From an uncultured bacterium (GTDB lineage Bacteria; Verrucomicrobiota; Kiritimatiellia; PWTM01): a stretch of 64,000 nucleotides of DNA. Under the pieces are notes generated by a model that was not told the DNA's origin, did no database searches, and was given only the letters and a program-made list of their open reading frames with translations. Made by a program: the position numbers and the translations under genes. The number at the start of each line of letters is the position of its first letter. Positions within the stretch are counted from its first letter, which is position 1. This document shows positions 1 to 64,000 of the stretch, one piece after another. The stretch is taken from positions 38,754 through 102,753 of the forward strand of contig CALLFZ010000020.1 in NCBI GenBank assembly GCA_938010045.1. The letters run 5' to 3'.

Positions 1-1188
1 GCGATCAACAAGATCGATCTGCCCGGCGCCAACGTGGACCGCGTGAAAGCCCAATTGCAGCAGAACGGTCTGACGCCCGACGACTGGGGCGGCAAGGTCG
101 TTTGCGTGCCCGTCAGCGCCGTCACCGGCCAAGGCATCAGCGATCTGCTCGACATGATCCTGTTGCAGGCCGACCTGCTGGAATTGAAGGCGCCTCCGCA
201 CCGGCCGGCGACCGGCTACGTCCTCGAGGCGCGCCTGGCGCCGGGCAGTGGACCGGTCGCCACCGTGCTCGTCAAGAGCGGCACGCTGAAGGTCGGCGAT
301 GCCGTCGTGTGCCACGAAACCTGGGGACGCGTCCGGTCGCTCGAAAACGACCGAGGCATCCGCCAGCGCACCGCCGGCCCGGGCTTTGCGGTACAGATGC
401 TCGGCCTCAACGCCGTGCCGCCGGCAGGCGCCGAGTTCGAAGTGGTCCAATCGGACCGGCAGGCTCGCGAGATCGCCGAGGCGCGCGTGGAGGAAAGCCG
501 GCGGGCCAAACTGCAGGCGCCAACGCGCACCTTCTCGCTCGATGACCTGCTGGCAAAGACCGATCCGACTCAGAAGGTCGAGCTCGCGGTCGTCCTGAAG
601 TGCGACGTACAGGGCACGCTGGAGGCCGTCCGGCAGGCGCTCACCGAGATCAAGAGCACCCGCGTGGCGCTCAAAATCGTCCTGGCCGGCGTCGGGAACG
701 TGTCGGCCAACGACGTGCTCCTCGCAAAAGCGTCCAACGCGATCGTGATCGGGTTCCACGTCGGCAGTGAGGCCGGTGTGGACAAAGTCGCGAAGCGCGA
801 GGGCGTCGAAATCCGCTTCTACAGCGTAATCTACGAGCTGGTCGAAGAGGTCCGCAACGCGATGGCCGGCCTGCTCCAGCCGATCGTGCGAGAGGTGCCG
901 CTGGGCCAGGCGCTCGTGAAGCAGGTGTTCGAACTGAGCCGAAAGGGCAACGTGGCGGGATGCCTCGTGCGATCGGGTCGCGTGCTGCTCCGCGGACGCG
1001 CGCGGGTGCGTCGCCAAGGCGAGGTGGTCTACGAGGGCTCGATCGCCTCGCTGCGGCGCTTCCAGAACGACGCCACCGAGGTCCGCGAGGGACAGGAATG
1101 CGGCATCCGGCTCGACAACTTCAACGCATTTGAACCCGGCGATATCATCGAAGTCTACGAGGTCCAGAAGATCGCCCAGAGTCTCTGA
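1..1188 (+). CDS. infB: Translation initiation factor IF-2, C-terminal part (5' end lies outside the window)
   Basis: Frame 1 is open from base 1. The translation (KIDLPGANVDRV..., then the long 34..1188 ORF) has IF-2 domain architecture and sits in the conserved infB-rbfA-truB order. Confidence 0.88.
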   Translation, partial: AINKIDLPGANVDRVKAQLQQNGLTPDDWGGKVVCVPVSAVTGQGISDLLDMILLQADLLELKAPPHRPATGYVLEARLAPGSGPVATVLVKSGTLKVGDAVVCHETWGRVRSLENDRGIRQRTAGPGFAVQMLGLNAVPPAGAEFEVVQSDRQAREIAEARVEESRRAKLQAPTRTFSLDDLLAKTDPTQKVELAVVLKCDVQGTLEAVRQALTEIKSTRVALKIVLAGVGNVSANDVLLAKASNAIVIGFHVGSEAGVDKVAKREGVEIRFYSVIYELVEEVRNAMAGLLQPIVREVPLGQALVKQVFELSRKGNVAGCLVRSGRVLLRGRARVRRQGEVVYEGSIASLRRFQNDATEVREGQECGIRLDNFNAFEPGDIIEVYEVQKIAQSL

Positions 1189-1209
1189 TCTGGTCGAAAG
1201 GACACGGCG

Positions 1210-1608
1210 ATGCGCGCGTCCCGCATGGTCCGCGTGAATGAGCTGTTGAAACGCGAAATCGCGGCCACCCTGTATCAGGAAATGGCCGGCGAATCCATGG
1301 ATTTCGCCGCGGTCACGGTCACCAACGTCCAGGTCAGCCCTGACCTTCGCCACGCCCGCGTGTTCGTCTCGATCCGCGGCAGCGAAGCCGAGGCCGCGGC
1401 GATTTTCTCGCGACTCTACCGCCACCGAATCCGTCTGCAGGAGCACTGCCACCGTCGCGTGCGCCTCAAGTACACCCCCGTACTGGTGTTCGAACGCGAT
1501 TATGCGATCGAGCGCGGAGACCGCGTGTTGGCACTGTTGAACCAGCTGGAGCCGCGCATCCCCACCGACACGGAGACACCCCCGCCGTCGTCGGACGAGG
1601 TTCATTGA
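1210..1608 (+). CDS. rbfA: Ribosome-binding factor A
   Basis: The 132-aa product (RVNELLKREIAATLYQEM...VTVTNVQVSPDLRHARVFVSI) is typical RbfA and lies directly after infB. Confidence 0.85.
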   Translation: MRASRMVRVNELLKREIAATLYQEMAGESMDFAAVTVTNVQVSPDLRHARVFVSIRGSEAEAAAIFSRLYRHRIRLQEHCHRRVRLKYTPVLVFERDYAIERGDRVLALLNQLEPRIPTDTETPPPSSDEVH

Positions 1609-1609
1609 C

Positions 1610-2341
1610 ATGGGTTCCCGCCCGTTGTCCCCGCTGCCGGATCCCGACGGCGTCCTCTTGGTGGACAAGCCGTCCGGCTGGACATCCCACGACGTGGTCG
1701 CGGCCGTCCGCGGTCGGTTCCGGCTGCGCAAGGTCGGCCATGGCGGCACGCTCGACCCCATGGCCACCGGCCTGCTCGTGGTGCTGATCGGCCGGGCCAC
1801 CCGTCTGGCCGACCGGTTCATGAACTCCGATAAGGCGTATGTGGGGGTTATGCGGCTCGGCATTGAGACGGACACCGAGGATGCCGACGGACGCGTGGTC
1901 GCGGAGCGCGACATCTCCGGTGTGACCGAGACGGCGCTGCGCGAGGCGCTCGCCCGCCGGACCGGCGACGTTTGGCAGGTTCCGCCCATGATCTCCGCGA
2001 TCAAGCGCGGCGGTCAGCCGCTCTACAAACTGGCCCGGCGCGGCCAGGTCGTGGAACGCGAGCCTCGCCTGATCCACATCTATGAGTTTTCCCTGCTCGA
2101 GTTCGCGCCGCCCCGCGCGAAGTTCCAGCTGCGCTGCACGAAGGGCACCTACGTGCGGACGCTCTGCGCGGACGTTGGGCGGGACCTGGGCTGCGGCGCC
2201 TTTCTCGAGGAACTGACCCGCACCCATTCGGGTGATCTTGCGCTCGAGGACGCTGCGCCGCTGAAGGAGATTCTCGACGGCGACCGCGCCGCGCTCGAGG
2301 CGCGCCTGCGGAGGATGGAAACCTTCGCTCCCTTGCCGTGA
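1610..2341 (+). CDS. truB: tRNA pseudouridine(55) synthase
   Basis: LLVDKPSGWTSHDVV...VGHGGTLDPMATGLLVV is the TruB catalytic motif. The start is 1 nt after the rbfA stop. Confidence 0.9.
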   Translation: MGSRPLSPLPDPDGVLLVDKPSGWTSHDVVAAVRGRFRLRKVGHGGTLDPMATGLLVVLIGRATRLADRFMNSDKAYVGVMRLGIETDTEDADGRVVAERDISGVTETALREALARRTGDVWQVPPMISAIKRGGQPLYKLARRGQVVEREPRLIHIYEFSLLEFAPPRAKFQLRCTKGTYVRTLCADVGRDLGCGAFLEELTRTHSGDLALEDAAPLKEILDGDRAALEARLRRMETFAPLP

Positions 2342-3354
2342 TGCGCGTGGCATGGGAGATCCGAACCGTCTCACCCGGGCCGCGCCCCGTGGCGCTGGCC
2401 ATCGGCGTGTTCGACGGTGTGCACATCGGACACCGCGCCGTGCTCGGCGCCGCCCGCGATCGCGCCCGTGCGGCCGGCGGCGAGGCGTGGGTGCTCACCT
2501 TCGAGCCCCACCCGCTCGAGGTGCTTCGCCCGCCGGAGGCTCCGCCCGCCATCCTTTCTCTTGAAGGCAAATTGCGCCGCTTCGCCGATCTCGGGCTCGA
2601 CGGATGCGTGGTGCAGCCGTTCACGCCGGACTTCGCGGCACTCGACCCGGCCGCCTTCGTCCGGCGGATCTTGGATTCGTTCGGACGGCTCTGCGCGATC
2701 GCGGTGGGTGAATCGTGGCGGTTCGGCCAGGCCGCCGCCGGCGACGTCGCGACGTTGCGCCAACTCGTCCGGACGGCCGGCACGGACGTCATCGCGGTGC
2801 CGCCAGTGCGCGTCGAGGGCCGAGTCGTGTCCAGCACAATGATCCGACACGCCATCCAGAGCGGCGACCTCGCGACGGCGGCCCGCTGGCTCGGCGAATG
2901 GTTTTCGTTCGACGGCGTGGTCGTGGCGGGTCGCGCCGTCGGCCGCCGCATCGGCATCCCCACCGCGAACCTGGAACCCCCGAGGCGGCGCGTGCGCCCG
3001 CCCGACGGCGTGTACGCCGCCTGGGTCCACGCCCGCGGCGCGCTCCATCCGGCGGCCGGCTACATCGGCACTCGCCCAACCTTCGCAGATAGCAACGAGA
3101 CGGTCATCGAACTGCACCTGCTCGACAGCGACCTCTCGCTCTACGGCGAACGCATCGAAGTGGACTGGGTCGCCCGCATACGTGGCGACCAGACATTTCC
3201 GGACGCCCAAGCGCTGCGGCGTCAGATCGACGACGACATCCGACGGATTCGCACAGTGCTCGGCGAAACCACGCCGCCGGCGCCGCGCGGCCCGACGCCC
3301 GGCGGCGTTGACACCGGACCGACCGCTTCGTACACTGACCGGCCTGTTGCGTAG
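2338..3354 (+). CDS. ribF: Bifunctional riboflavin kinase / FMN adenylyltransferase
   Basis: ALAIGVFDGVHIGHRAVL is the FAD-synthetase nucleotidyltransferase motif, followed by a riboflavin kinase C-terminal domain. A GTG start overlaps the truB stop (GTGA). Confidence 0.87.
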   Translation: MMRVAWEIRTVSPGPRPVALAIGVFDGVHIGHRAVLGAARDRARAAGGEAWVLTFEPHPLEVLRPPEAPPAILSLEGKLRRFADLGLDGCVVQPFTPDFAALDPAAFVRRILDSFGRLCAIAVGESWRFGQAAAGDVATLRQLVRTAGTDVIAVPPVRVEGRVVSSTMIRHAIQSGDLATAARWLGEWFSFDGVVVAGRAVGRRIGIPTANLEPPRRRVRPPDGVYAAWVHARGALHPAAGYIGTRPTFADSNETVIELHLLDSDLSLYGERIEVDWVARIRGDQTFPDAQALRRQIDDDIRRIRTVLGETTPPAPRGPTPGGVDTGPTASYTDRPVA

Positions 3355-3388
3355 CTCTGCGCGCAGACACCCGAGGATCCGAATTCGG

Positions 3389-3709
3389 ATGAAACCGTAC
3401 GCAGTGATTGAAACAGGCGGAAAACAGTATCTCGTTCGGCCGGACGATCGTCTGACGATCGAGCGGATCGCCGCGGAGCCCGGCCAGACCGTGGCGCTGG
3501 CTCCGGTGCTGGCAATCTCCGACGGTTCGACGTTGAAGGTGGGCACCCCCGACCTGCCCGATGCGACCGTTTCGGCGCAGGTCCTCGGGCACAGCCGGGC
3601 CCGCAAGGTGATTTCGTATCGGAAAAAGCGCCGGAAGGGGTATCACCGCAAAGTCGGCCACCGGCAATCGGTCACGTCGGTCAGGATCGTCGGCATCCCG
3701 ACCCCCTGA
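3389..3709 (+). CDS. rplU: 50S ribosomal protein L21
   Basis: MKPYAVIETGGKQYLV... is the L21 signature. The longer track ORF (3182..3709) is an upstream in-frame extension; the ATG at 3389 gives a 106-aa product. Confidence 0.9.
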   Translation: MKPYAVIETGGKQYLVRPDDRLTIERIAAEPGQTVALAPVLAISDGSTLKVGTPDLPDATVSAQVLGHSRARKVISYRKKRRKGYHRKVGHRQSVTSVRIVGIPTP

Positions 3710-3727
3710 GCACCGGGAGGAACGGCC

Positions 3728-3991
3728 ATGGCGCATAAAAAAGGTCAGGGCACCAGTCGAAACGGACGCGATAGCCGCGGTCAGCGCCTCGGCGTCAAGT
3801 GCTTCGCCGGCCAGACGGTGCGCGCGGGGCACATCTTGGTGCGCCAGCGCGGCACCCGGCTGCACCCGGGGCGCAACGTCGGTATGGGGCGCGACTTCAC
3901 GCTGTTCGCGCTGGCCGACGGCGTGGTCGCCATGGACGCTCGTTCACGCCGCGTCCACGTCATTTCGGCCGCGCCGACGAGCTCCAACTGA
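3728..3991 (+). CDS. rpmA: 50S ribosomal protein L27
   Basis: [23 protein letters not shown] is the L27 N-terminus. The rplU-rpmA-obg order is conserved. Confidence 0.92.
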
Positions 3992-4033
3992 GCCGGGCTC
4001 GGTCGGGCCTTCGCGCGGCCCGGAGATCAGGCC

Positions 4034-5080
4034 GTGAAGGCGCCCACCTTTATTGACCGTGTCCAGGTCCACGTCCGCGCTGGACGCGGAGGCGACGGCG
4101 TTGCCACGTTTCGCCGCGAAAAACGCGTGCCCTGGGGCGGCCCAGACGGCGGCGACGGCGGCCGGGGCGGCGACGTGGTGCTGCGGGGCGACGCCTCGCT
4201 TGATTCTCTTCTCCACCTCTACTATCAGCCGCACCACCGTGCGGAAAATGGCATGCCCGGCCGCCGCAAGCAGCAAACCGGCCGCAGCGGGGCCGACTGG
4301 ATCATCCGTGTGCCCTGCGGCACCGAAGTCCGCAACGCGGCGGACGGCGCCTGGATCGGCGAGATCATGCACGACGGCGAACACCTCGTGGTGGCGCGAG
4401 GCGGCGCAGGTGGGCTCGGCAACCTCCATTTCGTCACGTCCACCCACCAGGCGCCGCGCGAATGCACGCCCGGCCAGCCCGGCGAGGAACGCAAGCTGCT
4501 GCTCGAGCTGAAGCTCATCTCCGATGTCGGCCTCGTCGGATTCCCAAATGCAGGCAAGTCCACCTTGCTCGGCGCGATCAGCCGAGCCCGGCCCCGCGTC
4601 GCGCCCTATCCGTTCACCACCCTCCATCCCACGGTCGGAGTCGTGCCGCTCGACGACGAGCGGACGCTGCGCGTCGCCGACATCCCCGGTCTCATTGCCG
4701 GCGCGCACCGAGGCGTCGGTCTCGGCCACGATTTTCTGCGGCATATCGAACGCACCCGCTTCCTCGTGCTGCTGATCGACATGGCCGGCACCGAGGGCCG
4801 GCATCCAGCGGACGACTTTTTTTGCCTCCGCCGAGAGCTCGAGATGTACGGGCGCGGACTGGACGAGCGGCCCTATCTGACCGTCGCCAACAAAATGGAC
4901 ATGCCCGATGCGGCGAAGCATCTCGAAGAGTTCGTGGCTCGCACCAGCGTCACTCCGTTAACGATTTCCGCGCAGGCGCGCACAGGCCTCGACACATTGA
5001 TCGCCACTCTCGCGGAGCGCATCGCCGAACTCGAGCGTGCCCCCCCATCGGCCGCCCCGCCTGCTCCGCCGCCGCCATGA
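4034..5080 (+). CDS. obg: GTPase Obg/CgtA
   Basis: An Obg fold N-terminal glycine-rich domain (GRGGDGVATFRREK...GGPDGGDGGRGGDV) is followed by a GTPase domain (GFPNAGKSTLL). Confidence 0.92.
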   Translation: MKAPTFIDRVQVHVRAGRGGDGVATFRREKRVPWGGPDGGDGGRGGDVVLRGDASLDSLLHLYYQPHHRAENGMPGRRKQQTGRSGADWIIRVPCGTEVRNAADGAWIGEIMHDGEHLVVARGGAGGLGNLHFVTSTHQAPRECTPGQPGEERKLLLELKLISDVGLVGFPNAGKSTLLGAISRARPRVAPYPFTTLHPTVGVVPLDDERTLRVADIPGLIAGAHRGVGLGHDFLRHIERTRFLVLLIDMAGTEGRHPADDFFCLRRELEMYGRGLDERPYLTVANKMDMPDAAKHLEEFVARTSVTPLTISAQARTGLDTLIATLAERIAELERAPPSAAPPAPPPP

Positions 5081-5256
5081 TGACCTGGTTGGTCTGGGTG
5101 GGCGTGGTGCTCGGCGCCGACGCGCTGATCGGGCTGCTGGGCCGCCGATGGTGGGCCCGTCATCTGCCCACCGTGCCCATCGCGCAGATCGCGACCGCCG
5201 AGGCCATCGTTGCGGTGATCGCGCTGGCACTGTATCTCCTGCTGAACCTCCGCTAG
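5080..5256 (+). CDS. Small hypothetical membrane protein (58 aa, two predicted TM helices)
   Basis: An ATG overlaps the obg stop (ATGATG). The product is hydrophobic (MMTWLVWVGVVLGADALIGLL...AIVAVIALALYLLL). No homology was recognised. Confidence 0.25.
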   Translation: MTWLVWVGVVLGADALIGLLGRRWWARHLPTVPIAQIATAEAIVAVIALALYLLLNLR

Positions 5257-5389
5257 CTTCGCCGGCCTCCTCGCCGCAGGTCCATCGCGGGCGCCCGCCT
5301 TCCCCACGGCGGCGCCCTGGGGCAAATTCCGCGGCGGCATCTCAGCGAACGCATCGCTGGTCGACCGCAACGAACGGTGAGGAGCGAGC

Positions 5390-6160
5390 TTATCCTGCGG
5401 GGCTCGCACGATGGTCCGCGCCGTTCTCGCGGAGATAACGGTCGAGCTCCTCCCAGCCCTCCGGCTTGCCGATCTCGTAAAACCGCGTCGGCGCGACCCA
5501 CGCGGCCAGTTCGCCGGCGGCAACGAGATCGCGAAGCATCACGGAAAGATCCAGCGGCGTCCGCGCGCCGACGTAGCGGCCGATCACCTCCCGCCGCAGC
5601 GCGAGGAGCCCCCAGTCAATCCACTCGGCCTCGCCGGGCGCGGCCGATTTCGAATAGAAGACGACACGACCCCGCTCAACCCGCGCGTTGCTTGAGTCCC
5701 ACCGGCCCTGATTGCGGAACACCGACATCATCGCCGGCGCTCCGCTCTCGAGAAATGCGCGCGCCATCGGCCGGTAGTCCGCGGGCAGATACGAGTCCCC
5801 GTACATCACAAAGCACCACTCGCGCAGGAGCTCCCGCGCATTCACCAGCGCCCCGCCGGTGCCGAGCAGCGCCTCCGGAGGCTCGCGCGAGTAAGCGACC
5901 CGCACGCCCCAACGCCTCCCGTCCCCAACGTACCGCTCGATCGCCTCCGCGCCGACGCCGACACACAACACCACGTCGCGCACATCGCTCTGCGCGAGCA
6001 GGTCCAACTGGTAATCGATGAACGGCCGCCCCGCCACCGGCAGGAGCGATTTCGGGCGGTCGCGCGCGATCGCCCGGATGCGCGTGCCAAGCCCGCCGCA
6101 CAGAATCGCCGCCTGCAGCCGCGTCGAGCCCGCCTCACTCCGCAGGGCCATCGAAGTCAT
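5390..6160 (-). CDS. Sugar-phosphate nucleotidyltransferase (HddC-like D-glycero-D-manno-heptose-1-P guanylyltransferase or mannose-1-P guanylyltransferase family)
   Basis: AAILCGGLGTRIR...KSLLPVAGRPFIDYQL is an NTP_transferase N-terminal motif. The product is 256 aa, and the gene sits next to a GHMP kinase and gmhA. Confidence 0.7.
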   Translation of the reverse strand: MTSMALRSEAGSTRLQAAILCGGLGTRIRAIARDRPKSLLPVAGRPFIDYQLDLLAQSDVRDVVLCVGVGAEAIERYVGDGRRWGVRVAYSREPPEALLGTGGALVNARELLREWCFVMYGDSYLPADYRPMARAFLESGAPAMMSVFRNQGRWDSSNARVERGRVVFYSKSAAPGEAEWIDWGLLALRREVIGRYVGARTPLDLSVMLRDLVAAGELAAWVAPTRFYEIGKPEGWEELDRYLRENGADHRASPAG

Positions 6161-7229
6161 CCGACTCCGCGAACTCCGCGACCACGCGCGCCCCGTGCCG
6201 GCACGGCAGCCAGCTCACGCGCGGCATCCCATGCGACGCCATGAACCCGTCGAGCTCCCGGCCGCGCTCGGGACAGTACAGCAACACGAACCCCCCCCCG
6301 CCGGCGCCGATGATCTTGCCGCCGAGCACGCCATAGTCGCGTTTCACCGTTTCGTAGAGCTCGTCCACAACCCCAAGGCTCACCGAAGACGACAGCCGCC
6401 GCTTGCATGCCCAGTGGTCGTCCATCAGTCGCGCGAACCGGTCGAGGTCCCGGTCCAGAACCGCACGGTGGATTTGGCGGCCGATTTCGCGGATCTCGAG
6501 CAGCGACTCGACCACCCGCGCGTGGTCGGGCCGGTCGGCGTGGCGCGCGGCCTCGTCCTGGTGCTGCAGCACCGCGGTCGCCGAGCGCTGAATCCCCGTG
6601 TAGTACATCCGGGCCTTGTGCGCGAGCTCCAGCGCGAGCGTGGAATCCACCGGCACCGAGCCCACCGTGACCGTTCCGTCCCGCGCAATCTCGAGCGTAC
6701 GGAAGCCGCCGAACGCCGCGATATACTGGTCCTGCTTGCCCACCGGCTCCTTCAGGATCTCCATCTCGATGCGGCAGGCCTCCTCCGCGACCTCGGCGGG
6801 CGGCGCCGGCGTCCGCCGCCACGCGCGCAGCGCGGTCAGCAGCCCCACGAGATAGGCGCCGGACGACCCCAAGCCCGTCCGCGCCGGCAGGTCGGCGAGG
6901 CTTGCGAGCTCGATGTACTCGCGTACGCCGTACTGCCGCAGCGCCTCCCGCGCGAGCGGGTGCCGGATCTCGTCCACCGAGTTCACGACCTCCACCTGGG
7001 AGTAGCGGATCAGCGTCTTGCGCTCCGTCACCGGCAGCCGGTGCAAAAAAACGTACATAAATTTGTCGATCGCCATCGTGAACACGAAACCGCCGTGCTC
7101 GCGATAGAACGATGGCAGGTCCGTGCCACCCCCGCCGAGCGTGATCCGAAACGGTGTCTGCGTGATGATCATCGGCGTTGCGCCCCCCGCGCCGACCGCG
7201 CCGCTGCGGTGCGTCGGCTCATATGTCAA
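6135..7229 (-). CDS. GHMP-family sugar kinase (HddA-like D-glycero-D-manno-heptose 7-phosphate kinase)
   Basis: ITLGGGGTDLPSFY and LPARTGLGSSGAYLVGLL are GHMP motifs. The true start may be the internal M20 (7172). Confidence 0.68.
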   Translation of the reverse strand: MTYEPTHRSGAVGAGGATPMIITQTPFRITLGGGGTDLPSFYREHGGFVFTMAIDKFMYVFLHRLPVTERKTLIRYSQVEVVNSVDEIRHPLAREALRQYGVREYIELASLADLPARTGLGSSGAYLVGLLTALRAWRRTPAPPAEVAEEACRIEMEILKEPVGKQDQYIAAFGGFRTLEIARDGTVTVGSVPVDSTLALELAHKARMYYTGIQRSATAVLQHQDEAARHADRPDHARVVESLLEIREIGRQIHRAVLDRDLDRFARLMDDHWACKRRLSSSVSLGVVDELYETVKRDYGVLGGKIIGAGGGGFVLLYCPERGRELDGFMASHGMPRVSWLPCRHGARVVAEFAESDDFDGPAE

Positions 7230-7950
7230 ACCCGCTGTTCACCGCGTCGCGCCGGAACATCCGCACGGTCTCGAGCGAAAACTCCTCGAGGTCCTTGCCG
7301 AACTGCTCCGCCTTCGCGAGCAGGTCCGGCGTGACGGTGATGATCGGACAGCCAATCCACTCGGCCTGCAAAATATTCAGCGCCTCGCGCGGGCTCGCCC
7401 ACAGCAGCTCCGCGCGCGGACGCGGGCGCAGAATCTCGAGCGCTTCGCGCATGATCGGCACCGGGTCGCGGCCCGAGTCCGCAATCCGTCCCGCGAACAC
7501 TGAGACGAACGTCGGACACGCCGGGTCCAGCGCCTCCGCGACCTCGCGCACTTGCCGCAGCGTCATGATCGCGGTGATGTTGAGCGGGATGCCCTCCCGC
7601 GAGAGCCGCGCGATCAGCGGGCACGAGGATTCCCTCCGCGTGTTCGTGATCGGGATTTTGACGTGGACGTTCGTCCCGAGCGCACGCAGCACTCGCGCCT
7701 GCCGTTCCATCTCATCGAATTCATCGGAGAACACCTCGAACGAGACCGGAAGATCGGGCACGATCCGGAGCACCTCGCGCGCAAAGTTCAGATAGTTCGT
7801 CACGCCCGCGCGCGCCATCAGCGTGGGGTTCGTCGTAAACCCCTTCACGAGGCCCCGGGCGCGCGCTGCCGCGATCGAGTCGAGATCGGCCCCGTCGGAA
7901 AAGATCTTGATCTTCAGCTCCTCGAGACGGGGAACCCGGTCCTGCGTCAT
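7219..7950 (-). CDS. Transaldolase / fructose-6-phosphate aldolase family protein
   Basis: IKIFSDGADLDSI...GFTTNPTLMAR is the TalC/FSA-type transaldolase signature. The start at 7950 overlaps the gmhA stop (ATGA). Confidence 0.75.
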   Translation of the reverse strand: MTQDRVPRLEELKIKIFSDGADLDSIAAARARGLVKGFTTNPTLMARAGVTNYLNFAREVLRIVPDLPVSFEVFSDEFDEMERQARVLRALGTNVHVKIPITNTRRESSCPLIARLSREGIPLNITAIMTLRQVREVAEALDPACPTFVSVFAGRIADSGRDPVPIMREALEILRPRPRAELLWASPREALNILQAEWIGCPIITVTPDLLAKAEQFGKDLEEFSLETVRMFRRDAVNSGFDI

Positions 7951-8591
7951 GGACGGACCTCCCGGGGCGCGGCCGCGCCCCCCCGATCCAGATGCTCCCA
8001 GTGCGTGGAGGCCATCTTCAGGCGTGGATGCGAGACCAGCAAATGCGCGACGACCGATTGGAACGCCTCGGTGTGCGGCGTAATCGCGGCGGAATTGACC
8101 ACCGGAATCACCACGCACGCATCGGCCGTGCGGGCCGTGAAGCCGCCATCGCGCCCGACGATACCCACCACCGTCGCCCCCACCCGTTTCGCCTCGCGGA
8201 TCGCCTCGACGATGTTCGGGCTGACATTACGTGCCTCGTCGCCGCCGCCGACCGAAAACACGAGCACGCCGTCTCGTGGGCCGATACGGCTGCCGCGCAG
8301 CCACGCCGCGAGCGCGCCCGCCCAGCCCTCGTCGTTGATGCGCGCGGTGAGCTCCGCAACGTTATCCGTCGGCGCATACGCCTCGAAGCCGCAGAGCTTC
8401 CGAAAGTCGTTCACCGCATGGCTGGCGTTGGCGGCGCTGCCGCCAACGCCGAGCACGAAGAGCCGCCCGCCGCGATCGCGAACCGCCGCCAGCCGCTCGG
8501 CGGCTGCCGCGATCGCCGCGCGGTCGAGCCGGCGTGCGACCTCGGCCGTCTCTTCGAGGTGCTGCTCAATAAACCGGTCGGCTTCGCTCAT
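7947..8591 (-). CDS. gmhA: SIS-domain sedoheptulose-7-phosphate isomerase
   Basis: RLFVLGVGGSAANASHAVNDFRK is the SIS phosphosugar-isomerase motif. A start at the internal ATG (8591) gives 214 aa, a typical GmhA length. Confidence 0.75.
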   Translation of the reverse strand: MSEADRFIEQHLEETAEVARRLDRAAIAAAAERLAAVRDRGGRLFVLGVGGSAANASHAVNDFRKLCGFEAYAPTDNVAELTARINDEGWAGALAAWLRGSRIGPRDGVLVFSVGGGDEARNVSPNIVEAIREAKRVGATVVGIVGRDGGFTARTADACVVIPVVNSAAITPHTEAFQSVVAHLLVSHPRLKMASTHWEHLDRGGAAAPREVRP

Positions 8592-9583
8592 CCGGCTCCT
8601 CCGCGATACACCGCCTCCACCACCGCCAGCGCCGCGCGCGCATCGGCCAGACCCGTCGCCGGCGCCCGCATCTGGCGGATGTCCTCCGCAAATTCGGCCC
8701 ACTCCACGGTCCACGACGTATCCGGGCCCGGGAACTCCCAGATCGTCGTCTCCGGCGGCCCCATCTCGGGCAACATGCGGTACCACGCCAGCCGTTCGAC
8801 CCCGTAGCTGCCGCCGAGCCCTTCGATGTGCAGCTTCCCGCTGCGCCCGTAGATCTCCAGCGAAAACAGATTCTTCCACTCCGAGCAGCTCGCGTGCAGA
8901 AACGCCACCTGGCCACCCGCGGTGCGAAGCATCAAAAACGCGTTGTCATCCACCGTCATCGCCCAGTACAGCGTCGTCGCGAGCCCGCGCACCTCCGTGA
9001 ACTCGCCGAGAAACCATCGCGCCAAATCAATGAGATGCACGCCCTGGTCGATCAGCTCGCCGCCGCCGGAGCGCACCGGATCGGCGCGCCATTCGCGCTC
9101 GTATCCAGGGCGCCCGCCGTGCCCGTAGCGCCCGCGCACCATCATCATCGGACCGAGTTCGCCGCGCGCGAAGATCTCCCGCGCGCGGCGCAACGCGGGA
9201 TGATAACGGTGGTTGAATCCGACGTGCACGAGGCGGGCGGCCGCAGCCGCTGCGCGCGCGATCGCCTCCACCTCCGCCACCGTCCGTCCAGCCGGCTTTT
9301 CGACCAGCACGTGTTTGCGCGCCTCGAGCGCCGCCATGGCCACCGACGCCAGCGCATCGTGCGTCGTCGCCACGATCACGACGTCCAGATCATCCCGGCG
9401 CACCAGATCGTCGACCGAATGGCAGACCGCGGCGCCGGCCGGAACAGCCAGCGCCTCCGCACGCCTCTGGTCGAGGTCCGCGCACGCCACGAGCCGATCC
9501 TGTCCGAGCGCGGCGGCGCGCTTGCGGCCGATCAAGCCGCAGCCGACGATACCGACCCGCAGTTGGGATGCCGCAGGGCTCAT
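8588..9583 (-). CDS. Gfo/Idh/MocA family NAD(P)-dependent oxidoreductase
   Basis: LRVGIVGCGLIGRKRAAAL is a Rossmann N-terminus and the C-terminal domain is GFO-like. The stop overlaps the gmhA start. Confidence 0.7.
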   Translation of the reverse strand: MSPAASQLRVGIVGCGLIGRKRAAALGQDRLVACADLDQRRAEALAVPAGAAVCHSVDDLVRRDDLDVVIVATTHDALASVAMAALEARKHVLVEKPAGRTVAEVEAIARAAAAAARLVHVGFNHRYHPALRRAREIFARGELGPMMMVRGRYGHGGRPGYEREWRADPVRSGGGELIDQGVHLIDLARWFLGEFTEVRGLATTLYWAMTVDDNAFLMLRTAGGQVAFLHASCSEWKNLFSLEIYGRSGKLHIEGLGGSYGVERLAWYRMLPEMGPPETTIWEFPGPDTSWTVEWAEFAEDIRQMRAPATGLADARAALAVVEAVYRGGAG

Positions 9584-10491
9584 CACGACCTCGTCGCCGT
9601 GCCCGAGTCTACCGGATCGCCCCAGTCGAGGCCACGGTCGCGCGGCACGATGCGCCTCAGCGTGTACAGATCGGACTGTCCGATCTCGCCCGCACGGTCG
9701 CCGAGCGTCGGCCAAGGATCCCAGACGGCACTAATCAGCCGACCGGTGATCCCGGCGGCTGCGTCCGAGGCCATCCATACCGCACAGCGCGCAGCGCGGT
9801 CGAGCGCGGTCGCGTCATTGGCCTCGAGCGCGCGCCGCGCCGAGGCCACCTCGCGCTCGCCCGCCGCCTCCGCGCCCGCCGCGGCGACCTCGCGCAGCAT
9901 CGCGGTGGGCAAGACGCCGGGAGCCAGCGCGAGCACTCGGATACGGCGACCACGCAGCTCCTCGGCGACGCATTCGGTGAGCCGCACGATCGCAGTCTTC
10001 GACGCCGCATAGGCGCTGAAATTCGGCCGCGGGCCCGTCGCCCCGCCGCCGGCCACATTGATGATCACTCCGCCGTCGGCCATTCGCGGCGCCAAGTCCG
10101 CGATGAGCCGTGCGGGCGCAAGCAGATTGACGCGGATGGTTTCGACCCACCCCGCCCACGTCGGACCGGCGCTGCTCAGCGGGCCGATCGGCCCCTGAAC
10201 GCCGGCATTGTTCACTAAAATATCCAACGGACGTCCGAACCCGTCCAGCACGGGCAGAAGGCGGTCCGCCGGCGAGATGTCGCTCTGCGAGAGATCCACA
10301 CCCGCGCCGGTGGCCGTCTGACCGCTCCGAGGCGGCAGCGACTCGGCAACGCGCCGCACATCTGCCTCACGGCGGGATACGAGCAGAAGCGAAGCGCCGG
10401 CCTCCCAGAATCGGCGCGCGACCGCCTCCCCCAGCCCGCGGCTCGCACCGGTGACCAACGCGAGGCGGCCCGCGAGCGATGGCCCACTCAT
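9583..10491 (-). CDS. Short-chain dehydrogenase/reductase (SDR) family oxidoreductase
   Basis: LALVTGASRGLGEAVARR is the TGxxxGxG motif. The stop and start overlap neighbours on both sides. Confidence 0.72.
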   Translation of the reverse strand: MSGPSLAGRLALVTGASRGLGEAVARRFWEAGASLLLVSRREADVRRVAESLPPRSGQTATGAGVDLSQSDISPADRLLPVLDGFGRPLDILVNNAGVQGPIGPLSSAGPTWAGWVETIRVNLLAPARLIADLAPRMADGGVIINVAGGGATGPRPNFSAYAASKTAIVRLTECVAEELRGRRIRVLALAPGVLPTAMLREVAAAGAEAAGEREVASARRALEANDATALDRAARCAVWMASDAAAGITGRLISAVWDPWPTLGDRAGEIGQSDLYTLRRIVPRDRGLDWGDPVDSGTATRS

Positions 10492-11444
10492 GCGCGGGCC
10501 TCCAGCAACCAAGGGTTCGCTCGCAGATAGCGCAACGTCCGGACCACCGCGTCGCGGATCGAGAGCTTCGGCGTCCAGCCGAGCGACCGAATCCGCCGTG
10601 TGTCGAGGAAAATGAACGGGCTATCGCCCACCCAGCCGCGAATGCCGCCCGTGTAGCGCAGTCGCGGCCTCACCCCCAGCTCCTCGCAGATCCAACGAAC
10701 AGAGTCGTTCACCTCGCAGTACTCGTCGGCACCGAGGTTGAAAATGTTCACGCGGTGGTCGGCCCGTTCGATCGCGAGCCGCATCGCGTCAATACAGTCC
10801 TGCACGTAGAGATAGGACTTGCGCTGATGTCCATCGCCGAGCACCTCGAGCTCCCCGGGGTTGATGAGCAGCTTGCGGTAAAAGTCGAAGACGTGGCCGT
10901 GCGAGTAGTGCTCTCCGAGGATCGAAACGAAGCGGAAGATCCACGCCTGAAATCCAAACCCCTCGCAGTAGGCCTCAATCAGTCCCTCGCCGGCCAGCTT
11001 CGATGCGCCATACAGCGAGGTTTGCACTGGGAACGGCGCATCTTCGGGCGTTGGAAAGACCTCCGGTTCCCCGTAGATCGAGCCGGTCGAGGCGAACGCG
11101 ATTCTCCGTACGCCCGTCGTCCGCATCGCCTCGAGCACGTGGAAGGTGCCGATTGTGTTCTGTTCGAGATCCCGGCGCGGATGCTCGGTGCCGAACCGTA
11201 CATCCGCATTTGCCGCCAGATGCACCACCAGGTCCACCCCGTCCGTCGCGGCCGTGATCGCGGCCGGATCCAATAGATCGCCGCGCAGCAGCTCGAAGTT
11301 CGGCGCCTGGCGCACCGCATCGAGAAACCGCTCCTGGCCGGTGGAGAAGTTGTCGAAGACCCGAACTCGGTGACCCTCGTGGATGAGTCGCTGCGCGAGA
11401 TTGCTGCCGATGAATCCGGCGCCGCCGGTGATCAGGACCTTCAT
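10488..11444 (-). CDS. NAD-dependent sugar-nucleotide epimerase/dehydratase
   Basis: MKVLITGGAGFIGSNLAQRL is an extended-SDR N-terminus, with YxxxK downstream. Confidence 0.82.
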   Translation of the reverse strand: MKVLITGGAGFIGSNLAQRLIHEGHRVRVFDNFSTGQERFLDAVRQAPNFELLRGDLLDPAAITAATDGVDLVVHLAANADVRFGTEHPRRDLEQNTIGTFHVLEAMRTTGVRRIAFASTGSIYGEPEVFPTPEDAPFPVQTSLYGASKLAGEGLIEAYCEGFGFQAWIFRFVSILGEHYSHGHVFDFYRKLLINPGELEVLGDGHQRKSYLYVQDCIDAMRLAIERADHRVNIFNLGADEYCEVNDSVRWICEELGVRPRLRYTGGIRGWVGDSPFIFLDTRRIRSLGWTPKLSIRDAVVRTLRYLRANPWLLEARA

Positions 11445-12568
11445 GATGACCGGGAATCCGTCGGTTGTGTCGGGGCGGCGGCCGCCGCCAGCAGCTCGTC
11501 CACCGCCGCCTCGACGAGCCTCTCATCGAGCTCCTCGAGGCATGCCATTGGGCGCTCGTGCGTGCAACGAATGCCGTGTTTCGAGAAAAAATAGCAGGGG
11601 CTGCAGGCGAGACCAAGCCGGACGATTCGGCACGGCACCCCGTAGGGTCCGGTGGCGCGCGGATCGGTGGGGCCGACGATCTCGACGGTGGGCACGCCCA
11701 TGGCGGCCGCCACATGAGTCAGCAGCGTATCCCCGCACACGAACACCGCCATGCGCCGGATCAGCGCCGCGGTATCGAGAACCTGCCCGTCCGGCGCGGC
11801 CGTAATCCGCGCCGGGCCAAGGCCGGACCGTCGAGCCACCTCGTCGCGCAACGGCCGTTCCTCGGCGCTGCCGAACAGCAGTATGCGCGCCTCCGGGTGA
11901 CGCGACACCACGCGCCGGGCCAGTTCTGCCCAACGTGCGACCGGCCACCGTTTGAGAATCAGGTTCTTCGTGGTGCCCGACCCGGGATGGAAGCCAATCC
12001 ATGGCTGCCCGAGCGCGCCCAGCGACCGAAGCGCCGCCTCCGCGCGCGCTTCGTGATCCGGCTGCGGGAACAGCCGCGGCATGTGCGGGGGCGATCCTTT
12101 GAGCGGCAGGCCCAGCCCCTCGGTGAGGAGGCGCAGGTTGTTGTCGACGACATGGAGGCGGCGATCCTCCCGGACCACATTCGTCAGCAGCAGGCGCGGC
12201 CGCGCGCCGCAATTGCACATGAACTCGAAGCCAACGCGTTGTCGCGCGCCGATCAAAAACGTGATCAGGTTATACTCCAACCGGTTCTGCGGCATCACTG
12301 TGAACGAGAGGTCATAGTGCCGACGGCGCAGGCGGAGGCACTCGAGCACCGAGCGCCTTCGCCCGGCGGCCATGAAATCGAAGCCGAGCACCTCGTCCAC
12401 CGCAGGGTTGTGGGCGAGCACCTCGCGGGGCGGCGTCCCCTGCATGGTCAGCACCTCGATGCGCGCTCTCGGAAAGTGCCGCCGGACCTCGGCGATCAGC
12501 GGGGTCGCCAGCAGCGTGTCGCCCGCGCCGGCCAACGAGAGAACGAGGATTCGCCGGGGAACCGTCAT
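11441..12568 (-). CDS. Glycosyltransferase family 9 (heptosyltransferase-like)
   Basis: RILVLSLAGAGDTLLATPLI... and the later GDTLLTHVAAAMGVPTVEIVGPTD resemble ADP-heptose:LPS heptosyltransferase (RfaF/RfaC family). Confidence 0.68.
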   Translation of the reverse strand: MTVPRRILVLSLAGAGDTLLATPLIAEVRRHFPRARIEVLTMQGTPPREVLAHNPAVDEVLGFDFMAAGRRRSVLECLRLRRRHYDLSFTVMPQNRLEYNLITFLIGARQRVGFEFMCNCGARPRLLLTNVVREDRRLHVVDNNLRLLTEGLGLPLKGSPPHMPRLFPQPDHEARAEAALRSLGALGQPWIGFHPGSGTTKNLILKRWPVARWAELARRVVSRHPEARILLFGSAEERPLRDEVARRSGLGPARITAAPDGQVLDTAALIRRMAVFVCGDTLLTHVAAAMGVPTVEIVGPTDPRATGPYGVPCRIVRLGLACSPCYFFSKHGIRCTHERPMACLEELDERLVEAAVDELLAAAAAPTQPTDSRSS

Positions 12569-13806
12569 GCTCCCGGCGCCTCCCGCCAGAGCCACGCCAC
12601 ACGCGCGCCGAGCGCAACGAGCGCGGCCATACCGGCCACGGCCATCGCGGAAATCATCGCGTGCGGGTCATCCGCGCACCGGCCGAGCAGCACGGCAATG
12701 TACGCCGCCGCGACCGGCGCGAGCGCGGCGGCCGGTGCGCGCACCTGCTGTCGCGCCCACAGGTACTGCATCACGACGGTCGTCAGGGCCATCGGAATGA
12801 CCGACCACGCGTAGGCCCGCAGCAGCCGGATCATCACCGTGGTCTCCACGCCGTACATCGCCCGCAGCGCGAAGCCGGGTGCCACCGTAACCGCCGCCGC
12901 CAACGCCCCTGAGAGCGCGAGCGCCATGCCGGCCGGCTGCAGGAGCATGCGACGGCGGTCCGAGACTACCGCTCTGGGAAACATGGCCAGCACCAGGGGC
13001 ATCGGTAGAAACAAAACCGATCGGGCCAGCATCGCGGCCTTGCCATAGGCGGAGAAGACCGGGCCGTGCAAGAGGCGGGGCGCCAGAATGAGGTCAGCGT
13101 TCATCAGCGCGTACACGACGAACTGCCCGCCGGCCACCGGCAAACAATAACGGGCGAAGGGCCCAAGGCTCAGCCGTTCGGCGGGAGCCCGTCTCACCAC
13201 TTCGCGCAGCGGCCACAGCCCCACAAGCACGCCCGCCGCGACACTGGCCGCGTACACCCCGAGCATCGCTGCCGCGTCGCCGCCTGCGCGCGCCACCGGC
13301 CACGCCAGCCCCAGCCGTACCAACCCGGGCGCAAGCCCCGCCGCCGCCATCCAGCCAAACCGCTGCGCCCCCTGCAACGCGCCAGACACCAGCGGCGCAT
13401 AGAGGCTAATCCAAGCGATCACCCCCACCCACCACAGCGCGCCCACGCGCGAGACGCGTAACCACGCGTGCATCGGCGCCGCCGCGGCCCCCCACACCAG
13501 CAAGAGCAGCGCCCCCGTCATCGTGACCACCCGCGCCACGGAACCCACCAGGCGCCCCCACATCGCCTCGTCGCGCGCATGACAGTATTCCGCCGCATAC
13601 CGCGCCACCGCCACCTGCAGCGCGGCCGACGGCACCAGTACGATCCAGAGCAACCCCAGAAGGGATGCAAACGCGGCGTATTCGGTCGGCGCCATCCATC
13701 GGCCCGCGACCATGTGGACCGCGAGAAACAACAGCCCCGCGAGGCCGTTGCTCACGATCATCACGGCGGAATCGCGCGCAAGGCCGAGGTCCCACCGCAG
13801 TTTCAT
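12565..13806 (-). CDS. Polysaccharide biosynthesis protein / oligosaccharide flippase (Wzx/MATE-like), multi-pass membrane
   Basis: The product is about 413 aa and strongly hydrophobic, with 10-12 predicted TM segments. It ends a glycan gene cluster. Confidence 0.55.
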   Translation of the reverse strand: MKLRWDLGLARDSAVMIVSNGLAGLLFLAVHMVAGRWMAPTEYAAFASLLGLLWIVLVPSAALQVAVARYAAEYCHARDEAMWGRLVGSVARVVTMTGALLLLVWGAAAAPMHAWLRVSRVGALWWVGVIAWISLYAPLVSGALQGAQRFGWMAAAGLAPGLVRLGLAWPVARAGGDAAAMLGVYAASVAAGVLVGLWPLREVVRRAPAERLSLGPFARYCLPVAGGQFVVYALMNADLILAPRLLHGPVFSAYGKAAMLARSVLFLPMPLVLAMFPRAVVSDRRRMLLQPAGMALALSGALAAAVTVAPGFALRAMYGVETTVMIRLLRAYAWSVIPMALTTVVMQYLWARQQVRAPAAALAPVAAAYIAVLLGRCADDPHAMISAMAVAGMAALVALGARVAWLWREAPGA

Positions 13807-13840
13807 CCCGCTGCCCGTCCCCCGCGCGCCGCCAGCGCCC

Positions 13841-14488
13841 TTACCTGGCGGCGGAGGGCATCTGCGGATCGTGCCGCCGCTCAAACGCCGCGATCTCCGG
13901 CTCGAACTCCAACGTCTGCCGGATCTCGTCCAGCCCCTCCATCAGCGTTCGCCGAGCCGCCTCATCCATCGAAAACCGAAACTCGAGGGGTTGTGGCGTG
14001 TGGAGCGTCACGGTCATGCGCTCGAGATCCACCGTGGCTTCGAGTCCCTCCCGGGCCGCGGTCTCGCGGGCGATCGCCTCGACCTCCGGCTCCGAGAGCT
14101 CGACGGTGACCAGTCCGTTGCGGGTCGCGTTGCTCCGGAAAATCTCGGCAAACGCCGCGACCCGCTCCCCGTCGCGCATCTGCCAGGGGGCGATCACAGC
14201 ACGAAACCCGTACTGCTGGATCGCCCACACCGCATGCTCCCGGCTCGAGCCGCAGCCGAAATTATTCCGGACCACCAGGATGCTGGCGCCCGCGAACCGC
14301 GGCTGATTCAGCTCGAACGCAGGATTGGGCGAGCCGTCGGGTAGATACCGCCAGTCGAAAAACAGCGCCGGCGCGAAGCCGGTACGCCGAACCGACTTCA
14401 AGAACTGCTTGGGGATGATCTGGTCCGTATCCACGTTCGCCCGATCCAGCATGGCAACGCGGCCGCGATGACGAAGAAACGGTTCCAT
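13841..14488 (-). CDS. leuD: 3-isopropylmalate dehydratase small subunit
   Basis: VDTDQIIPKQFLK...NFGCGSSREHA is the LeuD signature. Confidence 0.9.
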   Translation of the reverse strand: MEPFLRHRGRVAMLDRANVDTDQIIPKQFLKSVRRTGFAPALFFDWRYLPDGSPNPAFELNQPRFAGASILVVRNNFGCGSSREHAVWAIQQYGFRAVIAPWQMRDGERVAAFAEIFRSNATRNGLVTVELSEPEVEAIARETAAREGLEATVDLERMTVTLHTPQPLEFRFSMDEAARRTLMEGLDEIRQTLEFEPEIAAFERRHDPQMPSAAR

Positions 14489-14512
14489 CTCGTCGCTCCC
14501 CTCGAATGGTCC

Positions 14513-15916
14513 TCAAGCGGCCCAGTGTCTCAGGTCAACGAACCGACCGGCGATCGCGGCGGCGGCGGCCATCGCCGGGCTCACCAGGTGGGTACGTCCC
14601 CCCTTGCCCTGGCGGCCCTCGAAGTTGCGATTCGAGGTCGCGGCACAGCGTTCGCCCTCCGCGAGCCGGTCAGGGTTCATCGCTAGACACATGCTGCACC
14701 CCTGCCGGCGCCATTCGAACCCCGCCGCGCGGAAGATGCGGTCGAGCCCCTCGGCCTCCGCTTGACGCCGCACCTGCGCGGAGCCCGGCACCACCATCGC
14801 GCGCACTCCCGCCGCGACGCGACGGCCATGCGCGACCCGCGCCGCCTCGCGCAAATCCTCGATGCGGCCGTTCGTACAGCTTCCAATGAACACCACCTGC
14901 ACCGGAACCTCGGTCATGCGCTGGCCCGGCCGCAATCCCATGTAGCGGAGCGCCCGCTCGGCGTCCTGCCGGCTGTAGCCCGGCACCCGGTCCGGTTCGG
15001 GAATCGGCTGGTCCACGTCCACCACCATCCCAGGACTCGTACCCCACGTCACCTGCGGCGCCACCTGGTCGGCCGCGATCGTCACCTCGCGGTCGTACCG
15101 GGCGTCGGGATCGGAGGCCAGCATTCGCCAACGCTCGATCGCCCGCTCCAGCGCCGCCCCGCGCGGGGCATACGGCCGATCCCCCGTGGCGATGAACTGA
15201 AAGGTCGTCTCATCCGGGGCCACCAGCCCCGCCCGCGCCCCGGCCTCAATGCTCATGTTGCAGATCGTCATCCGGCCTTCCATCGACATCGCCCGCACCG
15301 CCTCACCCGCGTACTCCAGCACGAAGCCCGTCGCACCCGCCGTGCCGATGGTGCCAATCAACTTCAAAATGAGATCTTTGGGCGTCACCGGCGGACGCAG
15401 ACGGCCGGCGAACTCCACGCGGAATACCTTGGACTTGCGCTGGCGTAGTGTCTGCGTCGCCAGGACGTGCTCAACCTCGGAGGTGCCGATCCCAAACGCC
15501 AGCGCACCAAACGCGCCGTGTGTCGCGGTGTGGGAATCGCCGCACACGATCGTCGTCCCCGGCAGCGTCAGCCCAAGCTCAGGACCAATGATGTGCACGA
15601 TGCCGTTGCGCTCATCATCCAGGCCGAACAACCGAATGCGAAACTCCCGACAGTTCGCCTCGAGCGCCGCGATCTGCTCGCGCGCGACCGGATCGCTGAT
15701 CTCGCGCCACTCGTCCGTCGGCACGTTGTGATCCATCGTCGCAAACGTCAGATCCGGCCGTCGAACCCGCCGACCCGCCAACCGCAAACCGTCGAACGCC
15801 TGCGGACTGGTCACCTCGTGCACCAGATGCCGGTCAATGTAGAGAAGAGCCGTGCCATCACCGAAGTCTCTGACAACGTGGCACTCCCAAACTTTTTCGT
15901 ACGTGGTTCGACTCAT
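14513..15916 (-). CDS. leuC: 3-isopropylmalate dehydratase large subunit
   Basis: [15 protein letters not shown]...[15 protein letters not shown] is an aconitase-family LeuC N-terminus. The start was placed at the internal ATG (15916) because the longer ORF reads through the tRNA. Confidence 0.9.
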
Positions 15917-16320
15917 GAGCCTGACATCATACGGCCCGAAATACCGATGCGCAAGCGACCACCCACGATTCCCGTGCCCCCACGTCCGACGCCGCCGAAC
16001 CCTGCAGACGGACGGCCGAACGGACGGCAGGTTTCGAAACGGTGTTTCCAAGGATTGGACGATGATACCGAGCAGCCATCCAAACCTTGGACGCGACTCA
16101 ATCGCGGGCGGCCCCACCGTAGGGGGAACCGGCCGCCCACCTCGGCGCCGTGCCGCGGCCAACTCACAACACCTCGGCCATCCGTGGCGCCGACGTCGCT
16201 GGGCACTTCCGCTCCGACGCCCGCGATCTGCAAGGCGGTATTCTGCGGCGTACATGGCTGGCCGGATCGTTTCCGAGCTCCGGCGCCGGAGCGGTGCCTG
16301 CGAGCCGGCGGGGTTGTCCG

Positions 16321-16354
16321 GTGCCTGTCGCCGCTCTTCGGTGGGGACAGGCAC
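16321..16354. repeat. Short hairpin copy of the GGGGACAGGCAC / GTGCCTGTC repeat family (9-bp arms, 16-nt loop)
   Basis: The sequence is GTGCCTGTCgccgctcttcggtgGGGACAGGCACAAG. The same 15-mer GGGGACAGGCACAAG occurs at 51206. Confidence 0.45.
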
Positions 16355-16517
16355 AAGTACAAAATCGGCGCGGGTCCAGCTGGGCCATCGGCGCGCCGGG
16401 CACGGTACAGCGCCGAGTGCTGATCCGCCCCGCCCGATGCGCTGACACGAAACGGTACTCCGCGAAGCCCAGAGAGTCCCACCGAGCGGCCGAAGCGCAG
16501 ATGGTCGAGCGCCGGGA

Positions 16518-16594
16518 TGGTGCGCCTGCCGCGGATCGAACGCGGAACCTTCAGCTCCGGAGGCTGACGCTCTGTCCAATTGAGCTACAGGCGC
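16518..16594 (-). tRNA. tRNA-Arg (anticodon CCG)
   Basis: The reverse complement folds as a cloverleaf: acceptor GCGCCUG/CAGGCGC, D-arm GCUC/GAGC, anticodon stem UCAGC/GCUGA with loop CUCCGGA, T-arm CCGCG-UUCGAUC-CGCGG, and an encoded CCA. Confidence 0.85.
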
Positions 16595-16658
16595 ACGCGA
16601 GCGGCTAAGTTTCGCACGCGCGGCGGGGCTTGGCAAACTGGGTCGAACCCCGTCCCGA

Positions 16659-17741
16659 TCAACCGTTGGCGGCCTGAAACTCCCGCATGAACTCGATCAG
16701 CGCGTCCACACCGGCCGGCGGGAACGCGTTGTAGATCGAGGCACGAATGCCTCCGACGGACCGGTGCCCCTTCAGCCCCTTGAGCCCGCGTGCGGCAGCC
16801 TCTTTCACGAACTTCTCCTCCAGCGCCTCGTTCGGAAGCCGCCAGGTCACGTTCATGATCGAGCGATGCTCGGGCACCGCCGTCCCTCGATAAAAACCGC
16901 TGGACGCATCGATCGCCGCATACAGTTTCGCCGCCTTTTCGCGATTGCGGCGCTCGATCCCTTCAACGCCACCCTGCGCGATCAGCCACCGGGTCGTCAG
17001 CATGATCATGTAGATCGTGAACGTCGGTGGCGTGTTGTAGAGCGACTGCTCCGCGGCATGCGTGCGGTACCGAAAGAAGATGGGGACGTCCTCCGGACAC
17101 CGCTCGAGCAGGTCTTTGCGAATCACGACCACGGCGCAACCGGCAGGGCCAAGATTTTTCTGCGCGCCGGCATAGATCAGCCCGAACTGCCGCACGTCCA
17201 TTGCCCGGGAGAGAAAGTCCGACGACATGTCCGCGACCAGCGGCGTCGGCGTCGTCGGGAACACGGCCCACTGCGTGCCCGCGATCGTTTCGTTCGATGT
17301 GAGGTGGACGTAGGCGGCATCGGGCGAGAAGGTGAGGCTCTCGAGTGCCGGTAGGCGGGTGGGGATGTCCTTTGAGGTGTCGGCCACGACCCGCACCGAC
17401 CCGCGCACTTTGGCCTCCTTGATCGCCTTCGAAGCCCATGCGCCCGAGTTCACGTATTCCGCGATCTGGCCGGGGGTGAGGAGATTCAGCGGCACCATCG
17501 CGAACTGGGCACTCGCGCCACCCTGGAGGAACAACACGTCGTAGTCCTCCGGCAGATGGAGCAACCGCCGCAGGTTCGCGATCGCCTCCTCATGCACCGC
17601 CGCGTATTCCTTGCCGCGGTGGCTCATCTCCATGATCGACATTCCGCTGCCGTGGTAGTCGAACAGCTCTCGCTGCGCCTCGAGCAACGCTTCCTCCGGC
17701 AGCACCGCCGGTCCGGCCCCGAAGTTGTACACTCGCGCCAT
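16659..17741 (-). CDS. serC: Phosphoserine aminotransferase
   Basis: [19 protein letters not shown]...HRGKEY is the SerC N-terminus. The start is at the internal ATG (17741), giving 360 aa. Confidence 0.9.
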
Positions 17742-17966
17742 TTGTAATTCTCCCGATTCGCGGACCGGCGTTCGCCGGCCGAAACGAACGGGGAGCATAC
17801 CCCGGCCGTCGCTCACCGGCAATCGCCGACCCTCCGCAGGTCGCCGCCCCATGTCGAGCTGCGGTTCCATAGTTGGTCGGAGGGGACTCCGGATCGCGCC
17901 TGCCGGAAACCATGCGCAGGCACCGACTCGCTCGCCGCCACGCACCACCACACGGGCAGTGCTTGA

Positions 17967-18404
17967 TTACCGCGCGATGATCACGATGAGCGTCGTCCCC
18001 TCGCGGCTCGCCAATCCCGAAAACACCAAGGGTACACCGCGCCGCAAGCCCACCTGCGTCTGCACCACCACTCTCCCCCGTTGCTCAATCGTGAGCACAA
18101 GGCGATCCAAATCGCCGTGGCACCGCGCCACCACATCCGCCCCCACGTTGACGGCCGCGCCATCCGCCGGCAGCGAGATCGACGCCGACCCAGCGAGCCG
18201 AAACTGCGAATACTGCAAATGCCGCCGGAGCAGCGGTTCGACGTCTCGCAGCGCGCCGTCCACCTCGGCCGGCCCCGACGAGGCCGTCACCGCCCTCAGC
18301 AGCAGCGTCGCACCCGCCGCAGGCCGCGCCGCGGATCCGACCAGCCACAGCGCGGCGAGCCCCGCGATCAGCGGGAGCCGATGACCGCACCTCCAACGTC
18401 TCAT
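17967..18404 (-). CDS. Hypothetical secreted protein (third gene of an ECF sigma cluster)
   Basis: The N-terminus is a signal peptide (LIAGLAALWLVGSAARPAAG). The start overlaps the anti-sigma stop (ATGA). No known domain was recognised. Confidence 0.4.
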   Translation of the reverse strand: MRRWRCGHRLPLIAGLAALWLVGSAARPAAGATLLLRAVTASSGPAEVDGALRDVEPLLRRHLQYSQFRLAGSASISLPADGAAVNVGADVVARCHGDLDRLVLTIEQRGRVVVQTQVGLRRGVPLVFSGLASREGTTLIVIIAR

Positions 18405-18748
18405 CGTCCCGTCTCCGTCACCGCCAGCCCATCAATCGCGACGATCATCCCCGAGGTGACCTCATCATACACGACGACCACGCCGGAATGCGGCACGCCG
18501 ATTTGAATCGAATCGAGCCGGACCCCGGCGGCACGCGCGTTCGATCCGAACCACGGCAGCGCAACGACGGCGGCCGCCGCGAGCGCCACCGCGACGCCGG
18601 CCGCCAGTGGGCTCGGTCGCCACATGAACGCCGATTCGGCCCTCGGCCGGTCGGCCGCACGGGCTCGGAACTCCGCCCAGAACTCATCGGGCGGTCGCAT
18701 CCGGGATGGCCGCGACCGCAAGGCCTCCAAAGGCATGCGCCGTTTCAT
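18401..18748 (-). CDS. Putative anti-sigma factor (single-pass membrane)
   Basis: The 115-aa product has one TM helix (LAAGVAVALAAAAVVAL) and lies immediately downstream of an ECF sigma with an ATGA overlap. Confidence 0.45.
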   Translation of the reverse strand: MKRRMPLEALRSRPSRMRPPDEFWAEFRARAADRPRAESAFMWRPSPLAAGVAVALAAAAVVALPWFGSNARAAGVRLDSIQIGVPHSGVVVVYDEVTSGMIVAIDGLAVTETGR

Positions 18749-19323
18749 CCTGCGGCCTCCTTGTGCCCGCGCTTCTCCAGCTGGTCCCAGATGGCGCGCA
18801 ATTTCCGCTTTGCGTTGAAGAGTCGCGACATCACCGTGCCGATGGGCACCCCCGCCGCGGCCGCAATTTCGCCGTAGCTCAGACCATCTCCGTAACGCAT
18901 CAACAGCACCTGTCGGTGAGGCGCGTCGAGCCTTGCCAGGGCACTCCGCAGCATCAACACAGAATCCCGGGTCTCCGCCTCCTCCGAGGGCGATGAGGCC
19001 GTGGGATCGTCCACGTCGAACACGACGGGATCATCGGACGTCTCGCCGCTCAATGACGACGTCGGACGCGCCGTTCTCCGTCTCAGCAGGTCGAGACAGG
19101 CGTTGCGCGCGATGCGGAGGATCCACGTCTTCAGCGACGCACCGCCGCGGTAACCCGGCAAATGCGTCCACGCCCGCAGATAGGTTTCCATCACGACATC
19201 CTCCGCATCCGAGTCGCCCACCAGCCGACGCGCCACGGCGTGGACCAGGGGGCGCAGCGGTTCGAAGAGTCGAACGAACGCTTCGACGTCGCCGCCCCGG
19301 GCCCGCCGCAGCCGCGAGCTCAT
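18745..19323 (-). CDS. RNA polymerase ECF-type sigma-70 factor
   Basis: Region 2 (DAEDVVMETYLRAWTHL) and region 4 (LSYGEIAAAAGVPIGTVMSRLFNAKRKL) are both present. Confidence 0.8.
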   Translation of the reverse strand: MSSRLRRARGGDVEAFVRLFEPLRPLVHAVARRLVGDSDAEDVVMETYLRAWTHLPGYRGGASLKTWILRIARNACLDLLRRRTARPTSSLSGETSDDPVVFDVDDPTASSPSEEAETRDSVLMLRSALARLDAPHRQVLLMRYGDGLSYGEIAAAAGVPIGTVMSRLFNAKRKLRAIWDQLEKRGHKEAAG

Positions 19324-19507
19324 CGCCGCCTACTCCGAATGGACGCGCTCCGCGTGGCGATATTCATCGTGAGCCTCACGTCGCCTCACCGCGCATGAAT
19401 TTCGCCTCGCTCCGCCGGCGGATCAACCCCCCTCGCCCGGCGCAAACCCGAACGAAGACGACCGGACGGCTCGTTTGGCGCCCGGCCATGGGTCCCGGGT
19501 GAACGGT

Positions 19508-20203
19508 TCAGCCTGGTGCAACCAGCGGCCCTGGGCCGGTCCGCTTCCGAATCCCGCGTTGGATCACCCGCCCGCTCCAATGCACACGTCCGGATACGCG
19601 CAGCTCGCGTAGCAATCGCGACAGCGTTTCCGGCGCAATCCCGAGGGCCGAGGCAACGTCGCGCCGCGTCAGCCGGGTTTCGATGCGGAGGGCCGAACCA
19701 AATTGCTCATCCAGAAAGCGTTCAAATCGAGCCGCCAGATCGGCGACCGGCGCGGCCGCCGCGCGCTCGGCCAGATGGCGCAGCTTGCGAGACATCATCG
19801 CAAGGAAGTCATCTCGGAAAGCCTCGTCCCGCAGCAACGCGCGCACGTCGGGCGTCGGAATGACGAACATCACCCCCGGTTCCAGCACGGTCGCCGTCGC
19901 CGGGTAGGTGGGCATCTCGAACAACACGGCTTCCGCAAAGGTCTCGCCGGGCCGCACCATCTTCAGGACATGCTCGCGACCGTCCGGCCCGCGGCGGGCG
20001 AGCCGAACGCGTCCGCTGTGGCAAACCCAAAGGCCGACCGCCGGCTCACCTTCGCGAAACAGCACGTCCCCACGAGACACCGTGCGCAACCCGCACACGT
20101 GGGCCAGCGCCCGTCTCGACGACCCGGAGAGGCCGGCGAAGAAGGTGGTCTGCGCCAGCACCGCGGCCGGATCGGGCCGGGCGGCGCGCCCCCCGCGAGT
20201 CAC
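19508..20203 (-). CDS. Crp/Fnr family transcriptional regulator
   Basis: A cNMP-binding beta-roll (SRGDVLFREGEPAVGLWVCHSGRVRLAR) is followed by a C-terminal HTH (RRDVASALGIAPETLSRLLRELR). A GTG start at 20203 with an upstream GGAxxGAGG gives 231 aa; the longer ORF would overlap uppP. Confidence 0.72.
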   Translation of the reverse strand: MTRGGRAARPDPAAVLAQTTFFAGLSGSSRRALAHVCGLRTVSRGDVLFREGEPAVGLWVCHSGRVRLARRGPDGREHVLKMVRPGETFAEAVLFEMPTYPATATVLEPGVMFVIPTPDVRALLRDEAFRDDFLAMMSRKLRHLAERAAAAPVADLAARFERFLDEQFGSALRIETRLTRRDVASALGIAPETLSRLLRELRVSGRVHWSGRVIQRGIRKRTGPGPLVAPG

Positions 20204-20217
20204 CTCGGATCCTCGTC

Positions 20218-21027
20218 TCACCGGCTGAACCACAACACCAAAGCGGCCAGCACCAGGCGATAGACCGCAAAGGCGTCCATGCGGTGTCGCGACAGATAGG
20301 CCATGAGCCACCGGATCGCCAGCAGACCGACACCGAACGAGACGACGAGTCCGACCACGAAAAACGGCCACCACTCGGCCGACAATGTGCGGCCGCCGCG
20401 CCAGACAGCGAACAACGACGCGATCGTGAGCACCGGCACCGCCGCGAAAAACGAGTACTGGGTGGCCGCGCGGCGCTCGAGGCCCAGGGCCATCCCCCCG
20501 AGGATCGTGGCGGCCGACCGCGACACGCCCGGCCAGAGAGCGAGGCACTGGAAGAAACCGATCCCCAGGGCGAGACGCCAGCCGATCTGGTCGAGCCCGT
20601 TGACCACCGGCGCCCGAGAAGGCCATCGTTCCGCCAGCAGCATCCACACGGCGCCGGCGGCCAACCCTACCGCCACCAGCGGCGGTTGGAACATATGCCG
20701 TTCCAGAACGCCGTGGGTCAGGCCGCCGAGCAGCACGGCGGGCAGCGTCGTGAGCCCCAACAACCCCAAACCGCGAGGGCCGGCCAAAGCGCCGGCGGCG
20801 GACCGTCGCGGGTTCACCAACGCGGCAAATCGTGCCGGAAATGCGGCCACCACCGCCAGGATCGCGCCCAACTGGATCACCACATCAAACGAACTCTGCA
20901 CCTGCGCGGGGATCTGCAAGATGTGGCCGGCCAGAATGAGGTGTCCCGTGGACGATACGGGAATGTATTCGGTCAGCCCTTCGATGAGCCCCATCAGCGC
21001 GGCCGACCTGAGTCCGGTGGACTGCAT
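20218..21027 (-). CDS. uppP: Undecaprenyl-diphosphate phosphatase
   Basis: LIEGLTEYIPVSSTGHLIL is the BacA/UppP signature. The product is a multi-pass membrane protein. Confidence 0.9.
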   Translation of the reverse strand: MQSTGLRSAALMGLIEGLTEYIPVSSTGHLILAGHILQIPAQVQSSFDVVIQLGAILAVVAAFPARFAALVNPRRSAAGALAGPRGLGLLGLTTLPAVLLGGLTHGVLERHMFQPPLVAVGLAAGAVWMLLAERWPSRAPVVNGLDQIGWRLALGIGFFQCLALWPGVSRSAATILGGMALGLERRAATQYSFFAAVPVLTIASLFAVWRGGRTLSAEWWPFFVVGLVVSFGVGLLAIRWLMAYLSRHRMDAFAVYRLVLAALVLWFSR

Positions 21028-21042
21028 TCGAGGGTCCTTGCC

Positions 21043-23127
21043 TTAGGGCGTGCCCGCGGGCAGCCACTGGACCGCGTCAACGACGACGTGGCCGCATGTA
21101 CGCTCGTTCGTGATCCGCACTTCAGCCGGCCGATTGGTCGTGAACCGAAATTGGCCGAGCGACGTGACGAGGCCGTCCAGCGGCGGTGGTCGGGTCTGAT
21201 CCACTTCGACGACGTTCGTACCGTCGGCATGGACGATCGTAACCGGCACAGCGGGCGCGCGGTTTGGGGCCGTCGAATAGGCGAGACGCACTTCGTAGAG
21301 GCCAGGCTCGGGCAGATGCGCGCGGAACACGGCGCGGCACTCTCCCTTCGCGCGCCCCGCGTCGTGCAGGTAGCGATCGCCCACCCATCGCCCCGTGGCG
21401 CGACTCTCCTGCCAGTCGCCGGCGAGTTCGGCCGCCCGATCGTCCACCACGATGCCGGACAGCGTCGGGCTTCCGGCGGCCCTCCGGCCGGCCCATTCAA
21501 GGACCTGCCCATCGGCGAGCAGCCGCTCCCGCAGCCGCTCATAGGGCACGTCCTGAACGGCCGCGCCTTCATCAATCGCCAGCACGGCGATGGTTGCCGC
21601 ACTCTGGCCCAGAATCATGAACACTGGCTCCATTCGCACCGAGCCGTACGCCGCGTGGCTCGCGCTCACGCACACGGGCACCACCAGATTGCGGCACTCG
21701 GACCGTTTGGGCAGCAGACAGCCGCGCGGAATACCATACGGCTCGACCTTCACACCGATGTCGCCCTCGTTCTGCACGGTTCCCTCCGGCGTCACATAGC
21801 GCCAAACGTTGTGGGAGTCGATCGTGTACGACCCCATGCCGACCGGCTCCGAAATTGGCCGGCGGCCGAGGAGATGCTGATCGGTCAGCACGACCTCGCC
21901 GATCATGCGTCGTGCCTCCCGCACGTACAGTTGATGCGGCCAGTGGCCATTGTCGGTGAATTCGTCCTTCGCCAGACCCCACCGGCTCATCCGCTCCCGG
22001 ATCTCGGCCGGGACGCGGGGATCGTGGGTGAGGAAGTACATCAGCCCCTTCTGATAGCGTTCGTGCTCGCGCACGATCTCGCGTCGCCGTTCGTAATCGG
22101 CCTCGGGATAGTCATGGTTCATGCCGATGTTGTCGGTGCTGAACGGACCGTGGTTGTTCGTGTCGGTCTTGCGGTTCGGGATCGGATCGAACTTCGCAAA
22201 CACGTCACGCCAGCCGGTCTCGAACACGCGGATCAACAGCTCATACTGGAACGGGTCGTATCCCTCGGGCTTCTCGAACGGCACGCGGTTCTCCGGGTGA
22301 TCGGTTAGGCACATCCGGAAGCAATAGGCCTGCACGCCGCGGTCGCCGGTCCCGTTTTTGCCGGGTGGCGTCGGCGAGATGCGCGGCAGCAGCCCGCTCG
22401 ACGGATCGCCCTTGCGCACGTATGGGTCCACCGGCTTCGCGAAATAGTGCGCGTGGTGGAACACGCCGTTCTGCACTCCGTTCCACTGTTCGCCGTACAC
22501 GTCATTGCCTTCGCGCCCCACGTGATACGACACACCGGCCGCAGCCATCAGATCGCCCTCATAGGTCGCGTCGAGGAACATCCGCCCGCGATACACGTGG
22601 CCGCTGAGCATCCGGATCGAGCGGATCGTGCCTTGCTCGAGTTCGACGCCGGCTCCACCACGATCAAGCCACTCGTCGCGAACCACGGGGATGCGGTGTT
22701 CAGTGATCAGCTCTTCAAACACGCGCTCCGCCACGTGGGGTTCAAACACCCACATCGTGCGATACTCGCCATCTATGGCGGGCGTTCCCTGTCCCCGGTT
22801 GCCGTACTCTTCGCGTCGCTGCCACCGCCAGGCCTCGTCGCGTTGGTAATGTTTCCAAATGCGGTGGTAGAACTCGCGCGCGAGTCCCCCAATCACCGCC
22901 TTGTTGCCCGTGTCGGTCCACCCGAGCCCGCCGGACGACAACCCGCCCAGATGGCGGTCAGGCCCCACGAGAATCACAGACTTCCCCATGCGCACCACCT
23001 GTACGGCCGCCATCACGCCGGCCGACGTGCCGCCGTACACGATCACGTCCGCCTCGCGCACCTCGGCGCCAGGAACCGTCGCGACCGCCAGCAGCAGCAC
23101 TCCCGCTGTCCGATGTCGAGTCCGCAT
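21043..23127 (-). CDS. Secreted FAD-dependent oxidoreductase family protein with C-terminal beta-sandwich domain
   Basis: A signal peptide is followed by DVIVYGGTSAGVMAAV (FAD GxGxxG). This family is common in Planctomycetes and Verrucomicrobia. The start is at the internal ATG (23127). Confidence 0.65.
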   Translation of the reverse strand: MRTRHRTAGVLLLAVATVPGAEVREADVIVYGGTSAGVMAAVQVVRMGKSVILVGPDRHLGGLSSGGLGWTDTGNKAVIGGLAREFYHRIWKHYQRDEAWRWQRREEYGNRGQGTPAIDGEYRTMWVFEPHVAERVFEELITEHRIPVVRDEWLDRGGAGVELEQGTIRSIRMLSGHVYRGRMFLDATYEGDLMAAAGVSYHVGREGNDVYGEQWNGVQNGVFHHAHYFAKPVDPYVRKGDPSSGLLPRISPTPPGKNGTGDRGVQAYCFRMCLTDHPENRVPFEKPEGYDPFQYELLIRVFETGWRDVFAKFDPIPNRKTDTNNHGPFSTDNIGMNHDYPEADYERRREIVREHERYQKGLMYFLTHDPRVPAEIRERMSRWGLAKDEFTDNGHWPHQLYVREARRMIGEVVLTDQHLLGRRPISEPVGMGSYTIDSHNVWRYVTPEGTVQNEGDIGVKVEPYGIPRGCLLPKRSECRNLVVPVCVSASHAAYGSVRMEPVFMILGQSAATIAVLAIDEGAAVQDVPYERLRERLLADGQVLEWAGRRAAGSPTLSGIVVDDRAAELAGDWQESRATGRWVGDRYLHDAGRAKGECRAVFRAHLPEPGLYEVRLAYSTAPNRAPAVPVTIVHADGTNVVEVDQTRPPPLDGLVTSLGQFRFTTNRPAEVRITNERTCGHVVVDAVQWLPAGTP

Positions 23128-23152
23128 GATCGTCTCCGTCCTTCCGCGCCGT

Positions 23153-24379
23153 TCAGTCGATCGCGTGCACGAACAAGCCCGACCTGAGCTTCGGATCGAA
23201 CCACGTACTTTTGGGCGGCATGACCTGGCCGGCATCGGCCACGGCCATGATGTGCTCCATGGAGACCGCCGGCACGGCGAACACAGCGGCCGCACGCCCG
23301 TCGGCCAGCCGAGCCGCGAGTTCCGCGACGCTTCGCTCGCCGCCAACAAAGCTGAGGCGCGGATCGCGCCGTGGTTCGCGGATGCCGAGCACCGGCCCCA
23401 GCAGGCGGTCCTGTAGAATTTGGACGTCCAGAGAACGCACGGGGTCGGTCGGCCGGGCTCCAGCCGCGCGCAGCCGCCACCAGCCGCCGCGCAGCCCCAT
23501 CGTCACCTCGCCCTTGGCCGCCGGCGCAGGGCCCGGAAGCGGTTCTACCTCGAACCCTTCCCGAACGCGGCGAAGAAGGTCCGCCTCGGACAGTCCGCCC
23601 AAATCGCTGACGCACCGCTGATATGGCAGGATGCGCAGACTCGCTGCAGGGAAGAACACCGCCATCACCCACGCCCACTCCGCGTCGGTCTCGGCCGGCA
23701 CCGAGCCGCCCGCACGCTCACGGGCGACGCGCGCGGCGGCCGCGGCGCGGTGATGCCCATCCGCGATGTAGGCGACCGGCTCCGCGTCCATTAGATTCAA
23801 CCAGTCGTCCGCATCCATCAGACGCCAACCGCGATGGCACACGCCATCCGGCGCCGTGAACTCGAATAGCGGATCGAGTCGCGCCGCGGCCTCCCGCGCG
23901 GCGCGCGCCAGCGCGCCCGCACGATCCCGCACCGCGAGCAACACCGGCCCCGACTGAATGCCGGTCACCGCGATGTGGCGCGCACGATCCTGCTCGGGCT
24001 CCGGCCGGGTGTGTTCGTGTTTCCGCACAATCCCCCGCTCGTAGTCGGCCACGTGGTAGAGCGCGACCAGGCCGATCTGCGAGTGCTCCTTCACCGCCTG
24101 CTCATACAAAAACAGGGAAGGATCGTTGTCCTGGACCATCCATTCGCGCTCGCAGAACCGGCGCCAGTGTTCGGCGGCGCGCTCGTACACCGCCGGCGAT
24201 GTCGCGGGGATCTCCGGCGGCAACTCGAGATCGGCACGCGACACCCGCAAAAAGCACGCGGGATTGCCGTCCGCCATGCGCGCGGCTTCTTCGCGGCTCA
24301 CCACATCATACGGCGGACTCGCCACCCGTTCGGCCCAGCCCGCCGCGGGCCGAAACGCTCGAAAAGCTCGAATTCTCAT
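23153..24379 (-). CDS. DUF1015 family protein
   Basis: MRIRAFRAFRP...SPPYDVVSREEA is the characteristic DUF1015 N-terminus. Confidence 0.65.
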   Translation of the reverse strand: MRIRAFRAFRPAAGWAERVASPPYDVVSREEAARMADGNPACFLRVSRADLELPPEIPATSPAVYERAAEHWRRFCEREWMVQDNDPSLFLYEQAVKEHSQIGLVALYHVADYERGIVRKHEHTRPEPEQDRARHIAVTGIQSGPVLLAVRDRAGALARAAREAAARLDPLFEFTAPDGVCHRGWRLMDADDWLNLMDAEPVAYIADGHHRAAAAARVARERAGGSVPAETDAEWAWVMAVFFPAASLRILPYQRCVSDLGGLSEADLLRRVREGFEVEPLPGPAPAAKGEVTMGLRGGWWRLRAAGARPTDPVRSLDVQILQDRLLGPVLGIREPRRDPRLSFVGGERSVAELAARLADGRAAAVFAVPAVSMEHIMAVADAGQVMPPKSTWFDPKLRSGLFVHAID

Positions 24380-24467
24380 CTTTCGTACGCCCGGGGTCAA
24401 AGCGGCATCGTAGCGGCGCGCCGGGCCGGCCGCAAACCGGGGTGTCGAACAGGGGCTTCGCCGGCCT

Positions 24468-25427
24468 TCAGCCGGAGCCACGGCGTTGCCGCCCCCGGCC
24501 CCACGTGCCGTCCAACCACTCGAGCGTCGGCGCCAGCGCCACTGCATCCGCGATCGGCGCCAGCTCCGGCATTCGGTGCACGTCGTCCATCCGGATCGGC
24601 GCGCTGTCCGGCAGGACCGGATCGAGCCGATGATACCGTTCGCCGAGCAATTGCCGACACTGATAGTCCGGCACGCCCATCCCCCCTTCCATCAGGATGT
24701 CGAGGAGCGGCCGGCTCCATTGCGCCAGCCCCCAATCGTGCCGACCTCCCTCGATCCGCAGTAAAGGATGGCCCGTGCCGATCGAGAACAGCACGATCGA
24801 GGACATCGGCGGCCGTGGCCCCTCGTTGCGCGGGTCCTGTGTCTGCGCCAGCGCAGCCATCGAGGGATTGTTCGCGATCACGCCGCCATCAATGTACCCA
24901 TCGGCCGAAGGAAAGTACGTCGGCGCGGCCGAGCTGTAGAGCGCCACGTCGCGGATCAACCGCTCGCCGTCGCTGTCCGGCCCAGGAAAATTGTGAAAGA
25001 ACTTCGGCGCCCAGCTCCGGCGGGCGGGGTCGGGCGATTCGTTGTCCAGATCGAAGGCCACGATCAACACACGCACCGGCAAGTCGCGCAACCTCAGATC
25101 CCCGAACACGTCGCGCAGCACCCGCCGCAGGCCACGGTCGTCGTACTGCGCGCCGACGGTCCGACCGAGGTCGCGGAGGTTGTCCAGCCAAGTGTCCCGG
25201 AAAATGTCCGGCGCGTGCCGCTCGTAGAGGGCCATCAGCTCGCGCGGCGTGCGGCCCGTGGCCAGTCCGAGCCCGAGCAACGCACCCGTCGAGGTCCCCG
25301 CGATCAGATCGGCGCGCCTCCACCAGCCGGGCCGAGATTCCGCAAGACGGTCCATCAGCCGCGCGGCGAGCCACCCGCGCACGCCACCGCCATCGAGCGA
25401 CAGGATTCGATATCGACGGCGCGCCAT
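24468..25427 (-). CDS. Patatin-like phospholipase
   Basis: ILSLDGGGVRG and AGTSTGA match the patatin GGxR and GxSxG motifs. Confidence 0.82.
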   Translation of the reverse strand: MARRRYRILSLDGGGVRGWLAARLMDRLAESRPGWWRRADLIAGTSTGALLGLGLATGRTPRELMALYERHAPDIFRDTWLDNLRDLGRTVGAQYDDRGLRRVLRDVFGDLRLRDLPVRVLIVAFDLDNESPDPARRSWAPKFFHNFPGPDSDGERLIRDVALYSSAAPTYFPSADGYIDGGVIANNPSMAALAQTQDPRNEGPRPPMSSIVLFSIGTGHPLLRIEGGRHDWGLAQWSRPLLDILMEGGMGVPDYQCRQLLGERYHRLDPVLPDSAPIRMDDVHRMPELAPIADAVALAPTLEWLDGTWGRGRQRRGSG

Positions 25428-25431
25428 CCCC

Positions 25432-26133
25432 TCACCAGTGGATCGTGAATGCGCCGCTGCGGAGCTGCGGCTTCATCTCGGCCCACGGCACCCACCGCAC
25501 GGAGCCATCGAGCATCCCCTCGTTGGCGCCGAGCGGGTAGCGGCCGCGTAGGTGATTCACGCCGCGCCGAGTGTCTGGCCCGTACCAGCCATAGCCGCTC
25601 CATTCGCGCGTCACATCCACCCACAACACGCGCACCGAGGGCTGGTCCGTCGCCCGCGTCGGGAATATCGGCGACCGCGTGTGGGGCTGCAGCGGGCTCC
25701 AGCCGTTGAACACGTAGGGGTTGTCCTTCGCAAGGTACGTGTAGCCCCACACCGACATCTGTCCACCGTACGACCAGTTCCAGAAGTAATCAAAGTCCCA
25801 GTCGCGCCGGTTCGCGGGACAGTAACAGTGGCCGCGCGTGATGCCGTACGAGGCGACCAACACATTGCTGTGCAGGTAGGCGAAATAGTACGGAGAGGAG
25901 TTTTGCGCATGGATCACGGGATACCGGCCGCCAAAGTCCCCGACGGCGGCCTCGGTCGCCGTCAGCAACACATGGAGGTTCGAGGCGCACGACGCGCGCC
26001 GCGCCCGCTCCTGCGCCCCCGAAATCCCGGGTACCAGGATCAGAATCAGAATCCCAATGATTCCGATGACCGCTAGCAGCTCGACCAGCGTGAATCCGCC
26101 ATTCCGACGCGCCCCCGATCTCCGCCGACTCAT
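25432..26133 (-). CDS. Prepilin-type N-terminal cleavage/methylation domain protein (DUF1559, pseudopilin-like)
   Basis: GFTLVELLAVIGIIGILI is a class III signal peptide / N-methylation motif. The start is at the internal ATG 26133, which overlaps the upstream gene's stop. Confidence 0.75.
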   Translation of the reverse strand: MSRRRSGARRNGGFTLVELLAVIGIIGILILILVPGISGAQERARRASCASNLHVLLTATEAAVGDFGGRYPVIHAQNSSPYYFAYLHSNVLVASYGITRGHCYCPANRRDWDFDYFWNWSYGGQMSVWGYTYLAKDNPYVFNGWSPLQPHTRSPIFPTRATDQPSVRVLWVDVTREWSGYGWYGPDTRRGVNHLRGRYPLGANEGMLDGSVRWVPWAEMKPQLRSGAFTIHW

Positions 26134-27440
26134 ACCAGCGGATCGGCGCCGGTCGCGATCGGATGGAACAGGCCCGGCCCAGGTTTCCACGCGGACGGCT
26201 CCGGAACCAGCGCGTTCTTCGACGCGTTGAGTAGCCACTCCCATGAGAACGACTTGCCGGTGTAGGCCGCGATGCGCGCGCCGATCGCCGTCAGTGTGCT
26301 CTCCGCAATCCGGACGCCCTCGTTCAGCGGCTGGCCGGCCCGTATGCTCCGGATCAGGTCCACGTGCTCCTGCTCCTGCCCGTTCACCGACGGACCCGCG
26401 TAAGCCCAGACCGTCTTGCCGTCATGGCTCATGATCCGGCCCGCACAGTCGCTCCAGCCCTTCGCGCCGACGATCTTTTCGCCGTGCCGTTGGGTCCCCG
26501 GTCCGTGACCACAGAAGCTCAGGCACCGGGCGCCGTTCGGATACTCCAGCTCCGCCGCGATGTGGTCCCAGATGTCGCCGTTATACTTGACCCAGTCGGC
26601 CTCGTTGCCCAACGCCTTGGCGACCGCCCGGGCTTGATCCGAGTAATCGCGCCAGCCGCGCCCGCCGACCGCCGTGAACTTCTTTGGCGGTCCGTCGAAG
26701 CACCAGTTCATCACATCGATGTTGTGAATGTGCTGCTCGACGATCTGGTCGCCCGACAACCACGTAAAGTGGTACCAGTTGTGGCACTGCCACTCCATCT
26801 CGCTCATGCCGGCCTCGATGCCCCGGTACCAGATGCTGCCGCCGTACCAATAGCACTGGCCGCCGACCAACTCGCCAATCGCGCCTTCGTGGATGCGCTT
26901 CATCAGCTCGACCCGCGCCGGCTCATGCCGCCGCTGCGTACCCGCGACGATCGCGAGTTTCTTCTGCTCAGCCAGCCGCGAGGCCTCGATGAACAGCCGG
27001 CATCCCGCGACATCCGTCGCGACCGGCTTCTCGGTGAAGATGTGCTTACCCGCCTGCACCGCGGCCATCATCTGCCACGGCCGGAACGCCGGCGCGGTGG
27101 CCATGAGCAGAAGGTGTGTGTCGGTCTTCGCGAGCGCCTCGTGGCACTGGAAGCCGCCGAATATCGCATCGTCCGGCACCCGCACGCGATTTTTGAACTT
27201 CGGATCCTTCAGCAGCGAGTCCCGCAGGCGCCGCGCCTTCTCCGGAAAGAGATCCGCCAGCGCGACCACCACCACGCCGGGATCGGCCATCAGGCAGTGC
27301 TTCACCGCACCGCTGCCGCGCCCGCCACAGCCGAGCAACCCCACGCGAATCTCGTCCGACCCCGCCGCATACGCTGCACGCGCGGCCGCGAGCCCCGCCG
27401 CCACTCCGCCTGCCGTCATTCTTGACATCGTTGCACTCAT
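26130..27440 (-). CDS. Gfo/Idh/MocA family oxidoreductase with twin-arginine (Tat) signal
   Basis: The N-terminus has Tat-like features and GLLGCGGRGSGAV is a Rossmann motif. The fold is similar to GH109 and inositol dehydrogenase. Confidence 0.72.
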   Translation of the reverse strand: MSATMSRMTAGGVAAGLAAARAAYAAGSDEIRVGLLGCGGRGSGAVKHCLMADPGVVVVALADLFPEKARRLRDSLLKDPKFKNRVRVPDDAIFGGFQCHEALAKTDTHLLLMATAPAFRPWQMMAAVQAGKHIFTEKPVATDVAGCRLFIEASRLAEQKKLAIVAGTQRRHEPARVELMKRIHEGAIGELVGGQCYWYGGSIWYRGIEAGMSEMEWQCHNWYHFTWLSGDQIVEQHIHNIDVMNWCFDGPPKKFTAVGGRGWRDYSDQARAVAKALGNEADWVKYNGDIWDHIAAELEYPNGARCLSFCGHGPGTQRHGEKIVGAKGWSDCAGRIMSHDGKTVWAYAGPSVNGQEQEHVDLIRSIRAGQPLNEGVRIAESTLTAIGARIAAYTGKSFSWEWLLNASKNALVPEPSAWKPGPGLFHPIATGADPLV

Positions 27441-27484
27441 CCTCGCCTCTCCCTTCCAACCGGTCGCGTCCATCCACCCGCCGC

Positions 27485-28780
27485 TCATGTCCGTTTCCCC
27501 TTCTCCTCCACCACCAGCCCCGGCAATTGATACTTGCCCGGTACGGCCACCGGCGGCACTGGCATCGGGTCGCTCATCTTGAGGTCCGACCGCGGCCGCA
27601 GATCCAGCTCACAACGCTGCAGGAACCACTCCCGCTTCATCTGCTGACGAGTGTAGGCGGACTCGCGCGCCATGATCGCGCACATCGTGCTCTCTGTGAC
27701 CTGCCGCGCCTCGTTCAGGTACGCGCCGCCCCGGATACTCTCGATGAGATGCCGGTGCTCCTCCACGTACGGGTTCGGCGTCGGTCCCTCGTACCGCCAT
27801 TTCACCTCCCCCTCAATCACACCGGCGCAGTTGCTCCACCCCTTCGTGCCCACCACCCGCTCGCTCACGTTGCCCGCCGAACCCTCGATCTGCCGGCACA
27901 GGCTGATCGTGCGCACGTCGCCCGGATAGAAGAATTCCGTGCCGAAGTGATCGTAGATGTGGCCATACTCCGGCGCGGTCCGGAACTGCCGGCCGCCGAG
28001 CGAATGGACCTGATCCGGCAGAGCGCCCATCGCCCAGTTGATCACATCAATGTTGTGCACGTGCTGCTCGACGATATGATCGCCCGATAGCCACACGAAA
28101 TAGAGCCAGTTGCGAAGCTGCCACTCGATGTCGCTCTGGTTCGGCTCACGCTTCTTCACCCAAAGACCACCCTGATTCCAGTAGCACTGCGCCGAGACGA
28201 TTTGGCCGATCGCGCCATCGCGAATGCGCTTCATCGTCTCCATGTACTTCGGATCATGCCGCCGCTGCGTGCCGGCCGCGACGCAGAGCTTCTTCGCGAC
28301 TGACTTCTCCGCCGCCTCGAGCATCTGCCGCACGCCCGCCGCGCACACCGCGACCGGCTTCTCGGTGAAAATGTGCTTGCCCGCCTCCACCGCGGCCGAA
28401 AAATGCAGCGGCCGGAACCCCGGCGGCGTCGCAAGGATCACCAGGTCCACCTCGCTGAGCGCGAGCACTTCGCGGTAGGCCTCGAGCCCGACAAAGCAGC
28501 GGTTGTCGGGGACCTTGAACTTTGCTTTCGCGCGCTCCACGCGATCCGCGAACGCATCGGCCAGCGCCACGATCTTCACGCCCTGAGCGGCCTCTAGACA
28601 ATTGTCCGCCGCGCCCATACCGCGGCCGCCGCATCCAATCACGCCAACCCCGATGGTGTCGGTCGCCGCCGTGTAGGCGACCCTGGGAGCCGCGCCGGCC
28701 AGCGCAAATCCGCCCGCCGCCATCGCCGTCCGTCCCAGAAACCGCCGCCGATTCATCCGTGCGATGTCCGCCATAATCAT
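27485..28780 (-). CDS. Gfo/Idh/MocA family oxidoreductase with Tat signal (paralog of 26130..27440)
   Basis: NRRRFLGRTAMAAGGFALAGAA is a Tat motif and GVIGCGGRGMGAA a Rossmann motif. AAGGAG lies 3 nt upstream of the ATG at 28780. Confidence 0.75.
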   Translation of the reverse strand: MIMADIARMNRRRFLGRTAMAAGGFALAGAAPRVAYTAATDTIGVGVIGCGGRGMGAADNCLEAAQGVKIVALADAFADRVERAKAKFKVPDNRCFVGLEAYREVLALSEVDLVILATPPGFRPLHFSAAVEAGKHIFTEKPVAVCAAGVRQMLEAAEKSVAKKLCVAAGTQRRHDPKYMETMKRIRDGAIGQIVSAQCYWNQGGLWVKKREPNQSDIEWQLRNWLYFVWLSGDHIVEQHVHNIDVINWAMGALPDQVHSLGGRQFRTAPEYGHIYDHFGTEFFYPGDVRTISLCRQIEGSAGNVSERVVGTKGWSNCAGVIEGEVKWRYEGPTPNPYVEEHRHLIESIRGGAYLNEARQVTESTMCAIMARESAYTRQQMKREWFLQRCELDLRPRSDLKMSDPMPVPPVAVPGKYQLPGLVVEEKGKRT

Positions 28781-29960
28781 CTCCTTGTCGCGCGGGGCAC
28801 ACGCAGAACGCGCCGCCGTCGCATCAAATCCATACTCTATCCCCGGACAGCGCGTCCGCACAAGCCGCACCCCGCCCCTCGCGCCGTTTGCGCTGTGGGG
28901 CATCCGCTGGCTCAAGAGGCGTCGGCGAAGCGAATATCGTTCCCGCCAACACCCCGGCGCCACTCACCCGCGCTTCTCGCCCTTCCTCGAAAAACACGAA
29001 TGCTTCGACCATCCGCCCCCCTGGGGACCGGCACTTGGAACGCCCCTCGAGACCGGCACCTCGCCGGCCCTACGGCGGCGCGGGGGACAGGTACCTCTGA
29101 CGGGCACCTCTGACGGCTGAGCCCGAAACAAGCACCTCGCGGGCGGCCGCTGGGAAGAGGCACCTTGCGGGCGGATCGGGACAGACTCATGTACGGTCGG
29201 CCGGGCCGCTCGGCGTCAGTCGCCTCGCGTCAGCTACATGCAGTCGTCTTAGGGACCGTCATAGGCGCCATAGGGACAGGCACCGTTCTGGGAGCGGAAC
29301 CGGGATGGGCACTGAGAGCTCACGGGGCACAGGGTGGGGACAGGCACAGCACCGGCCGCACGAGTTCCAACGACACTTCTAACGCCGAGAGTGGGGCTGT
29401 CGTGTGCCTGTCCGCAGTCCGCTGCGGCCGTCCGCGATTGGGGACAGGCACATGCGCCGACGACGCAAAAATCTCGCTGTCCCTATGCTCTGACTTCGTA
29501 TCGGGTGCCTGTCCCCATCGGGAGTCGCGATCGATGTCGAGCGCCGCCGCGCGGAAGCCCGCGAGTGGCGAGGCCGCCGTCTGCGGCGAGCAGGGCGGGC
29601 CCGACGGTTTCCCGCCGCTGTTCGATAGAGGACCGGCAGACGAGGCATACATGCACTTCTATCCGCTTCTACCGGCATGCAGACCCCTCGTCGCATCTCT
29701 TGACACAATCCACAACGCGATCCCACCTACCCCTCCGACCCGCGAGCCCTCTGCGCAGGATCGCATCTTGGAACGGCGAAGCGGGGCGCTCCAGCACCGC
29801 GCCCGATGAGGACGCGCGGGTTTCTTCCGCGGGTCGCGGCGCGCCGCCTTCGGCGGTGCGCAAACGCGGACGGTGCCGGCTAGCCGCTTGCAGGAAGCGG
29901 CGGGGCGTCGTAGTGTCTGGCTGCCACGCCGATCAGCCACCGGCGGGCGGGAGATTCGTC
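28781..29960. repeat. Non-coding repeat island A: mosaic of GGGGACAGGCAC / GTGCCTGTCCCC modules plus degenerate GCACCTC tandem repeats
   Basis: This is 1.2 kb with no credible ORF. The core 12-mer or close variants occur at 29023, 29083, 29271, 29336, 29404 (inverted), 29440 and 29505 (inverted). Long stretches align to island B. Confidence 0.65.
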
Positions 29961-30785
29961 ATGCGCCGGTTTCGTCCTTGGTGTCTCGCGGCGGGTGCCC
30001 TCTTCGCCACGGGATGTATCGAAAGCAAAATGGTCATCCATCTGACACCCGATGGTTCGGGCACGATCATCTCAGAAGACTTCTTCTCGCCGCAGGCGAC
30101 GACGATGATGACGCAGTTCGGTGCGGCCCTGGCCGGCACGGGCACCACCGCCGCCGCCAGCGACCCTCTCGCGATATTCAAAGACCAGATTGAGCGGAAA
30201 ACGAAGGAACTCGGGGGCAGGGCCCGACTCGTGAAACAGGAGCCCGCCACGAACGCCACCGGTTGGGCCGGGTTCCGGCTCACCTACGCCTTCGACGACA
30301 TTCGGCAGGTGTCACTGCCCGTGGGTGGATCCGATGCGGAACCGGAGGATGACGACTCAAAGAAACCCGAGACGTTCCGCGTCGAATTCGAGCGCGGACG
30401 CCCAGCCGTTCTGCGCCTTCTGCCACCCTCGACCGCCGCGAAGCCGGCCGAAGCGCCGCCGACGGCGGCGCCATCGCCAGATGCGAACAACGCACAAATG
30501 GCCGCCATGATGGCGCCCATGATGGCCGGCATGCGAATGGCCATGGAGATCCGCGTGGACGGAACGATCGTGAGCGCCGAAGGCGCCGACGTCAGCGCCG
30601 ATCGCCGCAGCGTCACGTTGCTCGACGTCGCGGTGGACAAGCTGCTCGGCAACGCACAGGCGATGCAATTGATGATGAATAAGGGGTTGTCCGACTCCGA
30701 AAAAAGCCGCCAATTGAAGCAACTCAACATTGCCGGCGTGACCATCACGGATCCGAACCGGCCCATCGTCATCAAGTTTGAGTGA
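29961..30785 (+). CDS. Hypothetical lipoprotein
   Basis: The ATG is preceded by GGGAGA. The signal peptide has a lipobox (LFATGC). The mature part is Ala/Met-rich and low-complexity. No known domain was recognised. Confidence 0.5.
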   Translation: MRRFRPWCLAAGALFATGCIESKMVIHLTPDGSGTIISEDFFSPQATTMMTQFGAALAGTGTTAAASDPLAIFKDQIERKTKELGGRARLVKQEPATNATGWAGFRLTYAFDDIRQVSLPVGGSDAEPEDDDSKKPETFRVEFERGRPAVLRLLPPSTAAKPAEAPPTAAPSPDANNAQMAAMMAPMMAGMRMAMEIRVDGTIVSAEGADVSADRRSVTLLDVAVDKLLGNAQAMQLMMNKGLSDSEKSRQLKQLNIAGVTITDPNRPIVIKFE

Positions 30786-31136
30786 CGGTCCTCGCCGCAC
30801 TCGCCGACCGCGGTGAGCGCGCCCGCTCGAAAGCGGTGCGAACCGAAGGCCGGCATCCCGATCGCGTGCCCCGCAGCGATCAGCGCTCAGCCCCCATATT
30901 GCTCCTTGCGATTCCGAAGCGGCGTCCGCGCCCGCCGCGTGACCGGCTGGGAGCACCGCCGCAGTCGCTCCGGCACGTCGCTGACGAAGAGCTCAGGCGG
31001 ATACGTTGTGTTCGGATGGCTCATGGGGGAATTCGGAGCCATGGGGGTGCTCCCTCCGTCACAAGTCTGCCGGAACCACAGCCGGCTCTGCCGCAGCGCC
31101 CAAAGCTCGCGGCCGCGCCAACGGCCGCCGGCGGTC

Positions 31137-32402
31137 TTAGGCTCGTAGGGGACCGACGGTGAGGCCGTCGACGATGTTGAGCTCATGCACCGCGAACCGG
31201 CCGGCATACGCCGGGTGGCACAACGGATACGCGCGCTCCACGGCGCGGCGCAGTCGCGGCACGGCGGCGGCGAGCACCAGCGCGCCGGCCGCCCCCTTGT
31301 CGCCGCCGCCGAGCATCCGCTCGCCCAGCACGCCGGGCACGGTGCGCGCAAGGTCGCACATGGTCTCGAGCTCGCGGCCGGAAATCTCGTAGTCGTCGCG
31401 CAGACCGTGTCCGTCGGCCCGCATCACCGCACCGACCGTGGCGAGATCCCCCGCCCGCCAGGCGCGGACCATGCGAGTGAAGCGGCGCTGCGCCTCGTAG
31501 ATGTACTTCAGGCGGCGGCAATGGGCGGGATGGCTCTCGCCGAACCGCGCGAGGATCGCCCGGTACAACTCGGGGCTCCGGACGTCGGCGAGACAACGAA
31601 TCCCGAACTCCGGTGCCGCGAGGGAAACCAGCTCCTCGCACTCGGCGCGCCGGATCCGATAGGTGGACGTTTCGAGGCCCGGCCGCTCGGTCCCCGTATC
31701 GAGGCTCACGAGCCGAAAGGCCGGCGCGCCCGCTCCGATCGGAATGTGCCGCACCGACCGGCGTGCCGGCGAATAGTACGTGCCCATGCCGGCCTTGGCG
31801 AAGAGGATCATGATCTGGTCCAGATTGCCACACGGGGAACCGATGTAGTCGTTCTCCACCGCCTGCGCCATGTCCACGATGCGCATCGGATCCGGCGGCG
31901 GGACGCCGTTCACTTCGAGCACCGTCAGCAACAGATTCAATGTGAGCGACGCCGACCGCGACATGCCGCCGCCGGGGATGTTCCCGAGCAATACGCCGTC
32001 GAATCCGCGCGCGACGGGAATCCCCTCCCGGCGCAGCACCCACGCGACGCCGTACGGGAAGCGCGCCCAGGCATCCCGCACGGTCTTCGGCGGAGGCACT
32101 TCGGCGCCACGGATCTCGATGATTCCATCCCGCGGAAAGTTGCCGCTGAACAGGCGGATTCGAGCGGTGCCGTTCGGCCGATACGCGAGCCAGATGAACC
32201 GGTCGGTTCCCACGCCGAATAGATCCGTCCCGTTGTAATCGCCATGCTCGACGCCGAGGCAGAATCGCGACGACGATCGCCGCACGCGCCCGTTCTCGAT
32301 CCGCAGACCCACACGGCGTGCGAACACCTGGAGCGCCGCCGAGGCTTGCCGGTCCGTTCGAACGTCCCCCACACGCATGGTCGCCTCACCAAAACGCGAC
32401 AT
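31137..32402 (-). CDS. GHMP-family sugar kinase, galactokinase-like
   Basis: LGVEHGDYNGTD resembles the GalK N-terminal signature, and GNIPGGGMSRSASL is the GHMP ATP-binding motif. Confidence 0.6.
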   Translation of the reverse strand: MSRFGEATMRVGDVRTDRQASAALQVFARRVGLRIENGRVRRSSSRFCLGVEHGDYNGTDLFGVGTDRFIWLAYRPNGTARIRLFSGNFPRDGIIEIRGAEVPPPKTVRDAWARFPYGVAWVLRREGIPVARGFDGVLLGNIPGGGMSRSASLTLNLLLTVLEVNGVPPPDPMRIVDMAQAVENDYIGSPCGNLDQIMILFAKAGMGTYYSPARRSVRHIPIGAGAPAFRLVSLDTGTERPGLETSTYRIRRAECEELVSLAAPEFGIRCLADVRSPELYRAILARFGESHPAHCRRLKYIYEAQRRFTRMVRAWRAGDLATVGAVMRADGHGLRDDYEISGRELETMCDLARTVPGVLGERMLGGGDKGAAGALVLAAAVPRLRRAVERAYPLCHPAYAGRFAVHELNIVDGLTVGPLRA

Positions 32403-34203
32403 AGAGCGCCAGCGTCACGACCACGACGAGGCCGCCGAAGGCCATCGCGCCACGCGAGGAGGTCACGTCCACACGCCCACTGGCCTTGAACTCCACCGGC
32501 TGCGGCAACGGGCGGGCCCAGCCGATCGCCTGCATCACGGTCATCACCGCGAAGAAGCAGATGGCCATCCGGTCGAGGAACGCGATGCCCGGCCACCGCC
32601 AGGCGATGAGACCATAGAGCAGCGGATTGAGCAGCAGGCCGACCACGCCCGCAACGCCCGGCGCCCGCCGATTGAGCAGCCCGAAGACAAACACCGCGAG
32701 AATGCCAGGCGACACGTAGCCCTGAAACTCCTGGATGTACTTGAAAATGCCGCCGAACCGGGGGTCGTCGAGCAGCGGCGAGATGATGCCGCCGATCACA
32801 ACAAACACCCCGACGCAGATCCGGCCCACCAGCACGAGCAGTCGCTGCGACGCATCGCGCTTCAGGTACTTCGCGAAGACGTCCATCGTGAAGATCGTCG
32901 AAGCGGCGTTGAGCACCGCCGCCAGCGAGCTTACGATCGCGCCCAGCATCGCGGCCAGCACAAAGCCCATGATGCCGCGGTTGCGGGGCACCAGCCGGCC
33001 GATCAGCAACGCGAGCGCCGAGTCGTGCTTGTGCGGCTGCGGTCGCCGCACCGTCGGCGCGCGCCCCGCCGCCGCCGCCCGTGCGCGCGCGGCCGCGTTG
33101 TGCGTCGCGATGCGGTCGGCCAGCGCCGCCAGCTTTGGACGCGCGGCGGCGTCTTCGGGAAGCTCGAACACATCGGTCGAGGCGGCCGAAGCGCTCGCGC
33201 TTTCGAAGAGCCGCACGAAGTCATCCTCCGCCCGCGCGGCCATCTCGCCACTGAAGAGGTTGAAGGCGGCCATGCCCGGAAACACGATGATGAACGGGAT
33301 TAGCAACTTCAGCGCGGCCGCGAAGACAATGCCCTTCTGGCCCTCCCGCAACGACGCCGAACCGAGCACGCGCTGCGTGATGTACTGGTTCAGCCCCCAA
33401 TAGTAGAAGTTCGGAATCCAGAGCCCGACGACGAGCGCAGTCCATGGGATGTTGAGGTCGGTGCGCGGCAGCACCATGTGAAGCTTGGGGCGGTTGATCG
33501 CGAGGAGCCGCGCCCACCCGCCGTCGGGGAGCGACGCCACCGCCGCGCCAGTCCCGTCCACGAGCTCCGCGGGCGCCGCGGCGCCGAGCCGTCGCAGCAC
33601 GAAGAACAGGATCGCGGCGCCGCCCAGCACCAGCGCGCTGCCCTGGATCAGGTCCGCCCAGGCGCAGGCCTTCAACCCTCCGAACGCCACGTACGCGGCC
33701 GCCATGAGCCCCATGAGCCAGCACGCGGCGGTCAGCGAGATCGCATAGCCGTTGTCCCGCAGCAGATCCCGCATCGTCAGCGCCCCCGCATAGATCACGC
33801 CGGACAGGCTGACGCCGATCAGGATCACCATCATGAAGACCGCCATCACGAGCCGCGCCCAGTGGTTGTATCGGTGCTCGAGAAACTCGGGAATGGTGTA
33901 GATGCCGGCGCGCAGAAAATACGGTAGGAACGCGAACGCAACGACCACCAGCGTCACCGCCGCCATCCACTCGTAGCTCGCGATCGCGATGCCGAGGTAG
34001 TTCGCGGCGCTGCCCGACATGCCGACGAACTGCTCCGCAGAGATGTTGGCGGCAATCAGCGAGATCCCGATCAGCCACCACGTCAGTCCTCGTCCCGCCA
34101 AAAAGTATGACTCGCTGTCCTCCTCGTGCCGGGATTTCAGCATGCCGACGGAAAGCACCACCGCGATGAACCCGATGAACACAACAAAATCTAGCGCACC
34201 CAT
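32386..34203 (-). CDS. Sodium:solute symporter family (SSF/SLC5) transporter
   Basis: The 605-aa product has 13-14 predicted TM segments, and YFLAGRGLTWWLIGISLIAANISAEQFVG is SSF-typical. Confidence 0.85.
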   Translation of the reverse strand: MGALDFVVFIGFIAVVLSVGMLKSRHEEDSESYFLAGRGLTWWLIGISLIAANISAEQFVGMSGSAANYLGIAIASYEWMAAVTLVVVAFAFLPYFLRAGIYTIPEFLEHRYNHWARLVMAVFMMVILIGVSLSGVIYAGALTMRDLLRDNGYAISLTAACWLMGLMAAAYVAFGGLKACAWADLIQGSALVLGGAAILFFVLRRLGAAAPAELVDGTGAAVASLPDGGWARLLAINRPKLHMVLPRTDLNIPWTALVVGLWIPNFYYWGLNQYITQRVLGSASLREGQKGIVFAAALKLLIPFIIVFPGMAAFNLFSGEMAARAEDDFVRLFESASASAASTDVFELPEDAAARPKLAALADRIATHNAAARARAAAAGRAPTVRRPQPHKHDSALALLIGRLVPRNRGIMGFVLAAMLGAIVSSLAAVLNAASTIFTMDVFAKYLKRDASQRLLVLVGRICVGVFVVIGGIISPLLDDPRFGGIFKYIQEFQGYVSPGILAVFVFGLLNRRAPGVAGVVGLLLNPLLYGLIAWRWPGIAFLDRMAICFFAVMTVMQAIGWARPLPQPVEFKASGRVDVTSSRGAMAFGGLVVVVTLALYVAFW

Positions 34204-34337
34204 CGTGTCACCTCCCGCGACGCCGCGGCACGGTCATCGTTGCGCGCACTATATCGATCAGCGTGCCAAGGCGGCAAGCGGACATCCTCGAGCTCATGCC
34301 GCGCGTCCCTCGCCGACGGGCACCCGACCGACTCCGC

Positions 34338-35252
34338 TCATTCGGGCGCGCCGCCCTGCGCCCGGGCACGGTACTCGGAGGGGGATAGGCCTGTTTTCGC
34401 GCGAAAGACCCGCGAGAAATAGTGGACGCCGCTCATGCCGATACGCGCCGCCACCTCGGAAATGGGCAGCGAGGTGGCGCGCAGCAGCTCCTGAGCGCGG
34501 TTGATCCGAATCTGCAAATGGTACTGTGCGGGCGAGAATCCCGTGTCGGCCCGAAACTTGCGGCGAAACCACGAGTAGCTCACGTGAAGCTCGCGGGCGA
34601 GTTGCCGCATGTCGAGATCACGGTCCATGCACTCCACCATGCGCGCGCGCGCCTTCAGCACCGCTTCGCCGATTTCGTTGCCCGACAGCTCCCGTCGCCG
34701 CTCCTCCACATCGGCCCGGGCGAGCGCCTCGTGGATCCAGGCGGCGATCAACGTGCGGCTGCCGTATCTCTCCTCCCGCAGCTCGTCGAGAATCTTCTCG
34801 TAGACGTCCACGAGCGCGCGGCCCACGCCCGGTTCGCGAATCGGCCGCGCCGCCGAAAATCCATACCGCGCCACGATCGCAGCCGCCTGCACGCCAGAAA
34901 ACGCCAGCCAATATTCGTCCCACCCCGTCGCCCGCGCCGGCGTGTAGCGGTGCCACACGCCGGGGAACAACGCCCAGATGTGACCCGCATCGACGCGGCG
35001 GCGCCCTGTCTCGCGCGACTCGAACCACCCCCCTCCCCGAGTGAGATACACCAGTTGATACTCGTCCAGCACCCGTCCGCGCCGCCACGTGAAGTGGTGG
35101 TCGCTCGGATGCTGTGTCGGCGGATACGGATGGCCCGCCGGCACACTGGCAAAACCACACCCGATCACATACACCGGCCAGCGCCGCATGTCGGCGCTGA
35201 TGGGCAGGTACCGATGCCAAAACCGAGCCGCAGGCACCGTCATCGGAATCAC
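34338..35252 (-). CDS. AraC family transcriptional regulator
   Basis: The C-terminus carries two HTH_AraC repeats (LARELHVSYSWFRRKFRADTGFSPAQY...IGMSGVHYFSRVFRAKTG). Confidence 0.8.
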   Translation of the reverse strand: MIPMTVPAARFWHRYLPISADMRRWPVYVIGCGFASVPAGHPYPPTQHPSDHHFTWRRGRVLDEYQLVYLTRGGGWFESRETGRRRVDAGHIWALFPGVWHRYTPARATGWDEYWLAFSGVQAAAIVARYGFSAARPIREPGVGRALVDVYEKILDELREERYGSRTLIAAWIHEALARADVEERRRELSGNEIGEAVLKARARMVECMDRDLDMRQLARELHVSYSWFRRKFRADTGFSPAQYHLQIRINRAQELLRATSLPISEVAARIGMSGVHYFSRVFRAKTGLSPSEYRARAQGGAPE

Positions 35253-35279
35253 TATGCGCCAAACTGATCTTCATGTCCA

Positions 35280-36419
35280 TTGCGGCACAGCCCGCGCCGC
35301 GCCATACTGAACAACGAAGGATGGCTCGCCATGAACGAAGTGTCGATGCCCAGCGCAGGGCTGAATGCGATCGTTGAGCTGTCGCACGAGTTCGGCACAC
35401 CCGACTACGTCCGCGGCGGCGGCGGCAACACCTCGGTGAAAACCGCCGACACGATCTGGGTGAAGCCCTCCGGCACCACGCTCGCCGGTCTCACCGCCGA
35501 CCGCCTCGTCCCGATGGACCGCGCCCGGCTTCAACGACTGTACGAGCTGACGCCCCCCGCGGAGGCCGCCGCCCGCGAAGCGTTGGTGCGCGACGAAATG
35601 GCGTCCGCCGTCCGCCCCGGCACCACCGGCCGCCCCTCCGTCGAAGCGCCCCTGCACGACACCTTCACGCGACGCTTCGTCGTCCACACCCACCCGGCCC
35701 TGCTCAACGGCCTGACCTGCGCCCGAGACGGTGAAGCCGCGGCGCGCGAGCTGTTCCCGGAGGCGATGTGGGTGCCCTACGTGGATCCCGGCTACACGCT
35801 GTGCATGGAGATTCGCCGCCGGCTGAGCGCGGTCCGCGGCACGCCGCAGGAACCGAGCCTCGTGCTGCTGCAAAACCACGGCGTCTTCGTCGCCGCCGAC
35901 ACACCCGACGAGATCCGGGGGCTGTACCGGCATCTCATGGACACGCTGCGCATGGCCTACGAACATCGCGGTGTACGGCCGGTCTGGATCCCGCCGCCGC
36001 CGATCGCGCCCTCCGAAGCCGATGCGCTCCGCGCCGCCCTCCGCGACGCGTTGGGCCCCGACGGCGACGCCTCAGTGATCGCTGGCCGCTTCGAGGTCGC
36101 GGCCGGCCCGATCTCGCCCGACCATATCGTCTACGCGCGTTCCTTCCCGATGACCGGTCCCGTCACCGCCGCCAACGCCGCGGTCTACCGTGCGCAACAC
36201 GGGTTCCCGCCCCGAGTCGTCGTGACACCCACCGCCGTGGCGGGCATCGGTCCCAAGCCCCGAGTCGCAGAGCTCGCCATGGAACTGGCGCAGGATGGGG
36301 CATTTGTCGTGCGACTGACGGCCGCCTTTGGCGGCCCGCGCTACCTGGATGACGCCGCCCGCCGTTTCATCGAGCAGTGGGAGGTCGAGTCTTACCGCCA
36401 GAGTGTCGCCGCACAGTAA
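35280..36419 (+). CDS. Class II aldolase/adducin domain protein (rhamnulose-1-P aldolase N-domain-like)
   Basis: The GGGNTSVK motif and general similarity to YuxG/RhaEW N-terminal aldolase domains support the call. The real start is probably M17 (35328). Confidence 0.5.
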   Translation: MRHSPRRAILNNEGWLAMNEVSMPSAGLNAIVELSHEFGTPDYVRGGGGNTSVKTADTIWVKPSGTTLAGLTADRLVPMDRARLQRLYELTPPAEAAAREALVRDEMASAVRPGTTGRPSVEAPLHDTFTRRFVVHTHPALLNGLTCARDGEAAARELFPEAMWVPYVDPGYTLCMEIRRRLSAVRGTPQEPSLVLLQNHGVFVAADTPDEIRGLYRHLMDTLRMAYEHRGVRPVWIPPPPIAPSEADALRAALRDALGPDGDASVIAGRFEVAAGPISPDHIVYARSFPMTGPVTAANAAVYRAQHGFPPRVVVTPTAVAGIGPKPRVAELAMELAQDGAFVVRLTAAFGGPRYLDDAARRFIEQWEVESYRQSVAAQ

Positions 36420-37414
36420 CGCGGCGGGCCGGCGAGGCCGAGCGACTCTCCTCCCAGCGTTGGACGCTCAACCGCCGGCGCCGTCCATGGCTTGGACCGA
36501 ATCCCCGTGACCTCGTCCAATGCGGGGACCCCTCCCCCTGGGCGAGAGGTCGCGCGCCCGACCTGCGAGGCGCCCGCGGTCCAGCCCCACGCGCGGCGAC
36601 GAAGTTCGCGCGGCGGCATCGCGAACAGCCGCCGTACACACCGCGAAAAATGGAAGGGGTTCGCAAACCCACACCGCTCGGCGACCTCCGCCACCGAAAG
36701 GCCCGTCTCGGCGAGCATCGCGGCGCCGCGTTCGATCCGCAGCCGCCAGAGGTATCGGGCCGGCGTGAGGCCGGTCGCGCTCCGAAACTTGTAGATCAGC
36801 GCATTGGCCGAGCAGCACGCCGCCCGCCGCGCACCATCGAGGCAGTCGGTTTCGGCCAGGTGCGTTTCCATATGGTGGATCGCTCGAATGACACATGGAT
36901 CCACCTCCGGCGCCGCGGTCGCATCGCGCCCCAGCCGCGCATACTCCGCGAGCACCGCGCGGCCGAGCGCCTCCACTGCCCAGCGTGCCGCCTCGTGGCG
37001 GGGCGGCGGCATCGCGAACGCGGCCGCAAACATCCGCTCCAGCGTCGCCGACATCGCCACGGCCCGCCGCGTATCTTCTTCCAGCGCGCGACGCAGCCTT
37101 GTCGGCACCACTGAGGGCGCGACAGCACACCATGAGTGATGGGTCGGGGTCGTGACCGAGAACCGGAACCACTCTCGATGGCCAGGCGTGAAGAGATGCA
37201 CCGCGCCCGGCGCGAGCTGTCGCACCGCCCCGTCCACCCGCACCTCGCACGAGCCGCTATGCAGAACCACGAGCTGATAGTCGCGCTGGACCCTCGGGCC
37301 GCAGTAGCCCCCCGGCAGATACCGCACCTGGCCAAACGACACCGTCCGTGTCCGCACGCCGCGGCGATCCCATGCCACACCCAGGCCGTCGTCGTTGGGG
37401 CGCAGTCGTTCCAT
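36392..37414 (-). CDS. AraC family transcriptional regulator (cupin-type ligand domain + HTH)
   Basis: LSVAEVAERCGFANPFHFSRCVRRLFAMPPREL is an AraC-type HTH. Confidence 0.8.
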   Translation of the reverse strand: MERLRPNDDGLGVAWDRRGVRTRTVSFGQVRYLPGGYCGPRVQRDYQLVVLHSGSCEVRVDGAVRQLAPGAVHLFTPGHREWFRFSVTTPTHHSWCAVAPSVVPTRLRRALEEDTRRAVAMSATLERMFAAAFAMPPPRHEAARWAVEALGRAVLAEYARLGRDATAAPEVDPCVIRAIHHMETHLAETDCLDGARRAACCSANALIYKFRSATGLTPARYLWRLRIERGAAMLAETGLSVAEVAERCGFANPFHFSRCVRRLFAMPPRELRRRAWGWTAGASQVGRATSRPGGGVPALDEVTGIRSKPWTAPAVERPTLGGESLGLAGPPRYCAATLWR

Positions 37415-37552
37415 CTACGCCACGCATCCTGCGCGAACGGGGCGCCGGCCGCAAGCTCGGCGTGTGGCTCCGGATATGTTTTTTGTGCGCGCGGTCATGG
37501 ACCGGCCAACGGCTAGCCCGGAGAATCGCCAGCGCAGGAGATCGGGAACGTC

Positions 37553-38818
37553 ATGAACCATCGTGAACGCGTGCTCTGCGCGCTCGACCACCGCGAACCC
37601 GACCGCGTACCGGTGGACCTCGGGGCGACCGCCGTGACCGGCATCCACGTCTCGGCACTCGGCCGTCTGCGCCGCGCCGTGCTCGGCCCCTCCGCCGCCG
37701 CCTCTCCCCTTCGCGTACACGAGCCCTACCAAATGCTCGGTCTCGTGGATCGCGAAGTGCGCGACGCGCTCGGGTTGGACGTCGTCGGGGTCACCCCCCG
37801 CCGCACGATGTTCGGCTTCGAATGCCGCGATTGGAAGCCCCTCACGCTGTTCGATGGCACCGAATGCGAAGTGCCCGGCGGCTTCGAGATCTCGATCACC
37901 GACGAAGGCGATTGGCTCATCCACCCCGAGGGCGACCGGTCCGCCCCACCGAGCGCGCGCATGCCCGCCGGGGGCTATTTCTTCGACGCGATCATTCGAC
38001 AGCCGCCGCTCGACGAATCACACCTCGATCCCGCCGAGAACACCGAAGAATTCGCGGACCTTTCCGAGGACGACTTGGCGTGGTACGAAGCCGAGGCCCG
38101 TCGCCTCGCCGCAGAGGGACGGGCCGTCGTGCTCTCCATGCCCGGCACCGCTTTCGGCGACATCGCGCTCGTGCCAGCTCCCTGGATGAAGTACCCGCGC
38201 GGCATTCGCGACGTCGAAGAGTGGTATGTCTCACTCGCGGCGCGTCCGGCCTATGTGCGCGCTGTGTTTGACCGCCAGCTCGAGGTCGCCCGTCGCAACC
38301 TCGAGCGGATGATCGCGCGACTCGGAGATCTCGTCGACGTCGTGCTGCTGACCGGCACGGACTTCGGCGAGCAACGAGGCCTCTTCATTTCGCCGCACAT
38401 GTACCGCGAGCTGTTCCGCCCGTACCACCTCGAGATCAATCGCCTCGTCCACGAGCGCAGCCGTTGGAAGACGATGATCCACTCCTGCGGCTCCGTGTTC
38501 GACCTTCTCCCCGACTTCATCGAGGCGGGGTTCGACATCCTGACGCCCGTCCAGTGCTCCGCCGCAAACATGAACCCGCGCGATCTCAAGCGCGAGTTCG
38601 GGCGCCAGCTGGTGTTCTGGGGCGGCGGTGTGAACACGCAGCACACGCTGCCCTTTGGCACGCCCGAGGAGGTGTATCGGGAAGTCCGCGAACGGATCGA
38701 GGTGTTTCGCGAGGGTGGCGGCTTCGTCTTCAACACCATCCACAACATTCAGGGCAACACGCCTACCGAGAACATGCTCGCGATGTTCCGCGCAATTCGG
38801 GACAGCGCGCGCGGCTGA
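37553..38818 (+). CDS. Uroporphyrinogen decarboxylase (URO-D) family protein
   Basis: The 421-aa product has URO-D / MtaA-like fold features. The gene is divergent from an AraC regulator and lies in a carbohydrate locus. Confidence 0.6.
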   Translation: MNHRERVLCALDHREPDRVPVDLGATAVTGIHVSALGRLRRAVLGPSAAASPLRVHEPYQMLGLVDREVRDALGLDVVGVTPRRTMFGFECRDWKPLTLFDGTECEVPGGFEISITDEGDWLIHPEGDRSAPPSARMPAGGYFFDAIIRQPPLDESHLDPAENTEEFADLSEDDLAWYEAEARRLAAEGRAVVLSMPGTAFGDIALVPAPWMKYPRGIRDVEEWYVSLAARPAYVRAVFDRQLEVARRNLERMIARLGDLVDVVLLTGTDFGEQRGLFISPHMYRELFRPYHLEINRLVHERSRWKTMIHSCGSVFDLLPDFIEAGFDILTPVQCSAANMNPRDLKREFGRQLVFWGGGVNTQHTLPFGTPEEVYREVRERIEVFREGGGFVFNTIHNIQGNTPTENMLAMFRAIRDSARG

Positions 38819-38866
38819 CGCGCGCCGCGGGGTGTTCCGTGGACGGACCATGCAGGAGGACCAGAG

Positions 38867-40993
38867 ATGACGACACTCCGGATCGGCGGCCTCATCGTGC
38901 TCATCTCCGGCGCCGCCGCCCTCGCGGTCGAAATGACGATACACCGCCGTGTGATCCGCCTCGACGGGACCTGGGAGGTGGCCGAGGGATCCCTCGCCGA
39001 GCGGCCCGCCCGCTTCGATCACACCGTGCCGGTGCCCGGCCTCCTCGATATGGCTGACCCGCCATTTGCGCAGCCCGGCAGCACGGTGCCGGAACCAGAG
39101 CGTCGGACGCCGCGACGGCCGGCCGACCCCCACCGTGAGGCGTTCTGGTACCGCCGCACCTTCACGCTCGACGGCCCCCTCCCGCCGACCGCTCGTCTCC
39201 GCCTGCGCAAGGTCCGGTACGGCGCCGAGGTGTGGGTGAACCAAACGCGGGTCGGTGAGCACGACCGCAACTTCACGCCGGCCGAGTTCGACGTGCGCGC
39301 CCACCTGCGCGGCGACGCCGCGACGAACGAACTGGTGGTGCGCGTGGGCGCCTCGCTCGCGCAGGTGCCCCCCCACCGGTGCGACGGCTGGGACTTCGAA
39401 AAGTCCCGGTACATCCCGGGCATTTACGATTCCGTGGAACTGATCCTCACCGGCGAGCCCTACATCCGAAACATCCAGGTGGCGCCGCTCCCGCGCCACG
39501 GTACCGCGCGCGTGCGCGTGGAGCTCGACCGCGCCTGGGTCGGTACCGCGAGCGTGCAGATTGTCGAGTGGCAAAGCCGGGTAACCGTCGGCCAGGGCCG
39601 ATTGATCTGGCTCGGAGGCGACCTGGCAGACGATGAGTTCACCATCCTCAATCCGCGCCCCTGGTCCCCAGAGGATCCGTTTCTCTACGAGGTCGTCGTC
39701 ACCGCCGGTGGCGATGCCGCGCGCACGCGGTTCGGCCTGCGCTCGTTCCGGACGGACCCCGTCGCCGGCCGCGTACTGTTGAACGACCGCCCGTATTACC
39801 TCCGCGGGTCGAACGTCACGATCGATCGCTTCTTCGAAGATTCGGAACGCGGCGAGCTGCCGTGGAACCGCGACTGGGTGCGCCGGCTCCACCGGGCGTT
39901 CAAGGACATGCACTGGAACGCGCTGCGGTACTGCATCGGGTTTCCGCCGGACTTCTGGTATGACATCGCCGACGAGGAGGGCGTCCTGATCCAGGACGAG
40001 TTCCCGATCTGGTATCTCCACGCCACCAACTGGCCCGCCGCGATCACCGCCGACCACCTCGCACAAGAGTACCGCGAATGGATCGAACATCGCTGGAACC
40101 ATCCCTGCGTCGTGATTTGGGATGCTCAGAATGAGACGATCAACGACGGGGCCATCCTCAAGGCCGTGGCGATGGTCCGCGGTCTCGACCTCTCCGACCG
40201 CCCCTGGGAGAACGGCTGGGGAATCCCTCCCCGTCCCGGCGACCTCATCGAGCGCCACCCCTACCGTTCGAACCGTCCGGACTTTGCCTGGGCGGACTTC
40301 GGCCGCCACTCGGGCATTCCGGGGATCCCATGGACCGAGCCAGGCCGAGCGCTGCGGCCGCCCTATCTCATCAATGAATACGGCTGGCTCTGGATCAACC
40401 GCGATGGCTCGCTGCCCACCTTGACCAGCGGCATCTATGCGCGGTTGCTCGGACCGGATGCGACCGTCGAACAACGCCGCCGTTACTACGCGCGGGCGCT
40501 CGCCGCCAAAACCGAGTTCTGGCGCGCGCGTCGCCAGTGCGCCGGCGTCCTTCACTTCTGCGGTCTCGGCTACTCACGGCCCGACGGCCAGACCAGCGAC
40601 CACTGGCTCGATGTCCGCAACCTCGCCTGGGAGCCGATGTTTCGGACGTATGTGCGAGACGCCTTTGCGCCGGTCGGCGTGATGCTCGACTGGTGGACCG
40701 AGACCATCGTCACGAACACCGTCCTGCGGGTGCCGGTCGTGATCGTGAACGATCTCGACCGCCCGTGGACGGGCGAGGTGCGGCTGGAGCTGCGCGCCGG
40801 CGAGAGCGTGCGGGCATCCACCACACGACCCGCGCGGGCGGACGCGCTGGGCACCCACACCATCGTGATGGATCTTGCGGCTCCACGCACGCTCGGCCGT
40901 TATGAGTTGTGTGCGATCCTTTCGCCGGCCGCCGATGGAACCTCGGTGCGGAGTTGGCGTGATCTGAATGTGATCGAAGGAACAGGCCCATGA
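38867..40993 (+). CDS. Glycoside hydrolase family 2 protein
   Basis: After a signal peptide come a sugar-binding domain, an Ig-like domain and a TIM barrel (WYRRTF...LRKVRYGAEVWVNQTRVGEHD; ...IWDAQNE). Confidence 0.72.
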   Translation: MTTLRIGGLIVLISGAAALAVEMTIHRRVIRLDGTWEVAEGSLAERPARFDHTVPVPGLLDMADPPFAQPGSTVPEPERRTPRRPADPHREAFWYRRTFTLDGPLPPTARLRLRKVRYGAEVWVNQTRVGEHDRNFTPAEFDVRAHLRGDAATNELVVRVGASLAQVPPHRCDGWDFEKSRYIPGIYDSVELILTGEPYIRNIQVAPLPRHGTARVRVELDRAWVGTASVQIVEWQSRVTVGQGRLIWLGGDLADDEFTILNPRPWSPEDPFLYEVVVTAGGDAARTRFGLRSFRTDPVAGRVLLNDRPYYLRGSNVTIDRFFEDSERGELPWNRDWVRRLHRAFKDMHWNALRYCIGFPPDFWYDIADEEGVLIQDEFPIWYLHATNWPAAITADHLAQEYREWIEHRWNHPCVVIWDAQNETINDGAILKAVAMVRGLDLSDRPWENGWGIPPRPGDLIERHPYRSNRPDFAWADFGRHSGIPGIPWTEPGRALRPPYLINEYGWLWINRDGSLPTLTSGIYARLLGPDATVEQRRRYYARALAAKTEFWRARRQCAGVLHFCGLGYSRPDGQTSDHWLDVRNLAWEPMFRTYVRDAFAPVGVMLDWWTETIVTNTVLRVPVVIVNDLDRPWTGEVRLELRAGESVRASTTRPARADALGTHTIVMDLAAPRTLGRYELCAILSPAADGTSVRSWRDLNVIEGTGP

Positions 40994-41694
40994 CCGCCTC
41001 GGCGCAACGTCCATCGGACAACGGCCTCGGTGCTGTCGTCGGCCCCTGTCGAATCGCGGCGCTCGGAGCCCTGCGCTCCAGCTACGACATGGCCGCCATC
41101 CGCGGCGCAATCGGATTCGGCGTCCGCCACATTCTCGCTCAGTCCCGCGATGGAAGGGTGGACCGCCGCGAGCGCCCGGCTGGGTTGCGTGCTGGGTTCG
41201 ACCGCCGCCGGCCCGATCGGCCACCGCTGGGGTCGGCGCACCGCGCTGCGCGGGGCCGCCGTGCGGTTGGGGGTGTCTGCGATCGGCACAGCGTTGCCCT
41301 GCTCGCTCAACAAGTTCGTGTTCTATCGTGCGCTCGGCGGCATCGGCGTCGGCGCCACCGCGCTCATCAGTCCCGTCGACATTGCGGGCCTCGCTCCCGC
41401 TCCCCCCAGCGGGGCCGACTCGTCCCATGCACTCAGATGACCGTCGCCACCGTCGCGCTCTGGACGGCGAACGTCATCGTCTCCCCGACCTGCCCGATAC
41501 TGGACCGCCACCCCGCCCTGGTTTCGCGTGTCCACCATGGGTGTCCGTTCCGACTTGATGCGGCGATGTGCGCAGCCGCGTTCGGTCAGGTCGCATGGGC
41601 CGTCCCTGAAACCTGCCGCCGCGTGCTGGAGGACATTGAGCGCGGCTGGTTCACGGCGGCCGGTCATCTCGAACAAACGGAGCCCCACCCATGA
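40990..41694 (+). pseudogene. Remnant of an MFS sugar-porter gene (frameshifted/truncated)
   Basis: Frame 41030..41440 encodes a typical sugar-porter TM1-TM3 segment (RWGRRTALRGAAVRLGVSAIGTALPCS...FYRALGGIGVGATALISPVDIAGLAP). Only about 0.7 kb is available and the frame breaks. Confidence 0.4.
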
Positions 41695-43568
41695 CGCGGA
41701 TTCTCATCCCTTGCCTTGGCCGGCGGGTCCGCGACGCCGGACTCTCCGTCGTCCTGCTGCTGGCACCAGGTGTCCACGCCATCGAGTACCACGTCGCGAT
41801 GACCGGTCGCGACGAGAACCCCGGCACTGCCGCCGCGCCGTTTCGGACCATCCAGCGCGCGGCCGAGATCGCCGTCCCGGGCGATGTGGTCACCGTCCAT
41901 GCGGGGCTCTACCGCGAACGCGTGAACCCCCGCCGCGGCGGCGATTCGCCCGAACGCCGCATCGTCTACCGTGCCGCCCCCGGCGAGCATGTCGAACTGC
42001 GAGGCTCGGACATCGTCCGCGGATGGACCCGTTGTTCGAACGACCTCTGGCGCGTCGTCTTGCCGAACTCGTTCTTTGGCGACTTCAATCCGTTTGCCGA
42101 TCCGATCCGCGGCGACTGGTTTGTTCCAATGAATCGTCCGCACCACACCGGCGCCGTCTACCTCGACGGCGAGGAACTCATCGAAGCCGCATCGTTGGAA
42201 GAGCTCAACAACCCGCCGGCCACGCCGTACGCCGTCGGCTGGTGGTTCGCGACGGTGGACGCAAGCAACACCACGATTCTCGCCCGCTTCGGGGCCGCGG
42301 ATCCCAATCGGCGCATCGTCGAGATCAACACCCGCCGCACTGTCTTCTACCCGGACGCGCCGGGTCGCGACTTCATCACGGTTCGCGGGTTCACGATGCG
42401 CCACGCTGCGACGCCGTGGGCGCCGCCGACCGCCGAACAGATCGGACTGCTCGGCACCCACTGGAGCCGAGGTTGGATCATCGAACGCAACGTGATCTCC
42501 CACTCGCGCTGCGTCGGGATCACGCTCGGCAAGTACGGCGACGAATTCGACAATACCGCGAACAACACCGCCACCGGGTACGTCGCGACGATCCACCGCG
42601 CGCTCGAACGGGGCTGGACCCCAGAGCGCATCGGGGGCCACCTCGTGCGCGATAACGTCATTTCCCACTGCGAACAGGCCGGTCTGGTCGGCAGCCTCGG
42701 CGCGATGTTCAGCGTGATTTCGAACAACGTGATCCACACGATTCACACTCGTCGGCGCTTCGCCGGCGCTGAGCAGGCCGGCATCAAGATCCACGCCGCG
42801 ATCGACGCGCGCATCGAGCGCAACGTGATCGTGAACGCCTACCGCGGCATCTGGCTCGACTGGATGGCGCAAGGCACCCGCGTGAGCCGGAATGTCTGCA
42901 TCTCCAACGCCACCGAGGACCTTTTCGTCGAGGTCAACCACGGGCCCTTCGTGGTGGATCACAACTGGCTGTTGTCCCCCGTCAGCGTTTCGGACTGGTC
43001 GCAGGGCGGCGCGTTTGTGCACAACTTCTTCGGCGGTCGAATCGTGACGAAACCACAACTGAACCGGCAGACGCCCTTTCACCGGCCGCACTCAACCCAG
43101 CTGGCCGGCATGAGCGTGATCCACGGCGGCGACCACCGATTCGTGGCCAACCTCTTCGCCCCCTCGGCGGTGGTGCGCGATCCCGCGGCCTGCGGCCTCG
43201 CAACCTACGCGACCAGCGCCCTGCCCGTGGTGGCCCGCGCCAACGTGTACGCGAACGGGGCGCGCCCATATCCCAATGAGCCCGCCGCTGTGATCGTGTC
43301 TCAACCCATCCCATGGAACGTGCAGACCGACAGCGCGGGCCGGTGGCACCTCACATGGAACGGGCCAACGCCACCCGCGACTTTGGCACGGCCGCTGGCA
43401 TCCACCGAACTTGGCCATGCGCGAATTCCTAATCTGCCCTTTGTGAATCCCGACGATTCGCCCATCCTATTCGCCGAGGATGTCCTCGGCTCCGCGCGCG
43501 CCCCCGCCCCGACCGCCGGCCCTCTCCAAGTCTGGCCCCCCGACGGAGTGGTGCGGTTGTACCCTTGA
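41691..43568 (+). CDS. Right-handed parallel beta-helix repeat protein (pectin-lyase fold; putative polysaccharide lyase/hydrolase), secreted
   Basis: A signal peptide is followed by repeated NVIxxxxxGI motifs (ERNVISHSRCVGITL, RDNVISHCEQAGLVG, ERNVIVNAYRGIWLD). Confidence 0.62.
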   Translation: MTRILIPCLGRRVRDAGLSVVLLLAPGVHAIEYHVAMTGRDENPGTAAAPFRTIQRAAEIAVPGDVVTVHAGLYRERVNPRRGGDSPERRIVYRAAPGEHVELRGSDIVRGWTRCSNDLWRVVLPNSFFGDFNPFADPIRGDWFVPMNRPHHTGAVYLDGEELIEAASLEELNNPPATPYAVGWWFATVDASNTTILARFGAADPNRRIVEINTRRTVFYPDAPGRDFITVRGFTMRHAATPWAPPTAEQIGLLGTHWSRGWIIERNVISHSRCVGITLGKYGDEFDNTANNTATGYVATIHRALERGWTPERIGGHLVRDNVISHCEQAGLVGSLGAMFSVISNNVIHTIHTRRRFAGAEQAGIKIHAAIDARIERNVIVNAYRGIWLDWMAQGTRVSRNVCISNATEDLFVEVNHGPFVVDHNWLLSPVSVSDWSQGGAFVHNFFGGRIVTKPQLNRQTPFHRPHSTQLAGMSVIHGGDHRFVANLFAPSAVVRDPAACGLATYATSALPVVARANVYANGARPYPNEPAAVIVSQPIPWNVQTDSAGRWHLTWNGPTPPATLARPLASTELGHARIPNLPFVNPDDSPILFAEDVLGSARAPAPTAGPLQVWPPDGVVRLYP

Positions 43569-44170
43569 CGGCGGCCTTGCTTGGCGAATCTGTGCGGTTG
43601 GTCCAGACTGTTTCGGTCATGTACCGTCTGCGCCTACGAGTGCGGGGACGCCCCGCCGGCCGCATCACGGTCAGCGAGCCGCGCGTCATCATCGGCTCTG
43701 GCGAAACAGCGGAGTTGCGCTGGCTCAATGCGGGGCTGGCGCCGGCCCACGCCGAGCTGATCGAGCGCGACGGTGCCGTGGCGATTCGCGCTCTCAATCC
43801 GACGGATTCCCCGGTCCTCATCCATGGCCGGCCCATCAGCCAGGAAGCAGCGGTCGTGCCGCCGGATACGGTCGTTCGGCTCGGAGAGCTGGAACTTGAG
43901 GTGGCCGGCGCCAAGAGCGAGCCGCCCCCCACGGTCCGCCATCGCATCGGCGGAATGACCGCAGCCGCCGGCGTGGCCCTCGCGCTGATCCTGCTGGCGC
44001 AAACGATCATCTTGAACCGCGCGGCCACTTGGAGCCGACGGTGGCGCGATGAGTTGGCCACCGCGGAATGGGAAAAATTGCTGCTGAATCCACCCCGTCC
44101 GGCCACGCCGTCCGATGGGCCCCTCACCGGCGCCCCGCCAGACGAGGTCTCGGCCGCGCCGCAGCCATGA
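43565..44170 (+). CDS. FHA domain protein with C-terminal TM segment
   Basis: The FHA-like core is RVIIGSGETAELRWLNAGLAPAHAELIERDGAVAIRALNPTDSPVLIHGRPI, followed by a TM segment (AAGVALALILLAQTIIL). A TTG at 43565 overlaps the upstream stop; an alternative ATG lies at 43619. Confidence 0.55.
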   Translation: MTAALLGESVRLVQTVSVMYRLRLRVRGRPAGRITVSEPRVIIGSGETAELRWLNAGLAPAHAELIERDGAVAIRALNPTDSPVLIHGRPISQEAAVVPPDTVVRLGELELEVAGAKSEPPPTVRHRIGGMTAAAGVALALILLAQTIILNRAATWSRRWRDELATAEWEKLLLNPPRPATPSDGPLTGAPPDEVSAAPQP

Positions 44171-45153
44171 GCGCTCCGCCTCGCATCCTTCCGCCCGGTT
44201 GTGCGCCCACGCTGCCGGCGCGTTCCTGGCACGACCGGTATTACTCGATGTATTCAAGCGAATGGGACGCGATCACGACCGACCCCCGTTGGATGCTCGT
44301 GCCGGTGGATGACCACGTTGTGCACCGCGGCGACGGAGTCTTCGAAACGCTCAAGTGTGTCGGCGGCGCCATCTACGGTTTGCGCGAGCACATCGGCCGC
44401 CTTCGCCACTCGGCCGCGAGCATCGGTCTCGGCGTGCCATGGAGCAACGAGGATCTGGCCCAGCTAGTCGTGGCCACCGTGCGCGCCGGAGGTCGCCCCG
44501 AGTGTCTCATCCGCATGCTGCTCACCCGCGGGCCCGGCGGGTTCGGGATCGCACCCGCCGAGTGCCCCCACCCCGGGCTCTACATCATCACATACCGCCT
44601 CGCTCCCGGATTCATGACCCAGCACCCCGAGGGCGCCCGCGCGGCGCTCGTCAACGTGCCCCTAAAACCTGGATGGCTGGCCACCGTGAAGACCTGCAAT
44701 TATTTGCCGAACGTCCTCATGAAGATGGCCGCGGCGGCCACAGGCGCTGATTTTCCCATCGTACTGGACGAAACGGGCTGCGTCGCCGAAGGCGCGACCG
44801 AGAACATCGGGGTCGTCATTCGTCGGGAACTCATCCTGCCGTGCCCCGGTCGAATTCTTGAAGGCGTTACGATGCTGCGGATCTTAGATCTAGCCCGGGA
44901 AGCCGTCGCCGAAGGGACGCTCGCGGCTGTCCGCCGACACAACATCACACGCTCCGAACTCTTCAAGGCCGATGAAGTTCTAGTCCTCGGCACGACACCG
45001 GACGTCACCTCCGTCATTGCGATTGACGGACGTCCGATCGGCGATGGCCATCCTGGACCCGTTCGCGCTGACCTTCAGCGCCGCCTTGAGCGAGACCAAC
45101 TCGAAAACGCCGCGATGCGAACCCCGTGTTGGCCGGACGCGTCCCTCCGCTAG
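44167..45153 (+). CDS. Class IV aminotransferase (branched-chain amino acid aminotransferase / aminodeoxychorismate lyase family)
   Basis: HRGDGVFETLKC...YGLREHIGRL is the fold-type IV PLP motif. The ATG overlaps the FHA-gene stop (ATGA). Confidence 0.75.
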   Translation: MSAPPRILPPGCAPTLPARSWHDRYYSMYSSEWDAITTDPRWMLVPVDDHVVHRGDGVFETLKCVGGAIYGLREHIGRLRHSAASIGLGVPWSNEDLAQLVVATVRAGGRPECLIRMLLTRGPGGFGIAPAECPHPGLYIITYRLAPGFMTQHPEGARAALVNVPLKPGWLATVKTCNYLPNVLMKMAAAATGADFPIVLDETGCVAEGATENIGVVIRRELILPCPGRILEGVTMLRILDLAREAVAEGTLAAVRRHNITRSELFKADEVLVLGTTPDVTSVIAIDGRPIGDGHPGPVRADLQRRLERDQLENAAMRTPCWPDASLR

Positions 45154-45450
45154 CATTCCCGAGGTCGCATCGGACAGATTGGAGATTCCGGATCGCCCCC
45201 CAGCACGACGCGTCGGCCCAGTTCCCCGTCATTGCGGTCCGCGTCGTCGCGGTGCACGTCCTGGAGCTGAGCCATTCACGATACTCACCCGGAGCCAAGC
45301 CTCGCTCCTTCCTCTCACCCCCAAGCCCCTGCGCAAGGGTGACGAAACGCATGGCCTGGCCTCCCCGCAGCGCGCCGCCGTTCACGACGGTCGGGTCCTC
45401 CCCTCGTCGCCTCCACTTGTGAAGCGCCGGTCCGTCGGTATACTCCCGCT

Positions 45451-46212
45451 ATGGCCGAGTCGCTGGTCGTCACGCCGACGTACAACGAACGCGAAAATGT
45501 CGAGGCCATCGCGCATGCGGCGCTCGGCGCGCTCGAATCTGCCGACTATCTGTTCGTGGACGACAACTCGCCCGACGGCACGGGCGAACTCTTGGATCGA
45601 ATGGCCTCGGCGGACCCCCGCATCCACGTGCTCCATCGGCCGGGGAAACAAGGGCTCGGCCGCGCTTACGTGGCTGGGTTTCTGTGGGCGTTGGAGCGTG
45701 ACTACCGCTACATCTTCGAGATGGACGCCGATTTTTCGCACAACCCCGCCGATTTGCCGAGGCTGCGGAAACTCGCCGACGAGGCCGATCTGGTGCTCGG
45801 CTCGAGATTCGTTGGCGGCATTCGGATCACCAACTGGCCTCTCTCCCGTCTGATGCTCAGCGTGTGTGCGGCGGCCTACGTTCGCATCGTAACCGGCATG
45901 CCGTTCGCGGATCCGACCGGCGGCTTCAAGTGCTATCGGCGCGAAGTCATCGAGGAGATCGACGTCCCGACCTTGCGTTCCAACGGGTACTCATTTCAGA
46001 TCGAAACGCTCCACCGCGCCTGGATCCGCGGTTTTCGCGTCCTGGAAACGCCGATCATTTTCGAAGATCGCCGCAGCGGCGTTTCGAAGATGAACCGGTC
46101 CATCGTCAGCGAGGCGATGTTCCTCGTGGGCCGACTGTGGGTGCGTAGCGGTCTTCGCCGTCGTCCTCGCGGGGTCCACCCGCGCAGCATCGCGGCGCGC
46201 GCGGCGCAGTGA
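45451..46212 (+). CDS. GT2 polyprenol-phosphate mannosyl/glycosyl-transferase (Dpm1-like)
   Basis: VVTPTYNERENV, FVDDNSPDGT and EMDADFSH are GT2 DXD-type motifs. Confidence 0.8.
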   Translation: MAESLVVTPTYNERENVEAIAHAALGALESADYLFVDDNSPDGTGELLDRMASADPRIHVLHRPGKQGLGRAYVAGFLWALERDYRYIFEMDADFSHNPADLPRLRKLADEADLVLGSRFVGGIRITNWPLSRLMLSVCAAAYVRIVTGMPFADPTGGFKCYRREVIEEIDVPTLRSNGYSFQIETLHRAWIRGFRVLETPIIFEDRRSGVSKMNRSIVSEAMFLVGRLWVRSGLRRRPRGVHPRSIAARAAQ

Positions 46213-47363
46213 GAATCCTCGTCGTCGAGTTTCGTGACCCGCAGCACCCGCAGGCGGGCGGCGCCGAAACTCTGCTGCTTGAGGTGACCCGTCGATGGGT
46301 CGCAGCGGGTCATGCGGTGGACTACCTGTGCTGCCGTCCGGCCGGTGCCCCGCCCGAGTCTGAACTGCGCGGGGTGCACATAGTGCGGCGCGGTCCCCAG
46401 CCCGTCTTCAATTACCTCGCGCCCATCGCCGCGCTCCGGCTCCTTCGCGAGCGACGTCATGATGTGATCGTGGAAGGGCTCGACAAAGTGCCCTTTTTTC
46501 TGCCGGCGGTGCGGCCGGGCTGTCCGGTCGTCGCTCACGTGCCCCATCTGTTTGGCGAGACCATTTTCCGGGAGGCGCCGTGGCCGGTGGCCGCCTACGT
46601 GTGGGCGATGGAGCGCCCGATCCCGATGGTCTATCGGCGCTGCCGTTTCTCCGCGCTCTCGGAGACGACGCGCGATGACCTGGTCCGGCGCGGCGTGCGG
46701 GCCGACCGCATCCGCGTCATTCCCCCCGGCATTGACCATGACCGGTACGGCCCCGATCCCTCGGCGCCGCGGGCGCCGGTGCCGACGTTGCTCTACGTCG
46801 GCCGGCTCAAACGCTACAAGAACATCGAAACCGCGATCGAGGCCCTGGCGCGGCTCCGACGCGACGTGCCCGACGCGCGGCTGGAGATTGTCGGCGCGGG
46901 CGACCACGAGGGGCCGTTGCGGCAGCGTGCCGCGGAATTGGGGTTGACCGCCGCGATCGAATTCACCGGCCGCATCAGCGAGAAGGAGAAGATCGCTCGT
47001 CTGCGCCGCGCGACGGCGCTGGTGTATCCCTCGCCGAAGGAGGGCTGGGGACTCTCCGTGATCGAGGCCAACGCCTGTGGCACTCCCGCGATTGCGAGCA
47101 ATTCGCCCGGGCTGCGCGACGCCGTGGCCGACGGTCTCAGCGGCCTGCTCGTGCCCCACGGCGATCCCGGCGCGCTGGCCGAGGCGGCCCGCCGAATCAT
47201 CCGGGACCCTGAGTTCGCCGCTCGTCTTCGCGAGGGCGCGCTGAGCTGGGCGGCCAGGTTCTCGTGGGACCGCGCCGCCGGGGAGATGGCCGAGCTGCTG
47301 TGCGACGCGATCGCCGACCGCCGCGTTACGCGCGCGGGTGAAAGCGTTCGTGGACCTGCTTGA
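46209..47363 (+). CDS. Glycosyltransferase family 4
   Basis: The C-terminal GT4 motif (PSPKEGWGLSVIEANACGTPAIASNSPG) is present. A GTG start overlaps the GT2 stop. Confidence 0.8.
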   Translation: MRILVVEFRDPQHPQAGGAETLLLEVTRRWVAAGHAVDYLCCRPAGAPPESELRGVHIVRRGPQPVFNYLAPIAALRLLRERRHDVIVEGLDKVPFFLPAVRPGCPVVAHVPHLFGETIFREAPWPVAAYVWAMERPIPMVYRRCRFSALSETTRDDLVRRGVRADRIRVIPPGIDHDRYGPDPSAPRAPVPTLLYVGRLKRYKNIETAIEALARLRRDVPDARLEIVGAGDHEGPLRQRAAELGLTAAIEFTGRISEKEKIARLRRATALVYPSPKEGWGLSVIEANACGTPAIASNSPGLRDAVADGLSGLLVPHGDPGALAEAARRIIRDPEFAARLREGALSWAARFSWDRAAGEMAELLCDAIADRRVTRAGESVRGPA

Positions 47364-48213
47364 GCCGTCCCGCGTCCACGTGGGTGTAGATCTGGGTCGT
47401 CGCGATGTCGGCGTGGCCGAGCATCTCTTGAATCACGCGCAGCGGCGCTCCGTTCGCGAGCAGGTGGGTGGCGAAGGTGTGCCGCAAGGTGTGGGGGTGC
47501 ACGCGCTTCGCGAGACCCGCGCGCGCGGCATACCGACGCACCCGCGCCCAGATCGTCCGCCGGTTCAGGGGGCCACCCCGCGCCGAGAGGAACAGAGCCG
47601 GAGAACTCGACCGTCGCGCAAGCCGTGGCCGCTCCTCCTCGAGGTACCGCCGCAGCCATGCCGCCGCGGTCTCGCCAAACGGTACCACTCGTTCCCGCCC
47701 GCCCTTCCCAAGGCAACGCAGCATGCGGTCCTCCAACCGTACGCGATCGAGCGTGAGCCCTGCCGCTTCGGACACCCGCAATCCCGTCGCATACAAGAGT
47801 TCGAGAAGCGCGCGATCACGGACTCCATGCGGCCGGTCCATGTCGGGAGCCGCGAGCAGGCGGTCCACCTCCCGCTGGGTCAGCGCATCCGGCAGCACCC
47901 GCCACACCCGTGGCGCATCCATCGTCTCCGCCACATCCGCAGCCAACAGCCCCTCGGCGTGAAGATACCGGAACCAGGACCGGATCGCGGCCAGACGCCG
48001 GGCGATCGTCGTACTGAGCAGCCCCGCATCGCGCCCCTCCATCAGAAACGCAACAATCTCCGCGCGGCCGATCCCCGCGGGCGAGGTGATCCGTCGGCCG
48101 GCCAGAAACCGTTCGAACTCGATCAGGTCCGTCCGATAGGCCGCGCGCGTGTGCGGGCTCAGACCACGCTCGAGTTCGAGAAACTCAATGAACTGGTCAA
48201 TGAATGCCCGCAC
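47326..48213 (-). CDS. xerD: Tyrosine recombinase XerC/XerD
   Basis: The RHTFATHLL...LGHADIATTQIYTHV catalytic region and an N-terminal SAM-like domain are present. XerC versus XerD cannot be resolved from this sequence alone. Confidence 0.85.
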   Translation of the reverse strand: MRAFIDQFIEFLELERGLSPHTRAAYRTDLIEFERFLAGRRITSPAGIGRAEIVAFLMEGRDAGLLSTTIARRLAAIRSWFRYLHAEGLLAADVAETMDAPRVWRVLPDALTQREVDRLLAAPDMDRPHGVRDRALLELLYATGLRVSEAAGLTLDRVRLEDRMLRCLGKGGRERVVPFGETAAAWLRRYLEEERPRLARRSSSPALFLSARGGPLNRRTIWARVRRYAARAGLAKRVHPHTLRHTFATHLLANGAPLRVIQEMLGHADIATTQIYTHVDAGRLKQVHERFHPRA

Positions 48214-48226
48214 AGACCGACACCGC

Positions 48227-49135
48227 TCAGGTCGCCGCGATCGCTCGCGACAGCGCCTGACCCGTGATTCGCTGGAACGCCTCGATGTACTTCACGCGCG
48301 TGCGCTCCACGACTTCGGCCGGCAACTCCGGTGCGGGCGGGGTCTTGTTCCACGGCAGCGATTCGAGGTAGTCGCGCACGTACTGCTTGTCGAACGAGGG
48401 CGGGTGGCGGCCGGGCTCGTACAGATCGGCCGGCCAGAACCGCGAGCTGTCGGGCGTCAGCACCTCGTCGACCAGGTGCAGTTCGCCGTTGATCAGGCCA
48501 AACTCAAACTTAGTGTCCGCAATGATGATCCCCCGCTCCGCGGCCCACACGGCGGCGCGGCGATAAAGTTCGATGCTCACATCACGCACTCGCCTCGCCA
48601 GCTCCGCGCCGATCAAGTCCGCCACTTGCTCGTAGGTGATGTTCTGATCATGCCCCACCTCCGCTTTCGTGGAGGGCGTAAACAGCGGCTCATCGAGACG
48701 GTCCGCCAGACGATACCCCGGTCTCAACGGGATGCCGCCAATCGTGCCGGTCGCCTGGTAGTCCTTCCATCCCGAGCCGATCAGATAGCCGCGCACGATG
48801 CACTCGATTGGCAGAATCTTGGCCTTCTTCACGATCATCGTCCGGCCACGCAGCATTCCGCGGTATTCCTGCAGCGCGGCGGGCAAGTCGCCGAAGCGCA
48901 CCGAGACGCAGTGATTCGGAACCACATCGGCGAGGTGCTGGAACCAGAAGGCAGACATCAAATTCAGCACATGCCCCTTGTTCGGGATCCCGGTCGGCAG
49001 CACGCAGTCGAATGCGGAGATCCGGTCGGTCGCGACGAACAGGCAGTGGTCGCCAAGGTCGAACACTTCGCGAACCTTCCCACTCTTGACCCGTGGAAGC
49101 TCGGGGATGTCAATCGAGGTGTAAGCGCGATCCAT
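48227..49135 (-). CDS. purC: Phosphoribosylaminoimidazole-succinocarboxamide synthase
   Basis: GKVREVFDLGDHCLFVATDRISAFD is the SAICAR synthetase signature. The start is at the internal ATG (49135). Confidence 0.9.
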   Translation of the reverse strand: MDRAYTSIDIPELPRVKSGKVREVFDLGDHCLFVATDRISAFDCVLPTGIPNKGHVLNLMSAFWFQHLADVVPNHCVSVRFGDLPAALQEYRGMLRGRTMIVKKAKILPIECIVRGYLIGSGWKDYQATGTIGGIPLRPGYRLADRLDEPLFTPSTKAEVGHDQNITYEQVADLIGAELARRVRDVSIELYRRAAVWAAERGIIIADTKFEFGLINGELHLVDEVLTPDSSRFWPADLYEPGRHPPSFDKQYVRDYLESLPWNKTPPAPELPAEVVERTRVKYIEAFQRITGQALSRAIAAT

Positions 49136-49218
49136 CTCAGATGTCTCCTTTCCGGGGTATACCCCCGTCGTTCCAGCGGCGCGCGGCGGCACGTTCGCGC
49201 GCCGGACGGCCGCGCATC

Positions 49219-50718
49219 CTATCGATCGGTCGCGACGCCCGCAAGCCAGTCGGCCAGCAGCCGCGCCCCAAAGAGTGTGGCGCCCGCGCCACGGTGGGCG
49301 GCCGCCGCTGGATCCCGCGCGGTGCCGGCGATATCCAAGTGCGCCCACCGCACGCCGTCCGGCACGAAGCGCCTCAGGAATGCCGCGCCGAGAATCGTGC
49401 CCGCGCCGTGCTCACCGCTGTCCGAATTGGCGAGGTCCGCAAATTCGCTGGCGAGCGCCTCGTCGTATTCCGGCCACAACGGCAGAGGCCACAGCCGCTC
49501 GCCGCAGTCTTCCCCCGCCGATCGCAGAGCCCCCATAAGCTCTTCGTCATTGCCGAGCACGGCAGCCGCATGGTGGCCCAGCGCAACGACCGCCGCCCCA
49601 GTCAGCGTCGCGACATCGACGATGATCTCGGGATCGCGCTCCGAGGCCATCGACAGCGCGTCGGCGAGGATCAGCCGTCCCTCCGCATCCGTGGACACCA
49701 CCTCGACCGTGAGACCGGATCGCGTGCGCACCACGTCGCCCGGCCGCACCGCTCCACCGTCGGGCATGTTCTCTGCCACGGGGAGCCAGCCCGAGACCCG
49801 CACCGGCAACCGGCGCACGGCAGCCAACACCATCGCGCCCAGCACCGCCATGCCGCCGCTCTTGTCGTAACGCATCATGTTCATGTTCTTCCATGGCTTC
49901 AGCGACAGGCCGCCGGAGTCGAACGTGATCGTCTTGCCGATCAGTGCGATGGGACGGCCACAGGCGCCAGGTCCCCGATACTCGATTTCGATCAGGCGCG
50001 GAGGGTGAACGCTACCACGGCCGACCGCCAACAACGCGCTGCACCGCTCGCGCTCCAACGCACGCCGCTCGTAGACGCGGACGCGCAGACCATGACGACG
50101 ACACAATCGCGCCGTTTCGCGCGCGATCACCTCAGGCGAGGCGAGGTTCGCGGGCAGATTCGCGAGCCGGACGACGTCGAGCAACGCCTCCGCCTCGGTC
50201 GCCCCCACCGCCGCTGCGCGAGCAACCCCCTGCGAGCGAGCCCCGGCGCGGACGACAACCTGCAAGGATCGGCGCCGGGGCGGCTCTCGCTGAAGCTTCT
50301 CCGGCCATCCGCCGCACAAGACCGCGGCGAACGCCAGGCGACGCGCCCAATCCACCGCTCCCCCAGACGCTGGCAGAGGGGCCACCAGCCGCTGGAATTC
50401 GCGGGCGGCGCACGTCCGCACCGCAGCCCCCAGTGATTGCTCCAGTCTCCATGGCGGTGGCTCCGCCGTCTCCCCCGCGCCGCTGAACACCCACCATGCG
50501 GGCCCTCTCGCGCCATCGCCGCGCAGCAGCGACACCGTGCCGAGCTTCGCGGCATCCGTGCATCGCGTCAGCCAGTCCTCAAGGCGCCGGGCAACGTCAT
50601 CGCTCGTTTCGATCAACGCCACGGGCCGACCCGCGCGACGTACCACCGGTACCCACACCGCACCACGGGCTTCCCCAGCCCCTCCCGGCCGAGCCGCGGA
50701 AACCTGAACCTTCGTCAA
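49219..50718 (-). CDS. pepA: Leucyl aminopeptidase (M17)
   Basis: NTDAEGRL-like STDAEGRLILADAL and GKTITFDSGGLSLK are M17 catalytic motifs. Confidence 0.88.
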   Translation of the reverse strand: MTKVQVSAARPGGAGEARGAVWVPVVRRAGRPVALIETSDDVARRLEDWLTRCTDAAKLGTVSLLRGDGARGPAWWVFSGAGETAEPPPWRLEQSLGAAVRTCAAREFQRLVAPLPASGGAVDWARRLAFAAVLCGGWPEKLQREPPRRRSLQVVVRAGARSQGVARAAAVGATEAEALLDVVRLANLPANLASPEVIARETARLCRRHGLRVRVYERRALERERCSALLAVGRGSVHPPRLIEIEYRGPGACGRPIALIGKTITFDSGGLSLKPWKNMNMMRYDKSGGMAVLGAMVLAAVRRLPVRVSGWLPVAENMPDGGAVRPGDVVRTRSGLTVEVVSTDAEGRLILADALSMASERDPEIIVDVATLTGAAVVALGHHAAAVLGNDEELMGALRSAGEDCGERLWPLPLWPEYDEALASEFADLANSDSGEHGAGTILGAAFLRRFVPDGVRWAHLDIAGTARDPAAAAHRGAGATLFGARLLADWLAGVATDR

Positions 50719-51077
50719 CGCAGCTCCTCCGGCAATTGCGCGCGACGCGCTGGATCCCCTGGAAGATCGTTGGCATCGAACCCCAGAAGCACAATCGCGC
50801 GCTCAAAGTTGCGTCGCGCCGCGCGCTCGCTGTTATAGGTCACCCTAACCACACGATTCGAAGGATCGGTCTCCACGCGGATCAGGATGTTCGTGTCGAA
50901 CCCGCGCAGTGCTTGCTCCACCATCTGGACTGCCTGCGGCGTCCGCATTTGAGGCACGCGGATCTCAAAGGTTCGAATCACCTCGCGGAAGCACCCGGCC
51001 GCCAAGAGCGCCGCGACCACACCACACATCCAGCGCATCAAGGTTCTCCTACCGTTCGTTCGGGCACGGACACGCAC
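50715..51077 (-). CDS. Hypothetical small lipoprotein
   Basis: The signal peptide has a lipobox (LLAAGCF). The stop overlaps the pepA start. There are no conserved cysteines for an HMA fold. Low confidence. Confidence 0.35.
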   Translation of the reverse strand: MRVRARTNGRRTLMRWMCGVVAALLAAGCFREVIRTFEIRVPQMRTPQAVQMVEQALRGFDTNILIRVETDPSNRVVRVTYNSERAARRNFERAIVLLGFDANDLPGDPARRAQLPEELR

Positions 51078-51798
51078 GATAGGGCTGCGCGGCTGCTCCT
51101 GTCAAATGATCGAATCTCGAGAGGAACACGGTCACCTCTCTGGGCGCAGGGGGCGAATCGAACCGACGGGGGTAGCCGGGACGTTGGCTCTGGCTAGGCG
51201 CCCTTGGGGACAGGCACAAGCGCAGACGACGCAACCATCTCGATCTCAATCTGCCGTGACTTTTTGTCGGGTGCCTGTCCCCATTTGAGTCCCCATTTGA
51301 ATCCTCGATCATTGTCGAGCGCCGCCGCGCCGATGCCCGCTCACAACGAGGCCGTCGATCGCGGCGGTCGTGGCACAGGGCTGGCCTGATGGTTTCCTCT
51401 CCGCTGTAGCTCCGGCGCTCCGCCGCCGGAACAAGGCTTGTGGGGGCCGGTGGTAGCAGGCACCTCGGACGGCGGCTGGGACAGGCCCCTCTGGAGCGGC
51501 TGCTGGGGAGAAACACGTACCTGCTCGGCCGAGCACTCCAGCGATCATCGCCCCGCCCTAGCCGCCAGAGATCGTCATAGGGACAGGCAGCGCTCTGGGC
51601 GCAGGCTGGTGCAGAGAACCGATCGGGTTCGCTAGGTGCCTGTCCCCAGTCCGGTCCCCAGCCCGCTGCCCCGTCCGCCATTGGGGACGCCATTGGGGAC
51701 AGGCACACGTCCCGCGGAATCCTCCTACCCGCATCCTGACCCCACGTTTTCCCCCTTCGAAACAAAATCCGCCGCGCAATCGGCTTTCCGGGGCCCTC

Positions 51799-51827
51799 TT
51801 GACGCAGAACCTTGTCGCTTGTATGTT
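51799..51827 (+). promoter_or_regulatory. Candidate sigma70-type promoter (TTGACG-17-TATGTT)
   Basis: The -35 and -10 hexamers have 17-nt spacing and lie immediately upstream of a strong hairpin and U-tract. The -35 region is conserved in island A (CTCTTGACACA at 29697). Confidence 0.3.
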
Positions 51828-51833
51828 GATCAT

Positions 51834-51897
51834 GGGCAGTGTGCGTTTTCCCTGGGTTCCCCACCCAACCTCCTTGGCGCACGCTGCCCTTTTTTTG
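51834..51897 (+). terminator. Intrinsic-terminator-like hairpin (12-bp stem with one G-U, 32-nt loop) plus a 7-T tract; with the promoter, a candidate small RNA of about 60 nt
   Basis: GGGCAGTGTGCG...CGCACGCTGCCC is followed by TTTTTTT. The U-tract exists only in the + orientation, which is antisense to cysK. Confidence 0.4.
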
Positions 51898-51954
51898 TTT
51901 GCGTAGCCACGAAACCGGCCGGATGGCCTGGACCGAAGCGGTCGTCGTGCAGCC

Positions 51955-52911
51955 TCAGCCAATGCCCTCAAACAATGCGGTGGACAAGTACCGCTCGCCC
52001 GCGTCGGGCAGAACCACGACGATCGTCTTCCCCGCCATCTCCGGCTCACGCGCAACGCGCACCGCCACCGCGGCCGCGGCACCGCAGGAGATCCCGCACA
52101 GAATCCCCTCTTCGCGCGCGAGCCGTCGCGCCATTTCAATCGCTTCCTGGCTATCCACCTGCTCCACCCGGTCCACGAGCCCGAGGTCCAGCACATCGGG
52201 TAGGAAGCCCGCGCCGATGCCCTGAATCTTGTGCGGACCGGGTTTCAACTCCTGCCCGGCCAGCTTCTGGGAGATCACCGGACTTTCGCGCGGCTCCACC
52301 GCGATGGAGTACAGCGGACGTCCGCGCACGCGCTCGAAATAGCGCGACACGCCCGTGATCGTGCCCCCCGTCCCCACGCCGGCCACGAGCACATCCACCT
52401 GTCCCTCGGTATCGTTCCAAATCTCCGGCCCCGTGGTGGCCTCGTGAATGGCGGGATTCGCGGGATTCTTGAACTGTTGCGGCAGGAAATAACGCTCGGG
52501 ATCCGAGGCCGCAATCTCCTCTGCGCGCCGCACGGCGCCCCGCATACCCTCGCTGCCGGGGGTGAGGACGAGACGCGCGCCGAACATGGCCAGTACCCGA
52601 CGGCGCTCGAGGCTCATCGTCTCGGGCATCGTTAGCGTTAGCGGATATCCGCGAGCCGCCGCGACGAACGCGAGCGCGATACCGGTATTGCCGCTCGTCG
52701 GCTCGATGATCTCCATCCCTTGGCGCAAAACACCTCGCTGTTCCGCATCCCACACCATCGAGGCGCCGATGCGGCACTTCACCGAGTACGCCGGATTTCG
52801 CCCCTCAATCTTCGCGAGAACCGTCGCCTTCGCGTCACCCACCACGCGGTTCAGCCGCACCAGGGGAGTCCGCCCGATGGACTCCGAATTGTCGGCAAAG
52901 ATCATGCTCAT
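51955..52911 (-). CDS. cysK: Cysteine synthase A (O-acetylserine sulfhydrylase)
   Basis: [17 protein letters not shown]...[12 protein letters not shown] is the PLP-lysine region. Confidence 0.9.
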
Positions 52912-54152
52912 GTTCGTGTGCTCCCTTCGGACCCGTCGTCACGCCCGGATCTGCCGTTCTCAGGCCTCCCCGACAGCGGCCGCCCGGCCGCCGTCGCACC
53001 CGCCGGTGCGGCATCGGCAGCCAACGCCTGCTCCAGATCGCCCATCAAGTCGTCCGGATGCTCGATGCCGACCGAAAGTCTCACGAGATGGTCGGAAATA
53101 CCGCGCGCGCGCCGTTCGGACGGCGGAATTGAGGCATGGGTCATGCGCGGCGGGTAACACACGAGCGATTCCACTCCGCCCAGACTCTCCGCCAGCGCGA
53201 ACACGCGCAGACGACTAACGAACCGCTCGATGGCCGGGAATCCGCCGCGCAACTCGAAACTCACCATCCCGCCGCCGCCCGCCATCTGTCGGCGCACAAG
53301 CTCGGCCTGCGGATGGTCCACGAACCCCGGATAGTACACCCGCTCCACCGATGGATGACGGCGCAGCCATTCGGCCACCATCGCCGCGTTCCGACAGTGC
53401 GCTTGCATCCGCACCGCCAGCGTCTTGAGCCCCCGCAGCGCGAGCCAGCAGTCCCACGGCCCCGGCACAGCGCCGAACGCGTTCTGATACAGCCAGATGC
53501 GCCGGCCCACCTCCTCCTCCCGCCAAACCACGGCCCCTCCGATCAGGTCGCTGTGACCGCCAATGTACTTCGTCGTGCTGTGCACCACGAGATCCGCACC
53601 GAGCTCCAGCGGCCGCTGCAACCAGGGACTCGCAAACGTGTTATCCACCGCCAGCAGCGCGCCGTGCTCCCGCGCGATCTGCGCCACCGCCGCGATGTCC
53701 ACCAGCTTCAGCAGCGGATTCGTCGGCGTCTCGATCCAGATCAGCCGCGTTGAAGGTCGCATCGCGGCACAATACGCCTCTGGTTCGGTCGTCCTCACAT
53801 AGTCGAACACAAGGCCCCACGGCCGAAAATAGCGCTCGAACAGGCGGTAGGTGCCGCCATACAGATCGTCGCCGGCGATGACGTGGTCGCCCGGCCGCAG
53901 CAGGTGAAGCACGGCCGCCGTCGCCGCGACACCGGAAGCGAACGCCGCGGCCCCCGCGCCGCTTTCCACGGCCGCCAGCGCCGTCTCCAGCGCCGTCCGC
54001 GTGGGATTGCCGGTCCGCGAGTATTCGTAGCCCCGCGGACGTCCGATGCCGTCTTGCTGATACGTCGACGTTTGATACACCGGCACCGTGATCGCCCCCG
54101 TTCGGCGGTCCGGTTCCTGACCCGCGTGAATCGCCAGCGTTTCAAACTTCAC
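52908..54152 (-). CDS. Cystathionine gamma-lyase / gamma-synthase family PLP enzyme
   Basis: The Cys/Met-metabolism PLP family is indicated by YSRTGNPT...[15 protein letters not shown] (TKY lysine). Confidence 0.85.
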
Positions 54153-55540
54153 AGTCCGGCTCCCAGATCCGACTCCGGCTCATCCCGACGCATGATGAAG
54201 AAATCAATCACGTCCATCTTCGTCACCACGCCGACCGGCGTGCCGCCGCGCGTCACTAGGATCGCCGGCGCGCCGGCCAAAAACCCGCGATAGGCGGTGC
54301 CAACCTCAACGTTCTCATCGAGCTCGGGCAGCGGCCGGCCCATCACCGCGCCCACCTCCTGGTTGCTCGCATCGATGCCGTCCAGCAGCAGCTTCATGAT
54401 CGTGGCCTCTTGCAGGCTGCCCACGGCGCATCCGTTCTCGATCACGGGCAACTGTGAGATGTTGTAGACGTGCATCAACTCAACGGCTCGCCGCAGCCGA
54501 TCGCGCGGTGTGACCGCGATCAGGTCGGGCATCACGTGCTTCAGCCGCAGCACATCGGCCAGCGTGCGCCGACGCCGGTGGGACGGCTCCCAAAATCCGT
54601 GCTCACGCATCCAGTCGTCGTTGAAGCATTTCGTGAGGTAATTGCGCGCGGTGTCGGGCAAGAGCACGACCACCAGCCGCGGTTTGCGCATCGTCTCGGC
54701 ATATTTGATGGCCGCCGCCACAGCCGTGCCGGACGAACCGCCAGCGAGGATTCCCTCCTCGCGTGCGAGACGACGCGCCATGAGGAACGACTCGCGATCG
54801 TTGACGCGGACCATTTCGTCCACCACCGGTCGGTCGAAGGTACGGGGCACGAAGTCTTCTCCGATCCCCTCCACCAGGTACGTCCGCGGCTGACCGCCGG
54901 AGAGCACGGAGCCCTCGGGATCGGCCCCGACAATCTGAATGTCCGGATTGCGCTCCTTCAGATACCGCCCCACACCGGAGATGGTGCCGCCCGTACCCAT
55001 GCCGGCCACAAACACGCCGACCTGACCGCCGGTCTGCTCCCAGATCTCGGGACCGGTGGAACGGTAGTGCGCGGCAGGATTTTCCGCGTTCATGAACTGG
55101 TTGGGACGGAACGCGCCCGGGATTTCGCGGGCGAGTCGGTCGGCCACCCCGTTGTAGCTATCGGGCGAGTCGGGCGGCACATCGGTGGCCGTGACCACGA
55201 CCTCGGCGCCGAGCGCCCGCAGCAGTCGCATTTTGTCCTCGCTCATCTTATCGGGCATCACCACGATGAGCCGATAGCCCTTGACCGCCGCCACCAACGC
55301 CAGACCGACACCCGTGTTGCCCGCCGTCGCCTCGATGATCGTGCCGCCCGGTTGGAGGTGGCCCGCCCGTTCCGCGGCTTCGATCATCGCCAACGCCGGA
55401 CGGTCCTTCACGCTGCCGCCAGGGTTGAGAAACTCTGCCTTGACGCAGATCGGCGAGTCGACGTGCGCCGCGATGCGGCGCAAGCGGATAAGCGGCGTGC
55501 GGCCGATCGCCTCAAGGACCGATCCGCAAATGCCCATCAA
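54149..55540 (-). CDS. Cystathionine beta-synthase (PLP domain + tandem CBS domains)
   Basis: A CysK-like catalytic domain (NPGGSVKDR...ATAGNTGVGLA) is followed by two C-terminal CBS domains. Confidence 0.82.
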   Translation of the reverse strand: MMGICGSVLEAIGRTPLIRLRRIAAHVDSPICVKAEFLNPGGSVKDRPALAMIEAAERAGHLQPGGTIIEATAGNTGVGLALVAAVKGYRLIVVMPDKMSEDKMRLLRALGAEVVVTATDVPPDSPDSYNGVADRLAREIPGAFRPNQFMNAENPAAHYRSTGPEIWEQTGGQVGVFVAGMGTGGTISGVGRYLKERNPDIQIVGADPEGSVLSGGQPRTYLVEGIGEDFVPRTFDRPVVDEMVRVNDRESFLMARRLAREEGILAGGSSGTAVAAAIKYAETMRKPRLVVVLLPDTARNYLTKCFNDDWMREHGFWEPSHRRRRTLADVLRLKHVMPDLIAVTPRDRLRRAVELMHVYNISQLPVIENGCAVGSLQEATIMKLLLDGIDASNQEVGAVMGRPLPELDENVEVGTAYRGFLAGAPAILVTRGGTPVGVVTKMDVIDFFIMRRDEPESDLGAGL

Positions 55541-55543
55541 TCG

Positions 55544-56014
55544 TCACCCCCACGATCTGGCAGACTCACCTGGGTTTCGCTCTTCCAGTTCGATCCGCAC
55601 CGGCGTCGGGTTCGCCAGATTGTCCGACACCGGACAGCGTCCACGCACCGTCTCGAGCCAGCGGGAAAGGGTCGCCGGATCCGCATCCGCCACCACGCGC
55701 AGAACCGCTCGGATCTCGCGAAAACCGGCGCGCGCCGAAGTCGGCTCTCCGCGGAAGCGCGCTGGGTCGAGCACGCCACTCAGCGCCATCTCAAGGGAGC
55801 GGATCGCGAATCCCATCTCCCGCGCCACGACATGCGCTACCACGTTGAGGCAGCCCGCCAGCCCGGCCAGCACGTGTTCCACGGGATTTGCGCCCGCGTC
55901 GGACCCCCCCAAGTCCGCCGGCTCGTCCACCACCAGTCGAAACTGGCGGGCCGTCACCACTGTACGTGCGGCCGACTCCGATCGTCCCACCACCGCGAAT
56001 TCGACATCCGACAT
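55544..56014 (-). CDS. OsmC/Ohr family peroxiredoxin-like protein
   Basis: The 156-aa product contains GANPVEHVLAGLAGCL and a C-terminal CP motif region. Confidence 0.78.
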   Translation of the reverse strand: MSDVEFAVVGRSESAARTVVTARQFRLVVDEPADLGGSDAGANPVEHVLAGLAGCLNVVAHVVAREMGFAIRSLEMALSGVLDPARFRGEPTSARAGFREIRAVLRVVADADPATLSRWLETVRGRCPVSDNLANPTPVRIELEERNPGESARSWG

Positions 56015-56046
56015 GACGTCGCCCTCAGTGTTCGTAGCGCGATCGC

Positions 56047-57857
<1,811 letters not shown>

Positions 57858-57889
57858 CATTGCGCGCGGTCTTTCCCATTTCTGCACTC

Positions 57890-57918
57890 ATTCTACACCA
57901 TCCCAGAATGATGTCAAG
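57890..57918 (-). promoter_or_regulatory. Near-consensus sigma70 promoter for the Rrf2-headed operon (TTGACA-17-TAGAAT on minus strand)
   Basis: Minus-strand reading gives TTGACATCATTCTGGGATGGTGTAGAATGAG, about 35 nt upstream of the Rrf2 ATG, in a locally AT-rich island. Confidence 0.5.
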
Positions 57919-58115
57919 TTTTTCGATTCGGTTAGTTCTGTTTTTCAGATCTCTAAACTTTACCCATTGACGTTCAAACACTACGAATCAAGTTCTCTAA
58001 ACAAGTTGTCGCAAACACATTCGAGGATCAAACGAAAAACGCGACGAATCCGATATTGGGCCGGCGGAGCTTTTTCCGCGGACCGCGCGCCAGACACGCC
58101 CGCGAACTCAATCGG

Positions 58116-58937
58116 TCAGTCGGAACGAAGATCGAGCTCCGCCGCCACGAGGCACATGGCGGCCATGGCCGCCGTCTCGACCCTCAAAATCTGCCGGCTG
58201 AGCTGAATCTTCGCGAAACCCGCCGCGCACAGCCGCCGGACCTCAGCTTCGCTCCACCCTCCTTCCGGTCCCACCGCCACGCGAACGCGCCGGCCGGAAT
58301 CCGGCAACAGCAGCCGTTCCCGCATGACCGTCCAACCTTCCGCGCCTGAGCCAGTATCGCAAATAAGCGAGACATCCGCATCGCAGCTTGCGGCAACAGC
58401 CGCATCCATATCGCCGAACCAGAGAACCTGGGGCAGACGATTGCGCCCACATTGTTTCGCGGCCGCAATCGCGGTGGCGCGCCATCGCTCAGCCCAGCGC
58501 CCACAAGCCGCCGCTGACGGACGACCGATCGTTCGCTCGGCGGCGAACAATATGACGCGATGAAAGCCGAGCTCAACGGCAGCGCGTACGATCTCGTCCT
58601 TCTTCTCCCCCTTCGGCGCGCCCTGCAGAAGCGTGCCGTGCCATCGGGACGGCGCTTCGCAGATCGGAATCTCCAATTCGAGAGACACCGTCCGGCCGTG
58701 CACCGAGCTGACCCACCCTTGCGCACTCCGCCCTTCGCCGTCGAATGCCTCCACCGGCGCACCGGCTCCCAGCCGCAGCACCACCGCGATGTGGTGCGAT
58801 TCCTCCGGGCTTAGAGTCGCCTCCCCCCCATCGGGCGGAAGATTCTCTACGAAGCAGCGAGGGGGACGATGAGCGGACCGTTCGTCGGGCTGACCGCCCC
58901 GGATGGCGTCATGCCTCGAGCTTCGCCTTCCGGTCAT
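58116..58937 (-). CDS. rsmE: 16S rRNA (uracil1498-N3)-methyltransferase
   Basis: The product has an RsmE fold (PRCFVE..., then the SPOUT C-terminus [11 protein letters not shown]). The only in-frame start, the ATG at 58937, overlaps the dnaJ 3' end by 29 nt. Confidence 0.7.
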
Positions 58938-60090
58938 AGTATCGGTCCACGCGCCGCTGAAACTCCGTGATCTCAGGATAGTTGGAGGGCTCGAGCAGAC
59001 TCCGCAACTCCTCCAGCGCCTTGCGCTGACGCGCGGAGAGGCGCTGCGGCACTTCGATGCGCACTCGGACGAAATGATCTCCGTGTACGCCCTGGCGCGG
59101 ATTCCGCACGCCCTGGCCCGCCAATCGGAACATCCGCCCACTTTCGGTACCGGCCGGGATTTTCAACCTTGCCGGCCCGTGAATTGTGGGCACTTCGATC
59201 TCGCCGCCCGTGATCGCGACATCGAAGGGGATGGGCACCTCGCACAGAATGTCATCACCGCGACGCTCGAAGACATCGTGCGGCCGCACGTGCAGCACCA
59301 CGTACAGGTCGCCCGCCGCGCCGCCGCGGAATCCCGCCTCTCCATGCCCGGCCAGCCGCAGCCGCGAACCGGTCTCGACGCCCGCCGGAATCTTGAGCTC
59401 TACTGTCCGCCGCGCCTTGACCCGGCCCTCACCGCGGCAGGTCCGACACGGACGCGCCAGCACCTCCCCCGTGCCGTGGCAGTGCGGACATGTCCGCCGC
59501 ACCTGGAAAAAGCCCTGCGAATGCACGATCATGCCGCGACCGCCACAGTGCCGGCATCGTTCGCGTCCGCTTCCCCGTTCCGCCCCGCTGCCGCCGCAAT
59601 CGGGACAGGGCTGGAGCATCGGCAGCTGCAGTTCCCGGCGTGACCCCAACACGGCCTCCTCGAAGTCAATCTCCAGGTCGAATCTGAGATCGCCGCCGCG
59701 GTGCGACTCGCCCCGCCCTTCCTCTTCAACTCCAACCCCAAAGAAGTCGTCGAAAATGCTGCCCGCGCCGCCGAACGCGCCCATGAACGTCCGCAACGCC
59801 TCTTCCAAATCAATGCCGCCGAAGCCGCCCGTGAAACCACCGCCTGGCCCCGGCCCACCTCCGAAGGCCGCATGGCCGAACTGGTCGTACTGTCGGCGTT
59901 TCTCCGGATCGCTCAGCACTTCGTACGCCTCGGAGATCTGCTTGAACTTCTCCTCGGCCGCTTTGTTGCCGGGGTTGCGGTCGGGATGGTATTGCAAAGC
60001 CAGACGCCGATACGCTTTCTTGATGTCCTCGGCGCTCGCGTCCCGCGGAATTCCCAGAACCTCGTAGTAGTCCGGCCGCACGTCAGGCAT
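58909..60090 (-). CDS. dnaJ: Molecular chaperone DnaJ
   Basis: A J-domain ([33 protein letters not shown]) is followed by a G/F region and four CxxCxGxG zinc-finger repeats. Confidence 0.93.
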
Positions 60091-60655
60091 CGCCGCCTTC
60101 CTCCGGCACGGACGGCTCCGAGGTGCCCGCCGCGACCACCACCTGCGCAGCCCGCAGCAGCCGCTCGCCGATCCGATAGCCTTTCTTCAGAACGCGAACG
60201 ACCGTATCGGGTCGGGCATCGGGCGACGGCTCGTGCGCGACCGCCTCGTGTTGGTGGGGATCGAACGGCCGTCCCAGCGCCTCGATTTCCTCCACTCCCC
60301 AGCGCTTCAGCGCCTCGACAAACTGCCCGCGCACGGCCTCGAACCCGGCTCGCACGCCATTCGAAATACCTGCTCGCGCCGCCGCCTCCAGCCCCATCTC
60401 AAAATGGTCGATCACCGGCAGGAGGTCCGCGAGCAGTTCCTCGATGACCTGCCGGCGCAGTTCCAGCCGCTCGCGCTGTGATCGCTTCCGAAAATTGTCG
60501 AAATCGGCTTGCAGACGCAGCAACCGGTCGTTCAACGCCGCAATGTCAGCCTGCAGGGTCTCGGTCTCCGCGCTCGACGCAGCGGCGCTCGCGCCCGGCG
60601 CGGAATCAGCGGCCGCATGGGGAGCCGCTTCGCTCTGCTTCACATCATCGTTCAT
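60083..60655 (-). CDS. grpE: Nucleotide exchange factor GrpE
   Basis: The coiled-coil plus beta-domain region ([13 protein letters not shown]...[20 protein letters not shown]) is GrpE-typical. Confidence 0.88.
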
Positions 60656-60766
60656 AGGTGACCGCATGAATCCTGTTCGCGATTGAACTGTGAGGATATC
60701 ACATCCGACGATTTGCGACCGTACGGGAAACGAACCCGATGAGACGCCCGTCTCAACTCGACGGGG

Positions 60767-61531
60767 TCACCACCCCATGCCGGGTGGCCGCGGCCCCAAC
60801 CGTGGCCCCCCCTCCCCCATCCCGAAGTTGTAGGGCCAGGTGCTCACACCGGCGGAGGAGGAACGATTCCACCCGGCTCGCGCGTGACAGTCCGGACGAC
60901 GGTCGAGCCACGCCGGTCCCTCGCCGAAGTGATCGGCGAAGGTCCATGGGCGAACGAAATACACGGTGGTGCCGCCCGCGACCATGTACGGAGGCGCATA
61001 TTCGCGCCCCGCGGAGCGCCGCACACTCTCGGAGGCGTAGCGGCTCAGCTCTGCGGCCACCTCTCGCGCGTGGGCCTCGCGCCGGCGCTCCTCCGCTAAC
61101 GCGCGCTGTGCATCGAGCAGTGGGCCCGCAATCGACACCTCGGGGTACATGCGCGAGAACTCCGCGAGCCGCTCGATCTGCTCCGCCGGGCTCATCATGC
61201 GGTAGCCCGCGCTCTCGACCAGCTCCCGCAAGGCTTCGTCTCCGCGCGCGCGGCGCGAACGACGAGCGGCCTCGATCCGCTGCCGCGCCTCCCATTCGGC
61301 CCTCTGGCGAGCCCGCGTGTCCTCCTCCGAACGCCACTCCACGATGGTCACGCGTCCCTCGCGCAACTGCACGACACCCATAGGATAATAGAGAATCTCG
61401 ATCCCCCCGCCCCGAATGTGACCGCTGGGCGAGCCTAGCTCCGCCAGCACCCTGTCCCGCGAGTCCCCGACCTCCACGGCACCCGCCGCCGAGATCGCCA
61501 GCCAGGGCCACCACCGGATCCACCACCGCAT
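60767..61531 (-). CDS. Hypothetical secreted/membrane-anchored protein with central coiled-coil
   Basis: The N-terminus is hydrophobic (WWPWLAISAAGA) and the middle is Arg/Glu-rich and helical. No known domain was recognised. Confidence 0.35.
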   Translation of the reverse strand: MRWWIRWWPWLAISAAGAVEVGDSRDRVLAELGSPSGHIRGGGIEILYYPMGVVQLREGRVTIVEWRSEEDTRARQRAEWEARQRIEAARRSRRARGDEALRELVESAGYRMMSPAEQIERLAEFSRMYPEVSIAGPLLDAQRALAEERRREAHAREVAAELSRYASESVRRSAGREYAPPYMVAGGTTVYFVRPWTFADHFGEGPAWLDRRPDCHARAGWNRSSSAGVSTWPYNFGMGEGGPRLGPRPPGMGW

Positions 61532-61840
61532 CGCACTCACTCCCACGCCAATCTAAACCGTCCGCACCTTATTGCAAGCCCGCGTGCCCTCATCCGTTGC
61601 TGCAGAACCGTGGCCCCCAAACGACATCTGCTCAGGCCGCCCGCGGTGAGCTCGCGATCAACACGTCACCGGGACACCCGAGTGCTCGCCACCCCCGAGC
61701 CCCGCGACCCCCGGAGCCCGCCGCAGCTCGATGCGTTGGGCCGCGCGCTCGGCGCGCCCACCCACATCCGATGAGCGGCACCGCTGACTCTCCACCCGGC
61801 TCGCGATGGCGCACGCCGCCGCTCGCCAGCCCTAGGGCGT

Positions 61841-63169
61841 TCAACGAGTCACCCGTTCGCCGCACGCCGACAACTCCGCTGACGACGGCGCGCCCTCCCG
61901 CATCGCCTCGATGAACTTCAGAAACGCCCGTACGTCGTGATAGTTCGCCTTCCACGAATGTGCGCGCGCTGTTCGGGCGGACCGGCCGTCCTCCTCCACG
62001 GACTCCCACCACACGCCTGTTTCCGGGTCGGTCATCCAGCGGTCGACAAACTCCCACAATTGCCGCATCGCGGCCGCCCAGCGCGAATCCCGATTATGCC
62101 TCCAGGCTTCGGAGAGAGCCGCGAGCATCTCCGCCTGTACCCACCACACCTTCTTGCGGTCGCTCGCCGGCCGGTCGTCCTCCCCCCGGTGGTACAGGCC
62201 ACCCCGCTCGGCGTCCCAGCCCCATCGCAGCGCGTGATCGAGATGGGCGCGCAAATGTCCCACCGACCGGGGCCAGCCCAGCGCATGCTCAGCCTCGAGC
62301 ATCAGCCATCCGAACTCGACATTGTGCCCGTACGAAAGGCCTGCGTGGCGCGGATCGGTCACCGGCGACCAGTCCGGATGGCGGTGAAAACACGATCGTC
62401 CCGGCTCCGCGGGATAGAAGATCTCTCGATTGATCCGCAGCGACTCTTCGAGCGCGGCCCGAACGTCCGGATCGCGCGTCTCCGCGTATAATTCCGTGAA
62501 CGCTTCCATCAAATGCAGGTGCGCGTTCGCGCTCTTCAGCCCCGCCACCTCGGGGATGCCAGCCGGATCCCGGAGAGGCAACGGCGTCCAATCCCTCTCG
62601 AAATGCTCGATCCAGCCGCCGTGAACACGATCGTACGCCCGCTCGCGCAGCCGCCGAAACCAGCGCAGCGCCTGCCCCAAAGGCTCGCGGTCCCCCGTCG
62701 CCCGCGCGACTTCCACAAGCGCGTAGATGCCGAACGATTGGCCGTACATCATCTTCCGCGGGTTGACCGGCCGACCGTCCGCCCCCACCGCCCAGAACGC
62801 CCCGCCATGTTCGGAATCCCAGAACCTCGCCATCAGGTACTGATACCCCTCCGCGGCCGCCTTTCCGTAGTCGTGGTTCGCATCGCTGTAGCCGAGACGG
62901 TGAACCCGCGCGAACGTCCAGATCATTCGGGACTGCGTGACGAGAGCGCGGGTCGGCGGCAGGCCGGCCGGCGGATCGTCAAGCACCCAGCCCTCCCGCG
63001 CCACATCGCGACCGCGCGAATACCAGTACGGCAACATGCGCTCGCGCAAATCCCGATCGAGACGTGCCGCCCGCCCCCTGAGCCATGCGACGTCATCGCC
63101 GCCGGCCGCGCGGGCAACCGACAACGCTCCGAGGATCCACGCCACCCCGGCGATCGCGGGCGATCTCAT
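61841..63169 (-). CDS. N-acylglucosamine 2-epimerase (AGE) family protein, secreted
   Basis: An alpha/alpha-toroid AGE-like region is present (WYSRGRD...MIWTFARVH...MMYGQSFGIYAL). It follows a signal peptide. The start is at the internal ATG 63169. Confidence 0.75.
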   Translation of the reverse strand: MRSPAIAGVAWILGALSVARAAGGDDVAWLRGRAARLDRDLRERMLPYWYSRGRDVAREGWVLDDPPAGLPPTRALVTQSRMIWTFARVHRLGYSDANHDYGKAAAEGYQYLMARFWDSEHGGAFWAVGADGRPVNPRKMMYGQSFGIYALVEVARATGDREPLGQALRWFRRLRERAYDRVHGGWIEHFERDWTPLPLRDPAGIPEVAGLKSANAHLHLMEAFTELYAETRDPDVRAALEESLRINREIFYPAEPGRSCFHRHPDWSPVTDPRHAGLSYGHNVEFGWLMLEAEHALGWPRSVGHLRAHLDHALRWGWDAERGGLYHRGEDDRPASDRKKVWWVQAEMLAALSEAWRHNRDSRWAAAMRQLWEFVDRWMTDPETGVWWESVEEDGRSARTARAHSWKANYHDVRAFLKFIEAMREGAPSSAELSACGERVTR

Positions 63170-63252
63170 GATCCCACGCCCCTCAACAACGACGATCCGA
63201 CGGATCAGTGTGATCCGTCGGATCCGTCCGATCCATCCACCCTGCGTTCCGC

Positions 63253-64000
63253 TCAACGCAGCCGGCGCCGCAACAGCACCGCCGCGGCCATCATGCTCAG
63301 CAGTCCCAGCACTGAGGGTTCCGGAATCACCGTGAGCGTCACGTCGTCATTGTAGCCAGGTAGCGTCCCGTAGTTGATTTGGAACTGGTTCACGCCGGCC
63401 ATGAACGTCGCGCCGTCCGGCAATCCGGCGAACGTACTGCTATCGATCGCGCTCCACCCGCTAATCACTGGGAACACGAACCCGAGCGTTAATGGGTTCG
63501 GCGCAATGACCGACAGCGTTCCGCCGCCCGGCGTCAGCGTCGCACCCGTTTGCATCAGCACCTGATCCCACTGTCCGGCGAGCGTGCCGAGCACCTCCAC
63601 TTCGAACGTGCCGCCCGAGTCGAAATCGAGATCGCCCGTCACCGTCAGCACGCCCGGGCTGAGGCCCGGCGACAGCGTTGAACCGTTGTCCACAATTAGA
63701 CCGCCGGCCAGTGTGCCATTGCCCTTCAGCGTTTGACCGCTTCCCAGCGTCAGCGTGCCGCCCGGCAGTCCAGTGACGTCGAGCGTCGCGCCCGCGTGAA
63801 TCTGGAGCACGGGGCTCGCGGGTGCCGTGGCACCGGCCAGTTGCAATGTGCCATTCGCCACGACCGTGTTCCCCGTCCACAGCGCGTTCCCCTCCAGCCG
63901 CAGAATGCCAGCGCCGGCCTTGGTCAGCGCGGCGCCCACGAACCCCTCGATCACGTCATGTTTCACCGTCACCTGTACGCCTGAAGTCACCGTCAAGGTC
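63253..64000 (-). CDS. PEP-CTERM sorting-domain protein (N-terminus beyond window)
   Basis: The C-terminus is VIPEPSVLGLLSMMAAAVLLRRRLR (PEP-CTERM). The body consists of Gly/Thr-rich beta-repeats. Confidence 0.6.
   Translation of the reverse strand, partial: TLTVTSGVQVTVKHDVIEGFVGAALTKAGAGILRLEGNALWTGNTVVANGTLQLAGATAPASPVLQIHAGATLDVTGLPGGTLTLGSGQTLKGNGTLAGGLIVDNGSTLSPGLSPGVLTVTGDLDFDSGGTFEVEVLGTLAGQWDQVLMQTGATLTPGGGTLSVIAPNPLTLGFVFPVISGWSAIDSSTFAGLPDGATFMAGVNQFQINYGTLPGYNDDVTLTVIPEPSVLGLLSMMAAAVLLRRRLR

What the first reader, a model, noticed from the sequence alone, without database searches (positions are those of the whole stretch)
5390..13806. Translationally coupled nine-gene cluster predicted to make and transfer a modified heptose (GDP-heptose-like route)
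GmhA, an HddA-like GHMP kinase and an HddC-like nucleotidyltransferase are the signature set for nucleotide-activated D-glycero-D-manno-heptose. A GmhB phosphatase is not seen in the cluster. Three redox enzymes follow: Gfo/Idh/MocA, an SDR and an NAD-dependent epimerase/dehydratase. These are reminiscent of the DmhA/DmhB-type 4,6-dehydratase and reductase that make 6-deoxyheptoses in Campylobacter and Yersinia. A GT9 heptosyltransferase and a Wzx-like flippase come next. The combination predicts a deoxy or epimerised heptose in LPS core, O-antigen or a capsule/S-layer glycan. This is a pathway not characterised in this group of organisms, to my knowledge.
Basis: partly seen in the sequence, partly recalled or inferred. 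Interest (0 to 1): 0.7.

Follow-up and report, generated by a model that had tools for sequence, protein, structure and literature searches.

The report
Transaldolase-fed higher-sugar nucleotide pathway operon
A real nine-gene operon in an uncultured Kiritimatiellia bacterium belongs to a widespread, uncharacterised pathway that builds a nucleotide-activated seven-carbon (possibly eight-carbon) sugar for the cell surface, using its own transaldolase and a 4-epimerase instead of the 6-deoxy-heptose enzymes first proposed.

Summary
Nine co-directional minus-strand genes fill 5390-13806, and six of the eight junctions are start/stop overlaps. The unnamed ninth gene is a transaldolase.

- The SIS isomerase, GHMP kinase and nucleotidyltransferase are nearest to GmhA, HddA and HddC. 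All score far below the equivalog cut-offs, so they form a distinct subfamily.
- The "epimerase/dehydratase" falls in the GDP-sugar 4-epimerase subgroup (275 bits to P. horikoshii PhGal4E_1). It lacks the dehydratase acid/base pair, so the DmhA/DmhB 6-deoxy idea fails.
- No GmhB-type phosphatase lies anywhere in the 64 kb. More distant relatives carry one directly after the nucleotidyltransferase, in one case fused to it.

The core (transaldolase, SIS, kinase, nucleotidyltransferase, 4-epimerase) recurs in synteny, usually with a HAD phosphatase. It occurs in Kiritimatiellia, Verrucomicrobiota and Lentisphaerae, in archaea, and in partial form in Chloroflexota. I found no paper describing it.

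Its enzyme set mirrors the lincosamide GDP-octose route family for family (LmbR/N/P/K/O/M). The best reading is a GDP-heptose of the gluco/galacto series, made from transaldolase-supplied sedoheptulose-7-phosphate, further oxidised and reduced, then handled by GT9 and a Wzx-like flippase. An octose product is not excluded.

The parts
12565..13806 (-). Wzx-like MOP-superfamily flippase, 413 aa. First gene of the cluster; its ATG lies 34 nt after the leuD stop.
   Evidence: No Pfam or NCBIfam hit. Only 19 homologues were found, two of them with PF01943. The AF2 model has pLDDT 89.6. The best PDB fold is the lipid III flippase WzxE, 9g9p, TM 0.77, followed by MATE and MurJ.
11441..12568 (-). GT9 (heptosyltransferase-family) glycosyltransferase, 375 aa. 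ATGA overlap with the Wzx-like stop.
   Evidence: PF01075 101 bits. TIGR02195 heptosyltransferase II scores 106.8, below the cut-off of 134.6. Best PDB hit is WaaF, 1psw, 70.5 bits.
10488..11444 (-). Extended-SDR NDP-sugar 4-epimerase of the GDP-sugar 4-epimerase subgroup, 318 aa.
   Evidence: PF01370 177 bits. PDB hits: 3ehe A. fulgidus GalE-1 299 bits; 8rdg P. horikoshii PhGal4E_1 275 bits. PhGal4E_1 is a characterised promiscuous GDP-sugar 4-epimerase (PMC12171764). Y145, K149, R83 and H182 are kept; P80 is Ala and N174 is Ser. There is no TDE dehydratase motif.
9583..10491 (-). Classical short-chain dehydrogenase/reductase, 302 aa.
   Evidence: PF00106 130 bits. No close characterised relative. 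It is the least conserved module gene, 39-52% identical among relatives.
8588..9583 (-). Cytoplasmic Gfo/Idh/MocA NAD(P) oxidoreductase, 331 aa. TGATG overlap with the SDR stop.
   Evidence: PF01408 and PF22725. The best PDB relatives are sugar-ring dehydrogenases: 4h3v 98 bits, levoglucosan dehydrogenase 81, DgpA 77.
7947..8591 (-). SIS-domain ketose-phosphate/aldose-phosphate isomerase, a divergent GmhA relative, 214 aa.
   Evidence: PF13580 43.8 bits. GmhA TIGR00441 scores 39 against a cut-off of 209. In the alignment to B. pseudomallei GmhA, H64 and H183 are kept, E68 is Asp and Q175 is Glu.
7219..7950 (-). Transaldolase of the TIGR02134 type, 243 aa.
   Evidence: PF00923 141 bits. TIGR02134 scores 330.7, above the cut-off of 281.95. 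The Schiff-base Lys (VKIP) and the Asp, Glu and Thr positions aligned with canonical short transaldolases are present. A transaldolase lies next to the kinase in every related locus examined.
6135..7172 (-). GHMP sugar-phosphate anomeric kinase, a sister subfamily of HddA/WcbL, 345 aa.
   Evidence: PF00288 and PF08544. HddA NF049969 scores 129 against 600. PDB HddA-type structures 3k85/4usk/4n3o score 108-121 bits against GalK 30. Homologues are 65-83% identical across PVC phyla and 342-346 aa long, which fixes the start at 7172.
5390..6151 (-). Sugar-1-phosphate nucleotidyltransferase, 253 aa. It overlaps the kinase by 17 nt and is the last gene of the cluster.
   Evidence: PF00483 67.5 bits. 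NCBIfam scores nearly tie: archaeal GlmU 83.9, MurU 83.3, HddC 82.0, ManC 78.5. PDB: MurU 67 bits, HddC 53 bits. L001 shows the same 17-nt overlap.

Best explanation
The nine genes form one operon-like unit for a self-contained pathway to a nucleotide-activated higher-carbon sugar and its delivery to the cell envelope.

Proposed steps:
1. The cluster's own transaldolase makes the ketose phosphate precursor. Most likely this is sedoheptulose-7-phosphate, from fructose-6-P plus erythrose-4-P.
2. The divergent GmhA-like SIS isomerase converts it to an aldoheptose-7-phosphate.
3. The HddA-like GHMP kinase phosphorylates C1.
4. A GmhB-like HAD phosphatase removes the distal phosphate. It is encoded next to the nucleotidyltransferase in more distant relatives, but not at this locus in this lineage.
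5. The nucleotidyltransferase makes the NDP-sugar, probably GDP-linked.
6. The GDP-sugar-4-epimerase-type enzyme inverts C4 (gluco to galacto series).
7. The Gfo/Idh/MocA dehydrogenase and the classical SDR oxidise and re-reduce another position.
8. The GT9 enzyme transfers the sugar, and the Wzx-like protein flips a lipid-linked intermediate.

Shown here: gene order, family membership, intact catalytic residues and synteny across phyla. Inferred: substrate chain length, nucleotide, sites of oxidation and reduction, and acceptor.
For: - Families and catalytic residues.
- The kinase is nearest to HddA/WcbL heptokinases (108-121 bits), far above fucokinase, mevalonate kinase and GalK.
- The SIS protein is nearest to GmhA, with the metal/catalytic positions kept or conservatively changed.
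- Relatives carry a GmhB-like HAD-IIIA phosphatase directly after the nucleotidyltransferase (PRK08942, 127 bits). In L029 the two are fused in one 468-aa protein.
- The epimerase scores 275 bits to the characterised GDP-sugar 4-epimerase PhGal4E_1.
- GT9 is the heptosyltransferase family. The Wzx-like model matches the WzxE fold.
- The module is syntenic in Kiritimatiellia, Verrucomicrobiota and Lentisphaerae, in two archaeal loci, and in partial form in Chloroflexota.
- A heptose of galacto configuration (D-glycero-D-galacto-heptose) is known in the N-glycan of Thermoplasma acidophilum. It has no assigned pathway in the papers read. It is what a gluco-forming isomerase plus a 4-epimerase would give.
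- The cluster's G+C (0.67-0.70) equals that of the window, and its flanks are housekeeping genes. It is therefore a stable chromosomal trait.
Against: - Every core enzyme is far below the curated equivalog score for GmhA, HddA and HddC. Function is extrapolated across about 30% identity.
- Sedoheptulose-7-P is an ordinary pentose-phosphate intermediate, so a dedicated transaldolase kept in every locus is not obviously needed for a heptose.
- The only characterised pathway with the same enzyme set makes an octose.
- The nucleotide is not determined by the nucleotidyltransferase.
- Two of the four PhGal4E_1 substrate-contact residues differ.
- The phosphatase is missing from the window and from the two closest genomes.
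- Known GT9 enzymes use ADP-beta-heptose (established knowledge). That is not the alpha-GDP product expected from an HddA-type kinase.
- The link to T. acidophilum is indirect. No cultured Thermoplasma appeared among the top 120 archaeal kinase homologues.
Confidence: 0.5

Rival explanations
1. The module makes an NDP-octose, not a heptose. The transaldolase transfers a C3 unit from fructose-6-P or sedoheptulose-7-P onto ribose-5-P to give octulose-8-phosphate. The SIS isomerase makes octose-8-P. Kinase, phosphatase and nucleotidyltransferase then give GDP-octose, and the 4-epimerase and oxidoreductases tailor it. This is the logic of the lincosamide route LmbR-LmbN-LmbP-LmbK-LmbO-LmbM/L/Z, here feeding a cell-envelope glycan.
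For: - There is a one-to-one family match with the lincosamide octose enzymes: transaldolase, SIS isomerase, GHMP kinase, HAD phosphatase, guanylyltransferase, SDR epimerase and NAD(P) oxidoreductase (PMC4351081 text and S1 document; PMC12945683).
- A transaldolase is present in every locus of the module, including a different (TalC-type, 222 aa) transaldolase in the archaeal versions. This is what a committed first step would look like.
- Three PVC variants (L003, L030, L031) also carry a 428-442 aa UDPG/GDP-mannose-dehydrogenase-family gene inside the module. LmbL/CcbL (436 aa) belongs to that family.
- In 2015 the closest non-lincosamide relatives of CcbK, N, O, P, Z and M were environmental Acidobacteria, Sorangium and Methanosarcina proteins.
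- Lincosamine has the galacto configuration, produced by LmbM 4-epimerisation (recalled from the 2020 PNAS paper, which is not held). That matches a Gal4E-type enzyme here.
Against: - No Lmb or Ccb sequence could be obtained, so homology beyond the family level is untested.
- LmbR/CcbR is a TalC-type enzyme (222 aa; 47% identical to a Cellulomonas transaldolase). The window's enzyme is TIGR02134-type, a family annotated as the ordinary transaldolase of Staphylococcus and Coxiella.
- There is no aminotransferase and, in this window, no LmbL-like gene.
- The linked transferase is GT9, the heptosyltransferase family.
- The literature searches retrieved no report of such an octose in a bacterial or archaeal envelope glycan.
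Confidence: 0.27
2. [quoted passage not shown] A DmhA-type 4,6-dehydratase and a DmhB-type reductase then convert it to a 6-deoxyheptose.
For: HddA, GmhA and HddC are the best or near-best named families for the kinase, isomerase and nucleotidyltransferase. Three redox enzymes are present.
Against: - The only extended SDR is a 4-epimerase type: GMD TIGR01472 scores 51 against 415, dTDP-glucose dehydratase 137 against 365, the motif STGSIYGE lacks the dehydratase acid/base pair, and it scores 275-299 bits to Gal4E-type structures.
- Gfo/Idh/MocA and classical SDR enzymes are not the families named for the characterised C. jejuni, Yersinia or Burkholderia heptose-tailoring steps (abstracts of PMC10680097 and PMC10440746, listed; otherwise established knowledge).
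- All core scores are far below the equivalog cut-offs.
- The transaldolase is left unexplained.
Confidence: 0.06
3. The cluster in this lineage is a decaying or incomplete remnant. Loss of the HAD-unknown-NT2 segment has left a pathway that cannot remove the distal phosphate.
For: Seven related loci have HAD directly after the nucleotidyltransferase (L001/L005, L006, L007 and L008 also have a 243-aa unknown and a second NT). The window, L025 and L026 have the obg operon there instead.
Against: - All nine ORFs are intact, with high third-position G+C (0.77-0.89) and retained overlaps.
- The same HAD-less nine-gene arrangement is kept in three genomes that differ by 20-26% in the Wzx-like protein. 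This indicates purifying selection.
- A phosphatase can be encoded elsewhere. Only 64 kb plus about 5 kb were inspected.
Confidence: 0.05

Closest known systems
[quoted passage not shown]
   Same: It has the same four enzyme families in the same logical order. The kinase's best structural relatives are HddA/WcbL, the isomerase's are GmhA, and the relatives' phosphatase is GmhB-like.
   Different: All scores are far below the equivalog cut-offs. A transaldolase is an integral, always-present member. The nucleotidyltransferase is no closer to HddC than to MurU or ManC. The tailoring enzymes are a Gal4E-type 4-epimerase, a Gfo/Idh/MocA enzyme and a classical SDR. The phosphatase is absent from this locus.
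[quoted passage not shown]
   Same: It is the only characterised pathway with the same enzyme set: transaldolase, SIS isomerase, GHMP kinase, HAD phosphatase and nucleotidyltransferase, followed by an SDR epimerase and NAD(P) oxidoreductases. Some PVC variants also have an LmbL-family dehydrogenase.
   Different: That pathway is an actinomycete antibiotic cluster. Its transaldolase is TalC-type, not TIGR02134-type. It has an aminotransferase and feeds a thiosugar antibiotic, not a GT9/Wzx envelope route. Sequence-level relatedness could not be tested here.
GDP-sugar 4-epimerase subgroup of Gal4E (Pyrococcus horikoshii PhGal4E_1, PDB 8RDG/8RDH/8RDI; A. fulgidus GalE-1, 3EHE)
   Same: The 318-aa enzyme scores 275-299 bits over its full length. 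The catalytic Ser/Thr-Tyr-Lys, R83 and H182 are conserved (PMC12171764).
   Different: P80 is Ala and N174 is Ser. The natural substrate of the archaeal enzymes is not stated in the paper read. Here the enzyme sits in a higher-sugar pathway.
DmhA/DmhB (GDP-heptose 4,6-dehydratase and reductase) and the C. jejuni GDP-heptose tailoring enzymes
   Same: They act on GDP-heptose and belong to the wider SDR world.
   Different: There is no GMD-type dehydratase, no cupin epimerase and no GMD-like score here. The Gfo/Idh/MocA family is not among the families recalled for those systems (established knowledge).
LPS inner-core heptosyltransferases WaaC/WaaF (GT9) and the flippase WzxE
   Same: Pfam assigns GT9 membership, with WaaF as the best structure. 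The fold matches WzxE with TM 0.77.
   Different: The GT9 enzyme is below the heptosyltransferase I/II/III equivalog cut-offs. The expected donor would be an alpha-linked GDP-sugar, not ADP-beta-heptose. The flippase family has only 19 detectable members. More distant relatives use GT2 and GT-C (PMT-like) enzymes instead.

Membership tests
[quoted passage not shown] | Sedoheptulose-7-P isomerase that meets the GmhA equivalog model | tested here: not met
   TIGR00441 scores 39.0 bits against a cut-off of 209; PRK13938 scores 40.6 against 320. GmhA is still the nearest family. H64 and H183 are kept, E68 is Asp and Q175 is Glu.
[quoted passage not shown] | HddA-type GHMP heptose-7-P kinase | tested here: inconclusive
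   NF049969 scores 129.4 against a cut-off of 600. It is nonetheless the top family, and the top four PDB hits are HddA/WcbL-type at 108-121 bits, against GalK at 30.
[quoted passage not shown] | GmhB (HAD-IIIA) 7-phosphatase encoded with the pathway | tested here: not met
   No HAD gene lies in the 64 kb. It is also absent in L025 and L026. It is present directly after the nucleotidyltransferase in L001, L003, L006-L008, L010, L012, L030 and L031, and is fused to it in L029.
[quoted passage not shown] | HddC guanylyltransferase (GTP-specific) | tested here: inconclusive
   NF049965 scores 82.0 against 300, tied with MurU 83.3, archaeal GlmU 83.9 and ManC 78.5. PDB: MurU 67 bits, HddC 53 bits.
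[quoted passage not shown] | The product is a heptose nucleotide | not testable with these tools
   This needs enzyme assays or sugar analysis.
DmhA/DmhB 6-deoxyheptose branch | GMD-family 4,6-dehydratase with a catalytic Thr plus acid/base pair | tested here: not met
   gmd TIGR01472 scores 51.5 against 415. The active-site stretch is STGSIYGE. The best relatives are 4-epimerases.
Lincosamide GDP-octose pathway | Dedicated transaldolase in the cluster (LmbR) | tested here: met
   PF00923 141 bits, with the Schiff-base Lys present. A transaldolase is found in every related locus. It belongs to a different transaldolase subfamily (TIGR02134) from the TalC-type LmbR/CcbR.
Lincosamide GDP-octose pathway | SIS isomerase, GHMP kinase, HAD phosphatase and nucleotidyltransferase (LmbN/P/K/O) | tested here: inconclusive
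   All four families are present in the module. The phosphatase is present only in relatives. Orthology to the Lmb proteins is untested because no Lmb or Ccb sequence was accessible.
Lincosamide GDP-octose pathway | LmbM-type SDR epimerase, LmbL nucleotide-sugar dehydrogenase, LmbZ oxidoreductase and LmbS aminotransferase | tested here: inconclusive
   An epimerase and an NAD(P) oxidoreductase are present. There is no UDPG_MGDP_dh gene and no aminotransferase in this cluster. A UDPG_MGDP_dh gene is present in L003, L030 and L031. The Pfam family of LmbZ was not verified.
Lincosamide GDP-octose pathway | The substrate is octulose-8-P and the product is an octose | not testable with these tools
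   This needs in vitro reconstitution.
GDP-sugar 4-epimerase subgroup (PhGal4E_1) | Full-length similarity, the catalytic triad and the four substrate-positioning residues P80, R83, N174 and H182 | tested here: inconclusive
   274.6 bits to 8rdg. The triad, R83 and H182 are kept; P80 is Ala and N174 is Ser.
TIGR02134 transaldolase | Score above the curated cut-off | tested here: met
   330.7 bits against 281.95.
Glycosyltransferase family 9 | Pfam PF01075 above the gathering score | tested here: met
   101.1 bits against 22. It is below the WaaC/WaaF/WaaQ equivalog cut-offs.
Wzx / MOP-superfamily flippase | MOP fold and family-model match | tested here: inconclusive
   No Pfam hit for the window protein. 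The fold matches WzxE with TM 0.77 and probability 1.00. Two of the 19 homologues hit PF01943.

The most novel reading that the evidence does not exclude
The module is a primary-metabolism NDP-octose pathway: transaldolase on ribose-5-P, then isomerase, kinase, phosphatase and nucleotidyltransferase. It would supply an eight-carbon sugar to envelope glycans of Kiritimatiellia, Verrucomicrobiota, Lentisphaerae, Chloroflexota and sediment archaea. It would also be the evolutionary source of the lincosamide antibiotic's octose genes.
Probability: 0.25. Interest if true: 0.85.

Novelty: new variant of a known kind. Interest (0 to 1): 0.6.

Why it matters
Thousands of metagenomic proteins across at least four bacterial phyla and two archaeal lineages belong to this module. 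The searches run here found no paper describing it. Automated annotation labels its kinase 'galactokinase' or 'heptose-7-phosphate kinase'.

Working out its product would do three things:
- It would assign a function to a large block of 'known-family, unknown-substrate' genes in poorly cultured PVC bacteria and sediment archaea.
- It would explain how galacto-configured heptoses (or an octose) reach cell surfaces.
- It would test whether the unusual lincosamide octose route is a borrowed primary pathway.

It also cautions against reading any SIS + GHMP kinase + nucleotidyltransferase trio as the canonical GDP-manno-heptose route.

Tried and rejected
1. I looked for a GmhB-type phosphatase in the window, using tblastn with the relatives' HAD and a Pfam survey of all called genes. 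None was found. A 227-aa HAD about 4 kb beyond the window's left end is HAD-IA type, not GmhB-like.
2. I tried to obtain Lmb/Ccb sequences for direct comparison. The papers PMC3486926, PMC3932030 and PMC7547251 are not held. The supplements of PMC4351081 contain only tables and primers.
3. I tried to tie the archaeal module to Thermoplasma acidophilum, whose N-glycan heptose is known. The top 120 homologues of the archaeal kinase are all from uncultured archaea. The module's archaeal transaldolase scores only about 135 bits to the T. acidophilum transaldolase, so it is not its orthologue.
4. Plasmid relatives of the kinase (Rhizobium, Solidesulfovibrio) are about 40% identical and lack the transaldolase. 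They are a different variant.
5. Promoter and terminator scans over 4900-17000 gave nothing above shuffled expectation.
6. Literature searches for transaldolase-containing heptose clusters or for octose nucleotides outside lincosamides found nothing relevant.
7. I considered an assembly artefact, because an ENA assembly breaks at window position 8538 inside the SIS gene. I rejected it: an independent Logan contig spans window positions 794-14237 at 99.985% identity, and two other genomes share the arrangement.

Full report
**Observation.** The window has 67-70% G+C and many spurious ORFs. Third-position G+C, start-codon analysis and independent gene calls agree on nine minus-strand genes between 13806 and 5390. 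In transcription order they are:
- a 413-aa membrane protein
- a GT9 glycosyltransferase, 375 aa
- an extended-SDR 'epimerase/dehydratase', 318 aa
- a classical SDR, 302 aa
- a Gfo/Idh/MocA oxidoreductase, 331 aa
- a SIS-domain protein, 214 aa
- a transaldolase, 243 aa
- a GHMP kinase, 345 aa
- a nucleotidyltransferase, 253 aa

Five junctions are ATGA overlaps and one is TGATG. The kinase and nucleotidyltransferase genes overlap by 17 nt. A 46-nt gap separates the transaldolase and kinase genes. The membrane protein has no Pfam hit, but its AlphaFold model (pLDDT 89.6) best matches the lipid III flippase WzxE (TM 0.77), followed by MATE and MurJ. The ninth is a transaldolase, and it is the only gene in the cluster that passes a curated equivalog cut-off (TIGR02134, 330.7 against 282 bits).

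**Surroundings and assembly.**
- leuC and leuD lie directly upstream. The leuD stop is 34 nt before the first gene. A tRNA-Arg(CCG) lies further up.
- Downstream, on the other strand and converging on the cluster, are infB, truB, ribF, rplU, rpmA, obg and a 59-aa ORF.
- The rest of the window holds glycoside hydrolases, AraC regulators, secreted-type Gfo paralogues, sulfur amino-acid genes and the like. It has no HAD-family gene.
- One ENA assembly breaks at window position 8538, inside the SIS gene. An independent Logan contig spans 794-14237 at 99.985% identity.
- The organism is an uncultured Kiritimatiellia bacterium. The kinase of a named Kiritimatiellae MAG sits in the same 90%-identity cluster as the window's kinase.

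**Comparative genomics.**
- The identical nine-gene arrangement, leuCD-[9 genes]-59 aa-obg, occurs in two other Kiritimatiellia genomes. Their Wzx-like proteins are 74-80% identical to the window's.
- More distant Verrucomicrobiota, Lentisphaerae and Kiritimatiellia loci keep epimerase-SDR-Gfo-SIS-transaldolase-kinase-nucleotidyltransferase. They continue with a GmhB-like HAD-IIIA phosphatase (PRK08942, 127 bits). Several (L001/L005, L006-L008) add a 243-aa unknown and a second nucleotidyltransferase.
- In L029 the nucleotidyltransferase and the phosphatase are fused in one 468-aa protein.
- L003, L030 and L031 add a UDP-glucose/GDP-mannose-dehydrogenase-family gene.
- The export and transfer genes vary. 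This lineage has GT9 plus a Wzx-like protein. Others have GT2, in some cases with PMT/ArnT-like GT-C enzymes.
- A Chloroflexota locus keeps transaldolase, nucleotidyltransferase and kinase.
- Two archaeal loci carry epimerase-kinase-SIS-HAD-transaldolase-nucleotidyltransferase. They are labelled Thermoplasmatales and Methanobacteriota; close relatives include MBG-D and Promethearchaeota MAGs. Their transaldolase is a 222-aa TalC type.
- The kinase is 65-83% identical across PVC phyla, and at least 7,999 database proteins match at E <= 1e-10.
- The conserved core is therefore transaldolase + SIS + GHMP kinase + nucleotidyltransferase + 4-epimerase, usually with a HAD phosphatase. The Gfo and SDR genes are a PVC addition.

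**What each enzyme is.**
- *Kinase.* Its best relatives are HddA/WcbL heptokinases (PDB 108-121 bits; NCBIfam HddA 129 bits). Fucokinase scores 51-75, mevalonate kinase 34-48 and GalK 30-33. It sides with HddA, but at 129 against 600 bits it is a sister subfamily and not an HddA equivalog.
- *SIS protein.* It is a distant GmhA relative (39-49 bits). Both His residues are kept, and the Glu and Gln metal/catalytic positions are replaced by Asp and Glu.
- *Nucleotidyltransferase.* It scores equally for MurU, archaeal GlmU, HddC and ManC.
- *Transaldolase.* It keeps the Schiff-base lysine and the Asp, Glu and Thr positions aligned with canonical short transaldolases.
- *Extended SDR.* It scores 299 bits to A. 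fulgidus GalE-1 and 275 bits to P. horikoshii PhGal4E_1, a characterised and promiscuous GDP-sugar 4-epimerase. It keeps Tyr145, Lys149, Arg83 and His182, and lacks the Asp/Glu pair of 4,6-dehydratases. GMD scores only 51 bits against 415. It is an epimerase, and the DmhA/DmhB analogy fails.
- *Gfo enzyme.* Its nearest structures are sugar-ring dehydrogenases.
- *Classical SDR.* It has no close characterised relative.

**Mechanism.** I propose a self-contained route: ketose phosphate (from the transaldolase), aldose phosphate (SIS), 1,omega-bisphosphate (kinase), 1-phosphate (HAD, encoded elsewhere in this lineage), NDP-sugar (nucleotidyltransferase), C4 epimer (Gal4E-type enzyme), and a further oxidised and reduced derivative (Gfo + SDR). 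GT9 then transfers the sugar, and the Wzx-like protein flips a lipid-linked intermediate. Gene content, family membership, intact catalytic residues and synteny are shown. Chain length, nucleotide, modified positions and acceptor are inferred.

**Heptose or octose.**

For heptose:
- The nearest named families are GmhA, HddA and GmhB.
- GT9 is the heptosyltransferase family.
- D-glycero-D-galacto-heptose exists in the Thermoplasma acidophilum N-glycan. A gluco-forming isomerase plus a 4-epimerase would produce exactly this sugar.

For octose:
- Sedoheptulose-7-P is a standard metabolite, yet a transaldolase is kept in every locus. Two different transaldolase subfamilies are involved.
- The only characterised pathway with this enzyme set is the lincosamide GDP-octose route. 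There LmbR is the transaldolase, acting on ribose-5-P, followed by the LmbN isomerase, LmbP kinase, LmbK phosphatase, LmbO guanylyltransferase, LmbM epimerase, LmbL nucleotide-sugar dehydrogenase and LmbZ oxidoreductase.
- The LmbL family recurs in three PVC variants.

I could not obtain Lmb sequences, so the question stays open. I estimate heptose at about 0.5, octose at about 0.25-0.3, and other outcomes for the remainder.

**Comparison and novelty.** The cluster works like the GmhA/HddA/GmhB/HddC pathway but fails the membership scores for each enzyme. It does not resemble the DmhA/DmhB or C. jejuni tailoring sets. It matches the lincosamide sugar branch at the family level, in a completely different biological setting. 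I found no paper describing a transaldolase-containing heptose cluster, or an octose nucleotide outside lincosamides. I rate it a new variant of a known kind. The missing phosphatase in this lineage is real and clade-stable, and it remains unexplained.

**Verdict.** Interest is 0.6. The most novel reading not excluded is a primary-metabolism NDP-octose pathway, ancestral to or parallel with the lincosamide sugar route.

Noticed in passing
window 8538 (inside the SIS gene, 7947-8591): An ENA/NCBI assembly of the same population ends two contigs (89,752 bp and 50,245 bp) exactly here. The window joins them seamlessly, and a Logan contig (L021) bridges the point at 99.985% identity. The break may reflect strain variation in the population.
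   Followed up: partly
L001 11808-13857; L006, L007, L008 equivalents: In more distant relatives the nucleotidyltransferase is followed by a GmhB-like HAD, a 243-aa protein with no Pfam or NCBIfam hit, and a second nucleotidyltransferase. All three are absent from the window, L025 and L026, where the obg operon abuts the cluster.
   Followed up: partly
L029 10039-11445: A single 468-aa protein fuses the nucleotidyltransferase and the HAD phosphatase domains. This Rosetta-stone link ties the two steps together.
   Followed up: no
L003 11037-12350; L030 10022-11350; L031 4462-5748: A 428-442 aa UDP-glucose/GDP-mannose-dehydrogenase-family gene sits inside the module in three PVC variants. LmbL/CcbL of the lincosamide octose pathway belongs to the same family.
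   Followed up: partly
window 16518-16594 (-): tRNA-Arg(CCG), the only Rfam or ARAGORN hit in the window. About 600 nt of non-coding sequence separates it from the leuC start (about 15916).
   Followed up: no
window 26130-27608 and 27485-28963 (-): Two tandem Gfo/Idh/MocA paralogues in open frames of about 490 codens each, with long N-terminal extensions. They are unrelated to the cluster's cytoplasmic 331-aa Gfo enzyme (24-26% identity). A prepilin-type N-methylation-motif protein lies next to them at 25432-26421.
   Followed up: no
window 31137-36419: A second GHMP kinase (31137-32414) lies beside a sodium:solute symporter, two AraC regulators and a class II aldolase. This looks like a sugar-catabolic locus, not part of the finding.
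   Followed up: no
window 5077-5256 (+): A conserved 59-aa ORF overlaps the obg stop by 4 nt. It is also called in L021, L025 and L026 and has no Pfam hit.
   Followed up: no
window 20218-23502 (-): An undecaprenyl-diphosphatase (BacA) lies next to an open frame of about 820 codons (694 aa as called in L018) that encodes an FAD-dependent oxidoreductase with a Golvesin C-terminal domain.
   Followed up: no
window 45343-47363 (+) and 47326-48291 (-): A GT2 and GT4 glycosyltransferase pair is followed by a tyrosine recombinase (XerC/D-like), about 32 kb from the cluster.
   Followed up: no
L027 (Rhizobium leguminosarum pRL31b3) and L028 (Solidesulfovibrio magneticus pDMC1): Plasmid-borne relatives of the kinase (about 40% identity) sit in different sugar clusters without a transaldolase. 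The Rhizobium cluster has SIS, a 649-aa HAD-IIIA protein, a GHMP kinase and a flippase-like protein. The S. magneticus cluster has a kinase with transketolase-like E1 subunits, a radical SAM protein and an aminotransferase.
   Followed up: partly
window 9583-10491 compared with relatives: The classical SDR is much less conserved among related loci (39-52% identity) than its neighbours (61-88%). This suggests a relaxed or shifting specificity at that tailoring step.
   Followed up: no

What the first reader, a model, noticed from the sequence alone, without database searches (positions are those of the whole stretch)
16321..16354. Solo copy of the repeat as a short hairpin between leuC and tRNA-Arg
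GTGCCTGTCgccgctcttcggtgGGGACAGGCACAAG sits in the 600-nt leuC-tRNA intergenic region. GGGGACAGGCACAAG is identical to island B at 51206-51220. This shows the repeat occurs as isolated units as well as in islands. Its position is next to a tRNA gene, a classic target region for REP-like and mobile elements. It could also act as a terminator or insulator between the tRNA and leuCD.
Basis: seen in the sequence. Interest (0 to 1): 0.55.

Follow-up and report, generated by a model that had tools for sequence, protein, structure and literature searches.

The report
REP-like transposon-derived hairpin near tRNA-Arg
The hairpin is real and is a worn copy of a short repeated DNA element, most likely spread by a REP-type (RAYT/TIRYT-like) tyrosine transposase typical of Lentisphaerota/Kiritimatiellota bacteria, so it is an ordinary piece of genomic "junk" and not a leucine-operon signal or a classical terminator.

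Summary
GTGCCTGTC (16321-16329) pairs with GACAGGCAC (16346-16354), and GGGGACAGGCACAAG (16343-16357) is identical to 51206-51220. A 9-bp inverted repeat alone is not unusual here. The significance comes from the arms being the 12-nt core GGGGACAGGCAC of a repeat family found at only three non-coding loci in the window.

The copy is not truly solo. About 45 nt away lies a third copy of a ~75-nt module that also follows the repeat doublets in islands A and B (E=5e-7).

The same core occurs in clusters in many metagenome contigs (22/120 against 0/120 viral controls). In Lentisphaerae MAGs it flanks, in inverted arrays, an intact ~317-aa HUH/Y1 transposase gene related to REP-associated tyrosine transposases. 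It fits the published TIRYT repeat consensus GGGGWSAS.

The closest relative (LeuC 90%) keeps tRNA-Arg and leuC but has a different insert between them and no repeat. There is no U-tract, so the hairpin is not a canonical terminator.

Verdict: a degenerate member of a REP/TIR-type non-autonomous element family. It is a new member of a known kind and of low to moderate interest. No transposase gene lies in the window, so mobilisation is inferred.

The parts
16321..16354 (.). The hairpin. The arms are GTGCCTGTC (16321-16329) and GACAGGCAC (16346-16354). An inner 5-bp stem (16331-16335/16340-16344) closes a CTTC loop. The left 12-mer GTGCCTGTCGCC is an 11/12 match to the reverse complement of the core, and the right 12-mer GGGGACAGGCAC (16343-16354) is exact. 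The two core copies are tail-to-tail.
   Evidence: As RNA the fold is -29.7 kcal/mol (+ strand, z=-5.0) and -23.5 kcal/mol (- strand, z=-4.3). As DNA it is -14.6 kcal/mol, z=-4.4.
16343..16357 (+). 15-mer GGGGACAGGCACAAG, identical to island B 51206-51220.
16202..16275 (+). Third, diverged copy of the ~75-nt 'tail module' that follows the repeat doublets in islands A (about 29540-29613) and B (about 51318-51398).
   Evidence: An nhmmer profile built from the A+B alignment hits here with E=5e-7. It is the only other significant hit in the 64 kb. Three-way alignment.
16277..16292 (.). Perfect 16-nt palindrome GCTCCGGCGCCGGAGC between the tail module and the hairpin. It is colinear with GCTCCGGCGCTCCGCCGCCGGAAC in island B (51409-51432).
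16518..16594 (-). tRNA-Arg (CCG). Its 3' end is 164 nt from the hairpin.
14513..15916 (-). leuC (3-isopropylmalate dehydratase large subunit). Its start is 405 nt from the hairpin.
   Evidence: (Aconitase).
29433..29518 (+). Island A 86-nt doublet with head-to-head ends GGGGACAGGCAC...GTGCCTGTCCCC (REPIN-like). Further core copies lie at 29023, 29083, 29152, 29272, 29336 (+) and 29404 (-).
   Evidence: As DNA it folds with a 13-bp closing stem, z=-3.9. It lies in a ~1.2-kb non-coding gap, 28775-29960.
29540..29613 (+). Island A tail module.
51199..51284 (+). Island B 86-nt doublet, 81% identical to the island A doublet.
51318..51398 (+). Island B tail module.
51636..51706 (.). Island B tail-to-tail pair GTGCCTGTCCCC-N47-GGGGACAGGCAC, the same arm order as the hairpin at 16321-16354. 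Degenerate copies lie at 51477 and 51579.

Best explanation
The hairpin is a short, partly decayed member of a family of non-autonomous, palindrome-forming repeats. These are REP/REPIN- or 'TIR-repeat'-like elements arranged in BIME-like mosaics. Their 12-nt core GGGGACAGGCAC is the recognition sequence of a RAYT-like (TIRYT-type) HUH/Y1 tyrosine transposase lineage found in Lentisphaerota/Kiritimatiellota.

Inferred mechanism: the transposase is encoded once or a few times elsewhere in the genome and is flanked by inverted arrays of the same core. It binds the core in folded single-stranded DNA and excises and re-inserts doublets or fragments in trans into intergenic DNA. Copies then decay and recombine into mosaics.

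The leuC-tRNA copy consists of a tail module, a GC palindrome and two tail-to-tail cores. It is a lineage-specific insertion remnant with no demonstrated host function. At most it acts as a stable RNA/DNA hairpin.

Shown: family membership, non-coding location, mosaic structure, absence in the nearest relative, and association of the exact core with an intact transposase gene in related MAGs. Inferred: that this organism has such a gene, and the single-stranded-DNA mechanism, by analogy with E. coli TnpA-REP.
For: (1) The core is enriched and confined to three non-coding loci.

(2) Islands A and B share an ~250-nt composite made of an 86-nt doublet with 12-nt inverted ends plus a tail. The leuC-tRNA spacer holds a third tail copy at E=5e-7.

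(3) In a metagenome scan for TTGGGGACAGGCAC, 22/120 loci had clustered copies against 0/120 viral-contig controls. The contigs range from 36 to 73% GC.

(4) In L184, two + copies and three - copies flank an ORF fragment. That fragment is the C-terminus of a ~315-330-aa family. Members hit Pfam Y1_Tnp at 17-25 bits and NCBIfam 'REP-associated tyrosine transposase' at E 6e-9 to 3e-15. The only PDB match is 4ER8, TnpA-REP. The HUH histidines and a Tyr in KYVELNPVRAG are invariant. Of 560 members, those with a source name are called RayT or come from MAGs labelled Lentisphaerae or Kiritimatiellaeota.

(5) An intact member, P0116, in two Lentisphaerae MAGs (69% GC) is flanked by + copies upstream (two GGGGACAGGCTT, plus GGGACAGGCTT at 4344). 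It has three - copies downstream, including the exact 12-mer. A further intergenic cluster with the exact 14-mer lies 3 kb away. Other members are flanked by GGGAC(A/G)G-type repeats.

(6) Di Nocera et al. 2013 (PMC3733652) describe RAYT-like 'TIRYT' genes flanked by TIRs with consensus GGGGWSAS. Copies of those TIRs occur as singles, dimers and clusters. GGGGACAG fits that consensus.

(7) The host taxonomy fits. LeuC is 90% identical to a 'Kiritimatiellae' MAG, 78% to a Lentisphaerae MAG and 73% to a Victivallales MAG.

(8) The nearest relative has conserved tRNA-Arg and leuC flanks but a different insert and no repeat.

(9) Contigs of the same strain from other samples break at island B.
Against: No RAYT/TIRYT-like gene lies in the 64-kb window (tblastn), and the rest of the genome could not be searched.

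The link between the exact 12-mer and the transposase rests on one gene present in two MAGs and on one truncated gene (L184). Other family members carry variant motifs.

The protein scores fall below the curated cut-off of the RAYT equivalog model.

There is no GTAG/CGTC tag as in classical REPs.

The genome-wide copy number is unknown. Only about 11 good copies are seen, at 3 loci.

The tail-to-tail, 10-nt-spaced arrangement of this particular hairpin was not seen in the other lineages sampled.

The tail module has no explanation of its own.
Confidence: 0.62

Rival explanations
1. The hairpin is a functional transcription terminator, 3'-end stabiliser or insulator separating tRNA-Arg from leuCD. 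On this reading the repeat family as a whole has been exapted as gene-end hairpins.
For: The hairpin is stable on both strands, at -23.5 and -29.7 kcal/mol with z about -4.3 to -5. It lies downstream of the tRNA and upstream of leuC on their common strand. In other metagenome lineages, 9/15 head-to-head core pairs lie within 40 nt after the stop codon of a >=200-aa ORF, against 7.5% for random placements. E. coli REPs are likewise known from established literature as 3'-end mRNA stabilisers.
Against: No T/U tract follows the stem on either strand, and the scan finds 0 terminator-like sites in 15800-16750. The hairpin is 164 nt from the tRNA end. In this window the other copies lie between divergently transcribed genes (island A) or far from gene ends. 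The nearest relative manages without it. A gene-end position is also what neutral insertion tolerance would produce.
Confidence: 0.15
2. The hairpin is a cis-regulatory element of leuCD, such as a leader, attenuator or operator, or part of a small structured RNA.
For: It lies 405 nt upstream of leuC in an unusually long 601-nt spacer and is strongly structured.
Against: Rfam finds only the tRNA in the window and nothing real in island B. The spacer has no similarity in 80 LeuC loci. It is replaced entirely in the 90%-identical relative. The same core occurs next to unrelated genes and in both orientations.
Confidence: 0.04
3. The repeats are MITEs left by a DDE-type transposon whose terminal inverted repeats start with GGGG (for example Tn3-family-like TIMEs), not Y1-transposase substrates.
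For: The 86-nt units have 12-13-nt terminal inverted repeats with GGGG outermost, as Tn3-family ends do (established knowledge, recalled from memory).
Against: No target-site duplications flank the doublets or the hairpin. The flanks read directly are cgatt/atcgg, ccctt/atttg and gtccg/aagta. Only 12 nt are conserved, not about 38. The gene found flanked by the core is a Y1/HUH gene, not a DDE gene.
Confidence: 0.08
4. It is a chance palindrome that happens to resemble the island repeat.
For: Nine-bp perfect inverted repeats are common in this GC-rich window.
Against: There is a 15/15 identity with island B, and an 11/12 match of the other arm to the same core. The expectation is 0.08 for 8 observed hits. 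A significant tail-module copy lies 45 nt away.
Confidence: 0.02

Closest known systems
TIR repeats / TIRtrons with TIR-associated tyrosine transposases (TIRYT), Di Nocera, De Gregorio & Rocco 2013, BMC Genomics 14:522 (PMC3733652)
   Same: RAYT-like HUH/Y1 genes are flanked at a few hundred bp by inverted repeats that share GGGGWSAS, and GGGGACAG fits that consensus. Copies of the flanking repeat are dispersed as singles, dimers and clusters. The transposases differ from classical RAYTs in length and signatures, and here they are ~317-330 aa with a conserved C-terminal extension.
   Different: The published examples named in the text read are in Stenotrophomonas, Acidobacteria and others. No Lentisphaerota/Kiritimatiellota case and no GGGGACAGGCAC core were found in the literature searched. 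Here the flanks are arrays of 2-4 short copies, not one long TIR. In some lineages the core sits in the loop of hairpins with variable stems.
REP/REPIN elements and BIMEs mobilised by RAYT (E. coli TnpA-REP, PDB 4ER8; Pseudomonas REPINs)
   Same: Both are short extragenic palindromes, with doublets in inverted orientation as the likely mobile unit. Both form mosaic clusters with other short modules. In other lineages there is a preference for gene 3' ends. The transposase gene is flanked by the repeats in inverted orientation. The associated protein is the closest sequence relative of RAYT.
   Different: There is no GTAG or CGTC tag next to the stem. The protein is below the RAYT equivalog cut-off (35.9-56.4 bits against 80) and about twice as long. 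The same 12-mer is conserved across contigs of 36-73% GC, whereas classical REP sequences are largely species-specific. Copy number is unknown.
Rho-independent (intrinsic) terminators
   Same: Both are GC-rich stable stem-loops downstream of a gene.
   Different: There is no U-tract, the hairpin is 164 nt from the tRNA end, and the stem sequence is a dispersed repeat core.

Membership tests
TIR repeats / TIRtron-TIRYT system (Di Nocera 2013) | Repeat carries the GGGGWSAS motif shared by TIRs that flank TIRYT genes | tested here: met
   The core GGGGACAGGCAC begins with GGGGACAG (W=A, S=C, A, S=G). Consensus quoted from PMC3733652; core.
TIR repeats / TIRtron-TIRYT system (Di Nocera 2013) | A RAYT-like HUH/Y1 transposase gene is flanked by the repeats in inverted orientation | tested here: met
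   This is met in related organisms, not in this window. In L341/L342, P0116 has + copies upstream and - copies downstream, including the exact 12-mer. In L184 a truncated gene lies between 2 + and 3 - exact copies. In L328, 19-nt inverted repeats lie 209 nt upstream and 258 nt downstream.
TIR repeats / TIRtron-TIRYT system (Di Nocera 2013) | Dispersed copies occur as singles, dimers and groups in intergenic DNA | tested here: met
   There are three non-coding loci in 64 kb: the hairpin, the 86-nt doublets and clusters of 5-8 copies.
TIR repeats / TIRtron-TIRYT system (Di Nocera 2013) | The cognate transposase gene is present in the same genome | not testable with these tools
   There is none in the window.
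Classical REP/RAYT (GTAG- or CGTC-tagged REPs) | Unpaired GTAG or CGTC tetranucleotide at one end of the palindrome | tested here: not met
   The flanks are ...gtccg|GTGCCTGTC...GACAGGCAC|aagtac, and the doublets are flanked by gatt|GGGG and CCCC|atcg. There is no GTAG or CGTC.
Classical REP/RAYT (GTAG- or CGTC-tagged REPs) | Associated protein is a RAYT (NCBIfam NF047646 equivalog; HUH motif and catalytic Tyr) | tested here: inconclusive
   The HUH histidines and the Tyr are invariant. NF047646 gives E 6e-9 to 3e-15 but only 35.9-56.4 bits against a cut-off of 80. Pfam Y1_Tnp scores lie around its cut-off. The protein is a relative, not an equivalog.
Classical REP/RAYT (GTAG- or CGTC-tagged REPs) | High copy number (tens to hundreds per genome) | not testable with these tools
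   Only 64 kb is available. About 11 good copies are seen. Assembly breaks at island B in other samples hint at more copies.
MITE derived from a DDE transposon | Terminal inverted repeats plus target-site duplication | tested here: not met
   TIRs are present, but there are no direct repeats at the borders of the doublets or of the hairpin.
Intrinsic terminator | GC-rich stem-loop followed directly by a U-tract | tested here: not met
   The scan finds 0 terminator-like sites in 15800-16750 on both strands. The downstream sequences are AAGTACAAAATC (+ strand) and CGGACAACCCCG (- strand).
Rfam RNA families / leu leader | Match to a curated covariance model, or conservation upstream of leuC in relatives | tested here: not met
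   Only the tRNA is found. There is no similarity in 80 LeuC loci, and the spacer is replaced in the 90%-identical relative.

The most novel reading that the evidence does not exclude
The 12-nt core is the conserved single-strand recognition and cleavage site of a PVC-wide clade of long (about 320 aa) RAYT-like transposases. The same 12-mer is kept from 36% to 73% GC genomes. In some lineages it is displayed in the loop of hairpins whose stems covary. In others it forms long palindromes placed immediately after stop codons. This would mean a domesticated system that builds gene-end hairpins, effectively terminator or 3'-end modules in genomes poor in U-tract terminators, instead of a purely selfish repeat. 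The leuC-tRNA hairpin would then be a working RNA 3'-end or insulator element.
Probability: 0.12. Interest if true: 0.55.

Novelty: new member of a known kind. Interest (0 to 1): 0.3.

Why it matters
The result explains three odd non-coding regions of this uncultured PVC bacterium with one mechanism. It also warns annotators that the ORFs called across the islands are spurious, for example the 271-aa call over island B, which has a flat codon-position GC profile. It explains why assemblies of this lineage break at these sites.

More broadly, it links a very widely conserved 12-mer to a large, mostly unannotated family of RAYT-like transposases in Lentisphaerota/Kiritimatiellota. At least 560 members were found. 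This extends the TIRYT/TIR-repeat concept to the PVC group and gives a defined substrate/enzyme pair that could be tested in vitro. For the leu operon itself nothing special is implied.

Tried and rejected
- Rfam at gathering threshold on the whole window and at E<=10 on island B gave only the tRNA and chance miRNA hits.
- A literature search for the motif sequence returned only unrelated eukaryotic papers.
- The viral-contig scan for the 14-mer gave single chance hits only. It was used as the negative control.
- An all-against-all comparison of ORFs next to motif clusters found no shared neighbour gene, only ABC ATPases and LysE.
- Queries with IS608 TnpA and RAYT-like sequences recalled from memory found nothing in the window or the metagenome loci. 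This is a weak test.
- A word-index homology search with the L184 fragment found only itself. The exhaustive HMMER search was needed instead.
- Short contigs for P0006, P0013 and P0010 were too short to show both flanks.
- The idea that the tail module is a small ORF was rejected. The reading frame is not conserved between A and B, with a stop after 24 codons in B, and the codon-position GC is flat.
- The idea that the spacer is a decayed alpha-galactosidase gene, as found at this position in the relative, was rejected. There is no tblastn signal.
- An ECF-type promoter reading of GGAAAC in the reverse complement of the tail module was considered and dropped for lack of a consistent -10 element.
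- CsrA-type, DNA-uptake-sequence and sigma-54 readings of the core were considered. They were dropped because copies occur in both orientations, are clustered, and lack the required companion motifs.

Full report
**What is at the coordinates**

The sequence at 16320-16357 reads gGTGCCTGTCgccgctcttcggtggGGACAGGCACaag.
- GTGCCTGTC (16321-16329) and GACAGGCAC (16346-16354) form a perfect 9-bp stem.
- The 16-nt spacer adds five more pairs around a CTTC loop.
- Predicted folds are -29.7 kcal/mol for plus-strand RNA (z=-5.0), -23.5 kcal/mol for minus-strand RNA (z=-4.3) and -14.6 kcal/mol for DNA.
- The 15-mer GGGGACAGGCACAAG (16343-16357) is identical to 51206-51220. With up to two mismatches it occurs 8 times against 0.08 expected.
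- The left arm extended to 12 nt (GTGCCTGTCGCC) is an 11/12 match to the reverse complement of the same core.
- The hairpin is therefore two core copies placed tail-to-tail, 10 nt apart.

A 9-bp inverted repeat alone would not be remarkable in this 67% GC window. There are 26 overlapping hits against 15.8 +/- 5.3 in simulations. What is significant is the identity of the arms.

**Local context**

All the genes below are on the minus strand.

| Feature | Coordinates |
|---|---|
| Aminotransferase-like gene | 16659-17741 |
| tRNA-Arg(CCG) | 16518-16594 |
| Hairpin | 164 nt further on |
| leuC | 14513-15916, starting 405 nt after the hairpin |
| leuD | follows leuC |

No sigma-70-like promoter and no terminator-like site is found in 15800-16750. 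No T-run follows the stem on either strand.

**The family inside the window**

The core GGGGACAGGCAC occurs only at three loci:
- the leuC-tRNA spacer;
- island A, about 29023-29520;
- island B, about 51199-51710.

All three loci are non-coding. Island A lies in a 1.2-kb gap between a GFO/IDH/MocA gene (27485-28774, minus) and an unknown gene (29961-30785, plus). Island B lies in a 1.2-kb gap between a PALP gene and a small unannotated 107-aa ORF call (50715-51038) that precedes pepA. The ORFs that a gene caller placed over the islands have flat codon-position GC (0.63/0.65/0.66 for the 271-aa call) and no Pfam hit.

Islands A and B share an ~250-nt composite. It consists of an 86-nt doublet bounded by head-to-head cores, GGGGACAGGCAC...GTGCCTGTCCCC, followed by a ~75-95-nt tail. 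Overall identity is 81%. Other modules occur in a different order in the two islands, which gives a BIME-like mosaic.

A profile built from the A+B alignment finds exactly one further significant match in the 64 kb, at 16202-16275 with E=5e-7. This lies 45 nt from the hairpin. It is followed by a 16-nt palindrome (16277-16292) that is colinear with a similar sequence after the tail of island B. The 'solo' hairpin is therefore part of a third, degenerate composite and is not an isolated unit.

**The family outside the window**

None of 80 genome loci that encode LeuC relatives contains GGGACAGGCAC. These loci include Victivallales, Kiritimatiellia, Pontiella and ten Planctomycetota.

Of these, 22 carry two or more copies within 300 nt, against 0 of 120 viral-contig loci used as a chance control. 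The positive contigs range from 36 to 73% GC.

Two arrangements recur:
- The core sits in the loop of a hairpin whose stem differs from contig to contig, for example gagtcaattGGGGACAGGCACcaactgactc. Flank pairing is 0.45-0.61 in clustered loci against 0.22-0.30 in controls.
- Head-to-head pairs enclose a GC hairpin.

Of 15 head-to-head pairs, 9 lie within 40 nt after the stop codon of a >=200-aa ORF, against 7.5% of random placements. No neighbouring protein family is shared among these loci.

**The link to a transposase**

In contig L184, two plus-strand and three minus-strand exact copies flank an ORF fragment. An exhaustive HMMER search shows that this fragment is the C-terminal ~100 residues of a ~315-330-aa family.

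Full-length members show the following:
- They hit Pfam Y1_Tnp at 17-25 bits.
- They hit NCBIfam NF047646 'REP-associated tyrosine transposase' at E 6e-9 to 3e-15, below the equivalog cut-off.
- Their only PDB match is E. coli TnpA-REP, 4ER8.
- The two HUH histidines and a tyrosine in KYVELNPVRAG are invariant.

A profile search finds 560 members at E<1e-10. Most carry no source name. Those that do are called 'REP element-mobilizing transposase RayT', or come from MAGs of Lentisphaerae and Kiritimatiellaeota. Most sit on 1-2-kb contigs, as expected for genes bounded by repeats.

The decisive case is P0116, found in two Lentisphaerae MAGs (GCA_022704055.1 and GCA_002068325.1, 69% GC):
- The intact gene has plus-strand copies upstream: two GGTGACAGGGGACAGGCTTTCTG, plus a shorter GGGACAGGCTT copy at 4344.
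- It has three minus-strand copies downstream, including the exact GGGGACAGGCAC.
- A further intergenic cluster with the exact 14-mer lies 3 kb away, and a tRNA-Glu is nearby.

Other members are flanked by variants:
- inverted AGGGACAGCCTCTTTCTG, 209 nt upstream and 258 nt downstream of P0005;
- GGGGACGGGCTTTTT arrays upstream of P0145 and P0122;
- GGGACGGA repeats around P0213.

No member of the family is encoded in the window.

**Comparison with the literature**

Di Nocera et al. 2013 (PMC3733652) showed that many RAYT-like genes are flanked not by GTAG-tagged REPs but by TIRs, several of which share GGGGWSAS. They also showed that copies of such TIRs form moderately abundant families of singles, dimers and clusters. 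They named these TIRtrons, TIRYTs and TIR repeats.

GGGGACAG fits that consensus, and the anatomy here matches. I found no description of this 12-mer or of a Lentisphaerota/Kiritimatiellota case. The classical REP definition is not met, because there is no GTAG/CGTC tag and the protein falls below the RAYT equivalog cut-off.

The closest relative available is a 'Kiritimatiellae bacterium' MAG, GCA_026417735.1, with LeuC 90% identical.
- It has the same downstream synteny and the same tRNA-Arg. DNA identity is 81-84% up to the tRNA 3' end and from 20 nt before the leuC start.
- Between these two points it carries 1954 nt with an alpha-galactosidase gene, instead of the ~580-nt spacer.
- It has no core copy and no tail module in 13.6 kb, and the window spacer holds no remnant of that gene.

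The spacer also has no similarity in the 80 LeuC loci. Three assemblies of the same strain carry the hairpin unchanged. The segment is thus lineage-specific and is not a conserved leu leader.

**Conclusion**

The hairpin is best explained as a decayed member of a REP/TIR-type non-autonomous repeat family. The family is most likely mobilised in trans by a RAYT-like (TIRYT-type) HUH/Y1 transposase characteristic of this part of the PVC group.
- Family membership is close to certain.
- The transposase link is well supported in relatives but is inferred for this genome.
- The single-stranded-DNA mechanism is inferred by analogy with TnpA-REP.
- A terminator or insulator role is not supported by sequence, since there is no U-tract. 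It cannot be excluded without transcript-end data, and the gene-end bias of head-to-head pairs in other lineages keeps it alive as a minor rival.

The finding is an ordinary kind of feature in a little-studied lineage. It is a new member of a known kind, with interest about 0.3.

Noticed in passing
window 51799-51896 (+): A sigma-70-like promoter, TTGACG-17-TATGTT (51799-51827), is followed by a 12-bp stem (51834-51845/51878-51889, with one G-T pair), a 32-nt loop and a run of seven T (51890-51896). This could be an orphan ~60-nt transcript with its own terminator, just right of island B and convergent with the PALP gene. It has no Rfam match.
   Followed up: partly
window 51401 and 51954 (ends of L325 and L326): Contigs of the same strain assembled from other samples stop inside or at the edge of island B. 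This suggests the repeats are multi-copy in the genome and break assemblies.
   Followed up: partly
L343 234-2187 (GCA_026417735.1): In the closest relative (LeuC 90%), an alpha-galactosidase (Melibiase_2) gene sits between tRNA-Arg and leuC. The tRNA-leuC interval is therefore a variable region in this lineage.
   Followed up: yes
metagenome loci L099, L115, L201, L194, L138, L087, L108 and others: In other lineages the same core lies in the loop of hairpins whose stems differ between contigs. L108 has it as a 48-nt tandem array. This architecture is not seen in the window.
   Followed up: partly
metagenome loci L098, L117, L121, L127, L149, L164, L173, L185, L202: Head-to-head core pairs lie within 40 nt after the stop codons of long ORFs (9/15 against 7.5% for random placements). 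In L117 and L173, by eye, each of two convergent ORFs has its own element just past its stop codon.
   Followed up: partly
L340 9241-17124 (8.8-Mb contig, 45% GC): A member of the RAYT-like family sits in a mobile-element-rich patch. The patch holds a DDE transposase fragment, a PIN/PhdYeFM toxin-antitoxin pair, a group II intron reverse transcriptase and a second Y1_Tnp gene. The 5' region of the family member is duplicated.
   Followed up: no
L341 6678-6753: The intact transposase gene flanked by the exact core also lies next to a tRNA gene (tRNA-Glu, about 280 nt from the downstream array). This echoes the tRNA-adjacent position of the window hairpin and is possibly a coincidence.
   Followed up: no
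window 26130-27608 and 27485-28774 (-): Two tandem paralogous GFO/IDH/MocA oxidoreductase genes (147-nt stretches 72% identical) lie directly left of island A.
   Followed up: no
window 51049-51864 (-) and 29534-29809 (+): Public gene calls of 271 aa and 91 aa lie over islands B and A. They have flat codon-position GC and no Pfam hit, so they are probably spurious ORFs created by the repeats.
   Followed up: yes
window versus ENA contig c_000002304303: The window differs from the public contig by about 0.05-0.12%, as scattered substitutions. An apparent indel or divergent patch lies near 43431. It was flagged only by a crude prefix comparison and was not examined. None of these differences is in the hairpin. 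This is strain-level variation.
   Followed up: partly

Follow-up and report, generated by a model that had tools for sequence, protein, structure and literature searches.

A BIME-like cluster of probable TIRYT-type REP-like repeats in a divergent promoter region of a Kiritimatiellia genome

INTRODUCTION

In the 64-kb stretch of Kiritimatiellia DNA analyzed here (the window), two divergent genes are separated by an unusually long gap. A sequence-only reading of this locus had described the gap as gene-free, 1.2 kb in length, and built from a repeated 12-mer and its accompanying sub-modules, and had likened it to either a REP/BIME-type mosaic or a cluster of structured RNAs, without recognizing it as a known family. 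The question that the locus raises is what kind of DNA this is, and how it came to lie between these two genes, which border the gap as follows:

27485-28780, minus strand: GFO/IDH/MocA oxidoreductase gene, at whose start the gap begins
29961 (ATG), plus strand: hypothetical gene, the right border of the gap

A possible point of reference is provided by the TIRYT genes, which are flanked by repeats that share the consensus GGGGWSAS, some of which constitute dispersed families found as singles, dimers, or clusters (Di Nocera et al., 2013; PMC3733652). The same consensus for TIRYT-associated repeats is given by Quentin (2018; PMC6006769), where the genes, described as low-copy per genome, are said to be largely equivalent to TnpA-Y1 subclass 2.1; they are likewise reported to correspond largely to RAYT Group 1 (Bertels et al., 2017). 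Published opinion is split on whether enzymes of this clade spread repeats: Quentin et al. saw no REP-like sequences beside genes of subclass 2.1, and according to Bertels and Rainey REPINs are confined to RAYTs of Groups 2 and 3.

RESULTS

The gap is non-coding and largely lineage-specific

None of the five ORFs inside the gap (island A) has a Pfam match. In an alignment with the orthologous region of a 95%-identical relative (L196; 1176 nt, collinear, and about 92-95% identical), island A differs by indels of 1, 2, 2, 2, 3, 9, and 1 nt, such that any reading frame would be shifted. Island A is without coding signal. The description of a gene-free gap therefore holds, but the idea that the whole 1.2 kb is built of repeats does not, as recognizable repeats are confined to ~29018-29621, and the outermost parts, ~150 nt at the left end and ~75 nt at the right, share homology with the short intergenic region found in other relatives.

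Those relatives (L198 and L199, two Kiritimatiellia genomes with conserved synteny) have 214 and 238 nt at the orthologous position, versus 1180 nt here, and no cores of the repeat described below in that region. Their residual homology to the window is limited to 28762-28932 and 29885-29916, which delimits the following stretch:

28930-29885, no strand: lineage-specific DNA, ~950 nt, with approximate boundaries

Within this extra DNA, the leftmost ~130 nt and the rightmost ~260 nt contain no recognizable repeat. A third relative does carry cores, but in a different intergenic region.

A 13-nt core is confined to three islands

The 12-mer noticed previously can be extended to a 13-mer, TGGGGACAGGCAC, of which there are eight exact copies in the window, compared to 0.00 expected from 100 dinucleotide-preserving shuffles. 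All exact copies lie in three non-coding islands, at ~16.2-16.4 kb (island B), 29.0-29.6 kb (island A), and 51.2-51.7 kb (island C). When up to two mismatches to the 12-mer are allowed, there are 21 matches versus 9.0 ± 3.3 expected, and none of the shuffles reached 21. Each of the seven sites originally listed for island A does indeed carry the 12-mer, or a variant with no more than one mismatch (29023, 29083, 29272, 29336, 29404 on the minus strand, 29440, and 29505 on the minus strand), and the conserved sub-modules said to lie beside these units were likewise located at their sites. The genes neighboring the 13-mer in the window are unrelated to one another, as for example in the aconitase/tRNA-Arg and cysK regions. 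The repeats of island A comprise:

29018-29113, plus strand: head-to-tail run of degenerate cores (repeat families D1, D2, D11, and D14), with core copies TGGGGACCGGCAC at 29022, TCGAGACCGGCAC at 29047, and GGGGGACAGGTAC at 29082
29086-29111: 13-nt tandem GACAGGTACCTCT/GACGGGCACCTCT, within the degenerate run
29127-29174: direct repeat AACAAGCACCTCGCGGGCGG / AAGAGGCACCTTGCGGGCGG, in module X
29129-29295, plus strand: module X of the mosaic (repeat families D5 and D7), homologous to island C 51457-51602
29259-29283: sub-module GTCATAGG...TAGGGACAGGCAC of the earlier description, in module X
29330-29421, no strand: hairpin 1 (module Y; inverted repeat I2), homologous by blastn to island C 51580-51688; arms are an exact plus-strand core at 29335-29347 and a minus-strand core with one mismatch at 29404-29416
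29399-29456, no strand: alternative hairpin (inverted repeat I6), pairing the minus-strand core at 29404-29416 with the next plus-strand core at 29439-29451
29434-29522, no strand: REPIN-like doublet (module Z; inverted repeat I13, 13/13 complementary); arms are an exact plus-strand core at 29439-29451 and an exact minus-strand core at 29505-29517, with 53 nt between them
29518-29621, plus strand: tail module (GATCGATGTCGAGCGCCGCCGCGC ... GGTTTCC), following the doublet and common to island C 51284-51407 and island B 16209-16274
29532-29553: sub-module TCGATGTCGAGCGCCGCCGCGC

The cores at 29335, 29404, 29439, and 29505 are oriented + - + -, which makes a BIME-like alternating chain. Folded as DNA, hairpin 1 has a free energy of -21.7 kcal/mol (z = -2.3), the alternative hairpin -20.9 kcal/mol (z = -4.9, with none of 200 shuffles equally stable), and module Z -21.0 kcal/mol (z = -4.0). 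Compared with L196, the degenerate run at 29018-29113 is the least conserved stretch of island A, whereas the three exact cores of the island, including both arms of module Z, are unchanged while neighboring degenerate copies have diverged. A CRISPR array was rejected, given the irregular spacings (249, 64, and 104 nt) and mixed orientations of the units.

The three islands share one permuted mosaic

The two other islands are organized as follows:

16209-16359, no strand: island B, consisting of the tail module (16209-16274) and then a short hairpin
16321-16333, minus strand, and 16342-16354, plus strand: arms of the island B hairpin, the former a core with two mismatches, the latter an exact core
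51199-51711, no strand: island C, one full mosaic unit of ~490 nt, in the order doublet (51205-51283), tail (51284-51407), X (51457-51602), Y (51580-51688), and next hairpin (51636-51706)
51309-51330: TCATTGTCGAGCGCCGCCGCGC, the island C counterpart of TCGATGTCGAGCGCCGCCGCGC

Modules X, Y, Z, and the tail are common to the islands in permuted order. Module X aligns with its island C homologue at 64% identity over 171 columns (blastn, E=4e-6), a match that was reproduced in a second comparison, and module Z is 72% identical to 51199-51407 (blastn, E=2e-28), with the same architecture as island C 51205-51283. Island A as a whole is collinear across the junction of two tandem copies of the island C unit (E=8e-32), so that both islands, A and C, represent a single ~490-nt mosaic unit in circularly permuted form. 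The ~490-nt mosaic of repeat units and accompanying modules is present in islands A, B, and C in different phases. One further, weak match of island A (58111-58177) falls within coding sequence and was set aside, as it looks like a GC-rich chance match.

The hairpins of all three islands far exceed shuffled sequence in stability (z = -2.3 to -5.7). The extreme is the island B hairpin (-14.6 kcal/mol, z = -5.7), which lies in an island 160 nt from tRNA-Arg(CCG); the island C folds have z = -4.2 and -3.3, the former for the doublet region 51200-51288 with its 53-nt spacer.

The 13-mer is widespread as inverted doublets

Inverted doublets of TGGGGACAGGCAC with species-specific flanks were found at more than 105 loci in 11 other phyla. 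These doublets occur in Actinomycetota, Acidobacteriota, Pseudomonadota, Bacillota, Verrucomicrobiota, and Planctomycetota, and also in Nitrospirota, Armatimonadota, Hydrogenedentota, a 'Deltaproteobacteria' MAG, and Saccharibacteria. The gene-less copies among these loci are doublets and arrays, and the stems of doublets outside the window show compensatory changes. The repeat unit thus consists of an invariant head, TGGGGACAGGCAC, and species-specific flanks, and two inverted units ~35-65 nt apart constitute a REPIN-like hairpin. By contrast, a scan of 2.9 million viral contigs gave no match to the doublet, and the module TCGGGTGCCTGTCCCCAT..TGTCGAGCGCCGCC, which is specific to the window, had no match in the metagenome scan. 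Since blastn of the islands against the other loci returned matches of core length only, modules X, Y, Z, and the tail are lineage-specific.

A position profile around 275 cores contains no GTAG, and its flanks are A/T-rich and species-specific. We had considered a universal stem-loop around each core, but a strong local stem is present in only 12 of 31 lineages and is, therefore, not the defining feature. In many other genomes the doublet is flanked by A-tracts and T-tracts, and in this respect looks like a bidirectional intrinsic terminator. In Collinsella, the inverted repeat reaches 11 nt past the core.

The core brackets RAYT-like Y1 genes in other genomes

A search of the window by tblastn, and of its six-frame translation with HMMs, returned no Y1/RAYT gene, in agreement with the earlier statement that no RAYT or IS200-like transposase lies there. 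Such an absence is to be expected, because the literature describes the gene as low-copy per genome. In other genomes, the 13-mer, or a core with one or two mismatches, flanks class-2 Y1 (HUH) transposase genes. These include genes from Saccharibacteria, from Kaiserbacteria and Parcubacteria (L107-L112), from Clostridia (L021), and at locus L114, together with a Pirellula gene (L019) that has core arrays on both sides. At locus L097, the arms of an 86-nt hairpin are the same as the two ends that bracket a Y1 gene.

Three partner proteins score above the Pfam cut-off for Y1_Tnp. Their best NCBIfam match is the REP-associated tyrosine transposase (NF047646), at 76.6, 59.5, and 44.9 bits against a cut-off of 80, whilst matches to IS200 models are weak (19-20 bits in NCBIfam, cut-off 55). 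The L097 protein matches TnpA-REP (PDB 4ER8; E=2e-5). The proteins are 222-402 aa long, with the HUH motif in the form NH[WIV]H, a Y...N[PA] motif, and C-terminal extensions. Among metagenomic homologues for which both flanks are available, 55 of 63 have inverted repeats of at least 9 nt around the gene, most of them no more than ~100 nt from its ends and a few as far away as ~285 nt, and GGGGWSAS is present in 17 of these 55.

The partner gene was detected only via pairs of cores 0.3-3 kb apart. When 2563 ORFs from the 105 loci were clustered all-against-all for a shared neighbor, the only groups recovered were Collinsella genes in synteny and broad families (histidine kinases, ABC transporters, SDRs, and the like). 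As no specific family emerged, the partner gene is not usually adjacent to the cores.

DISCUSSION

Origin of island A

We conclude that island A is probably a BIME-like cluster of TIRYT-type REP-like repeats, belonging to a family that flanks RAYT-like class-2 Y1/HUH genes. Of the two likenesses suggested at the outset, the REP/BIME mosaic is borne out by the alternating hairpin units, by the permutation of modules among the three islands, by the absence of the island from the orthologous site in relatives, and by the RAYT-like genes that the core flanks elsewhere. Contrary to the earlier description, the repeat can be related to a known family, as its core matches the GGGGWSAS motif published for repeats associated with TIRYT genes. 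A literature search with the literal 12-mer, its variants, and its RNA spelling yielded nothing but unrelated papers on eukaryotic primers and miRNAs.

Taking IS608 TnpA and E. coli TnpA-REP as models, we infer that the repeats are mobilized by a Y1 transposase, encoded elsewhere in the genome, that would recognize the folded single strand. Such an enzyme would nick the strand via a 5′-phosphotyrosine intermediate, with re-ligation at a new single-stranded site. Repeated insertion beside existing copies, along with unequal recombination or slippage, could then have built and permuted the cluster. In this lineage, some 950 extra bases would thereby have been added to the divergent promoter region, and would remain partly as intact doublets and partly in a decayed state. 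The cognate enzyme may have been lost from this genome.

That last possibility leads to the most serious alternative, which we nevertheless consider unlikely: that island A belongs to the same repeat family but is a dead relic whose cognate Y1 has been lost, and is now inert, decaying DNA that persists only through drift or through some incidental effect as promoter or terminator. About half of its copies are degenerate, there is no Y1 gene within the window, and the island is collinear in the 95%-identical relative, with no whole units gained or lost. Nonetheless, eight cores in the window are still perfect 13-mers, the three exact cores of island A have stayed the same while their degenerate neighbors diverged, and for a gene reported to be low-copy, absence from 64 kb says little. 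Decidedly improbable is a cluster of structured non-coding RNAs, either sRNAs or cis-regulatory leaders, that is expressed from the divergent promoter region and has hairpins acting as RNA. The hairpins are stable, the doublet has terminator-like A- and T-tracts in many other genomes, and REPs, once transcribed, are known to act as RNA elements (PMC3733652). Yet Rfam searches of the window, of the island (E-value up to 10), and of six other loci returned only tRNAs, the sole match in the window being tRNA-Arg; with no Rfam family at gathering or E-value thresholds, the earlier suggestion of a structured-RNA cluster was not upheld. Moreover, cores occur in both orientations and beside unrelated genes, relatives have none of the segment at the orthologous site, and the one terminator-like and one promoter-like site of island A do not coincide with its hairpins. 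A role as RNA would, at best, be a secondary function and not the origin of the island.

Two further explanations take the 13-mer to be a binding site or a terminus. An array of operators, bound by a transcription factor governing the divergent oxidoreductase and lipoprotein-like genes, would suit the position of the island in a divergent promoter region, and a repeated asymmetric 13-mer could be a protein-binding site. We regard this as very improbable, given that the 13-mer also lies beside unrelated genes in the window (aconitase/tRNA-Arg and cysK) and in 11 other phyla, that relatives with the same gene pair lack it, and that it brackets transposase genes. The least probable of the four is a classical MITE of a DDE-transposase insertion sequence, for which the 13-mer (5′-TG...CA-3′) would serve as terminal inverted repeat. 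Although the doublet begins with TG and ends with CA, in elements of 61-91 nt, copies in unique flanks (for example, the alphaproteobacterial loci L008, L010, L016, L054, L056, and L062) have no target-site duplication. In addition, the inverted repeat in Collinsella runs past the core by 11 nt, the 105 loci have no DDE transposase family in common, and Y1/HUH is the only kind of gene that the core was found to bracket.

Several other identities were rejected on the basis of sequence alone. For a sigma-54 promoter, the spacing is off by one and the flanks are not conserved; CsrA-binding loops do not account for a motif that is also found in Actinomycetota, where CsrA is not expected. Shufflon sfx, attC, and parS/dif-type sites, and complementarity to rRNA, were dismissed in the same way.

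Implications

If island A is a cluster of TIRYT-type repeats, it is no longer a candidate for a novel RNA or regulatory island, but selfish or domesticated repeat DNA that has enlarged a promoter region from 0.2 to 1.2 kb. The published 8-nt GGGGWSAS signature corresponds, in one widespread variant, to a 13-nt invariant head that is commonly arranged as hairpin doublets. Carriers of the 13-nt head include Actinomycetota, Bacillota, Pseudomonadota, Acidobacteriota, PVC phyla, members of the candidate phyla radiation (Saccharibacteria and Kaiserbacteria), and others. The 13-mer offers a simple search key for annotating repeats that break MAG assemblies and mislead ORF callers. To our knowledge, no biochemistry has been published for TIRYT enzymes, and the 13-mer unit provides a defined substrate for a first such test.

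More tentatively, the TGGGGACAGGCAC doublets may represent one pan-bacterial REPIN-like family. Its enzymes would be of the TIRYT (Group 1 RAYT-like) type and its range would cover at least 12 phyla, down to the reduced genomes of Saccharibacteria, with one head retained even among partner proteins that are only ~23-26% identical; we would put the case for and against this at close to balance. Were it so, it would contradict the views that RAYTs outside Groups 2 and 3 have no REPINs and that REP-like partners are missing from subclass 2.1. It would also imply either an unusually rigid protein-DNA recognition code, or a very wide horizontal spread of one enzyme-repeat pair. The family offers a test case for long-term associations of the REPIN-RAYT type outside RAYT Groups 2 and 3.

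Comparison with known systems

The repeats have features in common with several elements that are recognized as folded single strands. With integron attC sites they share an imperfect-hairpin form of 60-140 nt in which the ends are conserved and the center varies, but the R″/R′ consensus (RYYYAAC/GTTRRRY), cassette ORFs, and integrase are absent here, and the associated enzyme is HUH, whereas that of attC is a tyrosine recombinase. IS200/IS605 elements and their gene-less derivatives (PATEs) likewise have a Y1 HUH transposase, sub-terminal ssDNA hairpins, and no target-site duplication. In the present case, however, there are only weak matches to IS200 models and no tnpB gene, and the ends are true inverted repeats, unlike the asymmetric left and right ends of IS200/IS605.

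The resemblance to the canonical REP/BIME/REPIN-RAYT systems of E. coli and Pseudomonas (RAYT Groups 2 and 3) is closer in form. Both comprise short extragenic hairpin repeats and inverted doublets, alternating-orientation mosaics with accessory motifs as in BIMEs, and an associated HUH/Y1 enzyme related to TnpA-REP (PDB 4ER8); as in REPINs, two inverted units separated by a short spacer (53 nt at both 29434-29522 and 51200-51288) form one long hairpin. The differences are that the 5′ GT[AG]G head of canonical REPs is absent, that the partner proteins fall below the NCBIfam cut-off for REP-associated tyrosine transposases (44.9-76.6 versus 80 bits), and that the head is common to many phyla rather than species-specific.

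The TIR repeats associated with TIRYT genes (the TIRtron family) agree with our observations in sequence as well as in arrangement. The head GGGGACAG (followed by GCAC) conforms to the published consensus GGGGWSAS. In other genomes, RAYT-like Y1 genes lie between inverted copies, typically located ~40-100 nt upstream and 0-100 nt downstream, and dispersed gene-less copies occur as singles, dimers, and clusters, with a wide and patchy taxonomic spread. What sets the present family apart is a longer, 13-nt head that is invariant across at least 12 phyla, the arrangement of most dispersed copies as REPIN-like hairpin doublets, and, in the Kiritimatiellia window, the embedding of the repeats in a periodic mosaic of ~490 nt.

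Repeat islands in the window

The gap at 28781-29960, which lies between a divergent gene pair, had been described from sequence alone as an island built from a palindromic 12-mer, GGGGACAGGCAC. All of the copies listed in that reading are present at their places, and the conserved word is longer, a 13-mer, TGGGGACAGGCAC (the core), which has eight exact copies in 64 kb versus 0.00 expected from 100 dinucleotide-preserving shuffles. Nor is the 12-mer at chance frequency within the window, where 21 matches with ≤2 mismatches were found versus 9.0 ± 3.3 expected. Across the whole window, exact cores are confined to three non-coding islands (A, B, and C). The relevant features are as follows.

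27485-28780 (-), GFO/IDH/MocA oxidoreductase gene, its start forming the left border of the gap
29961 (+), ATG of a hypothetical gene, right border of the gap
16.2-16.4 kb, island B, adjoining tRNA-Arg
29.0-29.6 kb, island A, exact cores
51.2-51.7 kb, island C, exact cores
29330-29421, island A hairpin, -21.7 kcal/mol, z = -2.3
29399-29456, island A hairpin, -20.9 kcal/mol, z = -4.9
29434-29522, island A hairpin, -21.0 kcal/mol, z = -4.0
16316-16359, island B hairpin, ~160 nt from tRNA-Arg(CCG)

The intact cores of island A, at 29335, 29404, 29439, and 29505, alternate in orientation (+ - + -), and every adjacent pair is foldable in computed folds. Upstream of them, at 29018-29295, half-cores and degenerate copies are arranged head-to-tail. 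Islands A and C have three blocks in common, in changed order. The ~490-nt unit of island C was doubled in tandem and island A was aligned to it: 29337-29621 formed a single collinear block over the junction of the tandem units (E = 8e-32), and 29129-29295 matched the stretch of the unit that comes before. The mosaic has a shorter form in island B, comprising tail and hairpin. Judged by these shared, reordered blocks, collinear over the junction, the three islands are different phases of one periodic mosaic. With its alternating cores and permuted shared modules, the architecture is of the BIME type, as the sequence-only reading had suspected. Between the start of the aconitase gene (~16000) and tRNA-Arg(CCG) at 16518-16594 (-), a long run of non-coding DNA holds the tail module and one doublet (two inverted cores forming a hairpin).

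Comparison with relatives

The source organism is a member of the Kiritimatiellia; its cysK shares 96% identity with the cysK of a Kiritimatiellae MAG. Relatives keep the same gene order around island A (two GFO oxidoreductases, gap, hypothetical gene, GHMP kinase, SSF transporter, AraC). Gap sizes differ sharply: 1176 nt in L196, a relative with a 95% identical orthologue, and only 214 nt and 238 nt, with no cores, in L198 and L199 (68% and 62% identity). Homology to the short version is left only at ~28762-28932 and 29885-29916, that is, at both edges, and the island A gap thus holds roughly 950 extra nt. Island A and its L196 counterpart are collinear and ~92-95% identical; the three exact cores are identical in L196, and the degenerate copies have diverged. 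The indels between them (1, 2, 2, 2, 3, 9, and 1 nt) are incompatible with a conserved reading frame, and none of the five ORFs within the gap has a Pfam match. A 119-aa ORF inside the island had been predicted by the gene caller used for the Logan contig (L196 3359-3718 (-); window 29320-29726 (-)); in the window, a 1-nt indel near 29610 puts the corresponding ORFs into different frames, and Pfam has no match to them. Such repeats give rise to spurious ORF calls.

The repeats of island C are missing near cysK in two relatives, one of which (L194) has cores in a different intergenic region. At the island A site, where L198 and L199 have short gaps with no cores, the repeat family is lineage-specific. 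Beside island C, at 51790-51896 (+), there is a promoter-like TTGACG-17-TATGTT, followed by a ~65-nt hairpin (GGGCAGTGTGCG...CGCACGCTGCCC) with CCACCCAACCTCCTTGG in its loop, and a T7 run. Although L193 and L194 lack the island C repeats at cysK, they keep this element beside it (86% at L193 5022-5098; 80% in L194). Rfam has no match to it; possible identities are a conserved small RNA and a shared bidirectional terminator.

Distribution in other bacteria

A scan for TGGGGACAGGCAC-N35-65-GTGCCTGTCCCCA, with each species represented by one genome, gave at least 105 doublet loci, in Actinomycetota (many Collinsella; Atopobiaceae, Anoxymicrobiaceae), Alpha- and Betaproteobacteria, one "Deltaproteobacteria" MAG, Acidobacteriota, Bacillota, Verrucomicrobiota, Planctomycetota, Nitrospirota, Armatimonadota, Hydrogenedentota, and Saccharibacteria; 2.9 million viral contigs gave no matches. 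Across the loci listed, the 13-mer is constant and the centre and flanks are species-specific, with compensatory stem changes within genomes (e.g., Lachnospiraceae copies). Doublets are intergenic, frequently directly after stop codons, also occur as tandem or nested arrays, and reach one copy per ~2 kb in some genomes. A short additional inverted repeat around the single core is strong in 12/31 lineages, and hence not universal. The literal core motif is absent from the searchable literature.

In one alphaproteobacterial MAG, six loci with unique flanks (L008, L010, L016, L054, L056, L062) carry 82-nt elements that share a 23-nt inverted terminus (core + CTGAACGGCG), with no target duplication seen. 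Their ~36-nt centres are unrelated subfamilies, some of them mutual reverse complements.

A Y1 transposase as partner gene in other genomes

No neighbour gene is common across phyla at the doublet loci. The partner gene was located via core pairs 0.3-3 kb apart. In L097 (Saccharibacteria), a + core and a - core exactly enclose a 222-aa ORF with the HUH motif MPNHWHLL; the arms adjoining it recur in a gene-less hairpin of 86 nt, 1.5 kb away. Pfam classes the protein as Y1_Tnp (1.7e-16); of the NCBIfam models, REP-associated tyrosine transposase (RAYT; 76.6 bits, below the cut-off of 80) matches it best, and it also matches E. coli TnpA-REP (PDB 4ER8; E = 2e-5). Homologous Y1 genes in Kaiserbacteria, Parcubacteria, and another contig have cGGGGACAGGCAC or GGGACAGTCAC on either side. 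A 26%-identical gene lies between exact cores in a Clostridia MAG (L021), and alternating exact-core arrays bracket a 400-aa gene in a Pirellula MAG (L019), both proteins being verified as Y1_Tnp. This head is found on both sides of class-2 Y1 transposase genes from several phyla. Among 80 metagenomic homologues fetched, 63 had both flanks available; inverted repeats ≥9 nt enclose the gene in 55 of the 63, usually ~40-100 nt upstream and 0-100 nt downstream (a few pairs to ~285 nt). Repeat heads differ with the protein (GGGGACAGGCAC, GGGGTCAGCCAC, GGTGTCAGGAACC, GGGGACGCAACCC, and others). The window itself has no Y1 gene, in agreement with the sequence-only reading.

Kaiserbacteria contigs L107-L109 hold two identical 225-aa Y1 genes (2001-2678 and 3787-4464) at a distance of 1.8 kb, both flanked by a cGGGGACAGGCAC pair of their own and separated by two small ORFs. 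A whole TIRtron seems to have been duplicated recently, which differs from the single-copy habit described for RAYTs. The core-bounded segment of L021 (1763-3490) contains, besides the Y1 gene (1874-2671 (-), with a helix-turn-helix-like C-terminal tail), a 216-aa ORF (2764-3411) that may be a cargo or accessory gene. The L019 arrays, at 2590-2722 and 4354-4608, give this PVC-group bacterium a REPtron-like arrangement.

Interpretation and relation to known repeat families

The repeat family is real, hairpin-forming, and arranged as a mosaic. The mechanism proposed is modelled on IS608 TnpA and TnpA-REP: the source genome would encode, outside the window, a Y1 enzyme that nicks and rejoins the folded single strand and thereby spreads the units, and clusters might grow by insertion next to existing copies and by unequal recombination. 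A version of the same explanation in which the units are dead relics is plausible, though less likely. A cluster of structured RNAs had also been proposed; no Rfam family matches the core repeats, and island A is judged not to be a new RNA or regulatory system.

TIRYTs, or TIRtrons, are RAYT-like genes that have inverted repeats of this type on their flanks; the repeats have the common motif GGGGWSAS, some of them are moderately abundant families of singles, dimers, and clusters, and a planctomycete rich in both genes and repeats is mentioned (Di Nocera et al., PMC3733652). The core starts with GGGGACAG, and therefore fits GGGGWSAS; the sequence-only reading had not recognised a known family. 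The motif is also found in 17 of the 55 metagenomic homologues with flanking inverted repeats. Island A cores carry it, and the same head brackets Y1 genes elsewhere; the repeats of the island belong to the TIRYT-associated family. Most TIRYTs fall into TnpA-Y1 subclass 2.1 (Bertels' Group 1), the RAYT group of widest distribution, beside whose genes no REP-like sequences were reported (Quentin et al., PMC6006769). Group 1 flanking 16-mers are only moderately frequent (Bertels et al.), and REPINs are stated to be limited to RAYT Groups 2 and 3 (Bertels and Rainey). The constancy of the 13-nt head in no fewer than 12 phyla, and how prevalent REPIN-like doublets are in this transposase clade, go somewhat beyond this literature and are of note to RAYT researchers. 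They leave the category of island A unchanged: it is an ordinary, though well-developed, case of REP/BIME-type extragenic repeat DNA.
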